This document shows positions 1 to 64,000 of a stretch of 64,000 nt of DNA, in pieces; positions within the stretch are counted from its first letter, which is position 1, and each line of letters opens with the position of its first letter. A program made the translations under genes and the position numbers. The stretch is from Nitrospirota bacterium (GTDB taxonomy: Bacteria > Nitrospirota > Nitrospiria > JACQBZ01): positions 3,551 through 67,550 of the forward strand of contig JACQCA010000025.1 in NCBI GenBank assembly GCA_016201865.1, given 5' to 3'. A model generated the notes under the pieces. That model was not told the origin of the DNA and did no database searches. It saw only the letters and a program-made list of their open reading frames with translations.

Positions 1-621
1 CACGGTGACCAACAACGGCCCCTCAGAAGCTACGGACATAACGCTCACGGATACCTTGCCCACTGCCGTGACCTTTGTAGAAGGTACCTTCGAACAGGGA
101 GATTGCAGCGGTACCACCACGGCCATTTGCAACCTAGGAAATTTGGCCAGCGGCACCAGCACCACAGTGACGATCACCGTCACTCCTACCACATCGGGTA
201 CGATAACTAATACAGCCAGTGTGACTAGCAATGTGCCTGATCCCGATACAGCTAACAACAGCGCCACGGCCAGCACGACCGTATACGCTCCCTTGTCTGG
301 AGATAACGGCAGTAGTGGCCCTTGCTTCATCGCTACGGCAGCCTATGGGAGCTACCTTGCACCGGAGGTGCAGGTTTTAAGAAAGTTCAGAGATGACTAT
401 CTCATGACTAACTCAATTGGCAGGAGTTTTGTAGCGCTCTATTACGAAGTATCACCACCTATCGCAGGCGTTATTAGAGACCATGAAGCCCTAAGAGCCG
501 CCACTCGCTGGATTCTCGCACCCGTAATTTATGGCGTCTTGTACCCAGGGTTTTTTGTTTTGTTTGTTTCCGGAACCGCAGTGATTGTATTGGCCGGTCG
601 GAGGCTTAAGAGTAAACGAGA

Positions 622-628
<7 letters not shown>
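1..628 (+). CDS. C-terminal part of a DUF11-repeat cell-surface protein; 5' end is off the window. Ends with a conserved Cys-containing sorting-like region ([12 protein letters not shown]...LRKFRDDYL...YYEVSPP) followed by a TM helix and a basic tail
   Basis: ORF open to the window edge. DUF11-like repeat ([10 protein letters not shown]...VTFVEG), Thr/Ser-rich. C-terminal [10 protein letters not shown] motif plus hydrophobic helix plus RRLKSKREW tail. Confidence 0.6.
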
Positions 629-3385
<2,757 letters not shown>

Positions 3386-3400
3386 TCAGGAGATCGTTTC

Positions 3401-3751
3401 ATGGCCCGTTGGAATCGAAGCAAGGAGACGGTTGAACGACACCAAAAACTTCGACGCCGCATCGTCTGGGGTATCGGGTTGGCCGTCTCGGTCTACCTTT
3501 TCGTTCCGTTGATCATCGGCGATATGGGATTGGCCAAATATTTCAAGATGCGAAGGACCTACTACCGGCTCCAACAGGAAATCCAACACCTGTCGGATGA
3601 AAATAAAAAAATAGAGGATGAGATCCGGGCCTTGCGGTCCGATCCGATCGAGATCGAACAGTCGGCGAGGACTCGATTGGGGCTGGTTCGCCCCGGAGAA
3701 ACGGTGTATCAATTCAAGCCGGTTTCCCCTTCCTCTGATCGATCTCCATGA
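3401..3751 (+). CDS. ftsB: Septum formation initiator (FtsB/DivIC family)
   Basis: Single TM plus coiled coil (QQEIQHLSDENKKIEDEIRALRSDPIEIEQSAR). 4-nt ATGA overlap with era. Confidence 0.8.
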   Translation: MARWNRSKETVERHQKLRRRIVWGIGLAVSVYLFVPLIIGDMGLAKYFKMRRTYYRLQQEIQHLSDENKKIEDEIRALRSDPIEIEQSARTRLGLVRPGETVYQFKPVSPSSDRSP

Positions 3752-4665
3752 ATGAGGCCGTTTTTCATTCCGGTTTTATCTCGATCATCGGCCGGCCCAA
3801 CGTCGGCAAATCAACCCTCCTCAATCGGATCCTGCTGGAAAAAATCGCGATCGTCTCGGACAAACCCCAGACGACGCGCAACCGCATTTTAGGCGTCAAG
3901 CATCTTCCCCAGACCCAGATCGTTTTTCTGGACACGCCCGGAATCTACAAACCCAAGTATAAACTGAATCAACGGATGGTCAGGGTCGCCTTGTCAACCC
4001 TGGACGAAGTCGATCTGGTTTTTTTTCTGGTCGAGGCGACGGACGCCGTCTCAACCGGCCGGCGGGGACCGACGGCCGGAAGCGGCGATCAGTTCATCAT
4101 GGAGCGGTTGAAGGAGCTGGAGACCCCGGTCATTCTTGTGCTAAACAAGCTGGACCTGATCAAAAAGGAAAAAACGATCCCGCTGGTTGAGGAATATATG
4201 CGGCAGCATAAGTTTGCCGAGGTCGTCCCGATCTCGGCCCTGACCGGCGACAACGTGGACCGCCTGATCGAGGTGGCCGTGAAATACCTTCCGGAAGGCG
4301 AGCCGTTCTTTCCGCCGGATGTCGTGACGGACCAGCCGATCCGGTTTATCGCGGCCGAGACGATTCGGGAGAAAATCCTCCATCATACCCGGGAGGAGAT
4401 TCCGTACTCCGTGGCGGTCGTGATCGAGGAGTTCGTTGAGGAGCCGGAGAGGCCCGTTCATATCCGCGCCTTGATCCTGGTGGAACGGGATTCGCAAAAG
4501 GGGATTCTGATCGGGAAAAAGGGGGCGATGTTGAAGACGGTCGGGACCGAGGCCCGGCTGGAACTGGAAGCGCTGCTCGGTACGAAGGTTTTTTTGGAAC
4601 TGTGGGTCAAGGTTCAACAGGATTGGCGGTCGGATGAAAGTGTGCTTAAAGAGTTGGGGTATTGA
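3748..4665 (+). CDS. era: GTPase Era
   Basis: G1 motif IGRPNVGKSTLLN, DTPG, NKLD, C-terminal KH domain. 305 aa. Confidence 0.95.
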   Translation: MNEAVFHSGFISIIGRPNVGKSTLLNRILLEKIAIVSDKPQTTRNRILGVKHLPQTQIVFLDTPGIYKPKYKLNQRMVRVALSTLDEVDLVFFLVEATDAVSTGRRGPTAGSGDQFIMERLKELETPVILVLNKLDLIKKEKTIPLVEEYMRQHKFAEVVPISALTGDNVDRLIEVAVKYLPEGEPFFPPDVVTDQPIRFIAAETIREKILHHTREEIPYSVAVVIEEFVEEPERPVHIRALILVERDSQKGILIGKKGAMLKTVGTEARLELEALLGTKVFLELWVKVQQDWRSDESVLKELGY

Positions 4666-4697
4666 TACATATTGATACATGACGTATTTGATGGCTG

Positions 4698-4756
4698 GTA
4701 GGGGCAACCCTATGTGGTTGCCCAAATTCAGGGCGGCCACGCAGGGCCGCCCCTAC
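4698..4756. repeat. REP-like element: outer GTAGGGG...CCCCTAC arms enclosing two perfect 8-bp hairpins (GGGCAACC/GGTTGCCC and GGGCGGCC/GGCCGCCC)
   Basis: Read directly in the era-recO intergenic sequence. A second family member lies at 30045-30114. Confidence 0.5.
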
Positions 4757-4794
4757 ATGTCTTTAAGAATAACATTGGGGATGTAATACAACCC

Positions 4795-5517
4795 ATGTCT
4801 TTATTTGAAACAGAAGCCATTGTCCTTAAGACGATCCGCCTGGGAGAAGCCGATAAACTCGTTACGATTCTGACTGCCAAAAAAGGCAAGGTGAAGGCCG
4901 TGGCGAAGGGCGCGCGGCGGCCCCGCAGCCGTTTCGGCGCGGCCCTTGAACCCTTTACGCATTGCAATGTGATCCTGTTCGATAAAAAGCCGACGGTGCT
5001 GATGCGGATGAACCAGGCCGACATCCTTCATCCGTTCATCCGGATTCGCGAGGACCTGGAACGGATCGGTGCGGCGGCCCGGATGGTCCAACTGGCCTCG
5101 GCTATTTTACCGGAAGGGGAGGCCAACCCAAAAATCTTCTCGCTTCTGCAGGCCGGATTGGGCAAAGTCGAACGGAACGATCATCTGGAATGGCTGGTTC
5201 GTGTTTTTGAGATTCGCTGCCTGAAGCATGCCGGCTATCAGGCCCGACTGGATCATTGCCTGATCTGCCACAATGAACTGGATGCGAAGCCGGTCTATTT
5301 CTCGCCTAAGAACGGCGGAACACTCTGCGGTTCCTGCGCTCGAACGATCAGCGATCCGCTGGAGTTCGTTTCCTCAGGAACGATTTCTCTGTTGCGCCTT
5401 GCGGCCCGGATGAATTGGGCCGGACTGTTCCGCCTGAAGGCGACGCCCAAGATGCTCCAGGAAGTGAAGAACGTCATGGACGCACACCTCACCTATGTCA
5501 TCGGACGACCTCTTTGA
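4795..5517 (+). CDS. recO: DNA repair protein RecO
   Basis: MSLFETEAIVLKTIRLGEADKLVTILT... with a C-terminal zinc-finger CLICH...CGSC. Start set at the MSLFE Met within the longer ORF. Confidence 0.9.
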   Translation: MSLFETEAIVLKTIRLGEADKLVTILTAKKGKVKAVAKGARRPRSRFGAALEPFTHCNVILFDKKPTVLMRMNQADILHPFIRIREDLERIGAAARMVQLASAILPEGEANPKIFSLLQAGLGKVERNDHLEWLVRVFEIRCLKHAGYQARLDHCLICHNELDAKPVYFSPKNGGTLCGSCARTISDPLEFVSSGTISLLRLAARMNWAGLFRLKATPKMLQEVKNVMDAHLTYVIGRPL

Positions 5518-5568
5518 GAGTTTGGACTCTTCTTGGTATCACACCGGTTTTCCTTTTCGACTTTCCCT

Positions 5569-5597
5569 TTGACAACCCCGCCGGATCTATTTATAAT
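5569..5597 (+). promoter_or_regulatory. Consensus sigma70-type promoter TTGACA-17nt-TATAAT upstream of lepA
   Basis: TTGACA at 5569-5574, TATAAT at 5592-5597, exactly 17 nt between. lepA TTG start at 5634 preceded by GAGAGGG. Confidence 0.55.
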
Positions 5598-5633
5598 AAC
5601 TCGATTTATAGAATTTAAGAGAGGGTAAAAAAC

Positions 5634-7430
5634 TTGCAGACGGCGATTCGAAATTTTTCAATCATCGCCCACATCGATCATGGAAAATCCACCTTAGCCG
5701 ATCGGATTCTGGAGCAGACCGGCGCCATCACTCTTCGGGAACAGCGCGATCAGATCCTGGATGACATGGATCTGGAGCGGGAACGCGGGATCACGATCAA
5801 GGCCCATGCGGTTCGGCTCGAATACCAAGCCGAAGACGGCAAGCTCTACCATCTTCATCTGATCGACACGCCGGGCCATGTGGACTTCACCTATGAGGTT
5901 TCACGGAGTCTGGCCGCCTGCGAGGGCGTACTGCTGGTCGTGGATGCTACGCAGGGCGTGGAGGCCCAGACGATCGCCAATGCCTATCTGGCAATGGAAA
6001 ACAACCTCGTCATTCTGCCCGTGATCAACAAGATCGACCTTCCCAGCGCCGACGTCGAGAAAGTGGCGCGGCAGATCAAGGAGGTGCTTGGAATAGACCG
6101 CGCCGAGGCCATATTGGCCAGCGCCAAGGAGGGAGTCGGGATCAAAGAAATCTTAGAGGCAATCATCCGGCGCATCCCGCCGCCTCACGGCAATCCGGAC
6201 AAACCGCTCAAGGCGCTGATCTTTGATTCCTGGTTCGATAATTATCAAGGGGCGGTGGTGCTGACCCGCGTGATTGACGGCCGGGTGGGGATCGGTTCCA
6301 AGATCCGGCTGATGTCCACGCAGAAGGAGTTCGAGGTGATGGATCTCGGATTCCTGACGCCGAAAAAGAAGCCGGTTCAAGAACTGACCGCAGGCGAAGT
6401 CGGCTACCTGATCGCCGGTTTTAGAAAGGTGAGCGACACGAAGATCGGCGAGACGATCACGGATGCGCTCCATCCAACGAGCGAACCGCTTCCGGGCTAT
6501 AAAGAGATCAAGCCGATGGTCTTCTGCGGGCTGTATGCCGTCGACAGCGCCCAATTCGAGGACCTGCGGGACGCGCTCGAGAAACTGCGCTTAAACGATG
6601 CGTCCTTTACGTATGAGCCGGAAACCTCGCTCGCACTGGGATTCGGATTCCGGTGCGGTTTCCTCGGACTCCTTCATATGGAGATCATTCAGGAGCGTCT
6701 GGAGCGCGAGTATAGTCTGAACCTGATCAGCACGGCCCCGACCGTCATCTACAAGATCCTGACCCAGCAGGGCGAATGGCTCTCGATCGATAACCCGGCG
6801 AAGCTTCCCGATCCGTCCCATATCCAGCGGTTTGAAGAACCCTATATCCGCGCCGCGATTCTGACGCGGGAGGACTATGTCGGATCGCTGCTGGCCCTCT
6901 GCCAGGAAAAGCGGGGCGTTCAGATCGAGCTGAACTATCTCGACGTGGATCGCGTAATGCTGGTCTATGAGATCCCGCTGAACGAGATCATCATGGATTT
7001 CTATGACCGGCTGAAATCGGTCAGCAAAGGATACGCCTCGTTGGACTATGAGCATATCGGCTATCGCGAATCGGACCTGGTAAAGGTGGATCTCCTGTTG
7101 AACGGCGAGAACGTGGACGCGCTGTCCTTTATCGTCCACAAGGAGAAGGCCTATACCCGCGCGCGGCTGATCTGCGAGAAGTTGAAGGAGGTCATCCCCA
7201 GGCAGATGTTCGAGGTGGCGATCCAGGCCGCGATCGGCAGCAAGATCATCGCCCGAGAGACGATCGGGGCGATGCGGAAAAACGTCACCGCCAAATGCTA
7301 CGGCGGGGACATCACACGAAAGAGGAAATTATGGGAGAAACAGAAGGAAGGAAAGAAACGTATGAAACAGGTCGGGAAGGTGGAGGTCCCCCAAGAGGCG
7401 TTTCTCGCCCTGTTGAAGGTGAAAGAATAG
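5634..7430 (+). CDS. lepA: Elongation factor 4 (LepA)
   Basis: [31 protein letters not shown]... 598 aa, TTG start. Confidence 0.97.
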
Positions 7431-8068
7431 CGCCGCCCTTATCAGATCGCATCCGATCCCGGTCGCGATCCGCGATTCGGGAATACACGGAAGCGATCGT
7501 CGTCGCCGTTCTCCTGGCCCTATTCATACGAACCTTTATCGTTCAGGCATTCAAGATCCCCTCCGGCTCCATGATCGAGACGCTCCAGATCGGGGATCAT
7601 ATCCTGGTCAATAAGTTCCTGTACGGGGTCAAGATCCCGTACACCGATCTTGATCTGTTTCCAATCCGAGCGCCGCACCGGATGGACATCGTCGTCTTTA
7701 AATATCCGGAGGACGAGACGAAGGATTTCATCAAACGGGTCATCGGCGAACCGGGGGACGTGGTCGAAGTCCGCAACAAAACGGTTTACGTGAACGATCG
7801 GCCCTTGGTCGAACCGTACACCATTCACCGCGACCCGATGGTCTTCCCGCCCGGCAGTCAATCCCCGCGGGACAATTGGGGGCCGATCACCGTTCCGGAG
7901 GAGTCGTATTTCGTCATGGGGGACAACCGCGACCAAAGCCTGGACAGCCGCTTCTGGGGATTCGTGAAACGGCAGAAAATCAAAGGGAAGGCCTTCGTGA
8001 TCTATTGGTCGTGGGACGGCCCGAACACCTGGGTGCGATGGAACCGAATCGGCCATTTGATTTCGTGA
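7331..8068 (+). CDS. lepB: Signal peptidase I
   Basis: TM helix [19 protein letters not shown] then catalytic SGSMIETL, box [14 protein letters not shown]. Start uncertain: no ATG/GTG/TTG between the lepA stop and the TM helix, so the first in-frame ATG (7331, overlapping lepA by 100 nt) is used. Confidence 0.8.
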
Positions 8069-8076
8069 GCGCGAAA

Positions 8077-9105
8077 ATGAAAAACAACAAACCGACTTCG
8101 GGTCGTCGGTTCGCTCGGTACCTGAAACGTTTTTCAAACGTCCGTCTCCTGGTCGTCGGCGATCTGATGCTGGATCACTATATCTGGGGCCGGGTCGAAC
8201 GCATCTCCCCGGAGGCCCCGGTTCCGGTCGTGGCCGTCTCGAACGAATCCATCCATCTGGGCGGCGCGGCGAATGTGGCGCAAAACATCGTCTCTCTGGG
8301 AGGAAAGGTCGATCTCTGCGGCGTGATCGGGAAGGACGATTTCGGCGGACGGATCCTGCGGGAATTGAAACGGGTCAAGATCAAAACGGACGGGATTATT
8401 CCGGATGCCGAGCGTCCGACCACGAAGAAAACCCGCGTGATCGCGCACAACCAGCAGGTGGTCCGGTTTGACCGCGAACGGCGTCAGGCCGTTTCCGATG
8501 AGGTCCGTCGCGCCGTACTGGAATTCATCGGCCGCCGCGTCCGCCATGTGGACGGAATTGTCGTCTCGGATTACGCCAAGGGCCTGATCACGGAAGACCT
8601 GATGCGGGAGGTGATCGGCCTGGCTCATCAACACGGGGTGCGGACGATGGTGGATCCCAAGGTGGCTCATATGCCGTTTTATAAAGGCGTGGATCTGATC
8701 ACGCCCAACGCGATGGAAGCCTTGGGAGCGGCCGGACTGGAAGGCCTGCCTGCCGGTCCGGCGGGCGCGTCGAGCGATGATCTCGATCGGGCCGGACGAA
8801 TCTTGCTGGATCGGTTGGGCTGTCAGGCCGTCCTGATTACCCGTGGAGAGCAGGGGATGAGCCTGTTCGAAAGCAACGGCAAGACGACTCATATCCCGAC
8901 CGTCGCCCGAGAGGTGTTCGACGTCACCGGCGCGGGCGACACCGTCATCGCCGCACTGGCCTTGGGGCTGTGCGCCGGCGCCCGGATGCCGGAGGCGGCC
9001 GTCCTGGCCAATCATGCCGCCGGCCTCGTGGTCGAAATCGTCGGGACGACCGCGGTTCAACAGGCGCAACTGGCCCGCTTTTTACGTGAAGGAGCCGCCT
9101 CGTGA
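8077..9105 (+). CDS. hldA: D-glycero-beta-D-manno-heptose-7-phosphate kinase (RfaE domain I / HldA-type PfkB sugar kinase)
   Basis: LVVGDLMLDHYIWGRVERISPEAPVPVVAV... plus the GAGD ribokinase signature. Start at MKNNKPT. Confidence 0.85.
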   Translation: MKNNKPTSGRRFARYLKRFSNVRLLVVGDLMLDHYIWGRVERISPEAPVPVVAVSNESIHLGGAANVAQNIVSLGGKVDLCGVIGKDDFGGRILRELKRVKIKTDGIIPDAERPTTKKTRVIAHNQQVVRFDRERRQAVSDEVRRAVLEFIGRRVRHVDGIVVSDYAKGLITEDLMREVIGLAHQHGVRTMVDPKVAHMPFYKGVDLITPNAMEALGAAGLEGLPAGPAGASSDDLDRAGRILLDRLGCQAVLITRGEQGMSLFESNGKTTHIPTVAREVFDVTGAGDTVIAALALGLCAGARMPEAAVLANHAAGLVVEIVGTTAVQQAQLARFLREGAAS

Positions 9106-9857
9106 AAACGGTCGTCGTCATACCGGCGCGTTATGCCTCCAGCCGCTTTCCGGGAAAACCCTTGATCCCGATCGGAGGCAAGCCGCTGGTCCGGCAGGTC
9201 TGGGAACAGGCGCGGAAGAGCCGACGGGCGGAACGGGTCGTGGTGGCGACGGACGATGAACGGATCCGCGCGGCGGTGGCTTCTTTCGGAGGGGACGTCG
9301 TGATGACCGAAGGCGAATTCCGCACCGGGACGGATCGGCTGGCCGGGGTCGCCGGGCGGATCGCGGCGGATGCCTACCTGAATCTTCAAGGCGATGAGTT
9401 CATTCAGGATCCGCGGATCCTGGACGACCTGATCGCCCGTTTCATTGAGGCGCAGCCGCTTTCAGTCGGAACGCTCAAGCAACCGATGAGGGAAGCGGCC
9501 GAGGGAACGAACCCGAACGTGGTCAAAGTCGTGACGGATCAGGAAGGATACGCCCTTTATTTCTCCCGGTCGGCGATCCCGTTCCATCGCGACCGTGAAA
9601 CGACCCCGGGATCCGGAGCGGTTCCGTTCTACAAGCACCTCGGCATCTATATTTATCGAAAGGATGCGCTTCTGAAATTCGCGCAGCTCCCGACCGGCGT
9701 TCTGGAAGAGCGGGAAAAATTAGAGCAGCTTCGCGCGCTGGAAAACGGAATCCGGATCAAGGTATGGGAAACCGCTTACGAATCCCTGCGCATCGACACG
9801 AAAGAGGATGCCGAAGAAGCGGAACGGCGCTTGATGAAAGCGGGAGCCGCGAACTGA
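9102..9857 (+). CDS. kdsB: 3-deoxy-manno-octulosonate cytidylyltransferase (CMP-KDO synthetase)
   Basis: [21 protein letters not shown]... 251 aa. 4-nt overlap with the upstream gene. Confidence 0.95.
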
Positions 9858-9858
9858 G

Positions 9859-11481
9859 ATGACGGCAGAACGGACTTCGAAGAGAACCAAGTACATCTTC
9901 GTCACCGGCGGAGTGGTTTCCTCGCTGGGGAAGGGGTTGGCCTCGGCCTCGATCGGAAACCTGCTCGAGAGCCGCGGGTTGACCGTCACCTTCCTGAAGC
10001 TGGACCCCTACATCAACGTGGACCCGGGGACGATGAATCCCTATCAGCACGGCGAGGTCTACGTGACGGACGACGGGGCCGAGACGGATCTGGACCTGGG
10101 CCATTACGAACGATTCACGTCGGTCGTGATGTCGCAGAAAAATAACTCGACCGCCGGGAAGATCTACTACAGCATCATCACCAAAGAGCGTCGCGGCGAT
10201 TATCTGGGCGGGACGGTTCAGGTGGTGCCGCACGTGACGGATGAGATCAAGAGCACAATCCGACGCGTGGCCGACGGCATGGACGTCGTCATCGTCGAGA
10301 TCGGCGGGACGGTCGGAGATATCGAGAGCCTGCCCTTTTTAGAGGCCATTCGGCAGTTCCCGTTCGACGTCGGCCGCGAAAACGTCCTCTACATTCACGT
10401 CACCCTCGTTCCGTTCATCAAGACGGCGGACGAATTGAAGACGAAGCCGACCCAACACAGCGTGAACAAGCTTCGGGAGATCGGTATTCAGCCGAACATC
10501 CTCCTCTGCCGCACCGACCGCCTGCTGTCGGACGACGTCAAAAAGAAGATCGCGTTGTTCAGCAATCTCGAAGCCGAGGCGGTCATCACGGCCAAAGACG
10601 TCGACACCATCTATGACGTGCCGCTCGTTTTCCACGAGGAAGGGCTGGATGCGCTGATCATCCGGCAGCTTCGCCTCGACACGAGGCCGCCGGTCTTAGA
10701 TCCCTGGCGGGAGTTGGTGGAACGGATAAGGCATCCCAAACACCGTGTTCAGATCGCGCTGGTCGGAAAATACATCGAGCTGAAGGAGTCGTATAAGAGT
10801 CTCTCCGAGGCGCTGACCCACGGCGGGCTGGCCCATTACTGCGGGGTGGAGGTGATGTGGGTGGATGCCGAACGGATCGAACGCCAGGACGCCGCGTCGT
10901 TTTTGAAAGAGGCCGACGGCATCTTAATCCCGGGCGGTTTCGGAAACCGCGGCATTGAAGGAAAGATCGAGGCAATCCGATTCGCTCGGGAATCCAAAAC
11001 GCCGTTTTTGGGCATCTGCCTCGGGATGCAGTGCGCCGCGATCGAGTTCGGTCGCAACGTGGCCGGGCTTGCGGGAGCGAACAGTTCCGAGTTCGATCCG
11101 AAGACCCCTCACCCGGTCATTGATCTGATTCCGTCTCAAAAGAACCTCGATGATAAAGGCGGGACGATGCGTCTGGGGGCTTACCCCTGTGAGATCCGGA
11201 AGGACAGCCGGGCCTACCGGGCCTACCGGAGCGACCTGGTGGCGGAACGCCACCGTCACCGGTATGAATTCAACAATCATTATCTGGAAATCTTTGAAAA
11301 GGCGGGGATGAAGGTCAGCGGCATCTATCCTCAAGAACAGTTGGTCGAGATCATCGAGCTGGACGACCACCCCTGGTTCTTGGCCACGCAGTTTCATCCC
11401 GAGTTCCGTTCGCGGCCGACCGCACCGCACCCGATTTTCCATGACTTTATCGGAGCGGCGCTTGAGGGTTCAAAGAAATAG
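9859..11481 (+). CDS. pyrG: CTP synthase
   Basis: [23 protein letters not shown]... with a C-terminal glutamine amidotransferase domain (GICLGMQ). 540 aa. Confidence 0.97.
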
Positions 11482-12318
11482 ATGCAGACGATCAAACTTT
11501 CTCATTTTACCATCGGACAAGGCCGCCGACTGTTTCTGATCGCGGGGCCTTGCGTGATCGAGGCCGAGAAGCTGATGGTCGAGACGGCCCGGCAGATCAA
11601 AAAGATCGCGGCCGACCTTTCGATCCCGCTCATTTTCAAATCGTCCTACGATAAAGCGAATCGCAGCTCGGGCAGGTCTTTTCGGGGCCCCGGCCTGGTC
11701 AAAGGGCTCAAAATTTTGCGGAAGATCAAGGAGGAGTTCGAGCTTCCGGTTCTCTCCGATATCCATACTGTACAGGAGGCCGACGCGGCGGCCGAGGTCT
11801 TGGATATCATCCAAATTCCGGCCTTTCTTTGCCGGCAGACCGATTTATTGGTCGCAGCCGCGAAGACCGGATGCATCGTCAATGTCAAGAAAGGCCAATT
11901 CATGGCCCCCTGGGAAATGGGGAATGCGGTTGAAAAGATCGAGTCCGCGGGATGCCGTAAAATTCTTTTGACCGATCGGGGAGTGAGCTTCGGCTACAAC
12001 AACCTGGTTTCGGATATGAGGGCCATTCCGATCATGCAACGGTTCGGCTATCCGGTGGTGTTTGACGCGACGCACAGCGTGCAGCTTCCGGGCGCCGCCG
12101 GGAAGAGCTCGTCCGGCCAACGGGAATTCGTGCCCACGCTTGCGCGCGCGGCCGTGGCGGCGGGCTGCGACGGCCTGTTCATGGAGGTCCATCCGGATCC
12201 GGATCATGCCCCGTCCGATGGGCCGAACATGGTTCCGTTGAAGGAGTTGCCGGCGCTTTTAAGACAGGTGAAACGGATCCACGAAGCGGCAAGGGATGCG
12301 GTTCAAAGCCATGATTGA
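11482..12318 (+). CDS. kdsA: 2-dehydro-3-deoxyphosphooctonate aldolase (KDO-8-phosphate synthase)
   Basis: [11 protein letters not shown]... 278 aa. Starts immediately after the pyrG stop. Confidence 0.95.
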
Positions 12319-13270
12319 AGAAACAGCCAAAACGGTATTGCGTCTGGAGGCCCTTGCGATCCAAGAACTGGTCAAGCGGATCGATCGCAATTTCATGCAG
12401 GCGATCGGGATATTGCACGACTGCAAAGGCCGGGTCGTTGTCACCGGAATGGGAAAATCCGGGCTGATCGGAAAAAAGATCGCGGCCACGTTGGCCAGCA
12501 CCGGAACCCCGGCCTTCTTTCTGCATCCGGCCGAAGGGATTCACGGCGATCTGGGAATGGTCTCGCGCGGCGATGTGGTGATCGTCATTTCCAACAGCGG
12601 CGAGACCGAGGAATTAATCAAGATCCTTCCGGCACTGAAACGCCTTGCCGTGCCGCTCATCTGCCTGACCGGAAATACCCGGTCCACGCTGGCGAAGAAC
12701 AGCGATATCGTGATCGACGTCGGCGTCAAGGAAGAGGCCGGTCCTTTGGGGCTGGTGCCCACGGCCAGCACGACCGCCGCGCTGGCGATGGGCGACGCTC
12801 TTTCGATCGCGCTGCTGGAAAAACGGGGTTTCAAAGAGGAGGATTTCGCCTATTTTCATCCCGGCGGAAGCCTGGGTAAAAAACTGCTTCTCAAAGTCTC
12901 GGATGTTTGGCATCACGGCGCCGCGGTGCCCCGGGTCACCGAAAAAACCCCTCTTAAGGACGTCATCATCGAAATGACGTCCAAGAAGCTTGGAATGACG
13001 TCGGTCGTCAACGCCCGTGGAAAACTGTCGGGGGTGATCACGGACGGCGATCTTCGCCGGTTGATGGAACGCGAGCGGGCGCCGATGCGTCTTAAGGCGT
13101 CCGATGCGATGACGCGCAGGCCCAAGGTCATCGGCCCCGACGCCTTGGCGGTCAAGGCCGTCCAGGTCATGGAACAGTATTCCATCACGGCCTTGGTCGT
13201 CGTGGACGCAAAGCGGAAGGTGGTCGGCGTCGTTCATCTCCATGATCTGTTGAAAACCGGCGTCGTCTGA
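12296..13270 (+). CDS. kdsD: Arabinose-5-phosphate isomerase (SIS plus tandem CBS domains)
   Basis: SIS motif [24 protein letters not shown]-terminal CBS pair. 324 aa. Confidence 0.9.
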
Positions 13271-13285
13271 ATCGAATCGGCTCCC

Positions 13286-13828
13286 ATGAAGAGATTCTCA
13301 AAAAAAATTTTAGAGAAGGCCCGGCGGGTGAAGTTTCTCCTGCTGGATGTCGACGGCGTCATGACGGACGGCACGATCTATCTGGACGCCGATGGAAGGG
13401 AAACGAAGGCCTTTAATATCTACGACGGCTCCGGCATCCATCTCGTCCGAAAAGCCGGCGTGCAAGTAGGAATCATTACGGGACGGCAGTCGGTAATCGT
13501 GGATTATCGAGCCAAAGAGCTTGGAATCACCGAGGTACACCAGAAGATCCTGGACAAGGTCAAGGTCTACGATGAGATTCTGCGGACGTACGGTTTGGAG
13601 GATTCGGAGATGGCCTATGTCGGCGACGACATCATCGACCTTCCGATCCTCAAGCGGGTCGGCCTGTCGGTCGCGGTCCCGAACGCCCATCCGGAGGTGA
13701 GGGCCCAAGTGGACTGGGTGACTCAGAAAGCGGGAGGCTGCGGCGCCATCCGTGAAGTGACGGATCTCCTGTCGGCCGTTAGAAAACCACAACAACCGTC
13801 ATCGAAGCCGCAGAGGGCCCTTCGATAG
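13286..13828 (+). CDS. kdsC: 3-deoxy-D-manno-octulosonate 8-phosphate phosphatase (HAD family)
   Basis: VKFLLLDVDGVMTDGTIYLD... 180 aa. Confidence 0.9.
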   Translation: MKRFSKKILEKARRVKFLLLDVDGVMTDGTIYLDADGRETKAFNIYDGSGIHLVRKAGVQVGIITGRQSVIVDYRAKELGITEVHQKILDKVKVYDEILRTYGLEDSEMAYVGDDIIDLPILKRVGLSVAVPNAHPEVRAQVDWVTQKAGGCGAIREVTDLLSAVRKPQQPSSKPQRALR

Positions 13829-13853
13829 GGCCCCGGCTTCAAGGTCGCGCCCG

Positions 13854-14792
13854 ATGTCCCGGACGCCGCTCGGCAGACAAATGCAAACACTGCTCCGCCT
13901 TCTTCTCCGGGCGGCGTTGTCGGGATCCCGCTTCATTTCGAAATGGATCCCGCGTCCTCTGGGACTCCAACTGGGGAGCGGTCTCGGCTCGATGGCCTAT
14001 TTTTTCCTTTATAAGGAGCGCCGTCGGGCGCTTCATCATCTTCGATCGGCATTGGGAGGGGAACGGTCACCCGAAGACTGCCGCCGGATCGCCCTCGAGA
14101 GCTTTCGGAATTTAGGCAAAACCTTCTTTGAGGTCTTGACGCTGGACCGGTTGACGCGGGATGAGATCGACCGGCTTGTGCGGTTTGAAGGGGAGGAATC
14201 GCTCAAAGCGGCCGCAGCCCTCGGACGAGGCGTTATTTTTATCACGGGTCATATCGGCAACTGGGAGCTGTTGGCGATGGCGGTGGCCGCGCGTTATCCT
14301 CTGGCCGTGGTGGCCGCGCCGATTTATGATCCGCGCGTGGAGAAGATCATCGTCCGCCTTCGCGCCGCGCACGGCGTCGAAACGCTGATACGGAACAGTC
14401 CCGGATATTTAAGGCGGCTGATTGCGATGCTCCGAAGGGGAGGCGTGGCCGGCCTCTTAATCGACCAGGACACGAAAACAGAGGGTGTCTTTGTGCCGTT
14501 TTTTCACCGTGAGGCCTATACTCCGACGGGCGCCGCAAGCCTCGCCTTCCGCACCGGCGCCGCCGTGGTGGCAGGATTTATCTTGAGAGATTCAACGGAC
14601 CGGCATCGCGTGATCCTTCAGGGCCCTTTGACATTGACACGTTCCGGAGAAATGGAACAGGATATACGGAACGAAACCGCCCGGTTCACAAAGATGATCG
14701 AGAACCAAATCCGAAAAACGCCGGAACAATGGATATGGATGCATCGGCGGTGGCGGACGGAAAAGAACGATACGGAGGAATCATCCGCATGA
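13854..14792 (+). CDS. Lipid A biosynthesis (Kdo2-lipid IVA) late acyltransferase, LpxL/HtrB family
   Basis: FITGHIGNWELL...LIDQDT acyltransferase motifs. 312 aa. Confidence 0.75.
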   Translation: MSRTPLGRQMQTLLRLLLRAALSGSRFISKWIPRPLGLQLGSGLGSMAYFFLYKERRRALHHLRSALGGERSPEDCRRIALESFRNLGKTFFEVLTLDRLTRDEIDRLVRFEGEESLKAAAALGRGVIFITGHIGNWELLAMAVAARYPLAVVAAPIYDPRVEKIIVRLRAAHGVETLIRNSPGYLRRLIAMLRRGGVAGLLIDQDTKTEGVFVPFFHREAYTPTGAASLAFRTGAAVVAGFILRDSTDRHRVILQGPLTLTRSGEMEQDIRNETARFTKMIENQIRKTPEQWIWMHRRWRTEKNDTEESSA

Positions 14793-15337
14793 ACCTCCCC
14801 AATCTCATCACGCTGCTGCGCATCTTCATGATCCCCGTTTTCATCCTGGTGTTTCTGACGCCGACCGGGCCGCGTTCTCTGGGAGCCGCCGTGATCTTCC
14901 TGATCGCTTCCGCAACGGATCTCATGGACGGTTACCTGGCCCGCCGGTGGGGGCAGATCACGACGCTCGGCAAGTTTCTCGATCCGATCGCGGACAAGCT
15001 TCTCGTCCTAACAGCCCTGGTCATGCTGGTGGATTTTCACCGCGCTTCTTCCTGGATCGTGATCGTCATCACCGGCCGTGAGGTGGCCGTCACCGGACTC
15101 CGGGCCATCGCCTCATCGGAGGGAATCGTGATCGCCGCGGACGAGGCCGGTAAATACAAAATGGCGATCCAGACGATTTCAATCGTGCTTTTGATTCTCG
15201 GATATACGATCGGGCGCATCAATTTCCATGTTTGGGGAACCTTTCTGCTCTGGATTTCCATGATTCTGTCGGTTCTCTCCGGGATTCAATATTTCATGAA
15301 GTTTTGGGACCGGATCGGGCTCAAAGGACTCCGATGA
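14789..15337 (+). CDS. pgsA: CDP-diacylglycerol--glycerol-3-phosphate 3-phosphatidyltransferase
   Basis: MNLPNLITLLRIF...DLMDGYLARRWGQITTLGKFLDPIADK (CDP-alcohol phosphatidyltransferase motif). ATGA overlap with the upstream gene. Confidence 0.85.
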   Translation: MNLPNLITLLRIFMIPVFILVFLTPTGPRSLGAAVIFLIASATDLMDGYLARRWGQITTLGKFLDPIADKLLVLTALVMLVDFHRASSWIVIVITGREVAVTGLRAIASSEGIVIAADEAGKYKMAIQTISIVLLILGYTIGRINFHVWGTFLLWISMILSVLSGIQYFMKFWDRIGLKGLR

Positions 15338-15939
15338 GCCTGCCTCAGGGAATCGTTATTTCCACGATCCTCCTGATGGGGTACCTGGCCGGCTCGATCC
15401 CGTTCGGTGTGATCTTTTCTCGATGGATGGCCGGAGTCGATCCGCGGGAGGGCGGGAGCCGGAGCATCGGCTTCACAAACGTTTTAAGGATGGCCGGCCG
15501 CGGATCCGCGATCTTGACATTGTTAGGGGACCTCGGCAAGGGCTATCTGTCCGTGCGATTTGCGCAGCAGTTCTCGGTGGAAGAGCCATGGATCTGGTTG
15601 ACCGGCTTGGCGTCGGTGTTGGGACACAACCATCCGGTCTTTCTCGGTTTCAAAGGCGGCAAGGGCGTCGCCACCGGTCTGGGCGTTCTGTACGGCATTG
15701 AGCCGTTGCTGGGCTGGATCACGGTCGCGATCTGGGGCCTCGTCGTCTGGCAATCGCGGTATTCCTCGCTGGGCGCGATCGCGGCGTTCGGGTCTTTACC
15801 GGTTCTGATGATATGGTTTCGTCCCGTTCCATCCGCCGTTGTTTTCTCATTGATATTAACCGCAATGATCTTAATGAGACACACGGCCAACATCAAACGT
15901 CTGCTGTCGGGAACGGAGCCCAAGGTCGGTCGGCCATGA
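15334..15939 (+). CDS. plsY: Glycerol-3-phosphate acyltransferase PlsY
   Basis: LAGSIPFGVIFSRW...GSRSIGFTNVLR...FKGGKGVATG. ATGA overlap with pgsA. Confidence 0.9.
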   Translation: MSLPQGIVISTILLMGYLAGSIPFGVIFSRWMAGVDPREGGSRSIGFTNVLRMAGRGSAILTLLGDLGKGYLSVRFAQQFSVEEPWIWLTGLASVLGHNHPVFLGFKGGKGVATGLGVLYGIEPLLGWITVAIWGLVVWQSRYSSLGAIAAFGSLPVLMIWFRPVPSAVVFSLILTAMILMRHTANIKRLLSGTEPKVGRP

Positions 15940-17810
15940 AGAAAAGCGGTCCTCCCATCCATGTCGGGTTACGGTGGTTCCTCATCGCGTTTCTGATTTC
16001 GGCGCTGCCGGCGCAAGCGACCGAGATGTCGTCCACGACCTCTTTCTCGGCCGGACCGTTCCCCTCCTGGATCGAAGCGGCTTGGATCGAATACAAGACG
16101 CAATACTCATCCGGACAGGTCAATGAAGCCGCCGGGACACTGGATCGGATCCGGACGAAAGCGGCCGAAAAGGGTTTTGAGAGACTTGACCTTTTGTCCG
16201 CGGTCATGATCCGGGAAGGAGAAGAGGCCCTCTCGAAAAAAAAGCCGGATGAGGCGGTCGAACTGGGAACGGCGGCGCAACGATGGTCTCCGGGCGATCC
16301 GAACGCTTCCTTCTTTCTCGCAAAGGCCCTAACGTATCAACATCCATTTAAACCTTACGCGGCCATCCGCGCCTATCTGGAAGGGCTCTCGGCCGCAGCG
16401 CATGATTTCTGGTTCTCATTTTATATTCTGGGGCGGTCGGTTGTGATTTTTGGGGTCGGCTTCATCGGCAGCTTCATCGTCTTTTATGTTTTTCTACTGA
16501 TCCGTTACCTTCCTCTACTGGTCCACGGTCTCGAAGAGCGGGGTTCGGCTGTTCTGAACCGGCCGGCCGCCTGGATCTCGGCGACGACCCTCCTTTTCAT
16601 ACCCTTATCATTCGGCGCCGGCGCGGGTTTTGCGCTGCTGGCGGGGATTTGTCTGTTTTGGTTGTTCATGACGAAGAACGAACGCCGCGTGTCGGCCTCA
16701 TTCGTCGCCGCATGGAGCCTGGCCGTCCTCTGGCTGCCCATGACCTTGTCCTGGTTTACGGCGGATCAATCAACCGAGTTGATGCTGTTGACCCAAGTGT
16801 TCCATGGAGACGCGGCGGCGACCGCGACGGCCCGTTCAATGGAGACGCAGGGTGGAAAGGATCAGAGTTGGCCCGTTCTGTTTTCGCTGGCCCTTCAGAA
16901 AAAACGCGAGGAAAATTTTGATGACGCCATGGAACGATATTTACAACTCGAGAAGCTTGAGCCGGACCGGTCCATCATCCTGAACAACATCGGGAATATC
17001 TATTTCGCGCTGAAGGACTACGATCAGGCCGCCGCATTCTACAAAAAATCTTTTGCACAAAATCATCAGGATGCGACCAGCCATTACAATCTCAACCTGA
17101 TCTATCGTGAAATGCTTCGATTCGAAGAGGCGAAACAGGAATATGAAACGGCCCAACAAATCAATCTGCCGTTGATTCAATCGTATCAAGGTGAAAAACC
17201 GGTCGATGAACTCTTCCCGGAGACGGTTCTCTGGAAAACGGCCTTCACAGGCTCGCCTGTAAAAGAAGCGCTTTCTCGGGAACTTTTTAAAAGCGTGTGG
17301 AAGCCGCTGCCTCTGAATGCGTCGCCGATGCTTCTGATCTTCCTCATGGGCGGAGTATTCGTGATACGGTGGGTGTCGTCTCGAAAGTACACCGCAACCG
17401 TTTGCGCCGTCTGTGGGCAACCCATCTGTTTTCATTGTCAAAGGAGAGTATTCGATCTGAAAATATGCGCCATCTGCTGGAGCAGTTTTAAGAATATCAA
17501 ACGCAAGTCGGATATCCGACAAATCAGGTACCGCCGACGATGGCTTCTTCGGACGGCACGGATGCTTTCGGCCTTTTTCCCCGGAACCGGTCACCTTTAT
17601 ATCGGACGGGGAGCGAGCGGATTCATCTTTTCAACCCTTTTTCTGGGAATGGTTTGCGTGGTGTTTTTCCAAAACGCTTTTTTCAGGATGCCGGGGGAAT
17701 ACGGAAGCATTTTAGGTCCCGGCAGCGGCGCGGTGATCGTGTCCGTGTTGCTTGTTTTATATATTCAAGTCTTCCGCAGTCTCGGCAAAGCATCGGATGA
17801 GCGGTCGTAA
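15936..17810 (+). CDS. Polytopic membrane protein with signal peptide, TPR repeats and a Cys4 motif (CAVCGQPICFHC...CAICW). Function unknown
   Basis: Signal peptide MKKSGPPIHVGLRWFLIAFLISALPAQA. More than 8 hydrophobic helices. TPR (NIGNIYFALKDYDQAAAFYKKSF...). ATGA overlap with plsY. Confidence 0.6.
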   Translation: MKKSGPPIHVGLRWFLIAFLISALPAQATEMSSTTSFSAGPFPSWIEAAWIEYKTQYSSGQVNEAAGTLDRIRTKAAEKGFERLDLLSAVMIREGEEALSKKKPDEAVELGTAAQRWSPGDPNASFFLAKALTYQHPFKPYAAIRAYLEGLSAAAHDFWFSFYILGRSVVIFGVGFIGSFIVFYVFLLIRYLPLLVHGLEERGSAVLNRPAAWISATTLLFIPLSFGAGAGFALLAGICLFWLFMTKNERRVSASFVAAWSLAVLWLPMTLSWFTADQSTELMLLTQVFHGDAAATATARSMETQGGKDQSWPVLFSLALQKKREENFDDAMERYLQLEKLEPDRSIILNNIGNIYFALKDYDQAAAFYKKSFAQNHQDATSHYNLNLIYREMLRFEEAKQEYETAQQINLPLIQSYQGEKPVDELFPETVLWKTAFTGSPVKEALSRELFKSVWKPLPLNASPMLLIFLMGGVFVIRWVSSRKYTATVCAVCGQPICFHCQRRVFDLKICAICWSSFKNIKRKSDIRQIRYRRRWLLRTARMLSAFFPGTGHLYIGRGASGFIFSTLFLGMVCVVFFQNAFFRMPGEYGSILGPGSGAVIVSVLLVLYIQVFRSLGKASDERS

Positions 17811-17825
17811 AAAAAGGGGAAGTGG

Positions 17826-18965
17826 ATGGCATTAGAAGGCTCACTAAAGGATTTCGGTCTGGCCGATATTCTTCAATTGATCGGTCTCCAGAAAAAGACC
17901 GGGGTATTGACAATGAAGAATCCATCGACCGAGGCAAAGGTCCTGTTCGAAAACGGTTCCGTGGTTCTGGCGGACACGGCCCAACTTAAAGGGCTGGAGA
18001 AAATCGGCGAGGTTTTAGTTCGGGTCGGACTTATCTCTCAAGATCAACTCAAACAGGCTATTGCTAAACAGCGGTATAGTCACAAAAAAATAGGGATCAT
18101 TCTTGTCGAAATGGGGGCCCTTAAAAAGGAAGATCTGGTCAAGGCGCTTGGACTTCGCGTTAAAGAGACGGTCCTGAGCCTGTTTAAATGGAAAGAGGGC
18201 CGGTATCGTTTTGAGGCTTCCGAGGTCGAGTATGAGCGCGACTACTGTCCTCTCATGAACACCGAATTTATTATCATGGAGGGAGTCCGGCAATTGGATG
18301 AATGGCCGTATATCAAGAAAATCATTCCGAACCTCGATCTGATTTTCGGCAATAACAGCGACCATACGGAAAAGGCCGTACAGATCAAGGCTTCACAGGT
18401 GTCCGTCGACGATCTGAACGAGAAGATTCAAATCACGCAGGATGAGATGAGCGTTTACCGACTTGTGGACGGACAAAAAAATGTCCGAGACCTCATCGAA
18501 CTGAGCCAGTTGGGTGAATTTGAAACATGCAAGGCATTAAGCAGCCTGTTGACGGTCGGTCTGATTCTGCAGAAGCCCATTGCGGAAATGCCGATAACGG
18601 AACCGGAGAAGCCCATCGGTATGGAATTAAAGCGACTCCGGTTTACCGGTCAACTTATTTATAATGGATTGATTATCGCAGTATGCCTTATCCTGCTCGG
18701 TCTTGGCATTAAAAACATGACTTATGAAATCCCTGCAACCGTCTATTTAATAAAGCAATACCATGACCTGAGGGTTCAGAACCGGTTGATGCAGATCCGT
18801 TTCTCGATTGAGACTTACTATTATCGGAATAATCGGCTGCCGGAATCATTGGAAAAGCTTTTTCAAGAAGGTTATATTCACAACGGAGTCGGGGAGTTTT
18901 CTTATGAACCCCACCCTGACTCGTCTACGTTTGATCTTCAACTAAAGGCAAGACAGAATAACTAA
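17826..18965 (+). CDS. DUF4388-domain protein with a C-terminal TM helix and a pseudopilin-like tail
   Basis: N-terminus GSLKDFGLADILQLIGLQKKTGVLT (DUF4388/PATAN-type motif). TM LIYNGLIIAVCLILLGLGI. Lower GC than flanks. Confidence 0.6.
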   Translation: MALEGSLKDFGLADILQLIGLQKKTGVLTMKNPSTEAKVLFENGSVVLADTAQLKGLEKIGEVLVRVGLISQDQLKQAIAKQRYSHKKIGIILVEMGALKKEDLVKALGLRVKETVLSLFKWKEGRYRFEASEVEYERDYCPLMNTEFIIMEGVRQLDEWPYIKKIIPNLDLIFGNNSDHTEKAVQIKASQVSVDDLNEKIQITQDEMSVYRLVDGQKNVRDLIELSQLGEFETCKALSSLLTVGLILQKPIAEMPITEPEKPIGMELKRLRFTGQLIYNGLIIAVCLILLGLGIKNMTYEIPATVYLIKQYHDLRVQNRLMQIRFSIETYYYRNNRLPESLEKLFQEGYIHNGVGEFSYEPHPDSSTFDLQLKARQNN

Positions 18966-18994
18966 AAGTTTACATAATATTCATTATCAGACAC

Positions 18995-19597
18995 ATGCTT
19001 GAGGAAAAGGGGCCTGAAAGAATGAGGCAGGGTGACTTTGAAACATTCGGCCAATGGCTCTTAAACCGGATGGAAACCGTTCGGTTATCCCAAAATCAGT
19101 TCGCATCCTATTTGGGACATTCGGACGGTCTGTATGCAAAACGGCTCTGTAATGATGAAACGCGCCTCCAGATGAAGGACTGGCCGATCGTGGCAAAGCT
19201 TTTGCAATTAAGGCTCGATGAATTTTTAATCGTGCTTGAGTATTTTCATCCGAATTGGGTGATGGAATATGATGCATTTATTTCCAACTGTCTACGTTAT
19301 CTATTATGGCGTGTCGAACAGGACCAACAACACGATCTCCCCTTGCCGGAGTTTTTATTGACCGTCACGTTGGATGAAGTCATCGAACCGGCCTGCATCA
19401 GTCGATTCGATTCGACCGAGGATCAGCGGAAGATTGATCGAAGAACGACCCAAAGCGCTCCGGCAGAAGACAAGCGCGGGAAACCACGCCGGTTGACCGA
19501 TCTGGTCCGCTATCTTAAAAACCAACTCGGGGGTATTGCGCTGTTCCCCTTGTTCGCCTCCGGTTTATTCCTGATGCATGGATGGAGTCTTTCATGA
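18995..19597 (+). CDS. Hypothetical protein with an XRE-like HTH near the N-terminus
   Basis: FGQWLLNRMETVRLSQNQFASYLGHS helix-turn-helix-like segment. Start may be the internal MRQGDFE. Confidence 0.45.
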   Translation: MLEEKGPERMRQGDFETFGQWLLNRMETVRLSQNQFASYLGHSDGLYAKRLCNDETRLQMKDWPIVAKLLQLRLDEFLIVLEYFHPNWVMEYDAFISNCLRYLLWRVEQDQQHDLPLPEFLLTVTLDEVIEPACISRFDSTEDQRKIDRRTTQSAPAEDKRGKPRRLTDLVRYLKNQLGGIALFPLFASGLFLMHGWSLS

Positions 19598-20181
19598 AGT
19601 TCATGCAACCTTTCCGTCGAGAAATCGGCATCGTATGGGCGGGGCTTGAGAAAGTTGTCGTTTCGGCCGCCGAACAGACCACAAGGCAGGTTGAGATCGC
19701 TCGGTTGTCCTTTGGGATCCATGAATATGAACGTCAATTGGACAACATCTTCGAAAGGATGGGACGATTCTTATACGAGTGTCAAGCGAAAGAGATCAAT
19801 GCCGTTGCGGATGACTCGATCTGCCGATCGTCCCTTTCTGAATATAAACGTCTTCAGAACGAACTCAAGTTGATCGAACGCAGGCGGTATGATCTCAAGG
19901 AAGAGAATGTCGCCGCGCAATGGGCGGAATTCATCGAGTCGGTTCATCGAAGCGGCATGACTCTTGACTCTGTCATCCTCCCGTTTCATCTGAAACCTTC
20001 CACGATCACGTTGCAGGAACTCGCATTGCCTACGGGCATTCTCGTGATCGCGATCCAGCGGAAGGAACGATTCATTCAACCGCATGGAACGGTCATGCTC
20101 AATCGCGGCGACCGATTGACGTTGCTTGGTCCTCCGCAACAGATGATCCAGGTTATGGAGCGATTTTCATCAACGCGCTGA
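19582..20181 (+). CDS. Coiled-coil protein with a C-terminal TrkA-C (RCK_C) domain
   Basis: C-terminus LQELALPTGILVIAIQRKERFIQPHGTVMLNRGDRLTLLGPPQQM matches the TrkA-C fold. Overlaps the previous ORF by 16 nt. Confidence 0.5.
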   Translation: MESFMKFMQPFRREIGIVWAGLEKVVVSAAEQTTRQVEIARLSFGIHEYERQLDNIFERMGRFLYECQAKEINAVADDSICRSSLSEYKRLQNELKLIERRRYDLKEENVAAQWAEFIESVHRSGMTLDSVILPFHLKPSTITLQELALPTGILVIAIQRKERFIQPHGTVMLNRGDRLTLLGPPQQMIQVMERFSSTR

Positions 20182-20489
20182 TGGAGAAGCGCCATCGAGT
20201 TTCCACAATTCTTGTGGAAAAACTGTGGTTAACCCTGTGAATATACCCGATGAAGGCTTGATCCATGCGGGTTCGCACAGATTGCATAAAAATTGTGCAG
20301 TGAAACCGTCATGAAATTGAACGCTTCCGAATCTTCGCTTCGATTGTTTCAAATCGAATCATTTCGCCGCTTGTATTTTTATGGTGCATTTGATAAACTT
20401 ATACCATATATTGACGTTGTCCCGTTTATTGGGAAAACGCGCCGCATGTTTTGATGACGTCCTGTTTTATTACGATGAGGAGGAATCGT

Positions 20490-21878
20490 ATGCGTAGTTC
20501 AAAAATTTCAGCAGATCTTTTTATGATTCCGGTGATGATCGTCGCTGTGATGATCCTGTCGATCCCGGCTTCTTCGGCGCCGGTCGTCGCAAAAGACACC
20601 GCCGGAATGAAAGCGATCCAGGAACTGGAAAATATTTTTGTGGACATTGCGGATCGGGTCAAACCGGCCGTCGTCAATATCTCGCCGGCCACCCATCCCA
20701 CGGCGAAACCGGGTGAATCGCCCCGAGGGCGTCCCCCGGAATCGGGATCCGGTTCCGGTGTGATTATCGATAAGAAAGGATATATCGTCACTAACAATCA
20801 CGTAGTGGGCGAAGCCGCCGACGTGGAGGTGCGATTATCGGATAAAAGCCATTTCACCGGAAAGGTGATCGGTAAAGATCCGGATACCGATGTGGCCGTG
20901 GTCAAGGTCGAGACCGACCATGATCTCCCCTTCGTGACGCTCGGCGATTCCAGCTCGGTCAAGGTTGGGCAGTGGGTGATTGCGGTCGGAAATCCGTTCG
21001 GCCTGGACCGCACCGTGACGGTGGGGGTCGTCAGCGCACTGGGACGGGAAAATGTAAACCTTTCCCGATATGAGGATTTCATTCAGACCGACGCCTCGAT
21101 CAATCCCGGAAACAGCGGCGGTCCGCTCTTTAATCTGAACGGAGAAGCGATCGGGATCAACACCGCAATTATCAATTTCGCTCAGGGAATCGGATTCGCG
21201 ATTCCTTCCAACATGGTTCAGAACGTGGTCAATCAGTTAATCTCCAAAGGAAAGGTGGTCCGCGGTTGGTTGGGCGTGGGCATTCAACCGGTGACGGCCG
21301 ATCTGGCCTCCAAGTTCAATGTCAAAGAGGAAGAGGGTGTTCTGGTCAACGAGGTTTTTGAGGGCGATCCCGCCTCGAAGGCCGGGATGCAACCGGGCGA
21401 CATCATCATTAAACTGGAAGGGAAGACGGTCGACACCCCTCAAACCCTTTCGCGATTGATCGCATCGATCCCGCCCGGAAAGGATGCGGCGTTTGAAATC
21501 ATCCGGGACGGCAAACGCAAAAATCTAAGCGTGAAACTGGGCGAACGGAAGGAAGAGGCCGTGACGGCCTCGATTCCGAAGCAACCCGAAATGGTTTTAG
21601 GTCTAAGTATTCAGGATCTGACGCCGGAACTGGCCGACCGCTTGAAGCTCAAAGAGGAAAAAGGCGTCCTGGTGACCAAGGTCGAGCCCGGCAGCGCGGC
21701 CGATTCGGAGGGCATCAAGGAAGGCGATCTGATTAAAGAGGTCAACCGCAACAAGGTCGACAACTCCGACGATTTCAAGAACGCGATCGGAAGGATCAAG
21801 AAGGGCGAAAGCGTTCTGATCCGGATCATCCGTGAGAATCGCGCCTTCTACGTCGTGCTTAAAACGCAGTCTGAATAA
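20490..21878 (+). CDS. htrA: Periplasmic serine endoprotease DegP/HtrA family with two PDZ domains
   Basis: Signal peptide. Catalytic TNNHVV, D, GNSGGPL. Two PDZ domains. RBS GAGGAGG upstream of the ATG at 20490. Confidence 0.92.
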   Translation: MRSSKISADLFMIPVMIVAVMILSIPASSAPVVAKDTAGMKAIQELENIFVDIADRVKPAVVNISPATHPTAKPGESPRGRPPESGSGSGVIIDKKGYIVTNNHVVGEAADVEVRLSDKSHFTGKVIGKDPDTDVAVVKVETDHDLPFVTLGDSSSVKVGQWVIAVGNPFGLDRTVTVGVVSALGRENVNLSRYEDFIQTDASINPGNSGGPLFNLNGEAIGINTAIINFAQGIGFAIPSNMVQNVVNQLISKGKVVRGWLGVGIQPVTADLASKFNVKEEEGVLVNEVFEGDPASKAGMQPGDIIIKLEGKTVDTPQTLSRLIASIPPGKDAAFEIIRDGKRKNLSVKLGERKEEAVTASIPKQPEMVLGLSIQDLTPELADRLKLKEEKGVLVTKVEPGSAADSEGIKEGDLIKEVNRNKVDNSDDFKNAIGRIKKGESVLIRIIRENRAFYVVLKTQSE

Positions 21879-21892
21879 AACCTGCATCTCTT

Positions 21893-21936
21893 TCCAAAAA
21901 GGCCCCGTTCAGATCCGTGAACGGGGCCTTTTTATT
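21893..21936 (+). terminator. Rho-independent terminator after htrA
   Basis: GGCCCCGTTC-8nt loop-GAACGGGGCC followed by TTTTTATTT. Confidence 0.7.
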
Positions 21937-21955
21937 TATAAACATAAAGCTAATC

Positions 21956-21984
21956 TTGGCAGGCCGAATGGTCTGTGATATGAT
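21956..21984 (+). promoter_or_regulatory. Sigma70-type promoter with extended -10 (TTGGCA-17nt-TGaTATGAT) ending 6 nt before the ATG of the giant gene. Predicts a leaderless or near-leaderless mRNA
   Basis: TTGGCA 21956-21961, TGa 21976-78, TATGAT 21979-21984, ATG at 21991, no Shine-Dalgarno in between. Confidence 0.5.
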
Positions 21985-21990
21985 GGGCGC

Positions 21991-24060
21991 ATGAAACGGC
22001 TCCGGTTTGATGTCATCGTCATCGGCTGCGGACCCGCGGGCGCGACCGCCGCCGTGACACTGGCGCGTGCCGGTCTTTCCGTCCTTGTTTTAGAGGCCGG
22101 TGTGTACGCCGGCGCAGAGAACTGGTCCGGCTGCGTCTATTTCGCAGAAAACCTGGCCCGGCCCGACGCCTTCGGAGAAGAGGCCGTTTTAGCCGCTCCT
22201 TATGAACGCCGCTTGGTCCGCCGCGGAATCTTCCTTTATAATGGATTGGATCTCCTCGGACTTTCCTATCACAATTGGGACACCTTCCGGCATTGTTATA
22301 CCGTCCTCCGCCCGGTGTACGACCCTTACTGGGCCGGACTGGCCGAAAACCATGGGGCGATGGTTCTGCCGAAAACCACCGTGACCTCCCTGATCCGCCG
22401 GGGCGGCCGCGTGATCGGCGTCGAAACGGAACATGGACCGGTTTATGCCGAGGTGACCTTCATCGCCGAGGGCGACGCCTCGCATCTCATCCGTCGGGAA
22501 CGCCTGGAGCGCGTGAGCGCTCCGCATTTCATGCAAGGGGTCAAGGCCGTCCTGAACCTTCCGCCGTCGGTTATTGAAGAACGCTTTCGCCTTCTTCCCG
22601 GAGAAGGCTGCGCTTACGAATACCTGATCCGAAACGGCCGGATCGGCGGCCAGACGCTCCATCTGAACATCGGCGCTTTTCTGTACACCAACCGGAATTC
22701 CCTCTCGTTCGGATATGTCGTTCCGCTGGATAATTTAAAGGAAGCCTACCGCGGGGATCACGCGCGGCTTTTGGAATGGCTTCGCGGGCTCCCTCATTTT
22801 CGTTCGCTTCTTTCAGGATCCACGCTGTCGGCCTATGGCGCAAAGCTGATCCGGAGCGGCGGGTTGAAAGAACAGCCGATCTTGGTGGAGGACGGTCTGG
22901 CGGTGGGCGGCGCCGCAACCGGTCTTGGGATCGATCTCCCCTATCCAAACTTTACCGGTCCGGCCTCGGCCAGCGGCTTGATCTTCGCCCGCGCCGTCCG
23001 TCGCCTGCTCTCGGACGGACGACCGATCACGGCCGACCGGCTGCGTCAGGCCTATCTCGAACCGCTTCAGGCCGGCGTCTACGGACTCAACGCGGCCTTC
23101 TTGTCCGATTGGCCGGATTACTTGGAATCCAGCCGGACTCTTTTCGGCCGCTCGGTCGATCTGGCCTGCGGCTCGGTCCATTTTCTGACGCAGCCGAAGG
23201 CCCGTCTACGGCGAACGGCGCGTTTCCTCCGCGGACAGATGACGATCAAGGCCGCGCGCGAGCTTTTGAAAGACACGTTGCGTATGATGCGGGCATCGGG
23301 ACTTCGATCGGCGCTTTCCGGAAGTTTCCGTCTTTCCCTCATGGGTCGTTGGATTGCGAATCAGTTCAGGCCGGATCGAAAAACCGATTCCGGTTTCTCG
23401 ATCACGTTCCTATCGGCGGATGGAAATCCGGCCGAGATCCGAAATCTGCCCTGGCCGCTCCGAGGTCTGCTGGCCCGACTGTCTCCCGGACTGGCCGAAG
23501 GGATGAAAACCGTCTACGCCAATGACGGAAAGCCGATGTCCGAGAAATTTCGAGAAATGACCGAGGCCGTTCTACGGCGACTCAGACTCACGGACGGCAT
23601 TCTTCTCCCCGCCGTTATCCTTTATATCGTCGTCCTGGCCGCGGCCACGGCCTTGCTCGATTTTATTCGGTACTATTTTTTCCGTTGGCCGGTCGAAAAA
23701 GTTTTGGGCGGAGCGGTATCGGACTACCTCCAGGCGCAACAAACGGCGCAGGATCTGGATCAGGTCAAGACGGTCGATTCGTTCGAGACCAAGCTGGCGG
23801 CCAACTCCTATCACATCGGACGACGATCGCATATTCGCGTCCTCTGGCCTGCGGAACCGGCCCGTCACGGCGATTTGGCCCAGTCCCCGCTTTGGTCGGT
23901 CTGCCCGGCCCGGGTTTATCAATACGATCCGCCGTTGATCGGCCGCGGCATCGTGACGATCAATTACGAAAACTGCATCAAGTGTGAAACCTGCTGGCAT
24001 GCCGCGGACGATCCCGTGCGATGGGGACGGCACACCGATCACCGATTAATCTATCGGCCG
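21991..24060 (+). other. Domain module 1 of the giant CDS: ETF-QO/FixC-like FAD oxidoreductase, a hydrophobic membrane-anchor segment (23587-23679) and a FixX-like 4Fe-4S ferredoxin motif (23902-24000)
   Basis: GxGxxG Rossmann at residues 10-15. Helix LLPAVILYIVVLAAATALLDFIRYYFF. Cys at residues 638, 662, 665, 668. Confidence 0.75.
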
Positions 24061-27000
24061 GAATCGGACGCCTTGGACATTCTTATCGCCAAAGAGGCCT
24101 CATCGTCCCGGCCTCATCCGCCCCGAGAAAAATCATTCGGGACGTCGCCCCAAACTCTTTCAATTCTTCGAGAAGCGTTGCCCAAGGAAACGCTTGATGC
24201 GTTGTCCGAATCGGTCGCGTCCGCACTTCAGGCCGTCCGTGCGTTCGAGACCGCGGTGGACCATCTTCCGGCTTCGGCCGATGCAACCCGGCGTGAATGG
24301 CCGCGCAAGATCGGCGTGACGGCATTGCGGCGCATTGAAGATCTTGCCGTCCGGCTCTCCACCGGGGAGGTTCGTAAAATCTTTTCATCTCTTGAGATTC
24401 CGGCCGAGACGCTGACCGAATGGCTCCAGATTTTGGAGGACGACCGCAAGGATCTCGATCACCAACTTTCGATCGGCCAGGAATTCCATGCCCTCTCGGC
24501 CGCGCGCCGAATCCGCGAGGAGGTTCTGACGGATTTAAATGAGATCATGGGGCATCGAACAAGCCCGACGTCCCTCCCGCCGATTTCGGAAGATCGGTAT
24601 CGGACACCGCTCCATGACCGGATCTCGGCGCTGTTTCCGGACCGCATCGTCAAGACGTGGGAAGAGGCCCCGATTCCCCACGATGCCCGAGAACGCCTAC
24701 TGTTTCTGTTCATGGAGCAGGCCGAACGACCGCTTCCACTGATTCGAGCCCTTTCGTCCGTGAACCCCGCACTGGGACTGTTAGCGAGCCGACAGATGGA
24801 AGCGTCGGCGATTCTAAAACAGACCCATCAGCCCCTTCGTCCCGATCTATGCGCCGTGGACGGCGAGGGTCTTTCCATGATGGTCACGCCTCAGGGACTA
24901 AAAATGGACGGAGCGCTTGAACTCGTTCCCCTCGCTTTATCACGCATGTTGCTTCTGACCAAGCAAGATCAAGCATGGATCATCCCTCTCGATCAGGCCG
25001 GGCTCAAAACAATTTCCACACCGGCCATCGGGTTTCGTTCGGCCGGGTTTCACCGACTGGAATTCAACGGCGTCATGGTACCCGGCCCGGCCTTGCCGAC
25101 CGGCGATGCGCCGCGGCAGCGGGCGTCCGGCTACGCCGCCATCGCTCTCGGAGCGGCCGATTATCTAACGCGTCGCGCCAAGGAGCATGCCGAAGGCCGC
25201 GTCCAGTTCGGCCATCAGATGCGGGACACGCAAGGCCGAGACGGGATCGCAAAGCTCGGCGCTGTGAAGGCCATGATCGCACGGATCGAGGCCTGGCATC
25301 TCCTCCTCTCGGTCCTTCTTGATTCCTCCGAACCCCGGCCGGATCTTTATGCGACGATTGCGGCTATGGCCTTCGGTCCGGAGGCGGGACAGATGGGATA
25401 CGACGCCGGGCAGATCTTCGGCGGAATGGCCTATTCCGAGGACGACCTCCTATCCCGCGCCTATCGTGACAGCGCCCTTTTTCGATACCTTTTGCCCGGA
25501 TTCGGCGTCGCGAGCCGTCTGATGAATCGGCTTCAAGGAACGTCCGGCGCGCTTGAATCATTGGATGACGCAACAGCCCGGATCTTCAAGCGGGTTCAAA
25601 ACGGGCCGATGGCGGATGCGGCCGCGCGGTGGAAAGAAAATGCAAGGCGTTGGGAAGCGCTTGCTTCCACAAGCGATCCGGCTAAGGCCGGGGAAGCCGC
25701 CGCGTTGCTTTTAGGATCGCGTCTTGTTTTGTGCGACATTCAGGAACGACTCGAAGCGGGATACTCGGTCGAAGGAGATGCGGCCGCAAGCACCGTGCTG
25801 ATCGGCCTGGCAGAACAGTCGGCGGATGTGATGGATCTCCTTCGCCGCGATGCTCCCCGACCGCCGTTAGCGGTCTTTCCGGAGCGGCCGGATCGGGAAC
25901 GCGTGGATCTTCCGCTGCGCTATGAGGAGATCTGCAATCCCTCGTCCGATCGTCCGGCGCCGCCCTACTCGTCCGGCCGGTATTTGACCGAGGCCTTTGA
26001 TCCCGCGCCTCGTTTTGTCCCGGAGATTCAGATCCATGACCCGTCGCTTCGAAAACGATGGGAAGACTGCAGCGACTGGTTCATTAAAAATTTCTGGACC
26101 AAAAGCTTTGAGGGGATGCATGTCGAGCGTTACGTCGAAAAGATTCACGGCATTCCCAAGGGCGTCCTCTACGGTTTTAAAGAAAACGGTTACTTTTCGA
26201 CGATCATCCCTCAAGAATTAGACGGCGGTGATTGGTGGAAGGCCGAATATTATATCCTGACCGCCGCGGCCGGTCGCTTCGGCGATGCGGGTCTGCTTTT
26301 AGTGATCATGGCCAGCACAAGCATCGGGACGACGCCGATGCTGTTGGGTCTGTATAAAGAGCTTCCGCTCGCGGCGGAGGAACTCGAACCCTTGGCCCAC
26401 GATCCACGACAGCTCGGCGAGATCGGCGGCCGCTTGAACGCCTTGATCGCCGGATTGAAACGTCCGGACCCCGGCCGAATCAAGAAGGACTTCACGGATT
26501 TGATGTCTCTGGTGGATTCGCGCATCCGTCATACCCGGGTCGTAAAATATCTTGCGGCCAACTTCCTCAAGGTTTTTTACGCCGCCGGAATCGCCGGGCA
26601 ACGACGGGATCTGGACGGCTTCGCACGAGGCCTGAAGGAGGCCCAGACCCTTTTCGATCACCTGAACCCGACGATCGGCGAGGCCCTGGCCGAGCTCCCG
26701 CGACGCGAGCGGGCCCATCAATTTTTCTTAAAAAAACTTGGGCATGGCGGAATCAGCGCCTTCGCGCTGACCGAACCGACGGCCGGCTCCGACACCGGCG
26801 GCGTGAAGACCTCGGCCCGGCCGATGAGCCGTCTGCTGACTCCTCTTGAGGATGGACGCTGTCGTTTCAGCTTAACGGAAGGCAAAACTCCCGACGACAA
26901 GTCAGCGCGGTATCTAATCGACGCCGACCGGATTCGGTTCGAGGCCAGACCGGGTTCACCTGTCATGGCGTACGAACTCTCTTCCGGCGAGGTCGTTCCG

Positions 27001-30000
27001 ATCTGCTGTGATGAATACAATTATGACACGGACGAGGGCCTGCGGTATTACCTCTTTGAAAATAAAAAGCGATGCTTTCATGATATCGCGCAAATCCGTA
27101 ACCGTGAAGGAAAACCGGTTTATGACTATTACGAACTGACCGGCGCAAAGATGTGGATTACAAACGGGCATGTGGCGACGCAATTTTGCTTATATGCGCA
27201 ATCCCCGGAGGGCGTGACGGGTTTCATCGTGGATCGTCATGCCGAGGGCCTAAAGGTCGGCGCCGATGAGCGGAAAATGGGGCAACGCGGCTCCCCAACC
27301 AACGAGATCGCGATCGACCAGGTCCGCGTCCCAAAGGAATGCATCATCGGCTACGAAGGCCACGGCCAGGTGAATGCACTTGAGACCTTGAATGTCGGCC
27401 GCTGCGGCCTGGCCGTCGCCTCGATTACGTTGATGCGGAAACTCTTGATCGAGGCGATCGAACAGGTTCCGGCTTCGCGAGAACGGGATGATCGTCTCTG
27501 CGAAGCGGCGGCCATTCTGTTCGGATCCGACTCGATGACATTTCACCTCATCGGCCTGTTTGACCGGCAGACGACCGAATCGGTCCGAATGGAATCGGCA
27601 ATCGCCAAGTACGCCTGTTCGGAAGACCTACACGAACTCACCGCCCTCGTCGAGCAGGCCTACGGTCCGGCCGGGACGACCGAACGGTATCGCGTCGAGA
27701 AGATCCGGCGGGATTCCCGGATTCTCAATATCTACGAAGGAACCAACGAGGTCCAACGTTTCCTGATCTTAAAAGACCTCGTCGCGATGGTGAAGGAATG
27801 GAAGCCGCTCCCGATTCCGGAGGGTTCGGATGCCGAGTCGCGTCTGGCCTTCTGGAAAGAAAGGCTTCGGGACCATGTGAAGACGGCCTCGGACCTTTTA
27901 GGCGACACGGTCTGGATGGACGCGATCCTTCAGCCGACCTACTTCCCGCTGGCCGATATGGCCGGTGAAATCTTCCGTCTGGATTGTTTGACCTACCGGA
28001 TCCGATGGCTCAAAGAAAACCGCGAACGGCTGGGGCCGGATTATACCGATCCCCTCCTCGCCGTGGGTGAGAGAGCCGTCCGGCGATGCGAACACCGCCT
28101 CTCGGCGCTTGACCGACGGTATCACCGAAATGCGGAGCGATCCGTCAGGGGCCTCTACGCATCGGAAGCGGTTGCGGCGGACGCGGCTCTGGAACGGATC
28201 GGGAGGAAGGCTCCGGACGATTCACCGCCCTTTGTCGGACTGAAACGTCCTTTGAATATCCTCTGCCTTCTCCGCCTGACGGCCGAGGTCGCTCCGATCC
28301 CTCGACTCCATGAAGGACGGCTTTCGGAAATCGTCTGGCGGTTCAACCCGACGGATGAGGCCGCGGTCCGTTCGGCTGTCCGATTAAAAGAGATCAGCCG
28401 TTCAGACGTGACGGTTCATCTCGTCATGCCCGGGGAACAGGATAAGGAACGTCATCTTCGATGGGCGCTCGGCAGCGGCGCGGATGCCGTCTACCGGATC
28501 AACGCCCCGGTGACGGCCGACGGACCGGTTTTTGTCGAGGCGATTTCCGAACTTGAAAAATCCGGGAAGTACGACCTGATCCTGACCGGCTCATTTTCGG
28601 AAGACGGCGGGGAACCGCTCGGGCCGTTCGTGGCCGGGGCCGTATCGCGTTTTTTTGCGAGGACTTCTTCAATCGAGGTCGTCAATGACGGGCTTGAACT
28701 CGCCGTAGGAACCGGTCCAAGTCGGTCAAGCCTGCAACTCCTGCCGAAAGAGCCGGTCGTTCTGGCCTGGGAGCGGACCGCGGCGCCGCTTCCGGTCGAG
28801 ATGAACCGATTGATCGAGGGGCAGTTGGCCCGCATCGAACGCCTGTCGGTTCGGGAGAAGATCGTTTCCGATCGGTGGGTTCCCGCTCGAGCCGTCGTCA
28901 GAAAAAGCAAAACGATCCGTGAACTGGCCGGTGTGGCCGATCATCTCAAAACCTATCTGGCCGAAGCTCGCGCGATGAAGGCCGAACCTTATTCATCAAA
29001 GATCATCGAGATGCCGCTTCCGGCCGGGCCGGCGGTCTGGACGGTGATCGAAGCGCTTCAGCCCAAGGCGATTCCGGCCCTCGTTGGCGCGGCAAGTTTC
29101 TTGGGTCGGTCGCTGGATCAAGAAAGTTATGCCGTTGTGCTGGGATCGGAGAAAACCTGGCCCCAGCTTGTGGGTCTGGCACGGGCCCGCGGACTGACCG
29201 GGGCGGTTTGTGTCCCAACTCCCGACGGTCCATTAACCGAATCGGGACGGCTGGAATGGCTCAAAAAATTTGCGGGTCTTGCCCACGACCTTCGGATTGT
29301 ATGCGGTCCAGGCTGGGCCGATGCCCTTTCCTATCAGTCGGGCCGACTCAACGGAAAACGATCCATGCTTTTCACCGACGTGATCGAAATAGACCGGCGT
29401 GAAGGGCTTCTGCTTTACAAGTCGGCCTATCACGGAAAATTACGACGTTCCATCACTCTGACACCGTCCCAGACACCGATGGCGTTCATGACGGTCTCCC
29501 CGACCGCGGATTTCCAGTCGGGCGGACCTTCGTCCCGTTTCACGGCCGCGACAGCCGACAATAAAATACTGGCCGTCCATCCCGACTGGTTCGAGTCAAC
29601 GCCTCCGGTTGCGCAGGATGACTTGACCTCGGCCGAGGTGATTATTGATGTCGGATACGGTGTTCGGAATCAGGAAGGGTTCAGCCTGACGGTTCAACTT
29701 AAAGAGACGCTTGAGCGAATGGGTCTGACGGTCCATCTGGGGGCCACCCGAAAGGTAACGCAGGATCTGAAACTTCTTCCGCTCGATCATCAAATCGGCC
29801 AGACCGGCGTGCGAGTGAACCCGAAACTGATCCTGGCGCTCGGAATTTCCGGCGCGCCGCAGCATATGGACTACATCGGCGACCGCGCCGTGATTTTCGC
29901 CTTCAACAAAGATCCCGAGGCCCCGTTGATGAAATTCAACGAGACCCGTCCGGCCCCGATCATCCACCCCATCGTGGGCGATCTGTTCGAGACGATTCCG

Positions 30001-30027
30001 AAATTAATTACGATGCTGTCTGCGTGA
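21991..30027 (+). CDS. Giant 2,678-aa multidomain flavoprotein. N-terminal ETF:quinone oxidoreductase/FixC-FixX-like module, then a degenerate ACAD-like module, a canonical acyl-CoA dehydrogenase, an EtfB-like module and an EtfA-like module, all in one reading frame
   Basis: Continuous 8,037-nt ORF with recognisable family motifs along its whole length: VIVIGCGPAGATAA (FAD); CPARVYQY...NCIKCETCWH (4Fe-4S); ALTEPTAGSDTGGVKTSA, GAKMWITNG, IYEGTNEVQRFLI (ACAD); NPTDEAAVRSAVRLKE (EtfB); LGISGAPQHMDYIGDRAVIFAFNKDPEAPLMKF...IVGDLFETIPKL (EtfA FAD signature). Confidence 0.9.
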   Translation: MKRLRFDVIVIGCGPAGATAAVTLARAGLSVLVLEAGVYAGAENWSGCVYFAENLARPDAFGEEAVLAAPYERRLVRRGIFLYNGLDLLGLSYHNWDTFRHCYTVLRPVYDPYWAGLAENHGAMVLPKTTVTSLIRRGGRVIGVETEHGPVYAEVTFIAEGDASHLIRRERLERVSAPHFMQGVKAVLNLPPSVIEERFRLLPGEGCAYEYLIRNGRIGGQTLHLNIGAFLYTNRNSLSFGYVVPLDNLKEAYRGDHARLLEWLRGLPHFRSLLSGSTLSAYGAKLIRSGGLKEQPILVEDGLAVGGAATGLGIDLPYPNFTGPASASGLIFARAVRRLLSDGRPITADRLRQAYLEPLQAGVYGLNAAFLSDWPDYLESSRTLFGRSVDLACGSVHFLTQPKARLRRTARFLRGQMTIKAARELLKDTLRMMRASGLRSALSGSFRLSLMGRWIANQFRPDRKTDSGFSITFLSADGNPAEIRNLPWPLRGLLARLSPGLAEGMKTVYANDGKPMSEKFREMTEAVLRRLRLTDGILLPAVILYIVVLAAATALLDFIRYYFFRWPVEKVLGGAVSDYLQAQQTAQDLDQVKTVDSFETKLAANSYHIGRRSHIRVLWPAEPARHGDLAQSPLWSVCPARVYQYDPPLIGRGIVTINYENCIKCETCWHAADDPVRWGRHTDHRLIYRPESDALDILIAKEASSSRPHPPREKSFGTSPQTLSILREALPKETLDALSESVASALQAVRAFETAVDHLPASADATRREWPRKIGVTALRRIEDLAVRLSTGEVRKIFSSLEIPAETLTEWLQILEDDRKDLDHQLSIGQEFHALSAARRIREEVLTDLNEIMGHRTSPTSLPPISEDRYRTPLHDRISALFPDRIVKTWEEAPIPHDARERLLFLFMEQAERPLPLIRALSSVNPALGLLASRQMEASAILKQTHQPLRPDLCAVDGEGLSMMVTPQGLKMDGALELVPLALSRMLLLTKQDQAWIIPLDQAGLKTISTPAIGFRSAGFHRLEFNGVMVPGPALPTGDAPRQRASGYAAIALGAADYLTRRAKEHAEGRVQFGHQMRDTQGRDGIAKLGAVKAMIARIEAWHLLLSVLLDSSEPRPDLYATIAAMAFGPEAGQMGYDAGQIFGGMAYSEDDLLSRAYRDSALFRYLLPGFGVASRLMNRLQGTSGALESLDDATARIFKRVQNGPMADAAARWKENARRWEALASTSDPAKAGEAAALLLGSRLVLCDIQERLEAGYSVEGDAAASTVLIGLAEQSADVMDLLRRDAPRPPLAVFPERPDRERVDLPLRYEEICNPSSDRPAPPYSSGRYLTEAFDPAPRFVPEIQIHDPSLRKRWEDCSDWFIKNFWTKSFEGMHVERYVEKIHGIPKGVLYGFKENGYFSTIIPQELDGGDWWKAEYYILTAAAGRFGDAGLLLVIMASTSIGTTPMLLGLYKELPLAAEELEPLAHDPRQLGEIGGRLNALIAGLKRPDPGRIKKDFTDLMSLVDSRIRHTRVVKYLAANFLKVFYAAGIAGQRRDLDGFARGLKEAQTLFDHLNPTIGEALAELPRRERAHQFFLKKLGHGGISAFALTEPTAGSDTGGVKTSARPMSRLLTPLEDGRCRFSLTEGKTPDDKSARYLIDADRIRFEARPGSPVMAYELSSGEVVPICCDEYNYDTDEGLRYYLFENKKRCFHDIAQIRNREGKPVYDYYELTGAKMWITNGHVATQFCLYAQSPEGVTGFIVDRHAEGLKVGADERKMGQRGSPTNEIAIDQVRVPKECIIGYEGHGQVNALETLNVGRCGLAVASITLMRKLLIEAIEQVPASRERDDRLCEAAAILFGSDSMTFHLIGLFDRQTTESVRMESAIAKYACSEDLHELTALVEQAYGPAGTTERYRVEKIRRDSRILNIYEGTNEVQRFLILKDLVAMVKEWKPLPIPEGSDAESRLAFWKERLRDHVKTASDLLGDTVWMDAILQPTYFPLADMAGEIFRLDCLTYRIRWLKENRERLGPDYTDPLLAVGERAVRRCEHRLSALDRRYHRNAERSVRGLYASEAVAADAALERIGRKAPDDSPPFVGLKRPLNILCLLRLTAEVAPIPRLHEGRLSEIVWRFNPTDEAAVRSAVRLKEISRSDVTVHLVMPGEQDKERHLRWALGSGADAVYRINAPVTADGPVFVEAISELEKSGKYDLILTGSFSEDGGEPLGPFVAGAVSRFFARTSSIEVVNDGLELAVGTGPSRSSLQLLPKEPVVLAWERTAAPLPVEMNRLIEGQLARIERLSVREKIVSDRWVPARAVVRKSKTIRELAGVADHLKTYLAEARAMKAEPYSSKIIEMPLPAGPAVWTVIEALQPKAIPALVGAASFLGRSLDQESYAVVLGSEKTWPQLVGLARARGLTGAVCVPTPDGPLTESGRLEWLKKFAGLAHDLRIVCGPGWADALSYQSGRLNGKRSMLFTDVIEIDRREGLLLYKSAYHGKLRRSITLTPSQTPMAFMTVSPTADFQSGGPSSRFTAATADNKILAVHPDWFESTPPVAQDDLTSAEVIIDVGYGVRNQEGFSLTVQLKETLERMGLTVHLGATRKVTQDLKLLPLDHQIGQTGVRVNPKLILALGISGAPQHMDYIGDRAVIFAFNKDPEAPLMKFNETRPAPIIHPIVGDLFETIPKLITMLSA
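24655..25500 (+). other. Domain module 2: degenerate acyl-CoA-dehydrogenase-like fold lacking the YEGT catalytic signature
   Basis: ACAD-like C-terminal helix region GQIFGGMAYSEDDLLSRAYRDSALFRYLLPG, where canonical ACADs have ...IYEGT.. Confidence 0.55.
26090..27790 (+). other. Domain module 3: canonical acyl-CoA dehydrogenase with the catalytic YEG Glu retained
   Basis: ISAFALTEPTAGSDTGGVKT, GAKMWITNG, GQRGSPTNEIAIDQVRVP, ILNIYEGTNEVQRF. Confidence 0.85.
28240..28850 (+). other. Domain module 4: electron-transfer flavoprotein beta-subunit-like (EtfB/FixA-like)
   Basis: VWRFNPTDEAAVRSAVRLKE...GADAVYRI...DLILTGSFSEDGGEPLGPFVAG. Confidence 0.7.
28990..30024 (+). other. Domain module 5: electron-transfer flavoprotein alpha-subunit-like (EtfA/FixB-like) including the FAD-binding C-terminal domain
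   Basis: QIGQTGVRVNPKLILALGISGAPQHMDYIGDRAVIFAFNKDPEAPLMKF...PIVGDLFETIPKL. Confidence 0.85.
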
Positions 30028-30044
30028 TAATCCGTTAGGCACCC

Positions 30045-30114
30045 GTAGGGGCGAGGCGGTGCCTCGCCCTATCTATGACCAAACAAACAGGGCGACCCAC
30101 CGGGTCGCCCCTAC
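30045..30114. repeat. REP-like element, second family member. GTAGGGG...CCCCTAC outer arms; hairpins GGGGCGAGGC/GCCTCGCCCT and GGGCGACCC/GGGTCGCCC
   Basis: Immediately 3' of the giant gene. Same architecture as 4698-4756 but with different, compensatory stem sequences. Confidence 0.5.
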
Positions 30115-30150
30115 GTAAAACATAAAATTCGATATATTAGGTATCCTAAG

Positions 30151-30591
30151 ATGAATCAGTCCCTTCCCCTCCGTTCTCCCCGCGAAACTCTCGGCGGCTA
30201 TGTATTTCTTCCGCGGCTGATCGACAAGGTCCGGTTGCATGCGGAAGGAAAACTCCCGACGGAATACGTGGGCAATCTCCTTAAACCGGGATTGACACTG
30301 GATGGACGTCTTCTCACCTTCACCGGACTAGATGCAGAGGAATTGCGACGCGCGATTTTAGCCGTGAAGACGGATGAGGAAGTTCTGGTTTGGGTGGAAC
30401 GCCATGCGAAGCCGCACACCAAGACTGAAAAACAGCAATGGATTGCGGAAATCGAGGTTTATCGACCGAACATGGAGTGGGCACAGTGGCGAAGAGCGGT
30501 TTACAAAGAAGTCGCCGCTAAAGTCGATCCGGCCACGCTGAATGTTTTTGATCTGATCGATATGGACGAAGGCCGTGTTCCGATGAAATAA
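30151..30591 (+). CDS. DUF5069-family hypothetical protein
   Basis: LRSPRETLGGYVFLPRLIDKVRLH motif. 146 aa. Confidence 0.55.
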   Translation: MNQSLPLRSPRETLGGYVFLPRLIDKVRLHAEGKLPTEYVGNLLKPGLTLDGRLLTFTGLDAEELRRAILAVKTDEEVLVWVERHAKPHTKTEKQQWIAEIEVYRPNMEWAQWRRAVYKEVAAKVDPATLNVFDLIDMDEGRVPMK

Positions 30592-30638
30592 AAAGACCCA
30601 TTCCATTCCAGTCGTCCACCCGGATGAAAACGGCCGTC

Positions 30639-31181
30639 TCAGCGTTTGTATGTCCCCATGATCTGTGTTTCACTTAGCACGTGGTCCTTGATGGCGGATA
30701 GGAGTTGCGGCTTGGTCGCGCGGGGCGGAAGGCTCAGTTTTTTGTCGAGGGCGTACAGTTTGAAGAAATAACGGTGGGGTTTCCCGGGCGGCGGGCACGG
30801 GCCGCCGAAACCGATCCGGCCGAAGTCATTGAGTCCCTGTCGGGATCCATCGGGGAGCGTCTCCTGTTTGGGAACACCCTCCGGCAACCGGCGGGCTTCG
30901 GCCGGAAGGTCGTACAGCACCCAATGAACCCAGGTGCCCATCGGAGCGTCCGGGTCATCGGCGATCATTGCGAAACTTTTCGTCCCGTTCGGCGGATCGG
31001 TCCAGGTGAGCGGAATCGAAACATCCGGTCCGTCGCAGGTATATTTCTTTGGAATGGGCTTACTCTGGGAAAACGCGGAGGTCGTAATTTCAAAGGCCAT
31101 GGTTTCTCCTCTTCCGACCCACAGGAAGCTCGCGATGATAACGGTTGACAGGACAACGGCCGGTCTTGTTTTACCGCTCAA
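30639..31181 (-). CDS. YbhB/YbcL-family Raf-kinase-inhibitor-like (PEBP) protein with a signal peptide
   Basis: PEBP signature region DPDAPMGTWVHWVLYDLP...GFGGPCPPPGKPHRYFFKLYALD. Confidence 0.8.
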   Translation of the reverse strand: MSGKTRPAVVLSTVIIASFLWVGRGETMAFEITTSAFSQSKPIPKKYTCDGPDVSIPLTWTDPPNGTKSFAMIADDPDAPMGTWVHWVLYDLPAEARRLPEGVPKQETLPDGSRQGLNDFGRIGFGGPCPPPGKPHRYFFKLYALDKKLSLPPRATKPQLLSAIKDHVLSETQIMGTYKR

Positions 31182-31543
31182 GGTTTTGCGCCTTTATAAT
31201 AGATGCCGAAGACGAGATCCCCCCCATCCTCTTTGACCGTCACCTGCGCATTCCCGAACTGCTTTTTTTCCGGAATGTCGCGCATGAACTGCTCCCGGTC
31301 GGCCTCATTAAAATAGCCTTTCGGCGTCGCGACCTCCCATGTTTTTTCAAGTCCTTTGGGGCCGTACAATTCCGCATAAACCTTTTTCCAGGTTTTTTCG
31401 CCCGCGTTCGAGGATACCGAAGGCGCCGATTCCGATTCGACGGGGTGCCGGTACATGGACCGTTGTGGATTCGTATTCATGGTCAAATAGATGAACGACG
31501 CCAACACAACGAACATGATGACCCAAAAAACAACCGCTTTCAT
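31178..31543 (-). CDS. Hypothetical secreted/membrane-anchored protein
   Basis: N-terminal TM/signal MKAVVFWVIMFVVLASFIYL. 4-nt overlap with the PEBP gene. Confidence 0.5.
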   Translation of the reverse strand: MKAVVFWVIMFVVLASFIYLTMNTNPQRSMYRHPVESESAPSVSSNAGEKTWKKVYAELYGPKGLEKTWEVATPKGYFNEADREQFMRDIPEKKQFGNAQVTVKEDGGDLVFGIYYKGAKP

Positions 31544-31552
31544 TTTATTTCC

Positions 31553-32032
31553 CTAATGACAATATTGCCGGATGTATGTTTGGGCATGGTCGGCCTTGGT
31601 CGGCTCCATCACCTCCGGCGGGGCAATCTTCAGAAACTGCTCATACCTCCGACAGGCCTCGCTGATGCGGCCGATTTTTTCGTTGGCCCAGGCCGTCATA
31701 AAAACAGGGGTGTAGATCAAAGGCCGGCCCGTGATTTGATAGTCCTTGGCCAGGGCCGCCGCGATCTGAAACTCCATGATCGCCTCTTCAAATCCGGCCT
31801 CGGACATCGCGATCATCCCCTGACGGTTGTGCTCGTAGGCTTCATCGTCGGACTGAGCCATGCCCGCCGGCCCTTGTGCGATAACGACGAGGCCCATAAC
31901 CGAGAGAAAGGCAAGAATCCGGGCCGGTTTGGATCGGATCACAAACCCCCTCACATCGATCAGAACAATATGGGCCACCGTATCAAGATGGTCGTGAAAT
32001 GTCAAGGACGATGGGGAAAGATTTCGGTTCAA
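31553..32032 (-). CDS. Hypothetical exported protein. Start uncertain; an internal start near 31900 giving a signal peptide is plausible
   Basis: ORF with a signal-like LAFLSVMGLVVIAQGPAGMA and helical TPR-like content. Confidence 0.4.
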   Translation of the reverse strand: MNRNLSPSSLTFHDHLDTVAHIVLIDVRGFVIRSKPARILAFLSVMGLVVIAQGPAGMAQSDDEAYEHNRQGMIAMSEAGFEEAIMEFQIAAALAKDYQITGRPLIYTPVFMTAWANEKIGRISEACRRYEQFLKIAPPEVMEPTKADHAQTYIRQYCH

Positions 32033-32072
32033 CTACGGGGACGGTTTTAGTATAATAAACCTTATCCGTAGG

Positions 32073-32657
32073 ATGCTCATGGTCAAAGACAATCACCATG
32101 CCAAAGCGATGGAGCTTCGGAAAAAGCTCCGCGACCGGGTCGGCGAGCTTCAGGGCCGCGTCGAGAAAAGTTCTTCCGAGGCCTTCGAGCGCGTTTTTCA
32201 TGAACGCATGGACACCTACTTCACGCAGCAAGAACGCCTCGAAGAGATGGAGCAGGTGCTTGTGCAGGTGAGGGAAGAGATCGATCGGGCGGCCGACATG
32301 GACGGGCTGAAAAAGCTTGCGGATCGGCTGAACTTCCTCGAAGATCATTTCGAGGAGATCGACAGCCAATTGTACGAACGTCCGGCGCGCCGCCGCGATC
32401 GTTTCAACTTTTTTGAATTTTTTCGCCAAGCAACCGGCGGCCAAGCCTCCGGAAACCAAAATGAAATCAACAACGAGACCGAAGCCTATCTGGAACTGGG
32501 CATGGAGCCCGGCTCCAGCATGAAATCGATCACGGCAAGGTTCCGCCGGCTTGTGAAAGAGCTGCACCCGGACCGTCGCGGAGGAGACCGCAGCGCCGAA
32601 CCGAGATTAAGAAGGCTGGTCGTCGCTTACGAATTCATCAAAAAGAGAACCGCCTGA
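32073..32657 (+). CDS. J-domain (DnaJ-like) protein with an N-terminal coiled coil
   Basis: C-terminal J domain AYLELGMEPGSSMKSITARFRRLVKELHPDR with the HPD motif. Confidence 0.7.
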   Translation: MLMVKDNHHAKAMELRKKLRDRVGELQGRVEKSSSEAFERVFHERMDTYFTQQERLEEMEQVLVQVREEIDRAADMDGLKKLADRLNFLEDHFEEIDSQLYERPARRRDRFNFFEFFRQATGGQASGNQNEINNETEAYLELGMEPGSSMKSITARFRRLVKELHPDRRGGDRSAEPRLRRLVVAYEFIKKRTA

Positions 32658-32666
32658 GGAACCGAA

Positions 32667-32855
32667 ATGAGCAAAAAACCGAAACAGCCTGAAAAACAAG
32701 ATCAACCGAAAAAGGAAGAAAAAAAGAAGCCGATTCATATCGTTCTTCCGGTTCTTCCGAGCGATGAGGGCACGTTGGACGACGAGATGAACGAACTGTT
32801 TGAGGAGGACAAGGTCAAGCACAAACACGGACAGACAGAACCGGAACGGGATTAA
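32667..32855 (+). CDS. Small Lys/Glu-rich hypothetical protein (62 aa)
   Basis: ORF 10 nt after the J-domain gene. Low-complexity charged sequence. Confidence 0.35.
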   Translation: MSKKPKQPEKQDQPKKEEKKKPIHIVLPVLPSDEGTLDDEMNELFEEDKVKHKHGQTEPERD

Positions 32856-32861
32856 CCGGGC

Positions 32862-32996
32862 TTAATAACCCGTTCCCCGTCTCATGATCGCAATCAGCGC
32901 CACGAGCAGAATTCCCACCGTGCCGACGATCAGGATAATGCGTATGATCCGATTGACCTTCTCCAGTCGACTGGGCTCTTTTGCCGGGTCGTCCAT
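32862..32996 (-). CDS. Candidate small membrane protein (44 aa, one TM)
   Basis: AGGAGG 5 nt upstream of the ATG. MDDPAKEPSRLEKVNRIIRIILIVGTVGILLVALIAIMRRGTGY. Not in the 60-aa ORF track. Confidence 0.35.
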   Translation of the reverse strand: MDDPAKEPSRLEKVNRIIRIILIVGTVGILLVALIAIMRRGTGY

Positions 32997-33024
32997 GCCG
33001 GCCTCCTGTTTTAAACGTTTCCCG

Positions 33025-33822
33025 TTATTTTGATTTTAAGTAACGTTCAAAGGTTTCGAGCGGCTGCGCCCCGGCCACAAATTCTCCGTTGAGCAGAAAG
33101 GTCGGCGTGGCCGTTACCCCGATCTTGCGCGCATCGGCCATATCGCTCTCGATCCGCGAGGCCTGCTCTCCTTTATCATAACAGGTCATCAACTTTTTTG
33201 TTTCGAGCCCCTGCTGATCGGACCACCGCTCGACCTGCTCCCGAAGCTGCGAGTCGCTTTTGACGGGGGGATCCGAAAAAAAACCATCGTGAAAAAACCA
33301 GAAGGCCGAGGCCTTCTGAGAACGGGCGCATTCGGCCGCAAGGGCCATTTTGTAAGCGAGCGGATGGATCTCGGCGATCGGGAAATGTTTGTAGTAAACC
33401 GCCACGTCCTGGGGATACTTTTTTATTAACTCCGAAATCGGTCCGCTCGACTGCTTGCAATAAGGGCATTGGAAATCGGAAAACTCCACGATGACCAGCT
33501 TGCCGCCGGGCTTCCCGCGAGGAACCCGGTCGTTGAGATCCAGGGCCTTGATGTCGTAATGAATCGGCTCCGGCGGTCCGGCCCGAAGCGCCGTCAGATT
33601 CTGTTGCGTGCTTAAGTCAAAGATCTGGCCCAGGATGATCTTCGTCCCGGACAGATAAATTGTCCCGTTCTGGCGCTGTCCGTTCGTCTCGACCGTGAAT
33701 TTGAGTTCCAGCAGCCCCGGGATGGGCGAAGGCCCGGGAATCCGGTCGAAAGCCCCGACCGCGATCCAGACCAGAAAGAACGCCCCGATGCCGATGATCC
33801 GTAACGGACGCGCGGAACTCAT
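33025..33822 (-). CDS. DsbA-family thiol:disulfide oxidoreductase (thioredoxin fold, CPYC)
   Basis: FSDFQCPYCKQ active site. Signal/TM LRIIGIGAFFLVWIAVGAF. Start set at MSSARP. Confidence 0.8.
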   Translation of the reverse strand: MSSARPLRIIGIGAFFLVWIAVGAFDRIPGPSPIPGLLELKFTVETNGQRQNGTIYLSGTKIILGQIFDLSTQQNLTALRAGPPEPIHYDIKALDLNDRVPRGKPGGKLVIVEFSDFQCPYCKQSSGPISELIKKYPQDVAVYYKHFPIAEIHPLAYKMALAAECARSQKASAFWFFHDGFFSDPPVKSDSQLREQVERWSDQQGLETKKLMTCYDKGEQASRIESDMADARKIGVTATPTFLLNGEFVAGAQPLETFERYLKSK

Positions 33823-33868
33823 CCTAAAGAAGCCATTTTTGAATCGCCTCATCCGGCTCCGATGAATT

Positions 33869-34297
33869 TTATCCCGCTAATTTGGCATCCATCCGGATCT
33901 CCACGGCGCCGAGCGCTTGCGACACCGGGCATCCCTTTTTAGCCTGTTCTGCATGCTGGAGAAAGGTGGTCTTGTCGATCCCTGCCACGTCCCCCTCGGT
34001 GCTCAAATCAATATGGGTGATCTTGAAGCCCTCACCCACTTTTTCAAGATGAACCTTGGCCACCGTGTGGATGCGTTTCGGTTTAAAACCTGCTTTGGCC
34101 AGAATATTGGCAAAGGCCATCGAGAAACAGCCCGCGTGTGCGGCTCCAATGAGCTCTTCGGGGTTGGTGCCTGTCCCCTCCTCGAAACGCGATGAAAATG
34201 AGTACGCCCCGTGAAACGCGCCGCTTCCGAGCTTCATGATTCCCTTGCCGTCCTTTAACGCGCCCTGCCATTCCGCTTCCGATCTGCGCACAGCCAT
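33869..34297 (-). CDS. OsmC/Ohr-family peroxiredoxin-like protein
   Basis: OsmC motifs (AHAGCFSMAF, KKGCPVSQAL). AGGAGG 7 nt upstream of the MAVRR start. Confidence 0.85.
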   Translation of the reverse strand: MAVRRSEAEWQGALKDGKGIMKLGSGAFHGAYSFSSRFEEGTGTNPEELIGAAHAGCFSMAFANILAKAGFKPKRIHTVAKVHLEKVGEGFKITHIDLSTEGDVAGIDKTTFLQHAEQAKKGCPVSQALGAVEIRMDAKLAG

Positions 34298-34417
34298 GAT
34301 CGTTCCTCCTTTCAAAGTGTTAAAAAGCCCCGTATCCGAATCGGCCATACGGGGCCATAGGTTGGGTTCTGATTAGGATAATACAGCCCTCAATGCTTGG
34401 TCAATAGAAAATAAATC

Positions 34418-35119
34418 TTAAAACACCAGTCCGAAACGAATCAGGATATTGCTCCGGTCTCCGGCGCCCAGCTCGATGCCGAAATGAAATATCTTGGATT
34501 CCGAATAATCCATCCCGATCATTCCGCCGATGGAACCGTCCTGTTTTGCCGTGCTGGAAACCCCGCCCGCCGGTCTGAGTTTATCCGTTCGACCGGAGAA
34601 TCTCAACCCCGTATAAAACCGGAAATCCGGCTCCGGAGCCGAAATCAGATCCTTCGAACCCACAAAAAAGCCGACCTCCTCTTCCGCCCATTGATCCTCC
34701 ATTGCGAAAACGACATTATTCCGCTCAAACCGGGAGGCCTTTCCGAATCGGTATTGCGCGGATAAACCTGCAAAATAGCCGCCCGAAAGCGGCCGGGTTC
34801 CTCGAAAGCCCATTCCCAGGACCGATCGCGTTTGGCTGCTTAAATCGGCCTTTTCCAATGCGACCTTTCCAAGGCCGGCCTTCACAAAAATTTCAAGCGG
34901 CTCCAGCAAACCGTACGTCAACTGAACCTCCTGCCGCGCCACCCTGAGACGGTCCTTGCCGGCATCTACCTTCATGTCCCGGCTGAACAACTCCGCCTGG
35001 AGATAGACGCTTAGCTTCCCCTTTCCCGTCACGAGCGGCGCGGGATTGGCCCAAGCCGTTCGGCTGAACAAAACCAGTCCTATAAGAACCCAAAAGACCT
35101 TCCGATTTCTTAGATTCAT
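34418..35119 (-). CDS. Outer-membrane beta-barrel protein (hypothetical)
   Basis: Signal peptide ending AWA. Alternating amphipathic strands. C-terminal ...IRFGLVF, the aromatic terminus typical of OMPs. Confidence 0.55.
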   Translation of the reverse strand: MNLRNRKVFWVLIGLVLFSRTAWANPAPLVTGKGKLSVYLQAELFSRDMKVDAGKDRLRVARQEVQLTYGLLEPLEIFVKAGLGKVALEKADLSSQTRSVLGMGFRGTRPLSGGYFAGLSAQYRFGKASRFERNNVVFAMEDQWAEEEVGFFVGSKDLISAPEPDFRFYTGLRFSGRTDKLRPAGGVSSTAKQDGSIGGMIGMDYSESKIFHFGIELGAGDRSNILIRFGLVF

Positions 35120-35170
35120 GGCCTTCCCCGTCATCCGGTCATGGATGGATCTGCTCGGTTTTCGTTGGGC

Positions 35171-36094
35171 TCAGCGTTTCCTGGGTTTGCGAATCTTCTC
35201 TTTTTTCAGTACGCTCTTGACGGCTTCGCCGATCACGGCCGGGTTTCGGACGACTTTCACACCGGCCTCTTCAAGCGTTGCGATTTTCTGTGCCGCCGTT
35301 CCCTTGCCGCCCGAGATGATCGCGCCGGCATGGCCCATCCGCCGGCCGGGCGGAGCCGTTACCCCGGCGATGAAACCGACGACCGGTTTCGTGACATGGG
35401 ACTTGATATAATCGGCTGCGCGTTCCTCGGCATCCCCCCCGATCTCGCCGATCATCACGATCGCCTCGGTGTTCCTGTCTTTCTGAAACAGTTCAAGAAC
35501 GTCCGTGAAATTCGTCCCGTTTACCGGGTCGCCGCCGATCCCGATGCAGGTGGACTGCCCAAGACTGAGCTCGGTCAACTGCCAGACCGCTTCATAGGTC
35601 AGCGTGCCGCTGCGGGAGACGACCCCCACCGAACCTTTTTTATGGATGAAGCCCGGCATGATCCCGATCTTGCATTCCTCCGGGGTAATGATCCCGGGAC
35701 AGTTGGGACCGATCAGACGGATCGTGCGTTTCCCGTTGTCTGAGGCCGTTTTTCCGGCGATGAACCGTTTTGCGCGGATCATATCGGCCAACGGGATTCC
35801 CTCGGTGATGCAGACGATCAGGCCGATTCCGGCATCGGCCGCCTCCATGATCGCGTCGGCTGCAAACGCCGGCGGCACAAAGATCATCGAGACATCGGGC
35901 TTCACGGCCTCCACGGCCTCCGATACCGTGTTGAAGACCGGAACCCCTTCAAACGCGGTTCCCCCTTTTCCGGGAGTCACACCGCCGACGATCTTCGTCC
36001 CGTACTCGCGGCAGGCCGCGGCATGGAACGATCCTTCCTTGCCCGTGATTCCCTGGACGACGACTTTGGTATTTTTGTTGACGAGGATGCTCAT
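35171..36094 (-). CDS. sucD: Succinyl-CoA synthetase alpha subunit with an unusual Lys-rich C-terminal tail ([11 protein letters not shown])
   Basis: [24 protein letters not shown]..., CoA-binding and phosphohistidine loop (SGTLTYE). Confidence 0.95.
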
Positions 36095-36096
36095 GC

Positions 36097-37281
36097 CTAT
36101 CCCTTTTTCGTTTTCTCTGCCTGCTTAATCCCCATCTGAACGACGCCGCCCCGCTGTCCGACCCAGACATTCCGTTCGGAATCGACCGTGACGGCATAAA
36201 CATCGTCGCCGATCAGACCGTCCGCCTTTGTATAGCTCTTCCAGGCCGTTCCATTAAAGCTCGACACGCCGTGATTGGTTCCGACCCAGATCAGCCCTGA
36301 CGGATCGCGTTCCAAGGCATAGACGACATTCCCGGATAATCCCTGTTGGGTGGTGTAGTTCGTCCAGCGCTTCCCGTCGAAGCGGCTGACGCCGCCGCCC
36401 CAGGTGCCGAACCATTTATCGCCGCGGGCATCGATCATGATCGTGAAAATATAATTTTCGTTGTAGGTCTCTTTTCCTTTATCATCCAAAACACTCAGGT
36501 CATGGAAGTGGCCGGCGTAACTCCGCCCCGGCGCTAATTCTACACCGGGATTCTCCTGCAGGGCCTCATACGCTTCTCCCGACGTCTTTTTTCGGGCGAG
36601 GGCCAATTCGTTGGGAGCCCCCAGACCGTCCTTATGGGTATAGGCGGCCCACTGTTTTCCGGCCGGAGCCGCAGGATCAAACCGATTCACGCCCTCCTCG
36701 GTGCCGAACCAAAGCGACCGGTCGCGATCCACCGCCAGACCGTAGACCCATTTATTCACGAGTCCGTCTTTGGTGTTGTACGTCGCGAATCGGGATCCTT
36801 CGGGAGCGGACGGATCGTATCGGGTCACGCCGTCCCACGTCGCGATCCACATGCCGCCGTCGGGATGAAAATCAATGTCGTACACCCATAAATCGGACAG
36901 CCCGTCCTGTTTGCCGAAAGCCGTCCAGGCGGCTCCGTCAAAACGGAGCAGACCGCCGGCATCCGTTCCAAACCACAATCCTCCTTTTGCATCCTTATTA
37001 ATCGTGAAGACGTAGTTGCTCGTCAAACCGTCGTTTTTGGTATAGGTCCGGACGAGCCCGCCGTTGACGCGATTGACCTTGATGATTCCGGTAGACGTTC
37101 CGACCCATAAAAAAGCGCCGTCCGACTTCAGCGCGCGAACCACATTGCCCGGACCCGTGTTGAAACTCGCCATGACCTTGTAGTCCGGCATGGGCGGACT
37201 TTTTTGGGCGCAGCCCCAGAAAAGTAAAAGGCTGCTCAGGATAACGACGATCGGTCGGCGCGGTTGTCGGCGGGTTGACAT
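36097..37281 (-). CDS. Lipoprotein built of two-component-regulator-propeller (Reg_prop) repeats, inserted between sucC and sucD
   Basis: Lipobox LLLFWGC. At least 6 repeats of the type [15 protein letters not shown] / [18 protein letters not shown] overlaps the sucC TGA (TGATG). Stop is 2 nt before the sucD ATG. Confidence 0.8.
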
Positions 37282-38444
37282 CAGGATTGAATGAGGCTGA
37301 CGATCTTCTGGGCCCCCTCCCACATCGTCCGCGCCACGATAAGGTTCAGTCCGGATTCGGCGAGCATCTGCCGCGCCTCCTCGGCGTTCGTCCCTTCCAG
37401 CCGCACAACCAGCGGAACCTTGATGGCGACCTCTTTTGCGGCATCCATTACGCCGCCAGCGATCCGCTCGCATCGGACGATCCCGCCGAAGATATTGATG
37501 AAGACTCCCTTGACATTCCGGTCCGACATCAGAATCGTGAAGGCCTGCTTCACGGTTTCCTTCGAGGCGCCGCCCCCCACATCGAGGAAGTTGGCCGGGA
37601 AGGAACCGGCGAGCTTGATCGTGTCCATGGTGGCCATCGCCAGGCCGGCCCCGTTCACCATGCAGCCGATGGCCCCATCGAGTTTGACGTAGTTCAGACC
37701 GTATTGCGAAGCCTGAATCTCGAGAGGGTCTTCCTCGTCAAGATCGCGGAGCGCCTTGATGTCGTCATTCCGGTAAAGCGAATTATCGTCAAAGGTCACC
37801 TTGGCGTCCAATGCGATCAACTTTTGATCTCGGGTGACAACGAGCGGATTGATTTCGACCACGGAAGCGCCCTTTTCCATGAAGAGACGATAGAGGTTTC
37901 CCAACATAAGGACGAAGAGGCCGATGATCTCTTTTGCGAGCCCCAGGCGATAGGCCAGCATCCGTCCGTGAAAGGCCTGATAGCCGGCGGACGGATCGAT
38001 CAGGGCTTTGAGAATTTTCTCGGGCGAATGGGCCGCGACTTCTTCAATCTCCATGCCGCCCGCACGGCTCGCGATGAAGACGGGCCAGCCCGAAAACCGG
38101 TCTACGAGGAGGCTCACGTACAGTTCGCTCGCGATATCCGCGCCCTCTTCAATCAAAAGACGCTTCAACTTGCGTCCTTCCGGGCCGGTCTGATGGGTAA
38201 CGAGGACCTTTCCCAGAAGCTCCTTCGCCAGCGTTTCGACCTGCGCGCGCTCCTTGGTCAGCTTGACGCCGCCGGCCTTCCCCCGTCCGCCGGCATGAAT
38301 CTGGGCCTTTACCACATAGACGGAGGATTGAAGCTGGTCGGCCCAAGCTTTCGTCTCCTCGACTGTGGCGACGGCCTTCCCGCGTGGCACGGGGATATTA
38401 AACTGAGTAAAGAGCTGCTTGGCCTGGAATTCGTGGATGTTCAT
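37281..38444 (-). CDS. sucC: Succinyl-CoA synthetase beta subunit (ATP-grasp)
   Basis: MNIHEFQAKQLFTQFNIPVPRG... 387 aa. Confidence 0.95.
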   Translation of the reverse strand: MNIHEFQAKQLFTQFNIPVPRGKAVATVEETKAWADQLQSSVYVVKAQIHAGGRGKAGGVKLTKERAQVETLAKELLGKVLVTHQTGPEGRKLKRLLIEEGADIASELYVSLLVDRFSGWPVFIASRAGGMEIEEVAAHSPEKILKALIDPSAGYQAFHGRMLAYRLGLAKEIIGLFVLMLGNLYRLFMEKGASVVEINPLVVTRDQKLIALDAKVTFDDNSLYRNDDIKALRDLDEEDPLEIQASQYGLNYVKLDGAIGCMVNGAGLAMATMDTIKLAGSFPANFLDVGGGASKETVKQAFTILMSDRNVKGVFINIFGGIVRCERIAGGVMDAAKEVAIKVPLVVRLEGTNAEEARQMLAESGLNLIVARTMWEGAQKIVSLIQS

Positions 38445-38615
38445 TGGATGATATCCTGATTGATTGAGCTAACGGAGAGGCATTTTATCAGAGGATAAGG
38501 CGTGAAAGCAACTGGGATTTATGGACGGATTTTGCACGATCCATTCCATCCTTGCTTAAGCCCACGGCGCGGTTCATAATAGGTTCATCCACAAAATAAG
38601 CAGGAGGAACCCGTT

Positions 38616-38777
38616 ATGATGCTTTATATCCACAAGGACTGCGGTGAGCCCGCGGTAGAGCGGCCGGACGCCATCATGCCGGAACTTCCCGCCGAATTCC
38701 CCTTCACCTGCTTAAGCTGCCTCGGGGAAATCGAGGATGAATCGGATCTCACTGCGGTCGAGCTGATGAGCCAGTAG
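38616..38777 (+). CDS. Candidate small Cys-containing protein (53 aa)
   Basis: CAGGAGGAAC 8 nt upstream of ATGATG. MMLYIHKDCGEPAVERPDAIMPELPAEFPFTCLSCLGEIEDESDLTAVELMSQ. GC-rich codon third positions. Confidence 0.35.
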   Translation: MMLYIHKDCGEPAVERPDAIMPELPAEFPFTCLSCLGEIEDESDLTAVELMSQ

Positions 38778-38884
38778 ATGATCCCCGCGCGCAGTGTTTG
38801 ACGGCTCTGCTGTTCCACTTTTCCATTGTCCATCCTTTCACCCGAGTGTTTCAACAAACAACAAAAGATTTGACCCTTCACTTA

Positions 38885-39688
38885 TTAGTCAATAACGATA
38901 TCAACATTACTTCTGGAGCACCCTATGATGAATGAATTAGTGCCGATCATCACTTTATCCTCCCCGATAATTATGGGTTCGTAATTAGGGAAATGGAAAG
39001 TTCCTATGAGTTTAATTGAAGAAGAATTGAGATAACGGACGTTTAGAACTTGTCTCGCTTGTTGATCATATACAATCAGGGTATGGCTGTCTGGTCGTTC
39101 TATCCGAAAGTAATTATTTGGGTTTATATCAAATTTGTTCTTGTCGATTGTTGCCACTATTCTGTGGTCTGCGCTAAAGATTTTTGCGGTTAAGTAGATC
39201 GCATCTGCCTCCTTACCGAATGAGATCAGGTCCTCGCTGGCGACTCTTAAAACTGTATGAGGGAATTGGTCTGAAAAAAACGCTGATTTACCAATGTAGA
39301 CTGTAAAAAAATTAGATGGAATGTTGCATCGGGTTATAGGTGTGGGATCGTTTGCGGGCTGAAGGACTCCAGACATTTTGTTTTCATTCGCTTGTGAGGA
39401 TTGCTCGGATTTTCTCTGTGTAAGGACTTTAAGAAAAGCCTCATAGGAATCTTTATCGAGCGCATCATTTCCGTAATCTGTGCAAAGACGGAAGTGTAGC
39501 ACCTCAAACTCTTGCAGACCTGGTACCTCAGCCCGGATTCTCTGGTAAGTCTGTTGAATTTCTCCACCTGCTTTTAACGCTTCCTTAATCTTTGGAATAG
39601 ATGCTTCTACTTTTTCCTGGACCGAGGCAGTAAGAACGTCGGGTGGTGGTTCGTAACAATATACTACTTGACCGTCTTTCCGAATCAA
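38885..39688 (-). CDS. Hypothetical protein in a low-GC island. Annotated frame starts with TTG. A signal-peptide sORF (39685-39771, ATG with RBS) lies in the -1 frame, suggesting a frameshifted exported protein
   Basis: 267-aa ORF, AT-rich relative to flanks. Upstream MLRKYFVLLTIFFSSLVRVCHPQGTNIN* in another frame. Confidence 0.5.
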   Translation of the reverse strand: MIRKDGQVVYCYEPPPDVLTASVQEKVEASIPKIKEALKAGGEIQQTYQRIRAEVPGLQEFEVLHFRLCTDYGNDALDKDSYEAFLKVLTQRKSEQSSQANENKMSGVLQPANDPTPITRCNIPSNFFTVYIGKSAFFSDQFPHTVLRVASEDLISFGKEADAIYLTAKIFSADHRIVATIDKNKFDINPNNYFRIERPDSHTLIVYDQQARQVLNVRYLNSSSIKLIGTFHFPNYEPIIIGEDKVMIGTNSFIIGCSRSNVDIVID

Positions 39689-39883
39689 TTTATGTTCGTT
39701 CCTTGAGGATGGCAGACTCGCACAAGAGATGAGAAAAATATGGTAAGTAAAACAAAGTATTTGCGCAACATATAATTCTCCCTATCTTTTGTTATTTGTC
39801 TTCCTCGTGTCTTTCTTGTCGATGAATCCATTCATCTGAAGACATGGGTAATGGGACGGGTTTAGGGTAACAACTTTGTGAGA

Positions 39884-40054
39884 GATGTAAGAACCAGGGC
39901 GGATCACGGGTTTCCTTTTCTCCATCCGGCGGATGTGACCGTCTGAAAAAATCAAAAACGGCAGGAATGGCTCGACTGAGCGACTCGACCGAGTTCGTCG
40001 AGGGCTCGCCGAAGTCGGCCCGCGCCGGAAGAATAATGGATGGGATTATACCGG
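39884..40054 (-). repeat. Copy A of a ~125-nt conserved element (plus a 46-bp palindromic insertion), between the DUF2283 gene and low-GC cargo. Contains a TATAAT box, the palindrome CATCCG-C-CGGATG and a sORF start MEKRKPVI
   Basis: ~85% identical to 45632-45750 over ~125 nt when read on the minus strand. Identity stops exactly at the low-GC boundary. Confidence 0.5.
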
Positions 40055-40107
40055 TTTAAGCGGGAGAGGTCAATGTTCTCGTAGAGGGAGTTCGAAGGGC
40101 GGAGCGG

Positions 40108-40350
40108 CTATTTCTTCATCAAGTCAACTTCCGCGCTCGTACCGGTCGCAACATTCTCCACAATCAATTTGCCGGCTTCCCGACCGCGCAATTGTTCGTT
40201 GGCGTCCAGCAGCTCGATGCCGTACACCGTCCCATCCGGAGCCAGGTCGACATTCAGTGATTCACTTACATGGACCGTCTCCACCTGGGCCGTTTTCTCT
40301 TGCAGGCGAAGATAAGCAATGTTGTGTTTTGGATCATAGGTCAACTTCAT
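40108..40350 (-). CDS. DUF2283-family protein (putative antitoxin-like partner of DUF4258)
   Basis: MKLTYDPKHNIAYLRL... 80 aa. Confidence 0.7.
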   Translation of the reverse strand: MKLTYDPKHNIAYLRLQEKTAQVETVHVSESLNVDLAPDGTVYGIELLDANEQLRGREAGKLIVENVATGTSAEVDLMKK

Positions 40351-40360
40351 GATGGCCCTC

Positions 40361-40612
40361 CTAAAAGAATCGGGCGATAAATGTAATCGCCAGCCAGTCT
40401 TTTCCTTCTCTTACCGCGTATACTTCCACCTGCTTGGTTGCATAAACCTTTCCCCTCCAGATTTTGCCGAAAGGGAAATTTCTTCTGAAACCCGTTCTCC
40501 CATACTTGGCCGGGAAGGTTTCGCCCGTTTCTACGGCAGTAATGACTTCCGCTTCGGTCGCCCCTCTTTCATTCAGCCGTTCGACCGCGTGCGGATGCAG
40601 CCTGACACTCAT
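40361..40612 (-). CDS. DUF4258-family protein (putative toxin-like)
   Basis: HPHAVERLNERGATEAEV... 83 aa. Immediately upstream of the DUF2283 gene. Confidence 0.7.
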   Translation of the reverse strand: MSVRLHPHAVERLNERGATEAEVITAVETGETFPAKYGRTGFRRNFPFGKIWRGKVYATKQVEVYAVREGKDWLAITFIARFF

Positions 40613-40756
40613 CCACGTTCACCACGACGTTATCATAGAAGGAGTGTTGTTTAAAGAAACCCCTTAAATCGGGATTCATTATCCGAACGGATCTTACGAT
40701 ACCGGAATTTTACCGAGAAGGCAAGCGAACAAAGGAAGCGGATGGAGCCGGCAGTT

Positions 40757-40785
40757 TTGACTCCGGAAGCATCCGATGGTATGAT
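40757..40785 (+). promoter_or_regulatory. Sigma70-type promoter TTGACT-17nt-TATGAT upstream of the dus gene
   Basis: TTGACT 40757-40762, TATGAT 40780-40785. dus ATG at 40828 with GAGGAA. Confidence 0.5.
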
Positions 40786-40827
40786 GATCCGCTCAAACAC
40801 AACCTGTCACGAGGAAACGGACGTTTC

Positions 40828-41985
40828 ATGGACGAAAACTCCTTTTGGAATAATCTCTCCCGGCCGATCGTCGGCCTCGCCCCGATGGACGGCGTGACAG
40901 ATGCCGCGTTTCGCGCCATCACGGCCCGGCATGGAGGCCCCGATCTCAGTTTCACGGAATTTGTATCGATCGACCGGATCGTATCGGGCTATGATCCGGA
41001 TCTGGCCGAGCTCCGTTACAGCGAAATCGAGCGGCCGGTGATCGCGCAGGTTTTCGGGACGGACCCCGAGGCCTTTTATCGCACCGCGCATCTCATCTGC
41101 GAGTTGGGCTTTGACGGGATCGACATCAACATGGGCTGCCCGTCAAAAACCATCGCACGCGCCGGGGCCGGAGCCGGATTGATACGCACGCCCGAGCGCG
41201 CGAGAGAGATTCTCCGGCGGGCACAGCAGGGAATACGGGACTGGGCCGCCGGTCAGGCGATCGACCGGATCGGCCTTCCGGCCACCGTTCCGGAGGACGT
41301 CCGGCGCGCGAAAGCCCTCTGGTTCGGAAGCGCCGTTGATCCGGTCGTGAACGCCCCACGACAAACGATCCCCGTCTCGGTCAAGACGCGCCTGGGATAT
41401 GGCCGGATCGTCATTGACGACTGGATTCCCTCCCTTCTTTCAGAATCTCCGGCCGCGATTACGCTCCACGGTCGAACGCTGACCCAGAATTATGCCGTCG
41501 AGGCCGACTGGGAGGCGATCGCGCGCGCGGCCGAGATCGTTCGGGGTTCCCGCACGCTGATCCTGGGCAACGGCGATATACGATCCACCGCGACGGCCGT
41601 CCGCCGGATTCGCGAGACCGGCGTCCACGGTGTTTTGGTCGGCCGTGCCGCGATGGGAAATCCCTGGATCTTTACCGCCTGTGATTCGATACGAACCGCC
41701 GTTCAGACCGGAGAGGCCCCGATGACTCCATCGGTTTCGCACAGCGAGAAATTGGCCGTGGCATTGGAGCATGCCGGGCTGTTCGACCGAATTCGCGGAG
41801 AAGTTTCGTTTCGAGTCGCACGTAAATTCCTTTCCGCTTACTGCCGCGGTTTTGAAAACGCGTCCGAGCTGCGTCAACGCCTCGTCCGGGTCGATACGCT
41901 CCGGGAATTGGAGGCGATCCTCCAACCCGCGGCCACCTTCGTGGCCATCCCTGCACCCACGACTGTGGGTGTCGTATGCGCCTGA
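40828..41985 (+). CDS. tRNA-dihydrouridine synthase (Dus family)
   Basis: VGLAPMDGVTDAAFR...GIDINMGCP... TIM-barrel Dus motifs. 385 aa. Confidence 0.9.
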   Translation: MDENSFWNNLSRPIVGLAPMDGVTDAAFRAITARHGGPDLSFTEFVSIDRIVSGYDPDLAELRYSEIERPVIAQVFGTDPEAFYRTAHLICELGFDGIDINMGCPSKTIARAGAGAGLIRTPERAREILRRAQQGIRDWAAGQAIDRIGLPATVPEDVRRAKALWFGSAVDPVVNAPRQTIPVSVKTRLGYGRIVIDDWIPSLLSESPAAITLHGRTLTQNYAVEADWEAIARAAEIVRGSRTLILGNGDIRSTATAVRRIRETGVHGVLVGRAAMGNPWIFTACDSIRTAVQTGEAPMTPSVSHSEKLAVALEHAGLFDRIRGEVSFRVARKFLSAYCRGFENASELRQRLVRVDTLRELEAILQPAATFVAIPAPTTVGVVCA

Positions 41986-42599
41986 TCCTCGCATCAACCT
42001 CCCCGCGCCGGAAAGAAATCTTGTCGCTGCTCGGCCTCCCCTTCGAGCTTGTATCGCCCGGCCTGGAGGAAATATTCCGGCCCGGCCGGTTCCCCGCGGA
42101 TGAAGCGGTTTACTGGGCGATTGAAAAAACCCGCGCGGTGAATCGCCTCTATTTGGACGCGATCGTGATCGGGTCCGATACGGTGATTGACCTGGATGGC
42201 AAATCGATCGGTAAACCGGTTGATCAGGACGACGCCGTACGGATTTTATCCCTTCTGGTCGGCCGGACTCATACGGTCGTTACGGCCGTCGCGGCGGTCG
42301 TCAGAGGTGGAAAGGAATCTATTGCAGTCGAAAAGACGAAAGTGCGGATGCTTCCGGCTTCCAGGGAGATTCTCGTACAATATGCCGCGACCGGCGAGCC
42401 ACTGGACAAAGCCGGCGCCTACTTGCTTCAAGGAGAAGGACGGAAGCTGATCGAATCGCTCAAAGGCGACTATCTTTCCGCAGTCGGTCTTCCCCTGCGC
42501 GCCCTGGCCGGGTTATTGCGAGAGGCCGGAATACGGACCAAGGTGGATGTCGAATTGATCTATCGCCAACGCAACATTATGAACTGGCGGAGTTATTAG
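41976..42599 (+). CDS. maf: Maf-like nucleoside triphosphate pyrophosphatase / septum formation protein
   Basis: MRLILASTSPRRKEILSLLGLPFE... 207 aa. Confidence 0.9.
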   Translation: MRLILASTSPRRKEILSLLGLPFELVSPGLEEIFRPGRFPADEAVYWAIEKTRAVNRLYLDAIVIGSDTVIDLDGKSIGKPVDQDDAVRILSLLVGRTHTVVTAVAAVVRGGKESIAVEKTKVRMLPASREILVQYAATGEPLDKAGAYLLQGEGRKLIESLKGDYLSAVGLPLRALAGLLREAGIRTKVDVELIYRQRNIMNWRSY

Positions 42600-42618
42600 G
42601 ATTATGCCGATCCATGAT

Positions 42619-42810
42619 TCAGAGACCGCCCCGACGAAAAGCATCCCGAACCTGTCGGGCATCCGCAGACAACGCAGCAAAAAGAAATCGGTTTGCCTCT
42701 TCCAACCACGTCAGGCGGGTCGCAATGGACCACTGCATATATTTTAAGATGGCCTCATCGGTAAGATGATAATGGTAGCCGTTTGAAGGCGGCCGTGTTT
42801 CATCTGTCAT
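42619..42810 (-). CDS. Small hypothetical protein, downstream partner of the nucleotidyltransferase-like gene
   Basis: Start set at MTDETRPPSNGYHYHL... Confidence 0.35.
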   Translation of the reverse strand: MTDETRPPSNGYHYHLTDEAILKYMQWSIATRLTWLEEANRFLFAALSADARQVRDAFRRGGL

Positions 42811-43312
42811 CTTCCTGGCCTCTCTTTCGAAACTGCTTGATGCGCTCCAGAGTTTCGATATCATCCAAGTCCTGCTGCCGTCCGGCCGCGCGCTTCATGG
42901 CGATCAGGTGATCGATCGAGATGACAGGAACCCTCACAGACTCAACAGTCAATACCGTTTTATTCCGATCAGCCTCCTCGAATGGAATCGGGCTTTCCAA
43001 AAGAAGATCGACTTCCTGATATTGGATCTTAGGATGAATAAAGGTGAAGGCCACCAAGCCCTTCGTCTTTTTCCAGTCTTCCCTCACCTCGGGCGAGAGC
43101 AGATTCTTGGCATCCACCGGAAGTCGCGGTCGATAACCCAATTCCGCAAGGGTTTCCAACAAACGGGAAAGATTGCCCCGGTTCAGATCGGCCACGATGT
43201 CGAGATCGGCCGTCATACGCGGCGCGCCGTGCAGATTTATCGCAAGCGCGCCGACAACCGCATATCGAATTTTCCGTTGATCAAACGCGCGGAAGACATC
43301 AAGATAAAACAT
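42800..43312 (-). CDS. Putative minimal nucleotidyltransferase-fold protein (toxin-antitoxin-associated)
   Basis: MFYLDVFRAFDQRKIRYAVVGALAINLHGAPRMTADLDIV... (GA/GS...DxD-like NTase core). Confidence 0.5.
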   Translation of the reverse strand: MFYLDVFRAFDQRKIRYAVVGALAINLHGAPRMTADLDIVADLNRGNLSRLLETLAELGYRPRLPVDAKNLLSPEVREDWKKTKGLVAFTFIHPKIQYQEVDLLLESPIPFEEADRNKTVLTVESVRVPVISIDHLIAMKRAAGRQQDLDDIETLERIKQFRKRGQEDDR

Positions 43313-43548
43313 GCCCTTACGTTACCAAGTCCAAGTCGTTCTGTCAAATCGACACCTTGGGTCAAGCAGGCTGGCTGGTTGGGTCTGAATGATTTAGGAT
43401 TTAACTACGGCCGAGGCGATCTCTTCGTGGGCCAATGTGTCCGCTGTATACCCGATCGCGGCCTGAACATCTTCATGCGTGAGCTTTTGATTCGATCAGT
43501 AATCGTCGGCGGCTTTATTGCTCCGTTGTTCTATCCCCCGCGGCCTAC

Positions 43549-43995
43549 TCACGATAACACCAGCACCTCCAGCTCTTTGACCCGTTTCAATTTCGAGTCA
43601 TTCCCGATAAATCCCGTCGCGCGGGAATGAAGCGCGGTAGCCAGCAAAACCGCATCGGGCGTTTTCAACTCGTACTCCGCCCGCAATCGGGCCCCTAAAT
43701 CGGCCACCTCGATCGAAACGTCGACCCAATGGATATGAGGATACGTAGTCAAAAGACCGTAGAACCGATTGACGATTGGATCGTTTTGGGTTCGATAAGG
43801 CTGGACGAGAACCTCCAGAAGCGAGAGCGTGGAACAAACCGCGGCGTTTCGCCCCGCTTCAATCGATTCAAATACTCTTTGGGCGAGGGCTCCGTAGGAA
43901 ACGTGCGCTTCAATGAAATAGATCAGGAGGTTTGAATCCAGTCCGATGCGCCGATGCCGGCCCAAAAATTTCTCCAGGACTGGAACGCTCACCAC
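43549..43995 (-). CDS. vapC: PIN-domain ribonuclease (VapC toxin)
   Basis: IGLDSNLLIY...PIN acidic residues. 148 aa. Overlaps the upstream antitoxin. Confidence 0.8.
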   Translation of the reverse strand: MVSVPVLEKFLGRHRRIGLDSNLLIYFIEAHVSYGALAQRVFESIEAGRNAAVCSTLSLLEVLVQPYRTQNDPIVNRFYGLLTTYPHIHWVDVSIEVADLGARLRAEYELKTPDAVLLATALHSRATGFIGNDSKLKRVKELEVLVLS

Positions 43996-44207
43996 GACCG
44001 GCGTTCCCGTTTCAAATAATTTTTTGGATAGAGGCCCTTCCCCGAGCCCGCAAGCGTGTCGGCATACTTCCTGGGTTTCGGCATCAAGATCGTGATGTCG
44101 CCTTTGACGACCACCAGGAGCGAATCGCCTCCCCGGACCTTCATCGCCGCCCGCGCCTCCTTCGGAAGAACGATCTGATTTTTCGAAGACAGCTTCAAAT
44201 AAGCCAT
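43989..44207 (-). CDS. vapB: AbrB/MazE/SpoVT-type antitoxin (VapB)
   Basis: MAYLKLSSKNQIVLPKEARAAMKV... swapped-hairpin DNA-binding motif. Confidence 0.7.
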   Translation of the reverse strand: MAYLKLSSKNQIVLPKEARAAMKVRGGDSLLVVVKGDITILMPKPRKYADTLAGSGKGLYPKNYLKRERRSW

Positions 44208-44369
44208 GGCTCCCTCCCGTTGCACCCCATAGAATGATGCTTTACTTTACCATAAATTGTAAAGCGGCGCAAGCCGTTCAATATCACCCACCCGGCTTCC
44301 CCTTCCTTTACTGTTCTACTGATCCAATATTCCATTCTCCAGCCCCTCCCCCTCCCCGCGCGCAGGCTT

Positions 44370-44750
44370 TCACTTACCAGTGATGATTATTTTCATCGCG
44401 GCAACAAATTCTTTTCCGTCTTCCAACTTTAAAGTCTGCACCGGTTCAACGACTTCATCCTGAATGTCGTAGTCCACGATCTCCCGGATCTTCCGTGCAT
44501 TGATCAGCATCCGATGGTATTTTGGATCCATCTTTCCGGTTTTTGCAAAATGAAACCCCAAGGACGCTTCAACAGCCGAGTGTTTTCCGACCTCGATGTC
44601 CTCGGATCTCAGAAGGGCCTGAGCCGCGTAGAACATGGCGTAATAGATCTTGCTGGAGGCGTCCGAAGCAAAACCCTGCTTGATGAGTGATTCCGCGACT
44701 TCCAGTGCATGATCCGCTTTTTCAAGAAGTCGCTGAACTTCTTTGCTCAC
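44370..44750 (-). CDS. HEPN-domain protein
   Basis: 126 aa, helical HEPN fold with IREIVDYD. 4-nt overlap with the upstream MNT gene. Confidence 0.75.
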   Translation of the reverse strand: MSKEVQRLLEKADHALEVAESLIKQGFASDASSKIYYAMFYAAQALLRSEDIEVGKHSAVEASLGFHFAKTGKMDPKYHRMLINARKIREIVDYDIQDEVVEPVQTLKLEDGKEFVAAMKIIITGK

Positions 44751-45094
44751 AGGGCGACTCCCTCACGTTCTACGCTCCGATAGAATGAAAAGCCTTCCGC
44801 CAGGGCTTTGCGATACGCGTCTTCCGTAAAGACCTTGACCGAAAGAATCGGCCTGAAATCGTGGTCCCACATCACCCGGTACGCGACATCCTCAATCCGG
44901 CCCTCCAGCTCGGGCGTCTTCCGATCCACCAGGATCACAAGGTCCAGATCGGAATCCTCTCGCCCCTGCCCTCGCGCGCGGGAGCCGAAAGCAATCACCT
45001 TTCGGACATGGGCCGTCGCATCGGCCGGCAGACGCTGCTTCAATTCCAAAATCAAATCCCGATCCTGCTTGTCCATCCGAAACCTCCCGGACAT
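44747..45094 (-). CDS. Minimal nucleotidyltransferase (MNT) partner of HEPN
   Basis: VIAFGSRARGQGREDSDLDLVILVD. Confidence 0.8.
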   Translation of the reverse strand: MSGRFRMDKQDRDLILELKQRLPADATAHVRKVIAFGSRARGQGREDSDLDLVILVDRKTPELEGRIEDVAYRVMWDHDFRPILSVKVFTEDAYRKALAEGFSFYRSVEREGVAL

Positions 45095-45222
45095 CCTTCA
45101 TAGCTGCTCTTAGGATACAGCGTCGAAAGAGCGTTTGCAAGCCGTATCGGCTTCCATCCCCCATATCCGCGCGCATTCTTTACCAACTCGAAGGCCCTAT
45201 TGTTTATCTTGAAGTTCCAATC

Positions 45223-45573
45223 TTAGAAATCTGATGCAGTCATAGCTAAATACAACGCCCAAGAGATTATAATTCCCAAAATTTGCCAAGGTATCACGGT
45301 ATATTCCCTTCTTACACCAAGCCATATAGCACATACTAATGCCAAGATAACAGGAACAGCAAAAGATAGATTTACACTGAAAACCTTAAACATTATGACG
45401 GCCATCGCCGCATAAAATATTCCGTCAATAATCTCCATCATTGATTGTGGTAATTTCTTCCACGATTCGCCAACGATAAGCTCCAGAACAAAATAAAACA
45501 GTAGACTTATTAAACCGCCTACCGCTATAGGCGCACCAAAAATCAACAAGGTATAAACTATAACTTCTTTCAA
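45223..45573 (-). CDS. Low-GC 4-TM membrane protein (hypothetical), TTG start
   Basis: Four hydrophobic helices. GGTGGA RBS. Directly preceded by repeat copy B. Confidence 0.5.
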   Translation of the reverse strand: MKEVIVYTLLIFGAPIAVGGLISLLFYFVLELIVGESWKKLPQSMMEIIDGIFYAAMAVIMFKVFSVNLSFAVPVILALVCAIWLGVRREYTVIPWQILGIIISWALYLAMTASDF

Positions 45574-45631
45574 TCGTCCACCATTATCTCAAAAAATGGG
45601 ACTGCTTTATTTCTTGGCATGCGTTATAAGA

Positions 45632-45750
45632 GATGTACGAACCAGCGCAGATCACGGGGTTCCTTTTCTCCATCCGGCGGATGTGACCGCGTGAAAAAAT
45701 TAAAGACGGCAGGAACGGCCCGCGCCGGAGGAATGATGGGAGGATGATAC
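45632..45750 (-). repeat. Copy B of the ~125-nt conserved element. Abuts the stop codon of a DUF2283 gene and the 5' side of low-GC cargo
   Basis: Aligns with 39884-40054 (minus the 46-bp palindromic insert). TATCAT box, CATCCG-C-CGGATG, sORF start MEKRNPVI. Confidence 0.5.
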
Positions 45751-45752
45751 CC

Positions 45753-45956
45753 TTATGTCAGCGCGACTTCAAGAGGCTTCTTGCTCAACTTGCTGACCCT
45801 GAGCACGGAAAAACCCAGAACGTTCCCGGCCTGATCTACTTTTTCCATCACCTGATCATTCTCCGTCTCACGAAAATACCCTTCTTTCTGATCAAAAATC
45901 ACCTCGAGGTAATCGTCTTCCGGGTCATACCAGAGTTTTACGATTTTCTTGGCCAA
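45753..45956 (-). CDS. DUF2283-family protein (orphan, no DUF4258 partner)
   Basis: KLWYDPEDDYLEVIF... 67 aa. Confidence 0.65.
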   Translation of the reverse strand: MAKKIVKLWYDPEDDYLEVIFDQKEGYFRETENDQVMEKVDQAGNVLGFSVLRVSKLSKKPLEVALT

Positions 45957-45978
45957 ATCAGATCTCCCTCTGGGAGGG

Positions 45979-47592
45979 TTATTGTTTCGCCGCCGCGGCG
46001 GGCATGATTTCGGCGCGGCGGACGTAATCGGGAAGGATGATCGGTGCGATCCGTTTCGGCTTGATTCCGTTCTTCTCCAGTTCCTTCTGGAACCGGGTCA
46101 CATGGGACAGCGTCAGCTTTCCGGCTGGAACCGATTTCGCACGCTGGGCGGCCGCGGCGCCCGCCCGCTTTCCGAAAACGATTAAATCCAGAAGCGAATT
46201 TCCCATCAAGCGGTTCCGGCCGTGCAGCCCGCCGGATGCTTCTCCGGCGACGAACAGCCCCTGGGTCTGGGACTGCCCGTCCGTATCAATCGCCACGCCG
46301 CCGTTCTGGTAATGAAGCGTAGGATAGATCAGCACCGGCTCTTTTCGAATATCAATCCCGTACCGCTCAAACTGCCGGACCATCGCCGGGAAGCGCTTTG
46401 TGATGTTTCCCTCGCCCAATAGTAGATCGATCATCGGAATGTCGAGCCAGACCCCGACCCGTCCGGCCGGCGTCTTCACACCCCGGCCCTCGGCGCATTC
46501 ACGTATGATCGACGCGGCCACGACGTCGCGTGTATCGAGTTCGTTAACGAACCGCTTGCCGTTCCGGTTGACGAGATGTCCGCCGTCGGAGCGGATGCCT
46601 TCGGTCACGAGCGCGCCGGCCAGCTGTTCCGGAAAAACGGCCCCGGTGGGATGGTACTGAAAGGTGTCGGCATGGGCCAGCTTCGCGCCGGTGCGATAGG
46701 CCAGAACCAGCGCGTCGCCGGTCGCGCCATAGTGATTGCTCGTGGGAAAACCCTCGATATGAAGCCGTCCGGAGCCGCCCGTCGCCAGGATGACCGACTT
46801 GGCTTCGACCACGATGAACTGGTCGTTGTCCATATTTTTGAGCACCGCGCCGGAGCATCGCCCGTCCGGATCGGTCAGCAGCTCCACCACGGGTGAGAAC
46901 TCCAGGATCGGGATCCGTTGGTTTAAGACCTCGTCCTTAAGCACACGCATGATCTCAAGGCCGGTATAATCGCTGCAGGTGAGAAGCCGCGGCTTTGTGC
47001 TACCGCCGCCTTTCTTCGTCTTGAGGTTTCCGCTCTCGTCCCGGTCGAACAGAACCCCGAGCCCGATCAGCCACTGCGCGGCCTTCGGGCCCTCTTCCAC
47101 CAGGACCTTGAGAAGCTTTGGATCGTTCTTGAGATGTCCGCCTCGAAGCGTGTCGAAGAAATGGGTCACGGGCGAATCATCCTCGGTGATCGCGACCTGC
47201 ATCCCGCCCTGGGCCATGACCGTATTGGAATCGCCCATTCGCAGCTTGGTCACGAGCAGAACGTCCGCTCCAAGCGCCTTGGCCGTCAGCGCGGCCGTCG
47301 CCCCCGCCCCGCCCCCGCCGACCACCAGCACATCCACACGGTACTGCGGCGTAAGATCGAGATCTGCCGGAACGGGACTGTCCGATTCCAGAAGCTCGGC
47401 CACCTCCCGCACGGTTCGTTCGCCCGCGTTGGGACCGGTCTGGATTTTGTGATACTCTTCTTTTTTATAATCGGGATGGAATGCGCGGACCAGCCGGTCC
47501 CGTTCCTCCGGCGACTGGATCGGAACGGTCTGCTTGCGACGTTCGTCGCGTTCGTGGATGACCTTGCTTTTTGATTCGGCGATGACGTCCAT
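45979..47592 (-). CDS. FAD-dependent fumarate reductase/succinate dehydrogenase flavoprotein-like protein with a ~95-aa N-terminal extension
   Basis: VDVLVVGGGGAGATAAL (Rossmann). His/Arg capping-domain motifs (HYQNGG..., FVAGEASGGLHGRNRLMGNSLLD). Confidence 0.8.
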   Translation of the reverse strand: MDVIAESKSKVIHERDERRKQTVPIQSPEERDRLVRAFHPDYKKEEYHKIQTGPNAGERTVREVAELLESDSPVPADLDLTPQYRVDVLVVGGGGAGATAALTAKALGADVLLVTKLRMGDSNTVMAQGGMQVAITEDDSPVTHFFDTLRGGHLKNDPKLLKVLVEEGPKAAQWLIGLGVLFDRDESGNLKTKKGGGSTKPRLLTCSDYTGLEIMRVLKDEVLNQRIPILEFSPVVELLTDPDGRCSGAVLKNMDNDQFIVVEAKSVILATGGSGRLHIEGFPTSNHYGATGDALVLAYRTGAKLAHADTFQYHPTGAVFPEQLAGALVTEGIRSDGGHLVNRNGKRFVNELDTRDVVAASIIRECAEGRGVKTPAGRVGVWLDIPMIDLLLGEGNITKRFPAMVRQFERYGIDIRKEPVLIYPTLHYQNGGVAIDTDGQSQTQGLFVAGEASGGLHGRNRLMGNSLLDLIVFGKRAGAAAAQRAKSVPAGKLTLSHVTRFQKELEKNGIKPKRIAPIILPDYVRRAEIMPAAAAKQ

Positions 47593-47604
47593 AGGCGAGC
47601 TTTC

Positions 47605-48312
47605 CTATTTAGACGGTTGCCCGGCGGCTTTTAATTCCTCTTCGCTCATAGAGAGGATCTTTTTCCATTCATCCGTGTATTTGCCGGACCGGATCTCGTC
47701 AACCCGGCGGGTGAGATTCTGCGGCGGCGCCGTCAGACGGGCCCCGTGCGCGCGGCTGGCGTAAAGCGCGACATGGTTCGGGGCGATGTCGGCGATGCAG
47801 ACCGGAATGCACTGGCCGCACATCACGCAGTCCATGAACATCTCCGAGACCTTCTGAAAATCGCCGAAGACCGCCTTCCAGACGCCGTCCCGCACGTCGA
47901 TCCCCTGCGGACAGGCCTCGGTGCAGGCGTTGCAGTTCCGGCAGAGCGAGGCTTCGGGATAGATCTTGAACAGCTCCTGTTTCGGATCGGAAATCTGATC
48001 CAGATCGTAGATCGACTTGCGGTTCGGGTAATAGGAGAAATTCAGAAAGAAGGACATCCCGTCCTCGACCAGCATCTGGCAGGCCAGCGTGTTTCGAAGA
48101 CGGACGTCGTCCTTCGTCCGGTACGTGGCGGCGCAGGCCCCGCAGAAGCCGCCGAGACATCCCGCGCCGCGAACAACCTCATGCCCGGTATACCACATCG
48201 CCCGCAGCATTGTAAGCCCGTCGGGCACGGAATACGGCCGGCCCATGATCTCGACCGTGATCATCCGGCTCTGTGCGCCGATCGTACTCTCGTGAACGCG
48301 TTCAGTCATCAT
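47605..48312 (-). CDS. SdhB/FrdB-like iron-sulfur subunit (2Fe-2S plus two Cx2Cx2Cx3C clusters)
   Basis: CLGGFCGAC; CRNCNACTEACP; CVMCGQCIPVC. Confidence 0.8.
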   Translation of the reverse strand: MMTERVHESTIGAQSRMITVEIMGRPYSVPDGLTMLRAMWYTGHEVVRGAGCLGGFCGACAATYRTKDDVRLRNTLACQMLVEDGMSFFLNFSYYPNRKSIYDLDQISDPKQELFKIYPEASLCRNCNACTEACPQGIDVRDGVWKAVFGDFQKVSEMFMDCVMCGQCIPVCIADIAPNHVALYASRAHGARLTAPPQNLTRRVDEIRSGKYTDEWKKILSMSEEELKAAGQPSK

Positions 48313-48321
48313 TCCTTCCGA

Positions 48322-50568
48322 TTAACTTAAGGCATTTAATGCCGAACCGGCCTTAAACCATCCGATCTGCTGTTCCGTCATGCTGTGGTTGGCCTGTATC
48401 TTGATCTCTTTTCCATCGGCCTTCTGAACCACGACCTCGACCGGCTTTTCCGGCGCAAGCTGAGCCAAGCCTCGAACGTTGACCCGATCACTCTGCTCGA
48501 ATTTTTCGTAATCCTTCGGATCGGCAAACGTCAACGGAAGGATGCCCTGTTTTTTCAAGTTGGTCTCATGAATACGTGCGAAGCTTTTCACGAGAACGGC
48601 CAGTACGCCCAGGAAGCGCGGCGACATCGCGGCATGCTCGCGGCTGGAACCCTCGCCGTAATTCTCATCGCCGATCACGACCGAGCCTATGCCTTTGGCC
48701 TTGTACCGGCGTGCAATCGCGGCGATCGTCAGGTTGGATTCGCCGGACAACACATCCGTCCCCTTGCCAGGCTCGGCGCTGAAGACGTTGTTCGCACCCA
48801 GAAACATGTTGTCGCTGATCTTGTCCAGATGGCCGCGATATTTGAGCCACTGCCCGGCGGGCGAGATATGATCGGTGGTGCATTTTCCCTTGGCCTTGAT
48901 CAGGATCGGCAGTTTTTCGAAATCCTTCCCGTCCCATCGTGGAAAAGGTTTTAAAAGCTGGAGCCGCTCACTCGTGGGCGGAATATCGATCTCGATCTTG
49001 TCGCCGTCCTTCGCGGGTGGTTCGAATCCTTCCTCGCCTTTTGCAAACCCTTTGGTCGGAAGTTCTTCCCCACGCGGCGGCTCGAACTTGATCTTCGTTC
49101 CGTCCGCGGCCGTCAGACTGCCCGTGATAGGATTGAAGTCCAAGGTTCCGGCAAAAGCCATGGCCGTAACGATTTCGGGACTCGAAAGGAAGGAAAGCGT
49201 CTCGGCATTCCCGTCGTTTCGGCCGGGGAAGTTTCGGTTGTACGAGCTGATGATCGAGTTGGACTCCTTCGGCTTCAGGTCGGATCGTTTCCATTGCCCG
49301 ATACAGGGTCCGCAGGCGTTGGCCAGCACCGTCCCGCCCATCGCTTCGAATGTTTTCATGAAGCCGTCACGGATCATCGTGTGATAGATCCGTTCGGACC
49401 CGGGCGTCACCAAAAAACCGGCCTTGGCCTTCAGGCCGGCTTTCAGCCCCTGAAGCGCGATATGGGCCGAGCGGCTGATGTCTTCATACGAGGAATTGGT
49501 GCAGGATCCGATGAGGGCGGCCTTTAATTCAACCGGGTATCCTTTTTCCTTCGCCTCGGCCGCGAGTTTCGAGATCGGCCGCGCCAGGTCCGGGGTATGC
49601 GGCCCGACGACGTGAGGTTCCAGCTCGGACAGGTTGATCTCGACGATCTGGTCGTAGTACTTTTCGGGTTTGACCATCACCTCCGGATCGGACATGAGGT
49701 TCTCCCGATTGGTCTGCGCCAGCTTGGCCCATTCGGCCCGGTCAGTTGCATTCAAATAGGCTGCCATCTTGTCGTCGAACTGGAAAATCGATGTGGTCGC
49801 CCCGAGCTCGGCGCCCATATTCGTGATCGTTCCCTTGCCGGTGCAGGAGATCGTCCCGGCGCCGGGCCCGAAATATTCGATGATCTTGTTCGTCCCGCCC
49901 TTCACCGTCAGTAGGCCGCAGAGATATAAAATCACGTCCTTCGGAGAGCTCCAGCCCTTCAACTGTCCCGTCAATCGAACGCCGATCAATTTGGGATGCA
50001 ACACCTCCCACGGCAGCCCGGCCATCACCTCGCCGGCATCCGCGCCGCCTACCCCGATCGCAAGCATGCCGAGCCCCCCGCCGTTCGGTGTGTGAGAATC
50101 GGTTCCGATCAGAAGCGCACCCGGAAAGGCGGAGTTCTCCAGAACGACCTGATGGATGATCCCCGCGCCCGGTTTCCAGAAACCGATCCCGAATTTCCGT
50201 GCGGCCGAACTTAGAAAATTGTAAACCTCCTTGTTCTCTTCGATCGCACGCCGAACGTCATCCTTCGCGCCGCTCTGCGCACGGATCAGATGATCGCAAT
50301 GGACCGTACTCGGGATGGCCACTTTTTTCTTTCCGGCCTGAATGAACTGGAGCAGCGCCATCTGGGCCGTCGCGTCCTGCATTGCGACCCGGTCCGGTCG
50401 CAGAAGAAGCTGGGCCTTGCCACGTTCCCAGACCTGGGCATTAAAATCATCGGCATGCGTCACCAGGATTTTTTCGGTCAATGTCAACGGACGGCCGAAT
50501 TTTTTCCGGGCCTTCGCCAGCTTTTCCGGCATGGAGGCATAAAGTTTTTTGATGGCTTCAACCGACAT
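48322..50568 (-). CDS. acn: Aconitate hydratase (aconitase family, ~750-aa type)
   Basis: GTDSHTPNGGGLG and other aconitase cluster-ligand motifs. 748 aa. Confidence 0.92.
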   Translation of the reverse strand: MSVEAIKKLYASMPEKLAKARKKFGRPLTLTEKILVTHADDFNAQVWERGKAQLLLRPDRVAMQDATAQMALLQFIQAGKKKVAIPSTVHCDHLIRAQSGAKDDVRRAIEENKEVYNFLSSAARKFGIGFWKPGAGIIHQVVLENSAFPGALLIGTDSHTPNGGGLGMLAIGVGGADAGEVMAGLPWEVLHPKLIGVRLTGQLKGWSSPKDVILYLCGLLTVKGGTNKIIEYFGPGAGTISCTGKGTITNMGAELGATTSIFQFDDKMAAYLNATDRAEWAKLAQTNRENLMSDPEVMVKPEKYYDQIVEINLSELEPHVVGPHTPDLARPISKLAAEAKEKGYPVELKAALIGSCTNSSYEDISRSAHIALQGLKAGLKAKAGFLVTPGSERIYHTMIRDGFMKTFEAMGGTVLANACGPCIGQWKRSDLKPKESNSIISSYNRNFPGRNDGNAETLSFLSSPEIVTAMAFAGTLDFNPITGSLTAADGTKIKFEPPRGEELPTKGFAKGEEGFEPPAKDGDKIEIDIPPTSERLQLLKPFPRWDGKDFEKLPILIKAKGKCTTDHISPAGQWLKYRGHLDKISDNMFLGANNVFSAEPGKGTDVLSGESNLTIAAIARRYKAKGIGSVVIGDENYGEGSSREHAAMSPRFLGVLAVLVKSFARIHETNLKKQGILPLTFADPKDYEKFEQSDRVNVRGLAQLAPEKPVEVVVQKADGKEIKIQANHSMTEQQIGWFKAGSALNALS

Positions 50569-50641
50569 GGAAGGCTCCCTTCCTCATTATCGTCTGGAAA
50601 TTTCATTCTAACGGGCCGCCGCAGCGATAGTCAACGGATAT

Positions 50642-52468
50642 CTATTTGAGCGGCGGGACGTCCTTCTTTTTCGGGGCCGCGTAATTGATCAGGTAATCGA
50701 ACAAACGGATCAAGCGGCTGCCCTGCTGCTTCTGATCGATCCAGTGGCCGATCAGGCCGATCGTCCGCGCCAGAATAAAAAAGCCGTTGAGGCTCTCGAC
50801 CGGGAAGCCCAGGTCGACCAGTACGGCCGCGATCGTTCCATCCACGTTGAGGATCAGTGTGTCTTTCTTGGCCGTCGTGATCTTTTCGACCTCCAGCGCA
50901 AAATCCAGATGCGGCGTGGAAATCTTCAGGCTCTTCACGTAACCCACGAGCTCTTTGACCCTTTTGTCCGGATTCTTTACGCTTTTGACGCGGTGGCCGA
51001 TTCCGGGAACCGGTCCGACATTGGCCTTCATGTAGGTCAAAAAGTCGTCCACCGAAAGCTTGTTTTCGACGGCATATTTAAACCACTTGCCCGCATCCGT
51101 GACGGCGCCCCCAAAGCGCGGCCCGATCATGATCATGCCGGCCGCGATCGACTGGGCCATCGAGATCCCGGCGCAGGACGCGATGATCGTCGTCAGCGCG
51201 CCCGAGACGGCCGGCCCGTGGTCGGCCGAGAGCATGATGATCCGTTTGATGATTTCGGCCTCCTGCTGCGTGATCAGTTTTTTGTTCCAGAGAAGGCCGA
51301 TGACGTGAGGAATCTGGTAGCCTTGATTGATCAGCTCCGAGGCGGCATAACCGTAATAGAGCGGCTCTTCCCCGCGGTCGTCCGAGATGGTGGTCTTCAC
51401 CATCGGCTCGACAAACACCTCGCCGCTTTTGCGTGACTCGTCGATCGTCTTGGGAAGCTTGGGCAGGGCCTCCGGTTCAACAGCCGGGGCTTCCTTCACC
51501 AGCCCTTTGGAAAGAAGCTCCTGGTAGACCTCTTTGATCGCGGGGCCGAGGCCGCCGAACGTGGCCGGCACGATCGCGCCGGCTTCGCGAAGACGGTCGG
51601 CTTTGTGCCGCGCGCTGCCTTCGCCCTTCATCCCTTCCTTTGCGCCGGCATGACCGAACTTCATTCCCTTGGGCAGCACCTCCTGGCAGAAGCCGGAGAT
51701 GACCGCCATTAATTTGATCCGGCGTTTTTTGGCGGCATACCAGTCGGCCGCCCGTTCTTCAAGATCACCGCCCATCTCGCCCACGATCACGACGGCATGG
51801 GTCTTCGGATCCTTTTCGAACATCTCAAGGTAGGTCACATAATCCGATCCCGGATAGGCGTCTCCCCCGATTCCGATCGCGGTCGTGACACCGTCGGCGA
51901 ACTGGCTGCAGATCCAGATGATCTCATTGGACAGGCCGCCGGATTTTGTGATCACGCCGAAGGAACCGGGACGGTAGAGCTTGCTCAAGATCAAATTGTC
52001 AAACGCGCCGCCGATCACGCCCAGACGGCATTCGCCGGCCGAGATGATGCCGATGGCGGACGGTCCGTTAAAAACCTTGCCCTTTTCCCGTGCGATGCGC
52101 GACAGCAGTTTGCTGTCCTTTTCGGGAACGCCCTCGGTGATCATCGAAACCAGCCGGATCGAACTCGTATTCAGCGCCTCGCGGGCCGCTCCGAGCGCCC
52201 GGTCGGGACCGACATAAACCAGACTGGTGTTGATCTCCGGATGACCGGCGACCGCCTCGGCCATTGTTTTGTAGACCGGGATTGAAACGATCTCGCTGCC
52301 GTAGGGCACTTCATTGATCTTTCCGGCATCCGGAGGAAAGACGAATGCCTGGACCGTCAGCGGCGCCTTGCTCAAATAACAGAATTCGGACATCCGGCGG
52401 GCCGCGTTCAGCCCGGCCGGACCGCCCTGGATCACCACCCGCGTATCGCGATTCGCCACGATGCTCAT
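50642..52468 (-). CDS. aclA: ATP-citrate lyase alpha subunit (CoA-binding/phosphohistidine plus citrate-synthase-like domain)
   Basis: 608 aa. SucD-like N-terminal domain (GxxGxxH loop), citrate-synthase-like C-terminal domain. ATGA overlap with aclB. Confidence 0.92.
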   Translation of the reverse strand: MSIVANRDTRVVIQGGPAGLNAARRMSEFCYLSKAPLTVQAFVFPPDAGKINEVPYGSEIVSIPVYKTMAEAVAGHPEINTSLVYVGPDRALGAAREALNTSSIRLVSMITEGVPEKDSKLLSRIAREKGKVFNGPSAIGIISAGECRLGVIGGAFDNLILSKLYRPGSFGVITKSGGLSNEIIWICSQFADGVTTAIGIGGDAYPGSDYVTYLEMFEKDPKTHAVVIVGEMGGDLEERAADWYAAKKRRIKLMAVISGFCQEVLPKGMKFGHAGAKEGMKGEGSARHKADRLREAGAIVPATFGGLGPAIKEVYQELLSKGLVKEAPAVEPEALPKLPKTIDESRKSGEVFVEPMVKTTISDDRGEEPLYYGYAASELINQGYQIPHVIGLLWNKKLITQQEAEIIKRIIMLSADHGPAVSGALTTIIASCAGISMAQSIAAGMIMIGPRFGGAVTDAGKWFKYAVENKLSVDDFLTYMKANVGPVPGIGHRVKSVKNPDKRVKELVGYVKSLKISTPHLDFALEVEKITTAKKDTLILNVDGTIAAVLVDLGFPVESLNGFFILARTIGLIGHWIDQKQQGSRLIRLFDYLINYAAPKKKDVPPLK

Positions 52469-53748
52469 CGTCTCGCCTCCCTGGCTCTCCCGCTCCTCGT
52501 CTTTGCCGTTCCAGTTTTCTCACGCAAAGGCGCCGCCGCAGCCGCCGTCTCTTTTTGAAGGGACATGTCCACGATATCGGTCAGGGGGGTGTTGCGATCG
52601 AAGACATGGATCAAGAACCCTTCGGACTCGAGGGTCTTCATCGCGGCCAGTCCATCCTTTTCATAGGGGCCTCCGCGACGGACCCAGATTTCGACGTTGC
52701 CGAGCTTACCCTGGGCCTTGGCTTTGCGGAAGCCGGCGATGATCCCGGCGAAGGTTTTTTTGACGTTGGTAAAATTGGCGATTGCGCCGCCCACGATGAT
52801 CCGTTGGATGTTGGGAAGGGAACAGACCTTTTCGGTCAGAACTTCGACCGCCCAGTCGGGAGGATCCCCGGAATACTCGGCGTAATTCGCCGGCTTACCG
52901 CCGAGGGCGACGACGGCATCGGTATAGAAGACGCTGGCCCCGCCGCCGGCCGGGAGCAGCGCCGTATCACCGCCCGGGATCTCGATGAATTTGACCGAAC
53001 CCTTGATTTTGGAATCCACCTCCATCACGGCCCGTTCATTCTCGGAATAGGGCCGTCCGAACTCGGCCGCAAACGAAAAGTCCCAGTCCGGATGACGGAA
53101 ACGGGCGTCCGCGTCCAGCAAGGTTACCGCATCCAGCGCCACCAGTTCGCGATCGGCGGAACGCAGCACGAGCGGATTGATCTCAAGATACTGCGCATCC
53201 TCCTGCTCAAAGCACTGATGCAGCTTGGCCGCAAACTCCACGATGCGCGGTGTCAGGTCCTTGTCGAATCCAGCCCGTTTGGACAGGTCAGTCAGCTCAT
53301 TTTTGGATGGTACTTCACCGATTGGGATGGATATTTTCTTGACGTTGTCCCAATTCGACTCGATCTCGATCCCGCCCACGCTCGCAAGCAACAGCTCCGC
53401 GCCTTCCCGCGTGGACTTGACTGAAATATAATATTCCTCCTTGTGAGGGATCATCTCGGAGACGATCACCTGGGAGATCGTCATTCCGCCGCCGAGCGAT
53501 CTACCCAGCATTTCCTTGACCGCACGTTTGGCCGCGTCCAGATCGAGATCCACCTTGACCAGACCCAGCTTCATTCTGGAGCCGATCGCCTCATGGGCTT
53601 TCACGACTAAACGGGATTCCTTCAACCAGGCATTGGCCGAGGCTAACTGCTCGAACTGTTCCGTGGAGGTCACAACCAGATAGCCCGGAACGCTCATCCC
53701 CCACTTCTTCAATAAGCCCATCCCCGGGCCTTCAAGCACCTTTGCCAT
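52465..53748 (-). CDS. aclB: ATP-citrate lyase beta subunit (ATP-grasp, SucC-like)
   Basis: 427 aa. ATP-grasp and CoA-ligase motifs. AGGAGG RBS. Ala/Arg-rich C-terminal tail. Confidence 0.92.
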   Translation of the reverse strand: MAKVLEGPGMGLLKKWGMSVPGYLVVTSTEQFEQLASANAWLKESRLVVKAHEAIGSRMKLGLVKVDLDLDAAKRAVKEMLGRSLGGGMTISQVIVSEMIPHKEEYYISVKSTREGAELLLASVGGIEIESNWDNVKKISIPIGEVPSKNELTDLSKRAGFDKDLTPRIVEFAAKLHQCFEQEDAQYLEINPLVLRSADRELVALDAVTLLDADARFRHPDWDFSFAAEFGRPYSENERAVMEVDSKIKGSVKFIEIPGGDTALLPAGGGASVFYTDAVVALGGKPANYAEYSGDPPDWAVEVLTEKVCSLPNIQRIIVGGAIANFTNVKKTFAGIIAGFRKAKAQGKLGNVEIWVRRGGPYEKDGLAAMKTLESEGFLIHVFDRNTPLTDIVDMSLQKETAAAAAPLREKTGTAKTRSGRAREARR

Positions 53749-53817
53749 TTAATGCCTCCTGTCCCTTCAAATTCTCATGGTTTCGGCATTGATGAACGTC
53801 TCAGAAAAGGAAGGGAT

Positions 53818-53846
53818 ATTGTAGCCAGTTTTATCGTTATTCTCAA
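53818..53846 (-). promoter_or_regulatory. Sigma70-type promoter TTGAGA-17nt-TACAAT on the minus strand driving aclBA
   Basis: Minus strand TTGAGA (plus 53841-53846) and TACAAT (plus 53818-53823), 17-nt spacer. Confidence 0.5.
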
Positions 53847-53848
53847 CA

Positions 53849-53886
53849 GAAAAAAAGACCTATCGGCTAAGACCCGAATAGGTCTT
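53849..53886 (-). terminator. Rho-independent terminator (minus strand) after the lipoprotein gene
   Basis: AGACCTAT-loop-ATAGGTCT followed by TTTTTTT on the minus strand. Confidence 0.55.
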
Positions 53887-53895
53887 TAGACCCAT

Positions 53896-55161
53896 CTAAG
53901 GAACGGGGGGCTTTTCTTCCGGGTTCGGCGAGTACCGCGACAGTTGTCCCACCAAGCGGTCCAACGCTCCGCTTAATGATTCCCGGACGATTTTCATGGG
54001 GGATCCCCATGTTCGAATCATCCGGTCAATGCCGTATTCCGCTTCGCCTTTCCAAAGCAGTTTTCCGCTACGGGTCTCGATCAATTGGACATCCTCAATC
54101 CGGGTGATGGCGGTTGCCTTAAAAATCCGCGGATAACCTATTCCTCCACTCCAGATCGGAAATGGCGCGTTCTCACGCGTAGGCGTGACCGATGCATAAG
54201 CATGAGCCAACCGGCTGACCAGAACAACATCCACACCCTCTTCGGACCATTCGCGGAGTTCTTCGGATGTAACTCCACGGGTGGCGATGATCAAAACGTT
54301 TCCGTAAATATCCGCCGCCTGCAGTTTATGTGTCAATTGACCGGCCACCGCATCTATGAGAGGTGTAGTAATAGTTTTATTATCATAGCTGTACAGTAAA
54401 TAATTAATATCGCCCTTTAGTTTTCTCACCTCCACATCCTTTTCCTCGGGAGGCCGAAGATCTTCGGGCGACAACACCCCCACCCGCCACTGTCGCATCG
54501 CGGGCAGTTCGGAGGGGTAAACCTGATGATGGGAAAAGGACTGCCCGCTTAATTGGATCGCCAACTGATTGATCGCCCCGCGGAGCGCTTCGGCGGCGTA
54601 GAAGATGTCCCGATCGGGATTTTTTTCCTGCCGTTGGATCAGTTTGTCGGCCGTTCCCTGCCACAGAAGTTGTCCGGTGTGCGTACTGTAAAGTTTCAGA
54701 TTTTCAAACTGAACATGACCTTCGATCCGATGATCCGGCTCTTGCCGGCCATAGAAATGAATCAGATCACCCATTAAAACAGCATCGGCGCCTTGAGAAA
54801 TCAGATCGTGGACGCGATCGGGAGAGGTCGGATCGACCGGTCCGGACACGGTTTGGATCTGACTGAAGACGGATGAAACCCGGAGATGTCGGACGATTCG
54901 CTCCGTGACGGCGCCGGCCAGATCAGACGGCAGATTGAAACGGGAAGCCCATGCTCTTTCCTCTGGAGAGCGCCGGTCTTCCAAGACCGCCACGGCTATA
55001 CTGAGAGCGTGGGGTCGCGGCGCGACGAAGATTTCGCTGTCCTCCAGCGAATAAGAAACCGGCGAAACAGCCGCGCAACCGTTTATAAGGAGACAGACGA
55101 AGCCGCAGGAGGCGATCAGGCCCCGCCGTCCGCCGCTATTTAAGCGATGTAATGAACTCAT
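53896..55161 (-). CDS. Hypothetical lipoprotein with two internally similar halves
   Basis: Lipobox LLINGCAA. 421 aa. Confidence 0.6.
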   Translation of the reverse strand: MSSLHRLNSGGRRGLIASCGFVCLLINGCAAVSPVSYSLEDSEIFVAPRPHALSIAVAVLEDRRSPEERAWASRFNLPSDLAGAVTERIVRHLRVSSVFSQIQTVSGPVDPTSPDRVHDLISQGADAVLMGDLIHFYGRQEPDHRIEGHVQFENLKLYSTHTGQLLWQGTADKLIQRQEKNPDRDIFYAAEALRGAINQLAIQLSGQSFSHHQVYPSELPAMRQWRVGVLSPEDLRPPEEKDVEVRKLKGDINYLLYSYDNKTITTPLIDAVAGQLTHKLQAADIYGNVLIIATRGVTSEELREWSEEGVDVVLVSRLAHAYASVTPTRENAPFPIWSGGIGYPRIFKATAITRIEDVQLIETRSGKLLWKGEAEYGIDRMIRTWGSPMKIVRESLSGALDRLVGQLSRYSPNPEEKPPVP

Positions 55162-55420
55162 CGATCGGGATGGCCGGCATGGTTAGGAATTGAACCGATC
55201 CTCGCGAGCCGAGCTCTACCGAGATCTTTGCGATGGCCTTATTATCCTTGGCCTCGATGATATTCACGAAGTCATACGGACCGAGAAGCGCATACTGGGC
55301 CACCACTTTGGCCCCCATCGTCTCGATTTCTTTATTCACCTGATTGATGCGGCTGGGCTTGGCCTTGATCGTTTTCCGGCCCTGATCGGTCAATGTGCTG
55401 AGCAAGACATAGGTCGGCAT
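55136..55420 (-). CDS. GYD-domain protein
   Basis: MPTYVLLSTLTDQGRKTIK...GPYDFVNIIEA... 94 aa. Confidence 0.7.
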   Translation of the reverse strand: MPTYVLLSTLTDQGRKTIKAKPSRINQVNKEIETMGAKVVAQYALLGPYDFVNIIEAKDNKAIAKISVELGSRGSVQFLTMPAIPIDEFITSLK

Positions 55421-55498
55421 GGTGAATCCTCCTTATGGTTAGAAGTCGGTGGAAGGAATGACCGGACAGCTTTAGATTACTCCGTTCGGGAAAGTTTT

Positions 55499-58205
<2,707 letters not shown>

Positions 58206-58265
58206 GATGCGCTCCTAAAGATTTCGTGCGAGGCGGAATGACGTCTTGATGTCGGCGGCCTGTCC

Positions 58266-58625
58266 CTATTTATCAAATGGACGCACTCGCGTTCGTCCCG
58301 GTACAACAACTGTGATACGTCCTTCAAAGTCTTTCGGCTTGGTTGTTTTTAGGACCTTGGAAAACAGCCGCGTAATCTGCTCGCCTGTAAACGTATCAGG
58401 AACCCGAATGAGAATAAGACCCGATGGATAGGGACGGATCTGTGGGAAGGGAAAATCAAGATCCTTTGTGATTAGAATGCGTCGTTCACGAGCCGCCAGC
58501 ATCCAAAGCAACTCGTCCGGTGAGCTTCGAAGAGTACTTGCGGCAACATCGAAGGTGTCGTGACCGGCGTCCCGGAGAAGCCCGATCAGACTGAAGGGAA
58601 GGTTCTCATCGACGAGGAAGTGCAT
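58266..58625 (-). CDS. DUF5615 (PIN-like) family protein
   Basis: MHFLVDENLP... Start set at MHFLV. Confidence 0.65.
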   Translation of the reverse strand: MHFLVDENLPFSLIGLLRDAGHDTFDVAASTLRSSPDELLWMLAARERRILITKDLDFPFPQIRPYPSGLILIRVPDTFTGEQITRLFSKVLKTTKPKDFEGRITVVVPGRTRVRPFDK

Positions 58626-58836
58626 GCACTTTTTCTTCAGCCAATGTCTCCGCAGCATAAGACAAGGCCGCCTGGACGTCTTCCGCCGTCACGCGATATT
58701 CTTCACAGACCTCGTCGGCAGTCATTCCTCCCGCCAAGCCTCCTACGATCACCTGCACCGGCACGCGCGTTCCCTTAATCACGGGTTTCCCCCCCATGAC
58801 CTTCGGATCAATCACAATGCGGCTTTTCTTCTGCAT
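58606..58836 (-). CDS. DUF433-family protein (partner of DUF5615)
   Basis: IDPKVMGGKPVIKGTRVPVQVIV...TAEDVQAALSYAAE. Confidence 0.7.
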   Translation of the reverse strand: MQKKSRIVIDPKVMGGKPVIKGTRVPVQVIVGGLAGGMTADEVCEEYRVTAEDVQAALSYAAETLAEEKVHALPRR

Positions 58837-59136
58837 GGCTCATCGTCTCCATCAAGGATAATTATTCTACGAGAAGCATTTCGAATGTGCAAGGTTAAAA
58901 GAAACCGACAAACCTCAAATAGAAATCCTCACCCTGCGCCATGGCGTGAGACGATTCGAAAATAAAAGCTTGCAGAGAAATGCTCTCTCCCTTCATAAGG
59001 AGGAAATCCAGAAAAGTCAATAAGGCCTGCCCTTTCACTTTCAGGCCGGGCGACTAACATTCCGTCAGGGAAGCGTCACTCAAAAGTAAAGATGCGGCCC
59101 TTTCCTTTGGATAATAGTGTCTGTCCCTATTTCTTT

Positions 59137-59610
59137 TTAGGGCTTAAAATAGAGAACCACAACATCTGTTCCATCGGGACCTTTTCCTATACTGGAGTCG
59201 ATCTGCTCGCCGAGGTTTGGTAAATCACCGGTTCTGACGTAATCGTTGTACAGCACGAGGGCTTCAGTCTCAGTCATATACTTAGCCCGCCAGCCGATAA
59301 GATATTCTTTATGTAGTTGCGAACTTGGATACTTTGTTTTCAAAATGTGCTCTACATATTTTCTTTCCTCCGGGGGAGGACCCGCAGCTCCTGCTCCTAA
59401 CAGATAAGCGACTACAGATATTTTTTTAGGTGGATCTGTGCTTTTGCCTGCGGCTCTGACCTTCTCTTCCGGATCGTACCTTCCGCTGTAAACATCCCGC
59501 CAATCGTATACGGAACCACAATTTCCACATGTCGAGCTGCCCTGATAGTTGGTAGGCAAAGGTTCGCCTGAGCGGAATACAGAACCATAGGATGATTTCT
59601 TCAACACCAT
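59137..59610 (-). CDS. Hypothetical protein (157 aa) inside the IR-bounded module
   Basis: ORF with a CGNCG motif. ATG overlaps the stop of the upstream sORF. Confidence 0.5.
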   Translation of the reverse strand: MVLKKSSYGSVFRSGEPLPTNYQGSSTCGNCGSVYDWRDVYSGRYDPEEKVRAAGKSTDPPKKISVVAYLLGAGAAGPPPEERKYVEHILKTKYPSSQLHKEYLIGWRAKYMTETEALVLYNDYVRTGDLPNLGEQIDSSIGKGPDGTDVVVLYFKP

Positions 59611-59753
59611 ATCACATTTTGGTCACTCCAGATTTTGCTGTCGCTTACCTTTGTTGCCGAGGTGGGTAGGATTGACATGCTGCCACCACTAGCCGCTGGT
59701 TCAGCAAATGGTGTTTTGTCTTTCTTGCCGAATAGTTTAGTGAATAGGCTCAT
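59601..59753 (-). CDS. Candidate sORF (50 aa) translationally coupled to the 157-aa gene
   Basis: AAGGAGG 6 nt upstream of the ATG. Stop overlaps the downstream ATG (ATATGGTGTTGA). Confidence 0.3.
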   Translation of the reverse strand: MSLFTKLFGKKDKTPFAEPAASGGSMSILPTSATKVSDSKIWSDQNVIWC

Positions 59754-59971
59754 ATCTTATTCCTCCTTCATTTATAACCAACCTTTTTGTTCTTTGGCGA
59801 TTTTTCCGCCTTACCTTTCGGTTCAACGGTCAGTTTCAGCCCCATTGATCGCACTAATCAACTCCTTCGCTGGCTTGCCTAAGGAGACCGCAAGAAAGAA
59901 TTAAACAGCATACTTTAACCCCGTTTTTGCGTTTTTAAAACGTCCTTCGCATTCTTCAGCTATAATGCCGC

Positions 59972-61051
59972 TTATTTTGTAACCGGCGTAGCACGAAGGG
60001 GTGCCTTGCCAGTATTCCAGGCCCGTTTTGCGTCAGCAGAAGCTACTTTTAAATCGATCCTTCTTTTTCTGGCGCCCTGCTCACAAAGCAGAATCGGGGT
60101 AGCCGTCCCTGGTGAGAACATAACGTTGGCATTTAACCGCGTTTTGACGCGTTCAATCTTTTTTTCGACCTCTTTTATCGAGCGAGCGTCTTTTCTAAAG
60201 TCGACAACACCTTGTGTGATATACAAATACCCGGTGCCACGAGGAATTGTAGCGCCCGGCCAACCACAGGAATAATCGTCATCTGAGCACAGACCATCAT
60301 CTTTAGGCATCTGTACCTCGAAGGACTCCATGAGGTACTCCTCTTGATTTTGCCCCCACCACTCCTGCCATTCCTTCGTCTCTTGTCCACAATCCGTGGC
60401 CGAAAACTGTTTCAAGACACTAATCACCTTGTCTCGTAACGCTTTCGTCCTTGCCAAGCTAACACCGACAGTCGCAGCTGCCAATCTATTTGCAAGCTGC
60501 GACCGAGCATCGGTGACCCCCTTCTGCTCCAGGTCTCCTATCTGATCTGTAAAATCTATTGATCCAAACCCTACGCGCCCATCGCGCCAGCTTGCTGAAA
60601 TTGCCCCTGACCACATGTTTACGTCTTCATTTGCTTTTTCCGACTGCTCGATGATCTCATTATCTAAGCGTTCTAAGATAGCAATCAACGCGCCTAATGC
60701 TTGCCCGTCTTTTATCATGGCGAATGCTTCTACCGTGGCACTAATCACATCCTCATTACAGTACGTTCCCTGAGTCTCTTTATCCACCATATTACAAAGC
60801 ACCTTTACAGCCCGTTTATCACCTAATTTACCTAATGCCTTAATAGCGACTTCACGAACATCGTAATTCTCTACCATAGGAACAAGCAGCGCCACAGCCC
60901 GCTTATCACCTATCTCACCCAATGCCCGAATAGCAGATTTACGAATATCAAGATCTTTCCTGTACGATACCGCCTTAATCAATCCTTCAATATCCTTCCG
61001 TGCCTTAAGAATGCCAATATTGGGCTTGAAGAGAGATGAGAACCTGAACAT
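59972..61051 (-). CDS. HEAT-repeat (PBS-lyase-type) protein with an uncharacterised C-terminal domain
   Basis: DIRKSAIRALGEIGDKRAVALLVPMV...VREVAIKALGKLGDKRAVKVL repeats. AAGGAGG RBS. Confidence 0.65.
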   Translation of the reverse strand: MFRFSSLFKPNIGILKARKDIEGLIKAVSYRKDLDIRKSAIRALGEIGDKRAVALLVPMVENYDVREVAIKALGKLGDKRAVKVLCNMVDKETQGTYCNEDVISATVEAFAMIKDGQALGALIAILERLDNEIIEQSEKANEDVNMWSGAISASWRDGRVGFGSIDFTDQIGDLEQKGVTDARSQLANRLAAATVGVSLARTKALRDKVISVLKQFSATDCGQETKEWQEWWGQNQEEYLMESFEVQMPKDDGLCSDDDYSCGWPGATIPRGTGYLYITQGVVDFRKDARSIKEVEKKIERVKTRLNANVMFSPGTATPILLCEQGARKRRIDLKVASADAKRAWNTGKAPLRATPVTK

Positions 61052-61418
61052 TTTGGACCTCCTTTGCAGATGATTCGTCTAACAGGACGTTGAAAAACTC
61101 GCTTAAATAAATTTGATTCTCGTTATGAAGAAAAATTTCACTCTCAAAACGGTATGGACTGGGGAAAATCTTCGTATAAAAAAATTGGGGAAATTAGGGA
61201 CAGACACTATTTATTGAGATCCTTTCTTGGGTCTTCCCCTCGGTAAGACGCTTCCACATTGTAAACGGGAGTCTTGTCCGAGACGCCCACGCCGGCGGAG
61301 AATTAATGGCGGGAGTATACCCCTTGGAATCAAGGCTGTCAATATAGTGTACGAAGGCCGCCGCGTCCTTGACTTCCACGCGCCCGTCTTATAAACTCCA
61401 CCTTGATAGAGGCGCTTT

Positions 61419-61865
61419 ATGACGATGAAAGAAGATACGGCATCTCTTGTTGAGAAACTGAAGACGATGCTGGAGCCGAGACAAGAAATCGCGGCAGCCT
61501 ACCTCTACGGCTCCACGGCCGAAGGAACCGCCGGCCGTCACAGCGATGTGGATATCGCCATCCTGCGGGATGAGACCGCTACCGACAAGGACTATCCCTT
61601 CGGTTATAAGGCCGAGCTCCTATCGGATCTCATGAAAACCCTCCGCACCAATTCCGTCGATCTCGTTATTGCCAACCATGCTCCTCCCTTCCTCCGGTTT
61701 CAGATCGTCCGTCATGGCCGGTTGATTTTCTCACGGTCTGAAGCTCTGACGATAGAATTCCAGGTCAAAGCGATTGCCGAATACGACGACATCAAGAGGC
61801 TGCAAGATATCCAGAACCGATACCTTTCCAAACGGCTCAAAAACGGGACCTACGGAAAAACATAA
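61419..61865 (+). CDS. mntA: Nucleotidyltransferase antitoxin (MntA-like)
   Basis: YGSTAEGTAGRHSDVDIAIL. Confidence 0.8.
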   Translation: MTMKEDTASLVEKLKTMLEPRQEIAAAYLYGSTAEGTAGRHSDVDIAILRDETATDKDYPFGYKAELLSDLMKTLRTNSVDLVIANHAPPFLRFQIVRHGRLIFSRSEALTIEFQVKAIAEYDDIKRLQDIQNRYLSKRLKNGTYGKT

Positions 61866-62294
61866 ATGGACACAAGGCTGATCAGGAAAAAACTTGGCGA
61901 ACTGGAAAAGTACGTTCAAGCTCTCGAAAAACTGAAGCCCCATACGCTCCAAGAGTTGCGCTCGGACATGGTCAAAGCGTGGTCCGTGGAGCATGGCCTT
62001 CAACTGGCCATCCAGACCGTCATTGATACCGGAAGCCACATCCTGGCCGCGCTGGGAGAGCAGGAGATCGAAGACTACGCCGACGTCATGGATAAGCTTG
62101 GGGAACGGAATATTCTACCGGCAGCCTTTGCGAAGACGATCCGGGGCATGGTGGGCGTTAGGAACATCCTGGTTCACGAGTACGCCGCGGTGGATCTGAA
62201 AAAGATACACGAGATTCTGAAAAGCAGGCTGGACGATTTCCGAAAATTTGCCAAGTGTATCGACGAATACCTTTCTTCCTCATCGAAATCCTGA
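61866..62294 (+). CDS. hepT: HepT/DUF86 HEPN-type toxin
   Basis: RNILVHEYAAVD (Rx4-6H HEPN motif). Starts 1 nt after the mntA stop. Confidence 0.8.
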   Translation: MDTRLIRKKLGELEKYVQALEKLKPHTLQELRSDMVKAWSVEHGLQLAIQTVIDTGSHILAALGEQEIEDYADVMDKLGERNILPAAFAKTIRGMVGVRNILVHEYAAVDLKKIHEILKSRLDDFRKFAKCIDEYLSSSSKS

Positions 62295-62458
62295 TTCAGT
62301 AAGCAATAGTGACAGTCTTTATTACGCTCCATTAAGCTCTCCAACATCAAAAACCCAAAAAAATCGGTTACCTTTTTATACGGCTTGACAGGGAATGGCT
62401 CCGGTTGCGTAAGAAGATTTAGGTCTGTTATACTGGCGTCAATTCATGGAGGCCGAGA

Positions 62459-62818
62459 GTGATCACTGAGGAGGCTATACAACAGCGGTTAGGCGCCATT
62501 GCCTGTCCCATCTGTCGCAAGCAGGATTTTCTCGTCCGCATCAAGACGGAAAGTCCGGATGGAGAGAATGTTTACACCGCCATCTGCGCCGGCTGCCGGT
62601 ATAACTTTCCGGTCAGTACCGAGAACAAACTGTATCAGCTCTCGAATCCCGATACCGCTTCCTGGCTCAAGGGGTTTCCCTGCCCGGAATGCATGACGCG
62701 CGGGGTGGAGCTTGATTTCCGGTGCACCGTGACCGTCCGGGAAAGCCGCATCTTTCTACGTTGTAAAAGCTGCCGCCATGAATTCAACGAGTCGATGCCG
62801 GGCGAAGCTTATGAATAA
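62459..62818 (+). CDS. Double zinc-ribbon hypothetical protein
   Basis: CPICRK...CAGCRY and CPECMTRG...CKSCRHEF. Confidence 0.5.
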   Translation: MITEEAIQQRLGAIACPICRKQDFLVRIKTESPDGENVYTAICAGCRYNFPVSTENKLYQLSNPDTASWLKGFPCPECMTRGVELDFRCTVTVRESRIFLRCKSCRHEFNESMPGEAYE

Positions 62819-62839
62819 AGCTCTAACCAAGGAGTTTCA

Positions 62840-63094
62840 ATGACACCCGAAATGCAACAAAGCCTTGCCGATGTCCAAAGCGCATTGGAGAAATTGAACC
62901 GAACGCTCACGGCCGAGTTGGCCGAAATCGAGCGGGATGGCGCCACGCCTTCCAAAATCCAGCATCTGAAGGAAGGCATCAAAGCGGTCAAGGATAGCGG
63001 GAACATGGTGTTGATCTGGGCGGACTTTATTGCACGAGGAGACATGGAAGATCCTGAAAATCCCGACGTGATCAGGGATCCGAATCCTCGGTAG
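62840..63094 (+). CDS. Hypothetical small helical protein
   Basis: 84-aa ORF 22 nt after the zinc-ribbon gene. Confidence 0.4.
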   Translation: MTPEMQQSLADVQSALEKLNRTLTAELAEIERDGATPSKIQHLKEGIKAVKDSGNMVLIWADFIARGDMEDPENPDVIRDPNPR

Positions 63095-63123
63095 TCTATC
63101 GGGCCCTTATGGATAGGCCGGGC

Positions 63124-64000
63124 TTACGAAATCCGATCCGTCAAACGGGACATCGCTTCAAAATATTTTTCGCTCGTCTTCTGAATGACCTCTTTGGGCA
63201 GATGCGGGGCCGGCGGCCGGTGGTTCCACCGGATCAAATCAAGGTAGTCACGCACATACTGCTTGTCAAAACTGGGCTGAGGTCCCCCCGAAACATAACC
63301 GTCTTTGGGCCAGAAGCGTGAAGAGTCCGGCGTCAGAACTTCGTCAATCAGAACCAGCCGCCCCGTTTTTGGATCGAGACCGAACTCAAGCTTGGTATCG
63401 GCGATGATAATCCCGCGTGCGGCCGCAAAATCCGAGGCCCGCTTGTAAATCTTCAAACTCATGGAACGCACCTCTTCGGCAACGGCCTCTCCGAGCGTCT
63501 CGACCATCTGTTTAAAAGAAATATTGATGTCATGACCCTCGACGGCCTTGGTGGACGGGGTGAAAATCGGCTCGGGAAGTTTTTCGGACTCCGTCAATCC
63601 GGCCGGCAAAGACAACTCGCAAATCGTCCCGGTCTGCCGATACTCCTTCCAGCCTGAACCGGACAGATATCCCCGGACGATGCATTCGACCGGAAGCGGT
63701 TTTGTTTTCCGCACCAGCATGCTGCGGCCGGACAGGATTTCTTTATAGCGACGACAGGGATTGGGAAATTTTTCAAGGTCCATGCTTATCAAGTGGTGGA
63801 CAACAGCATCCTTCATGGATCCAAGCCAGTCGAACCAAAATTTGGAAAGTTGGGTCAGCACAAACCCTTTGCCGGGAATTCCGTCCGGTAGAACCAGATC
63901 AAAAGCCGAGAGCCGGTCCGTCGCCACCAAGAGAAGAAGATCGCCCAGATCGTAAATGTCCCGGACCTTCCCTTGCTTTCTGGGCCCGATTGCTTCCAGG
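63124..64000 (-). CDS. purC: Phosphoribosylaminoimidazole-succinocarboxamide synthase (SAICAR synthetase), 5'-truncated at the window edge
   Basis: ...[36 protein letters not shown]... continues in frame to position 64000. Confidence 0.9.

Follow-up and report, generated by a model that had tools for sequence, protein, structure and literature searches.

Inverted copies of a REP-like repeat around a low-GC operon probably are not the operon's own transposition ends

When a perfect inverted repeat encloses a stretch of foreign-looking DNA, are its arms the ends of a mobile element? The question is raised by a 64-kb stretch of DNA, analyzed here as a whole (the window), in which a perfect inverted repeat surrounds the 2 kb of lowest GC. 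A sequence-only reading had described the interval as a low-GC module with three co-oriented AT-rich genes, one of them a coupled short ORF (sORF), and had interpreted it as a MITE-like mobile cassette. Our analysis points elsewhere: We favor the view that the inverted repeat consists of two REP-like repeat copies, M, flanking a foreign operon whose own transposition ends they do not represent.

The inverted repeat

The 16-mer ATAGTGTCTGTCCCTA at 59114-59129 has its exact reverse complement at 61195-61210. The perfect match is in fact 17 bp long (59113-59129 on the plus strand and 61195-61211 on the minus strand), and it stretches to 20 bp with one mismatch. The 17-mer, M, is AATAGTGTCTGTCCCTA, and a longer form of ∼21 nt reads aAATAGTGTCTGTCCCTA(T/A)TT. 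No further copy of the 16-mer occurs in the window when up to two mismatches are allowed, and a degenerate third M at 62305-62321 has four mismatches, which is at chance level. The left arm begins 7 nt past the last stop codon of the operon, and at the other end 144 nt separate the first start codon from the right arm upstream of it, in agreement with the spacing given earlier (7 and ∼140 nt).

Of simulated order-2 Markov sequences of 64 kb, 2% contained a perfect 17-bp inverted pair whose arms lay within 5 kb of each other; chance is excluded outright, since the same 17-mer recurs with extended flanks in many other genomes. Target-site duplications, which the earlier reading proposed as a check, are absent next to both arms (left outside ...CTTTGGAT, right outside TATTGAGA...). 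Y1 transposases generate no target duplication, so this absence is a weak test and is not decisive. The 24-mer left of the left arm, used to look for an empty site by exact flank, has no match in metagenomes. No Rfam family is present in the region or at M doublets, and in the literature the M motif is present only in unrelated fish primer sequences.

M belongs to a RAYT-associated repeat family

Exact copies of M are found in at least 119 stretches of other genomes, with many copies per genome; several MAGs carry it on at least four to seven contigs each. These loci hold 150 exact copies, and 190 at up to three mismatches. Among the matches listed, M clusters in Omnitrophota, Elusimicrobia, Nitrospirota, Methylomirabilis, anammox Planctomycetota, and Desulfobacterota. 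The copies occur as hairpin doublets, at the flanks of genes for a 225-aa RAYT (Y1/HUH transposase), and between ordinary genes (intergenic in L125 and L118, for example), and pairs of them also flank aldolases, a radical-SAM protein, a D-Ala-D-Ala carboxypeptidase, and an FtsH neighbor. M is thus present at many unrelated positions without bounded cargo, which is the very finding that the sequence-only reading had named as refuting its idea of private cassette ends.

The matches listed include 31 adjacent M pairs that are doublets <60 nt apart. Their layout is M(−)-spacer-M(+), and there are no M(+)M(−) doublets among these matches. A single M unit has no clear palindrome, its only stem being the 6-bp AAATAG/CTATTT of the T-variant; the hairpins come from the doublets.

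In L053 and L109, M copies enclose a gene that matches Pfam Y1_Tnp and NCBIfam REP_Tyr_transpos (for L053, NF047646 at 80.6 bits against a cutoff of 80, and Y1_Tnp at 1.5e-16), and the L053 protein has visible HVH and RYVERNPV motifs. By tblastn, RAYT matches are present in 26 of the 119 listed M loci, mostly directly beside M. The inverted M copies around the gene are spaced 727 nt apart in L053, 729 in L109, 728 in L075, 719 in L031, and 700 in L083. The RAYT stop codon lies inside M, and in intact elements (e.g., L053, L104, and L109) a TTGACA stands directly next to M. Internally deleted mini-elements of 272 bp are found in L014, L059, and L088. RAYT proteins that share the identical 17-mer are only 42%-57% identical to each other, across at least six phyla. 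We read M as a short repeat that REP-associated tyrosine transposases have spread through many bacterial phyla; that a RAYT acts on M is presumed from family membership.

The two arms have different surroundings

Repeat homology in the window is limited to 59101-59151 and 61169-61253. On the right, 61189-61253 is 87%-94% identical to the RAYT 3′ end plus M of L109, L053, L014, L059, and L075 (E = 1e-11 to 1e-16), the homology running 42-58 nt outward into RAYT 3′ coding sequence. At 61212-61384 (minus strand), tblastn and the ORF listing show what remains of a RAYT gene's C-terminal coding part: Residues 166-222 of the L109 RAYT align with 61384-61220 (37% identity, E = 0.014, a weak remnant), residues 198-224 of the L053 RAYT align with 61288-61214 (56% identity), and the ORF at 61211-61342 terminates in ...VLPRGRPKKGSQ followed by its stop codon. 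The remnant has a host-like GC of 0.53 and is closest to copies from Nitrospirae and Methylomirabilis (L109, L075, and L014).

Farther out, 61314-61349 (minus strand) comprises a promoter-like site, TTGACA-17-TATACT (61342-61314; 11 of 12 consensus matches), and an outer partial M, ATAGTGT (61343-61349). Together they form what is left of the decayed 5′ end of a mini-RAYT element, pointing into the operon, which may be transcribed from this putative residual promoter of the RAYT. Since the homology of the right arm extends outward into the RAYT 3′ end, the arm reads as the end of this neighboring decayed element (61195 to ∼61349), outside the module, and not as an end of the module. The earlier statement that no transposase lies inside the module is borne out, with the remnant of a transposase gene immediately outside its right arm.

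The left arm is an exact match to M, and we regard it as a solo copy. It shares a 23-nt identity with RAYT-flanking M copies in L014 and L059; its likeness to other M copies is confined to ∼59101-59151, and tblastn finds no RAYT remnant to its left.

The operon between the arms

There are three co-oriented low-GC ORFs on the minus strand, as reported, but two of them are fragments of one gene. The first gene (59972-61051) is intact and encodes a 359-aa protein with PBS-lyase-type HEAT repeats at its N terminus (residues 21-93; Pfam HEAT_2, 5e-14; HEAT_PBS, 1e-12). Its C terminus (residues ∼237-359; nt 59975-60343) is a conserved Cys-rich domain without a Pfam family, which has four conserved cysteines, ends in WWETGxVPLRATP, and is common to proteins of many architectures (47%-60% identity). 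In structure prediction, a follow-up the earlier reading had proposed, the AlphaFold2 model of the 359-aa protein has a pLDDT of 86.8 and the C-terminal domain of the 157-aa product reaches ∼90. Neither by fold nor by sequence does the 359-aa protein have a significant match in PDB or BFVD. Like CpcE, CpcF, and NblB, it has two to three N-terminal HEAT_PBS repeats. Unlike them, it reaches only 23-45 bits where the family cutoffs are 220-330, and the match covers residues 12-121 only, the rest of the protein being unrelated. HEAT_PBS repeats are also fused to the domain of the second gene (P0100), which marks them as a generic scaffold.

The 50-aa sORF (59601-59753) and the 157-aa ORF (59137-59610), both on the minus strand, belong together as parts of one ∼205-aa zinc-ribbon protein. 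The sORF (MSLFTKLFGKKDK...SKIW) aligns with the N termini of the single-ORF homologs P0081 and P0083. The 157-aa ORF is 67%-70% identical to P0081-P0083 and contains a second zinc knuckle followed by a beta-alpha-beta-alpha-beta-beta domain; a profile search with it recovers 34 representatives at E < 1e-10, fused to HEAT, TPR, or SIR2 (one distant fusion, P0094, has a SIR2_2 domain). AAGGAGG precedes the 359-aa and 50-aa ORFs, so the ribosome-binding sites claimed for the module exist for the first two ORFs, while the 157-aa ORF has no Shine-Dalgarno sequence of its own. The overlap of stop and start codons noted between the 50-aa and 157-aa ORFs is real, lying in ATATGGTGTTGA.

DNA alignment with the homologous loci L001 and L002, together with translation in the repaired frame, places the lesion at 59623-59627 (minus strand): The Lys codon that follows TGG has lost one nucleotide, between 59627 and 59626, and a TGA (59625-59623) replaces the first Cys codon of a CPKC zinc knuckle. 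The supposed coupled sORF is therefore a frameshift artifact of gene decay. An assembly error is rejected as the cause, given that the sequence is 100% identical in three independent run assemblies (Logan) and that there are two lesions; a programmed frameshift is rejected because the repaired frame still meets the TGA. At 58810 two of the run assemblies are interrupted. The second gene is probably a recent pseudogene, split by the frameshift and the nonsense codon.

Beyond the left arm, at 59010-59048 (minus strand), GGCCTG...CAGGCC with a T-rich tail is a candidate intrinsic terminator that possibly ends the operon; it comes from reading the sequence and folding 59000-59112, and a consensus terminator scan made no call there.

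The two genes do not form a conserved pair, the family of the HEAT protein's C-terminal domain and that of the second gene not occurring together in L001, L002, or L127-L132. On one JGI contig, a homolog of the second gene directly follows the gene for a HEAT protein. A "50 aa + 207 aa" pair adjacent to P0017 turned out to be unrelated. The suggested defense or conflict role finds no support: PADLOC matches only the generic HEAT-ARM repeat region of the 359-aa protein, and the neighborhoods of homologs are housekeeping and not conserved, with no conserved partner genes.

Composition and the accessory island

The low GC reported for the module is confirmed (0.457 at 59130-61194, the lowest 2-kb stretch of the window, vs. 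a window median of 0.566). GC3 of the module genes is 0.44-0.47, compared with 0.63-0.66 in idh, MNT, HepT, and purC, and the segment just inside the right arm (61052-61194) has only 35% GC. The right arm falls within the right change-point interval of GC (61189-61489); on the left side, the best-fitting boundary of composition is 58760-58890 and not 59113.

The module is part of an accessory island at 57838-62403. In L135, the closest syntenic relative, idh is 86% identical and the order purC-p84-Zn119-idh is kept, and the 4.57-kb block is replaced by 72 nt. The sequence-only reading had proposed a comparison with relatives lacking the insertion; this sole syntenic relative lacks the larger block rather than the module alone. 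The order in the island (Pfam) is an orphan HigA-like antidote, a DUF5615/DUF433 pair, M, the module, M, RAYT debris, and an MNT/HepT pair; the description of the location as lying among toxin-antitoxin modules holds. On these sequence data, the module appears to be a horizontally acquired low-GC operon of two genes, the second of them broken.

Integron gene cassettes have an attC site with R″/R′ cores (RYYYAAC/GTTRRRY) 3′ of a promoterless ORF and an integrase nearby. There are no such cores in the arms or in the doublets and no integrase among the ORFs around 57-64 kb, and this candidate was rejected.

How the repeats may have come to flank the operon

In the explanation we consider probable, a RAYT of this family, encoded by a gene lying between inverted M copies with its stop codon in M, would bind and cut M as single-stranded DNA and rejoin it elsewhere. 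It would thereby have scattered REPIN-like hairpin doublets, the 272-bp mini-elements, and solo copies through intergenic DNA in many groundwater and sediment phyla. One mini-element, now decayed (61195 to ∼61349), would have come to lie just upstream of the operon and supplied the right arm, and a solo copy 7 nt downstream would be the left arm; between them would lie the acquired low-GC operon, within the 4.6-kb island. That M copies stand on both sides of the operon would follow from the settling of such repeats between genes. Against independent settling stands the fact that the 64 kb contain only two M copies and that both border one operon, the most foreign one. A further point against it is that the right GC change-point interval spans the right arm.

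That bracketing, with the fit of the right compositional boundary to the right arm, is what speaks for an insertion of the 2.1-kb operon as a non-autonomous, REPIN-like unit, the inverted M copies serving as functional ends used in trans by a RAYT. Non-autonomous RAYT derivatives are known in the 272-bp elements, and the lack of a target duplication is not decisive for a Y1 enzyme. In L083 the RAYT gene, which sits between two M doublets, is directly flanked by M(+)...M(−), the relative orientation seen in the module, so the orientation is compatible with a cargo arrangement. We nevertheless hold such an insertion to be unlikely. The homology of the right arm goes on outward into RAYT coding sequence, the best left boundary is not at the left arm, and no second M-bounded copy of the operon genes was found. 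The close homologs of the second gene (L001 and L002) are without M, and kilobase-spaced M pairs flank ordinary housekeeping genes elsewhere. In addition, gene mobilization by RAYT/REP systems is not reported in PMC3116915 or PMC5581495. That the M copies are live RAYT ends, and that REP/RAYT machinery carried protein-coding genes into this genome, seems improbable to us, though it would explain why the window's only two copies edge its most foreign DNA. Insertion of the module into the loop of a doublet is rejected, since the M(−)-spacer-M(+) orientation of doublets is opposite to the module's M(+)...M(−).

Alternatively, the operon could have been recombined in from an M-rich donor (e.g., a low-GC member of the Omnitrophota or Elusimicrobia), with the flanking M copies arriving as intergenic repeats of that donor. 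The foreign GC3 of the module and the 35% GC just inside the right arm would agree with this, as would the observation that, among the matches listed, M-dense genomes belong mostly to low-GC lineages from the same groundwater project. However, the RAYT remnant outside the right arm is host-like in GC and closest to Nitrospirae and Methylomirabilis copies, and relatives of either cargo gene occur in none of the 119 listed M-bearing loci; we think a joint arrival quite unlikely. We give very little credence to a role at the RNA level, in which the arms would pair within one mRNA as a 5′UTR-3′UTR duplex, an RNase III site or stabilizing clamp controlling the operon: The promoter-like site upstream of the right arm, the position of the left arm before the only terminator-like hairpin, and a predicted intermolecular duplex of −34.2 kcal/mol fit it, but no such pairing exists at the homologous loci L001 and L002, and membership in a repeat family explains the arms without selection on pairing.

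Comparison with known mobile repeats

The M family resembles REP/REPIN-RAYT systems (Nunvar 2010; Bertels and Rainey 2011, PMC3116915; Bertels 2017, PMC5581495) in several respects. A RAYT-type Y1/HUH gene flanked by inverted short repeats is present in other genomes (the window has a C-terminal remnant only), and the transposase gene is usually solitary. The repeat is scattered in extragenic DNA, many copies per genome and often in inverted hairpin doublets; this abundance is that of other genomes, the window's own genome contributing two copies in the 64 kb seen. Classical REP units are imperfect palindromes that carry a GTAG or CGTC tag (PMC3733652), whereas M has no such tetranucleotide and its single unit no clear palindrome. 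Unlike classical, lineage-specific REPs, the identical 17-mer extends across many phyla despite the divergence of the RAYT proteins, and the internally deleted mini-elements, which are also unlike classical REP/RAYT systems, suggest that the whole RAYT unit transposes like an insertion sequence.

With MITEs and cargo transposons the module shares inverted repeats that bracket transposase-less DNA and a related autonomous element bearing the same repeats. It differs from them in having no target-site duplication and 2.1 kb of unique cargo seen once, and in that one arm belongs to an adjacent element and M mostly stands without bounded cargo. Outside the right arm there is RAYT 3′ coding sequence instead of unrelated host DNA. 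Of the mobile-cassette interpretation, what survives is that the repeat belongs to mobile DNA and that the genes are compositionally foreign; the arms do not appear to be private termini of a MITE-like carrier.

The RAYT belongs to the same Y1 HUH transposase fold family (PF01797) as IS200/IS605 and presumably shares a single-strand DNA mechanism. It scores only 25.6 bits with the NCBIfam IS200 model NF033573 (cutoff 55) and is not accompanied by TnpB. IS200/IS605 elements have distinct subterminal hairpins and not inverted terminal copies, unlike the RAYT elements, which have inverted M copies at their ends.

Implications

The apparent cassette bounded by an inverted repeat would be a by-product of a generic repeat family, a warning that a single inverted repeat should not be read as transposon ends without a check of copy number. 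REP/RAYT-type repeats as such are known; what is newly seen is this member of them, next to foreign genes of unknown function. The family keeps an identical 17-nt repeat despite 42%-57% protein identity and has MITE-like deletion derivatives. Both traits set it apart from the REP/RAYT systems described to date, which are lineage-specific and vertically inherited, and could help to test how RAYTs recognize and spread their repeats. The operon, for its part, exposes two uncharacterized domain families, the four-cysteine domain and the zinc ribbon with its beta-alpha-beta-alpha-beta-beta domain. Both are recurrently fused to HEAT/TPR scaffolds or to membrane anchors.

The inverted repeat and the low-GC module

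The inverted pair of 16-mers that the sequence-only reading placed at 59114-59129 and 61195-61210 is present at those positions, and the perfect repeat extends to 17 bp (59113-59129, plus strand; 61195-61211, minus strand), or to 20 bp with one mismatch. We refer to this 17-mer (AATAGTGTCTGTCCCTA) as M and to its two inverted copies as the arms. They enclose three ORFs, all on the minus strand, of 359, 50, and 157 aa. The low GC content noted for this module also holds: positions 59130-61194 have a GC content of 0.457, the lowest of any 2-kb stretch (window median, 0.566), and a GC3 of 0.44-0.47 vs. 0.63-0.66 in idh, MNT, HepT, and purC. Judged from the window alone, the pair is unusual but not overwhelming: an inverted pair perfect over 17 bp and at most 5 kb apart arose in 2% of order-2 Markov sequences of the window's size and composition.

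Two other low-GC stretches (about 16800-19000 and about 37800-39200; 0.46-0.48 in 2-kb windows) have no flanking M copies. The 17-mer AATAGTGACAGTCTTTA (62305-62321), directly after the HepT stop codon and close to the right edge of the accessory island, shares 13 of its 17 positions with M, no more than chance would give in this window. The longest repeat in the window is a 99-nt direct repeat (39876-39974 and 45624-45722; 88% identical, 5.7 kb apart), whose similarity runs on to 40039 and 45739.

A repeat family associated with a RAYT gene

Further copies of the terminal repeat are many in other genomes; the window holds no third one at up to two mismatches. Scanning one genome per species for M, we matched at least 119 stretches, about 70 being expected by chance for a 17-mer over the whole genome collection. 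The matches listed cluster in Omnitrophota, Elusimicrobia, Nitrospirota, Methylomirabilis, anammox Planctomycetota, Desulfobacterota, and Desantisbacteria, and among them several MAGs have four to seven M-bearing contigs each. The copies share an A-rich 5′ flank and (T/A)TT on the 3′ side. Four arrangements occur in the loci listed: compact doublets, M(-)M(+), consisting of TAGGGACAGACACTATT, a 6-12-nt spacer, and AATAGTGTCTGTCCCTA (among the matches listed, 17 exact and 31 at up to three mismatches); pairs 700-730 nt apart with a 225-aa gene inside; pairs 272 nt apart with an internally deleted version of that gene inside; and solo copies.

The 225-aa gene (in L053 and L109, two of these loci) matches Pfam Y1_Tnp (1.5e-16) and the NCBIfam REP-associated tyrosine transposase (RAYT) equivalog (80.6 bits; cutoff, 80), whereas the IS200 equivalog scores it at just 25.6 bits (cutoff, 55). 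Its stop codon lies inside M, the protein ending ...VLPRGRPKK.... Of the 119 loci listed, 26 contain RAYT-like sequence, mostly directly adjoining M, and M-flanked RAYT genes (L053:3749-4492, L109:2122-3006, and L083:4749-5523; also L031, L075, L103, L104, and L119) are found in Nitrospirota, Omnitrophota, Elusimicrobia, Desulfobacterota, and NC10. The 272-bp mini-elements (L014:2906-3194, L059:363-651, and L088:902-1189) are MITE-like derivatives of the RAYT element with an internal deletion: both M ends remain, as do about 49 N-terminal codons and the final codons of the RAYT. One Methylomirabilis MAG has at least two of them.

This arrangement has the same anatomy as the REP/REPIN-RAYT systems described by Bertels and Rainey (PMC3116915, PMC5581495). 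However, M is far more conserved across phyla than classical lineage-specific REPs, the identical 17-mer flanking RAYT proteins that are only 42%-57% identical to one another, and the MITE-like deletion derivatives are a further difference from the classical systems. The kind of family is thus known, but this family itself seems new to description, since M has no Rfam family and its motif had no match in the searched literature.

A segment comprising the final 7 nt of M (GTCCCTA) and the 6-9 nt that follow is tandemly duplicated, once or twice, immediately beyond many M copies (L012:2125-2170, L085:3947-3995, L117:170-215, L016, and L109:2100-2140). L109 also carries a 63-76-nt unit (RAYT 3′ end plus M) in three tandem copies.

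Origin of the two arms

It is close to certain that both arms are copies of the RAYT-associated repeat. On the right, 61189-61253 is 87%-94% identical (E 1e-11 to 1e-16) to the RAYT 3′ end plus M in L109, L053, L075, L014, and L059; the ORF at 61211-61342 ends ...VLPRGRPKKGSQ*, and weak protein similarity to RAYT residues 166-222 extends to 61384. A TTGACA-17-TATACT site (61342-61314; 11 of 12 consensus positions) is followed by a partial M (ATAGTGT, 61343-61349), and in intact RAYT elements TTGACA directly adjoins M. Given the 3′-end similarity and this layout, 61195 to about 61349 is a decayed mini-RAYT element outside the module, with the right arm as its end. The left arm resembles other M copies over about 23 nt only, has no RAYT remnant beside it, and is a solo copy. 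Within 58.7-61.5 kb, homology to the repeat family is confined to 59101-59151 and 61169-61253.

We consider it probable that the arms are generic repeats flanking a foreign operon. That they also served as the ends of a cargo unit, the MITE-like carrier of the sequence-only reading, is less certain than their family membership and, in our judgment, unlikely. The only two M copies in 64 kb do bracket the most foreign DNA, the element has non-autonomous derivatives, and in L083 the RAYT gene itself lies between M(+) and M(-); yet the right arm belongs to an element outside the module, no second copy of the module was found, and the cargo homologues lack M. The repeat is, moreover, generic: pairs oriented as in the window and kilobases apart enclose ordinary genes in L125 (aldolases, a radical-SAM protein, and a D-Ala-D-Ala carboxypeptidase) and L118 (an unknown protein adjoining FtsH). 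A target-site duplication was looked for outside the arms and none was found. Marginally less probable is an arrival of the M copies as passengers from a repeat-rich donor. A selected RNA 5′-3′ duplex between the arms is very improbable, its predicted -34.2 kcal/mol applying if both are co-transcribed.

Insertion of the module into a doublet loop is ruled out by orientation: doublets are M(-)M(+) and the module M(+)...M(-), and no M(+)M(-) doublet was seen among the loci listed.

The accessory island

In the closest relative with the same synteny (L135; idh 86% identical), 72 nt separate purC-p84-Zn119 from the idh upstream region, and in the window 4.57 kb (57838-62403) stand in their place (compare L135:6240-6464). 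A relative without the module thus exists, but the gap there corresponds to the whole 4.57 kb, not to the module alone. This island comprises three TA-type modules, the HEAT operon, and RAYT debris, in the order orphan HigA-like antidote, DUF5615/DUF433 pair, M, module, M, RAYT debris, and MNT/HepT pair. No toxin is paired with the antidote (57756-58205), whose ORF continues into conserved idh-upstream sequence. Since GC3 differs between the three blocks (0.52-0.58, 0.44-0.47, and 0.63-0.66, in order), the island is a mosaic of separate acquisitions. The module is an ordinary foreign operon with one gene decayed. A two-change-point GC model delimits a low-GC block at 58810-61229 (ranges, 58760-58890 and 61189-61489): the right arm fits the right boundary, and the left boundary falls about 270 nt beyond the left arm, although the stretch between is an AT-rich promoter region.

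The best-fit left GC change point, 58810, is also the exact position at which the Logan contigs of two independent runs (SRR12113409 and SRR12113410) begin; the contig of a third run spans it. The position may mark a junction between strains, or else a break in the DUF433 gene induced by a repeat. The TCA gene cluster is rearranged in the window and L135: most relatives (idh 80%-87% identical) have aconitase immediately upstream of idh, whereas here the purC side takes that position and aconitase is found about 5 kb past the idh stop codon (window, 48332-53238 and 55499-57742; L134, L136-L138, L140-L142, and L177).

Proteins encoded in the module

The 359-aa protein of gene 1 (59972-61051, minus strand) has two to three PBS-lyase-type HEAT repeats, scoring far below the equivalog cutoffs for phycobilin lyases. 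Its last ~120 residues form a separate conserved domain whose invariants include D16, G17, C19, C26, R35, G36, Y39, C87, E88, W109, and a PLR-TP segment, with C24 nearly so. This domain recurs at 47%-60% identity in many architectures (N-terminal in membrane-anchored proteins, with a solute-binding domain, after TPR, and after HEAT). Its predicted fold (pLDDT 86.8) has no significant match in PDB or BFVD, nor its profile in PDB.

The 50-aa sORF (59601-59753), which had been read as a separate coupled gene, and the 157-aa ORF (59137-59610) are pieces of one broken gene, as homologues and DNA alignment indicate. Three close homologues (67%-70% identity) are single ORFs of 176-216 aa, and two of them (P0081 and P0083) begin with the sORF sequence, M..F.KLFGKKDK...SKIWKCPKCG. 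In the alignment, one nucleotide is missing from the Lys codon that follows TGG, and the restored frame has TGA where the first Cys of the CPKC knuckle should be. The lesion is real, since the assemblies of three independent runs all match the window exactly here. Half of the zinc ribbon is missing from the 157-aa piece, which also has no Shine-Dalgarno sequence; gene 2 is most likely a recent pseudogene, although a truncated, coupled product may possibly still be made.

A profile search found 34 representatives of the gene 2 domain family (E<1e-10), with fusions to HEAT repeats (P0100, with an N terminus similar to that of gene 1), to TPR, and, in one case, to SIR2_2 together with TPR. The C-terminal beta-alpha-beta-alpha-beta-beta domain has a confident structure model, whose only structure matches are thioredoxin-like and insignificant. 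The defence or conflict function once thought plausible finds no backing: no defence model matched beyond the repeats, and the cargo homologues have no conserved neighborhood, their regions resembling housekeeping ones. At most, one can infer a HEAT scaffold that carries an interaction domain, probably zinc-binding, and that formerly had as its partner a zinc-ribbon protein of a family built on the same scaffolds.

The motif M..F.(K/R)LFGKK(D/E)K, at the sORF N terminus (59714-59753), is a recurrent N terminus of otherwise different proteins in these families (P0081, P0083, P0089, P0002, and L002:1631-1777), often followed by a linker and zinc ribbon, and may be a short amphipathic targeting helix.
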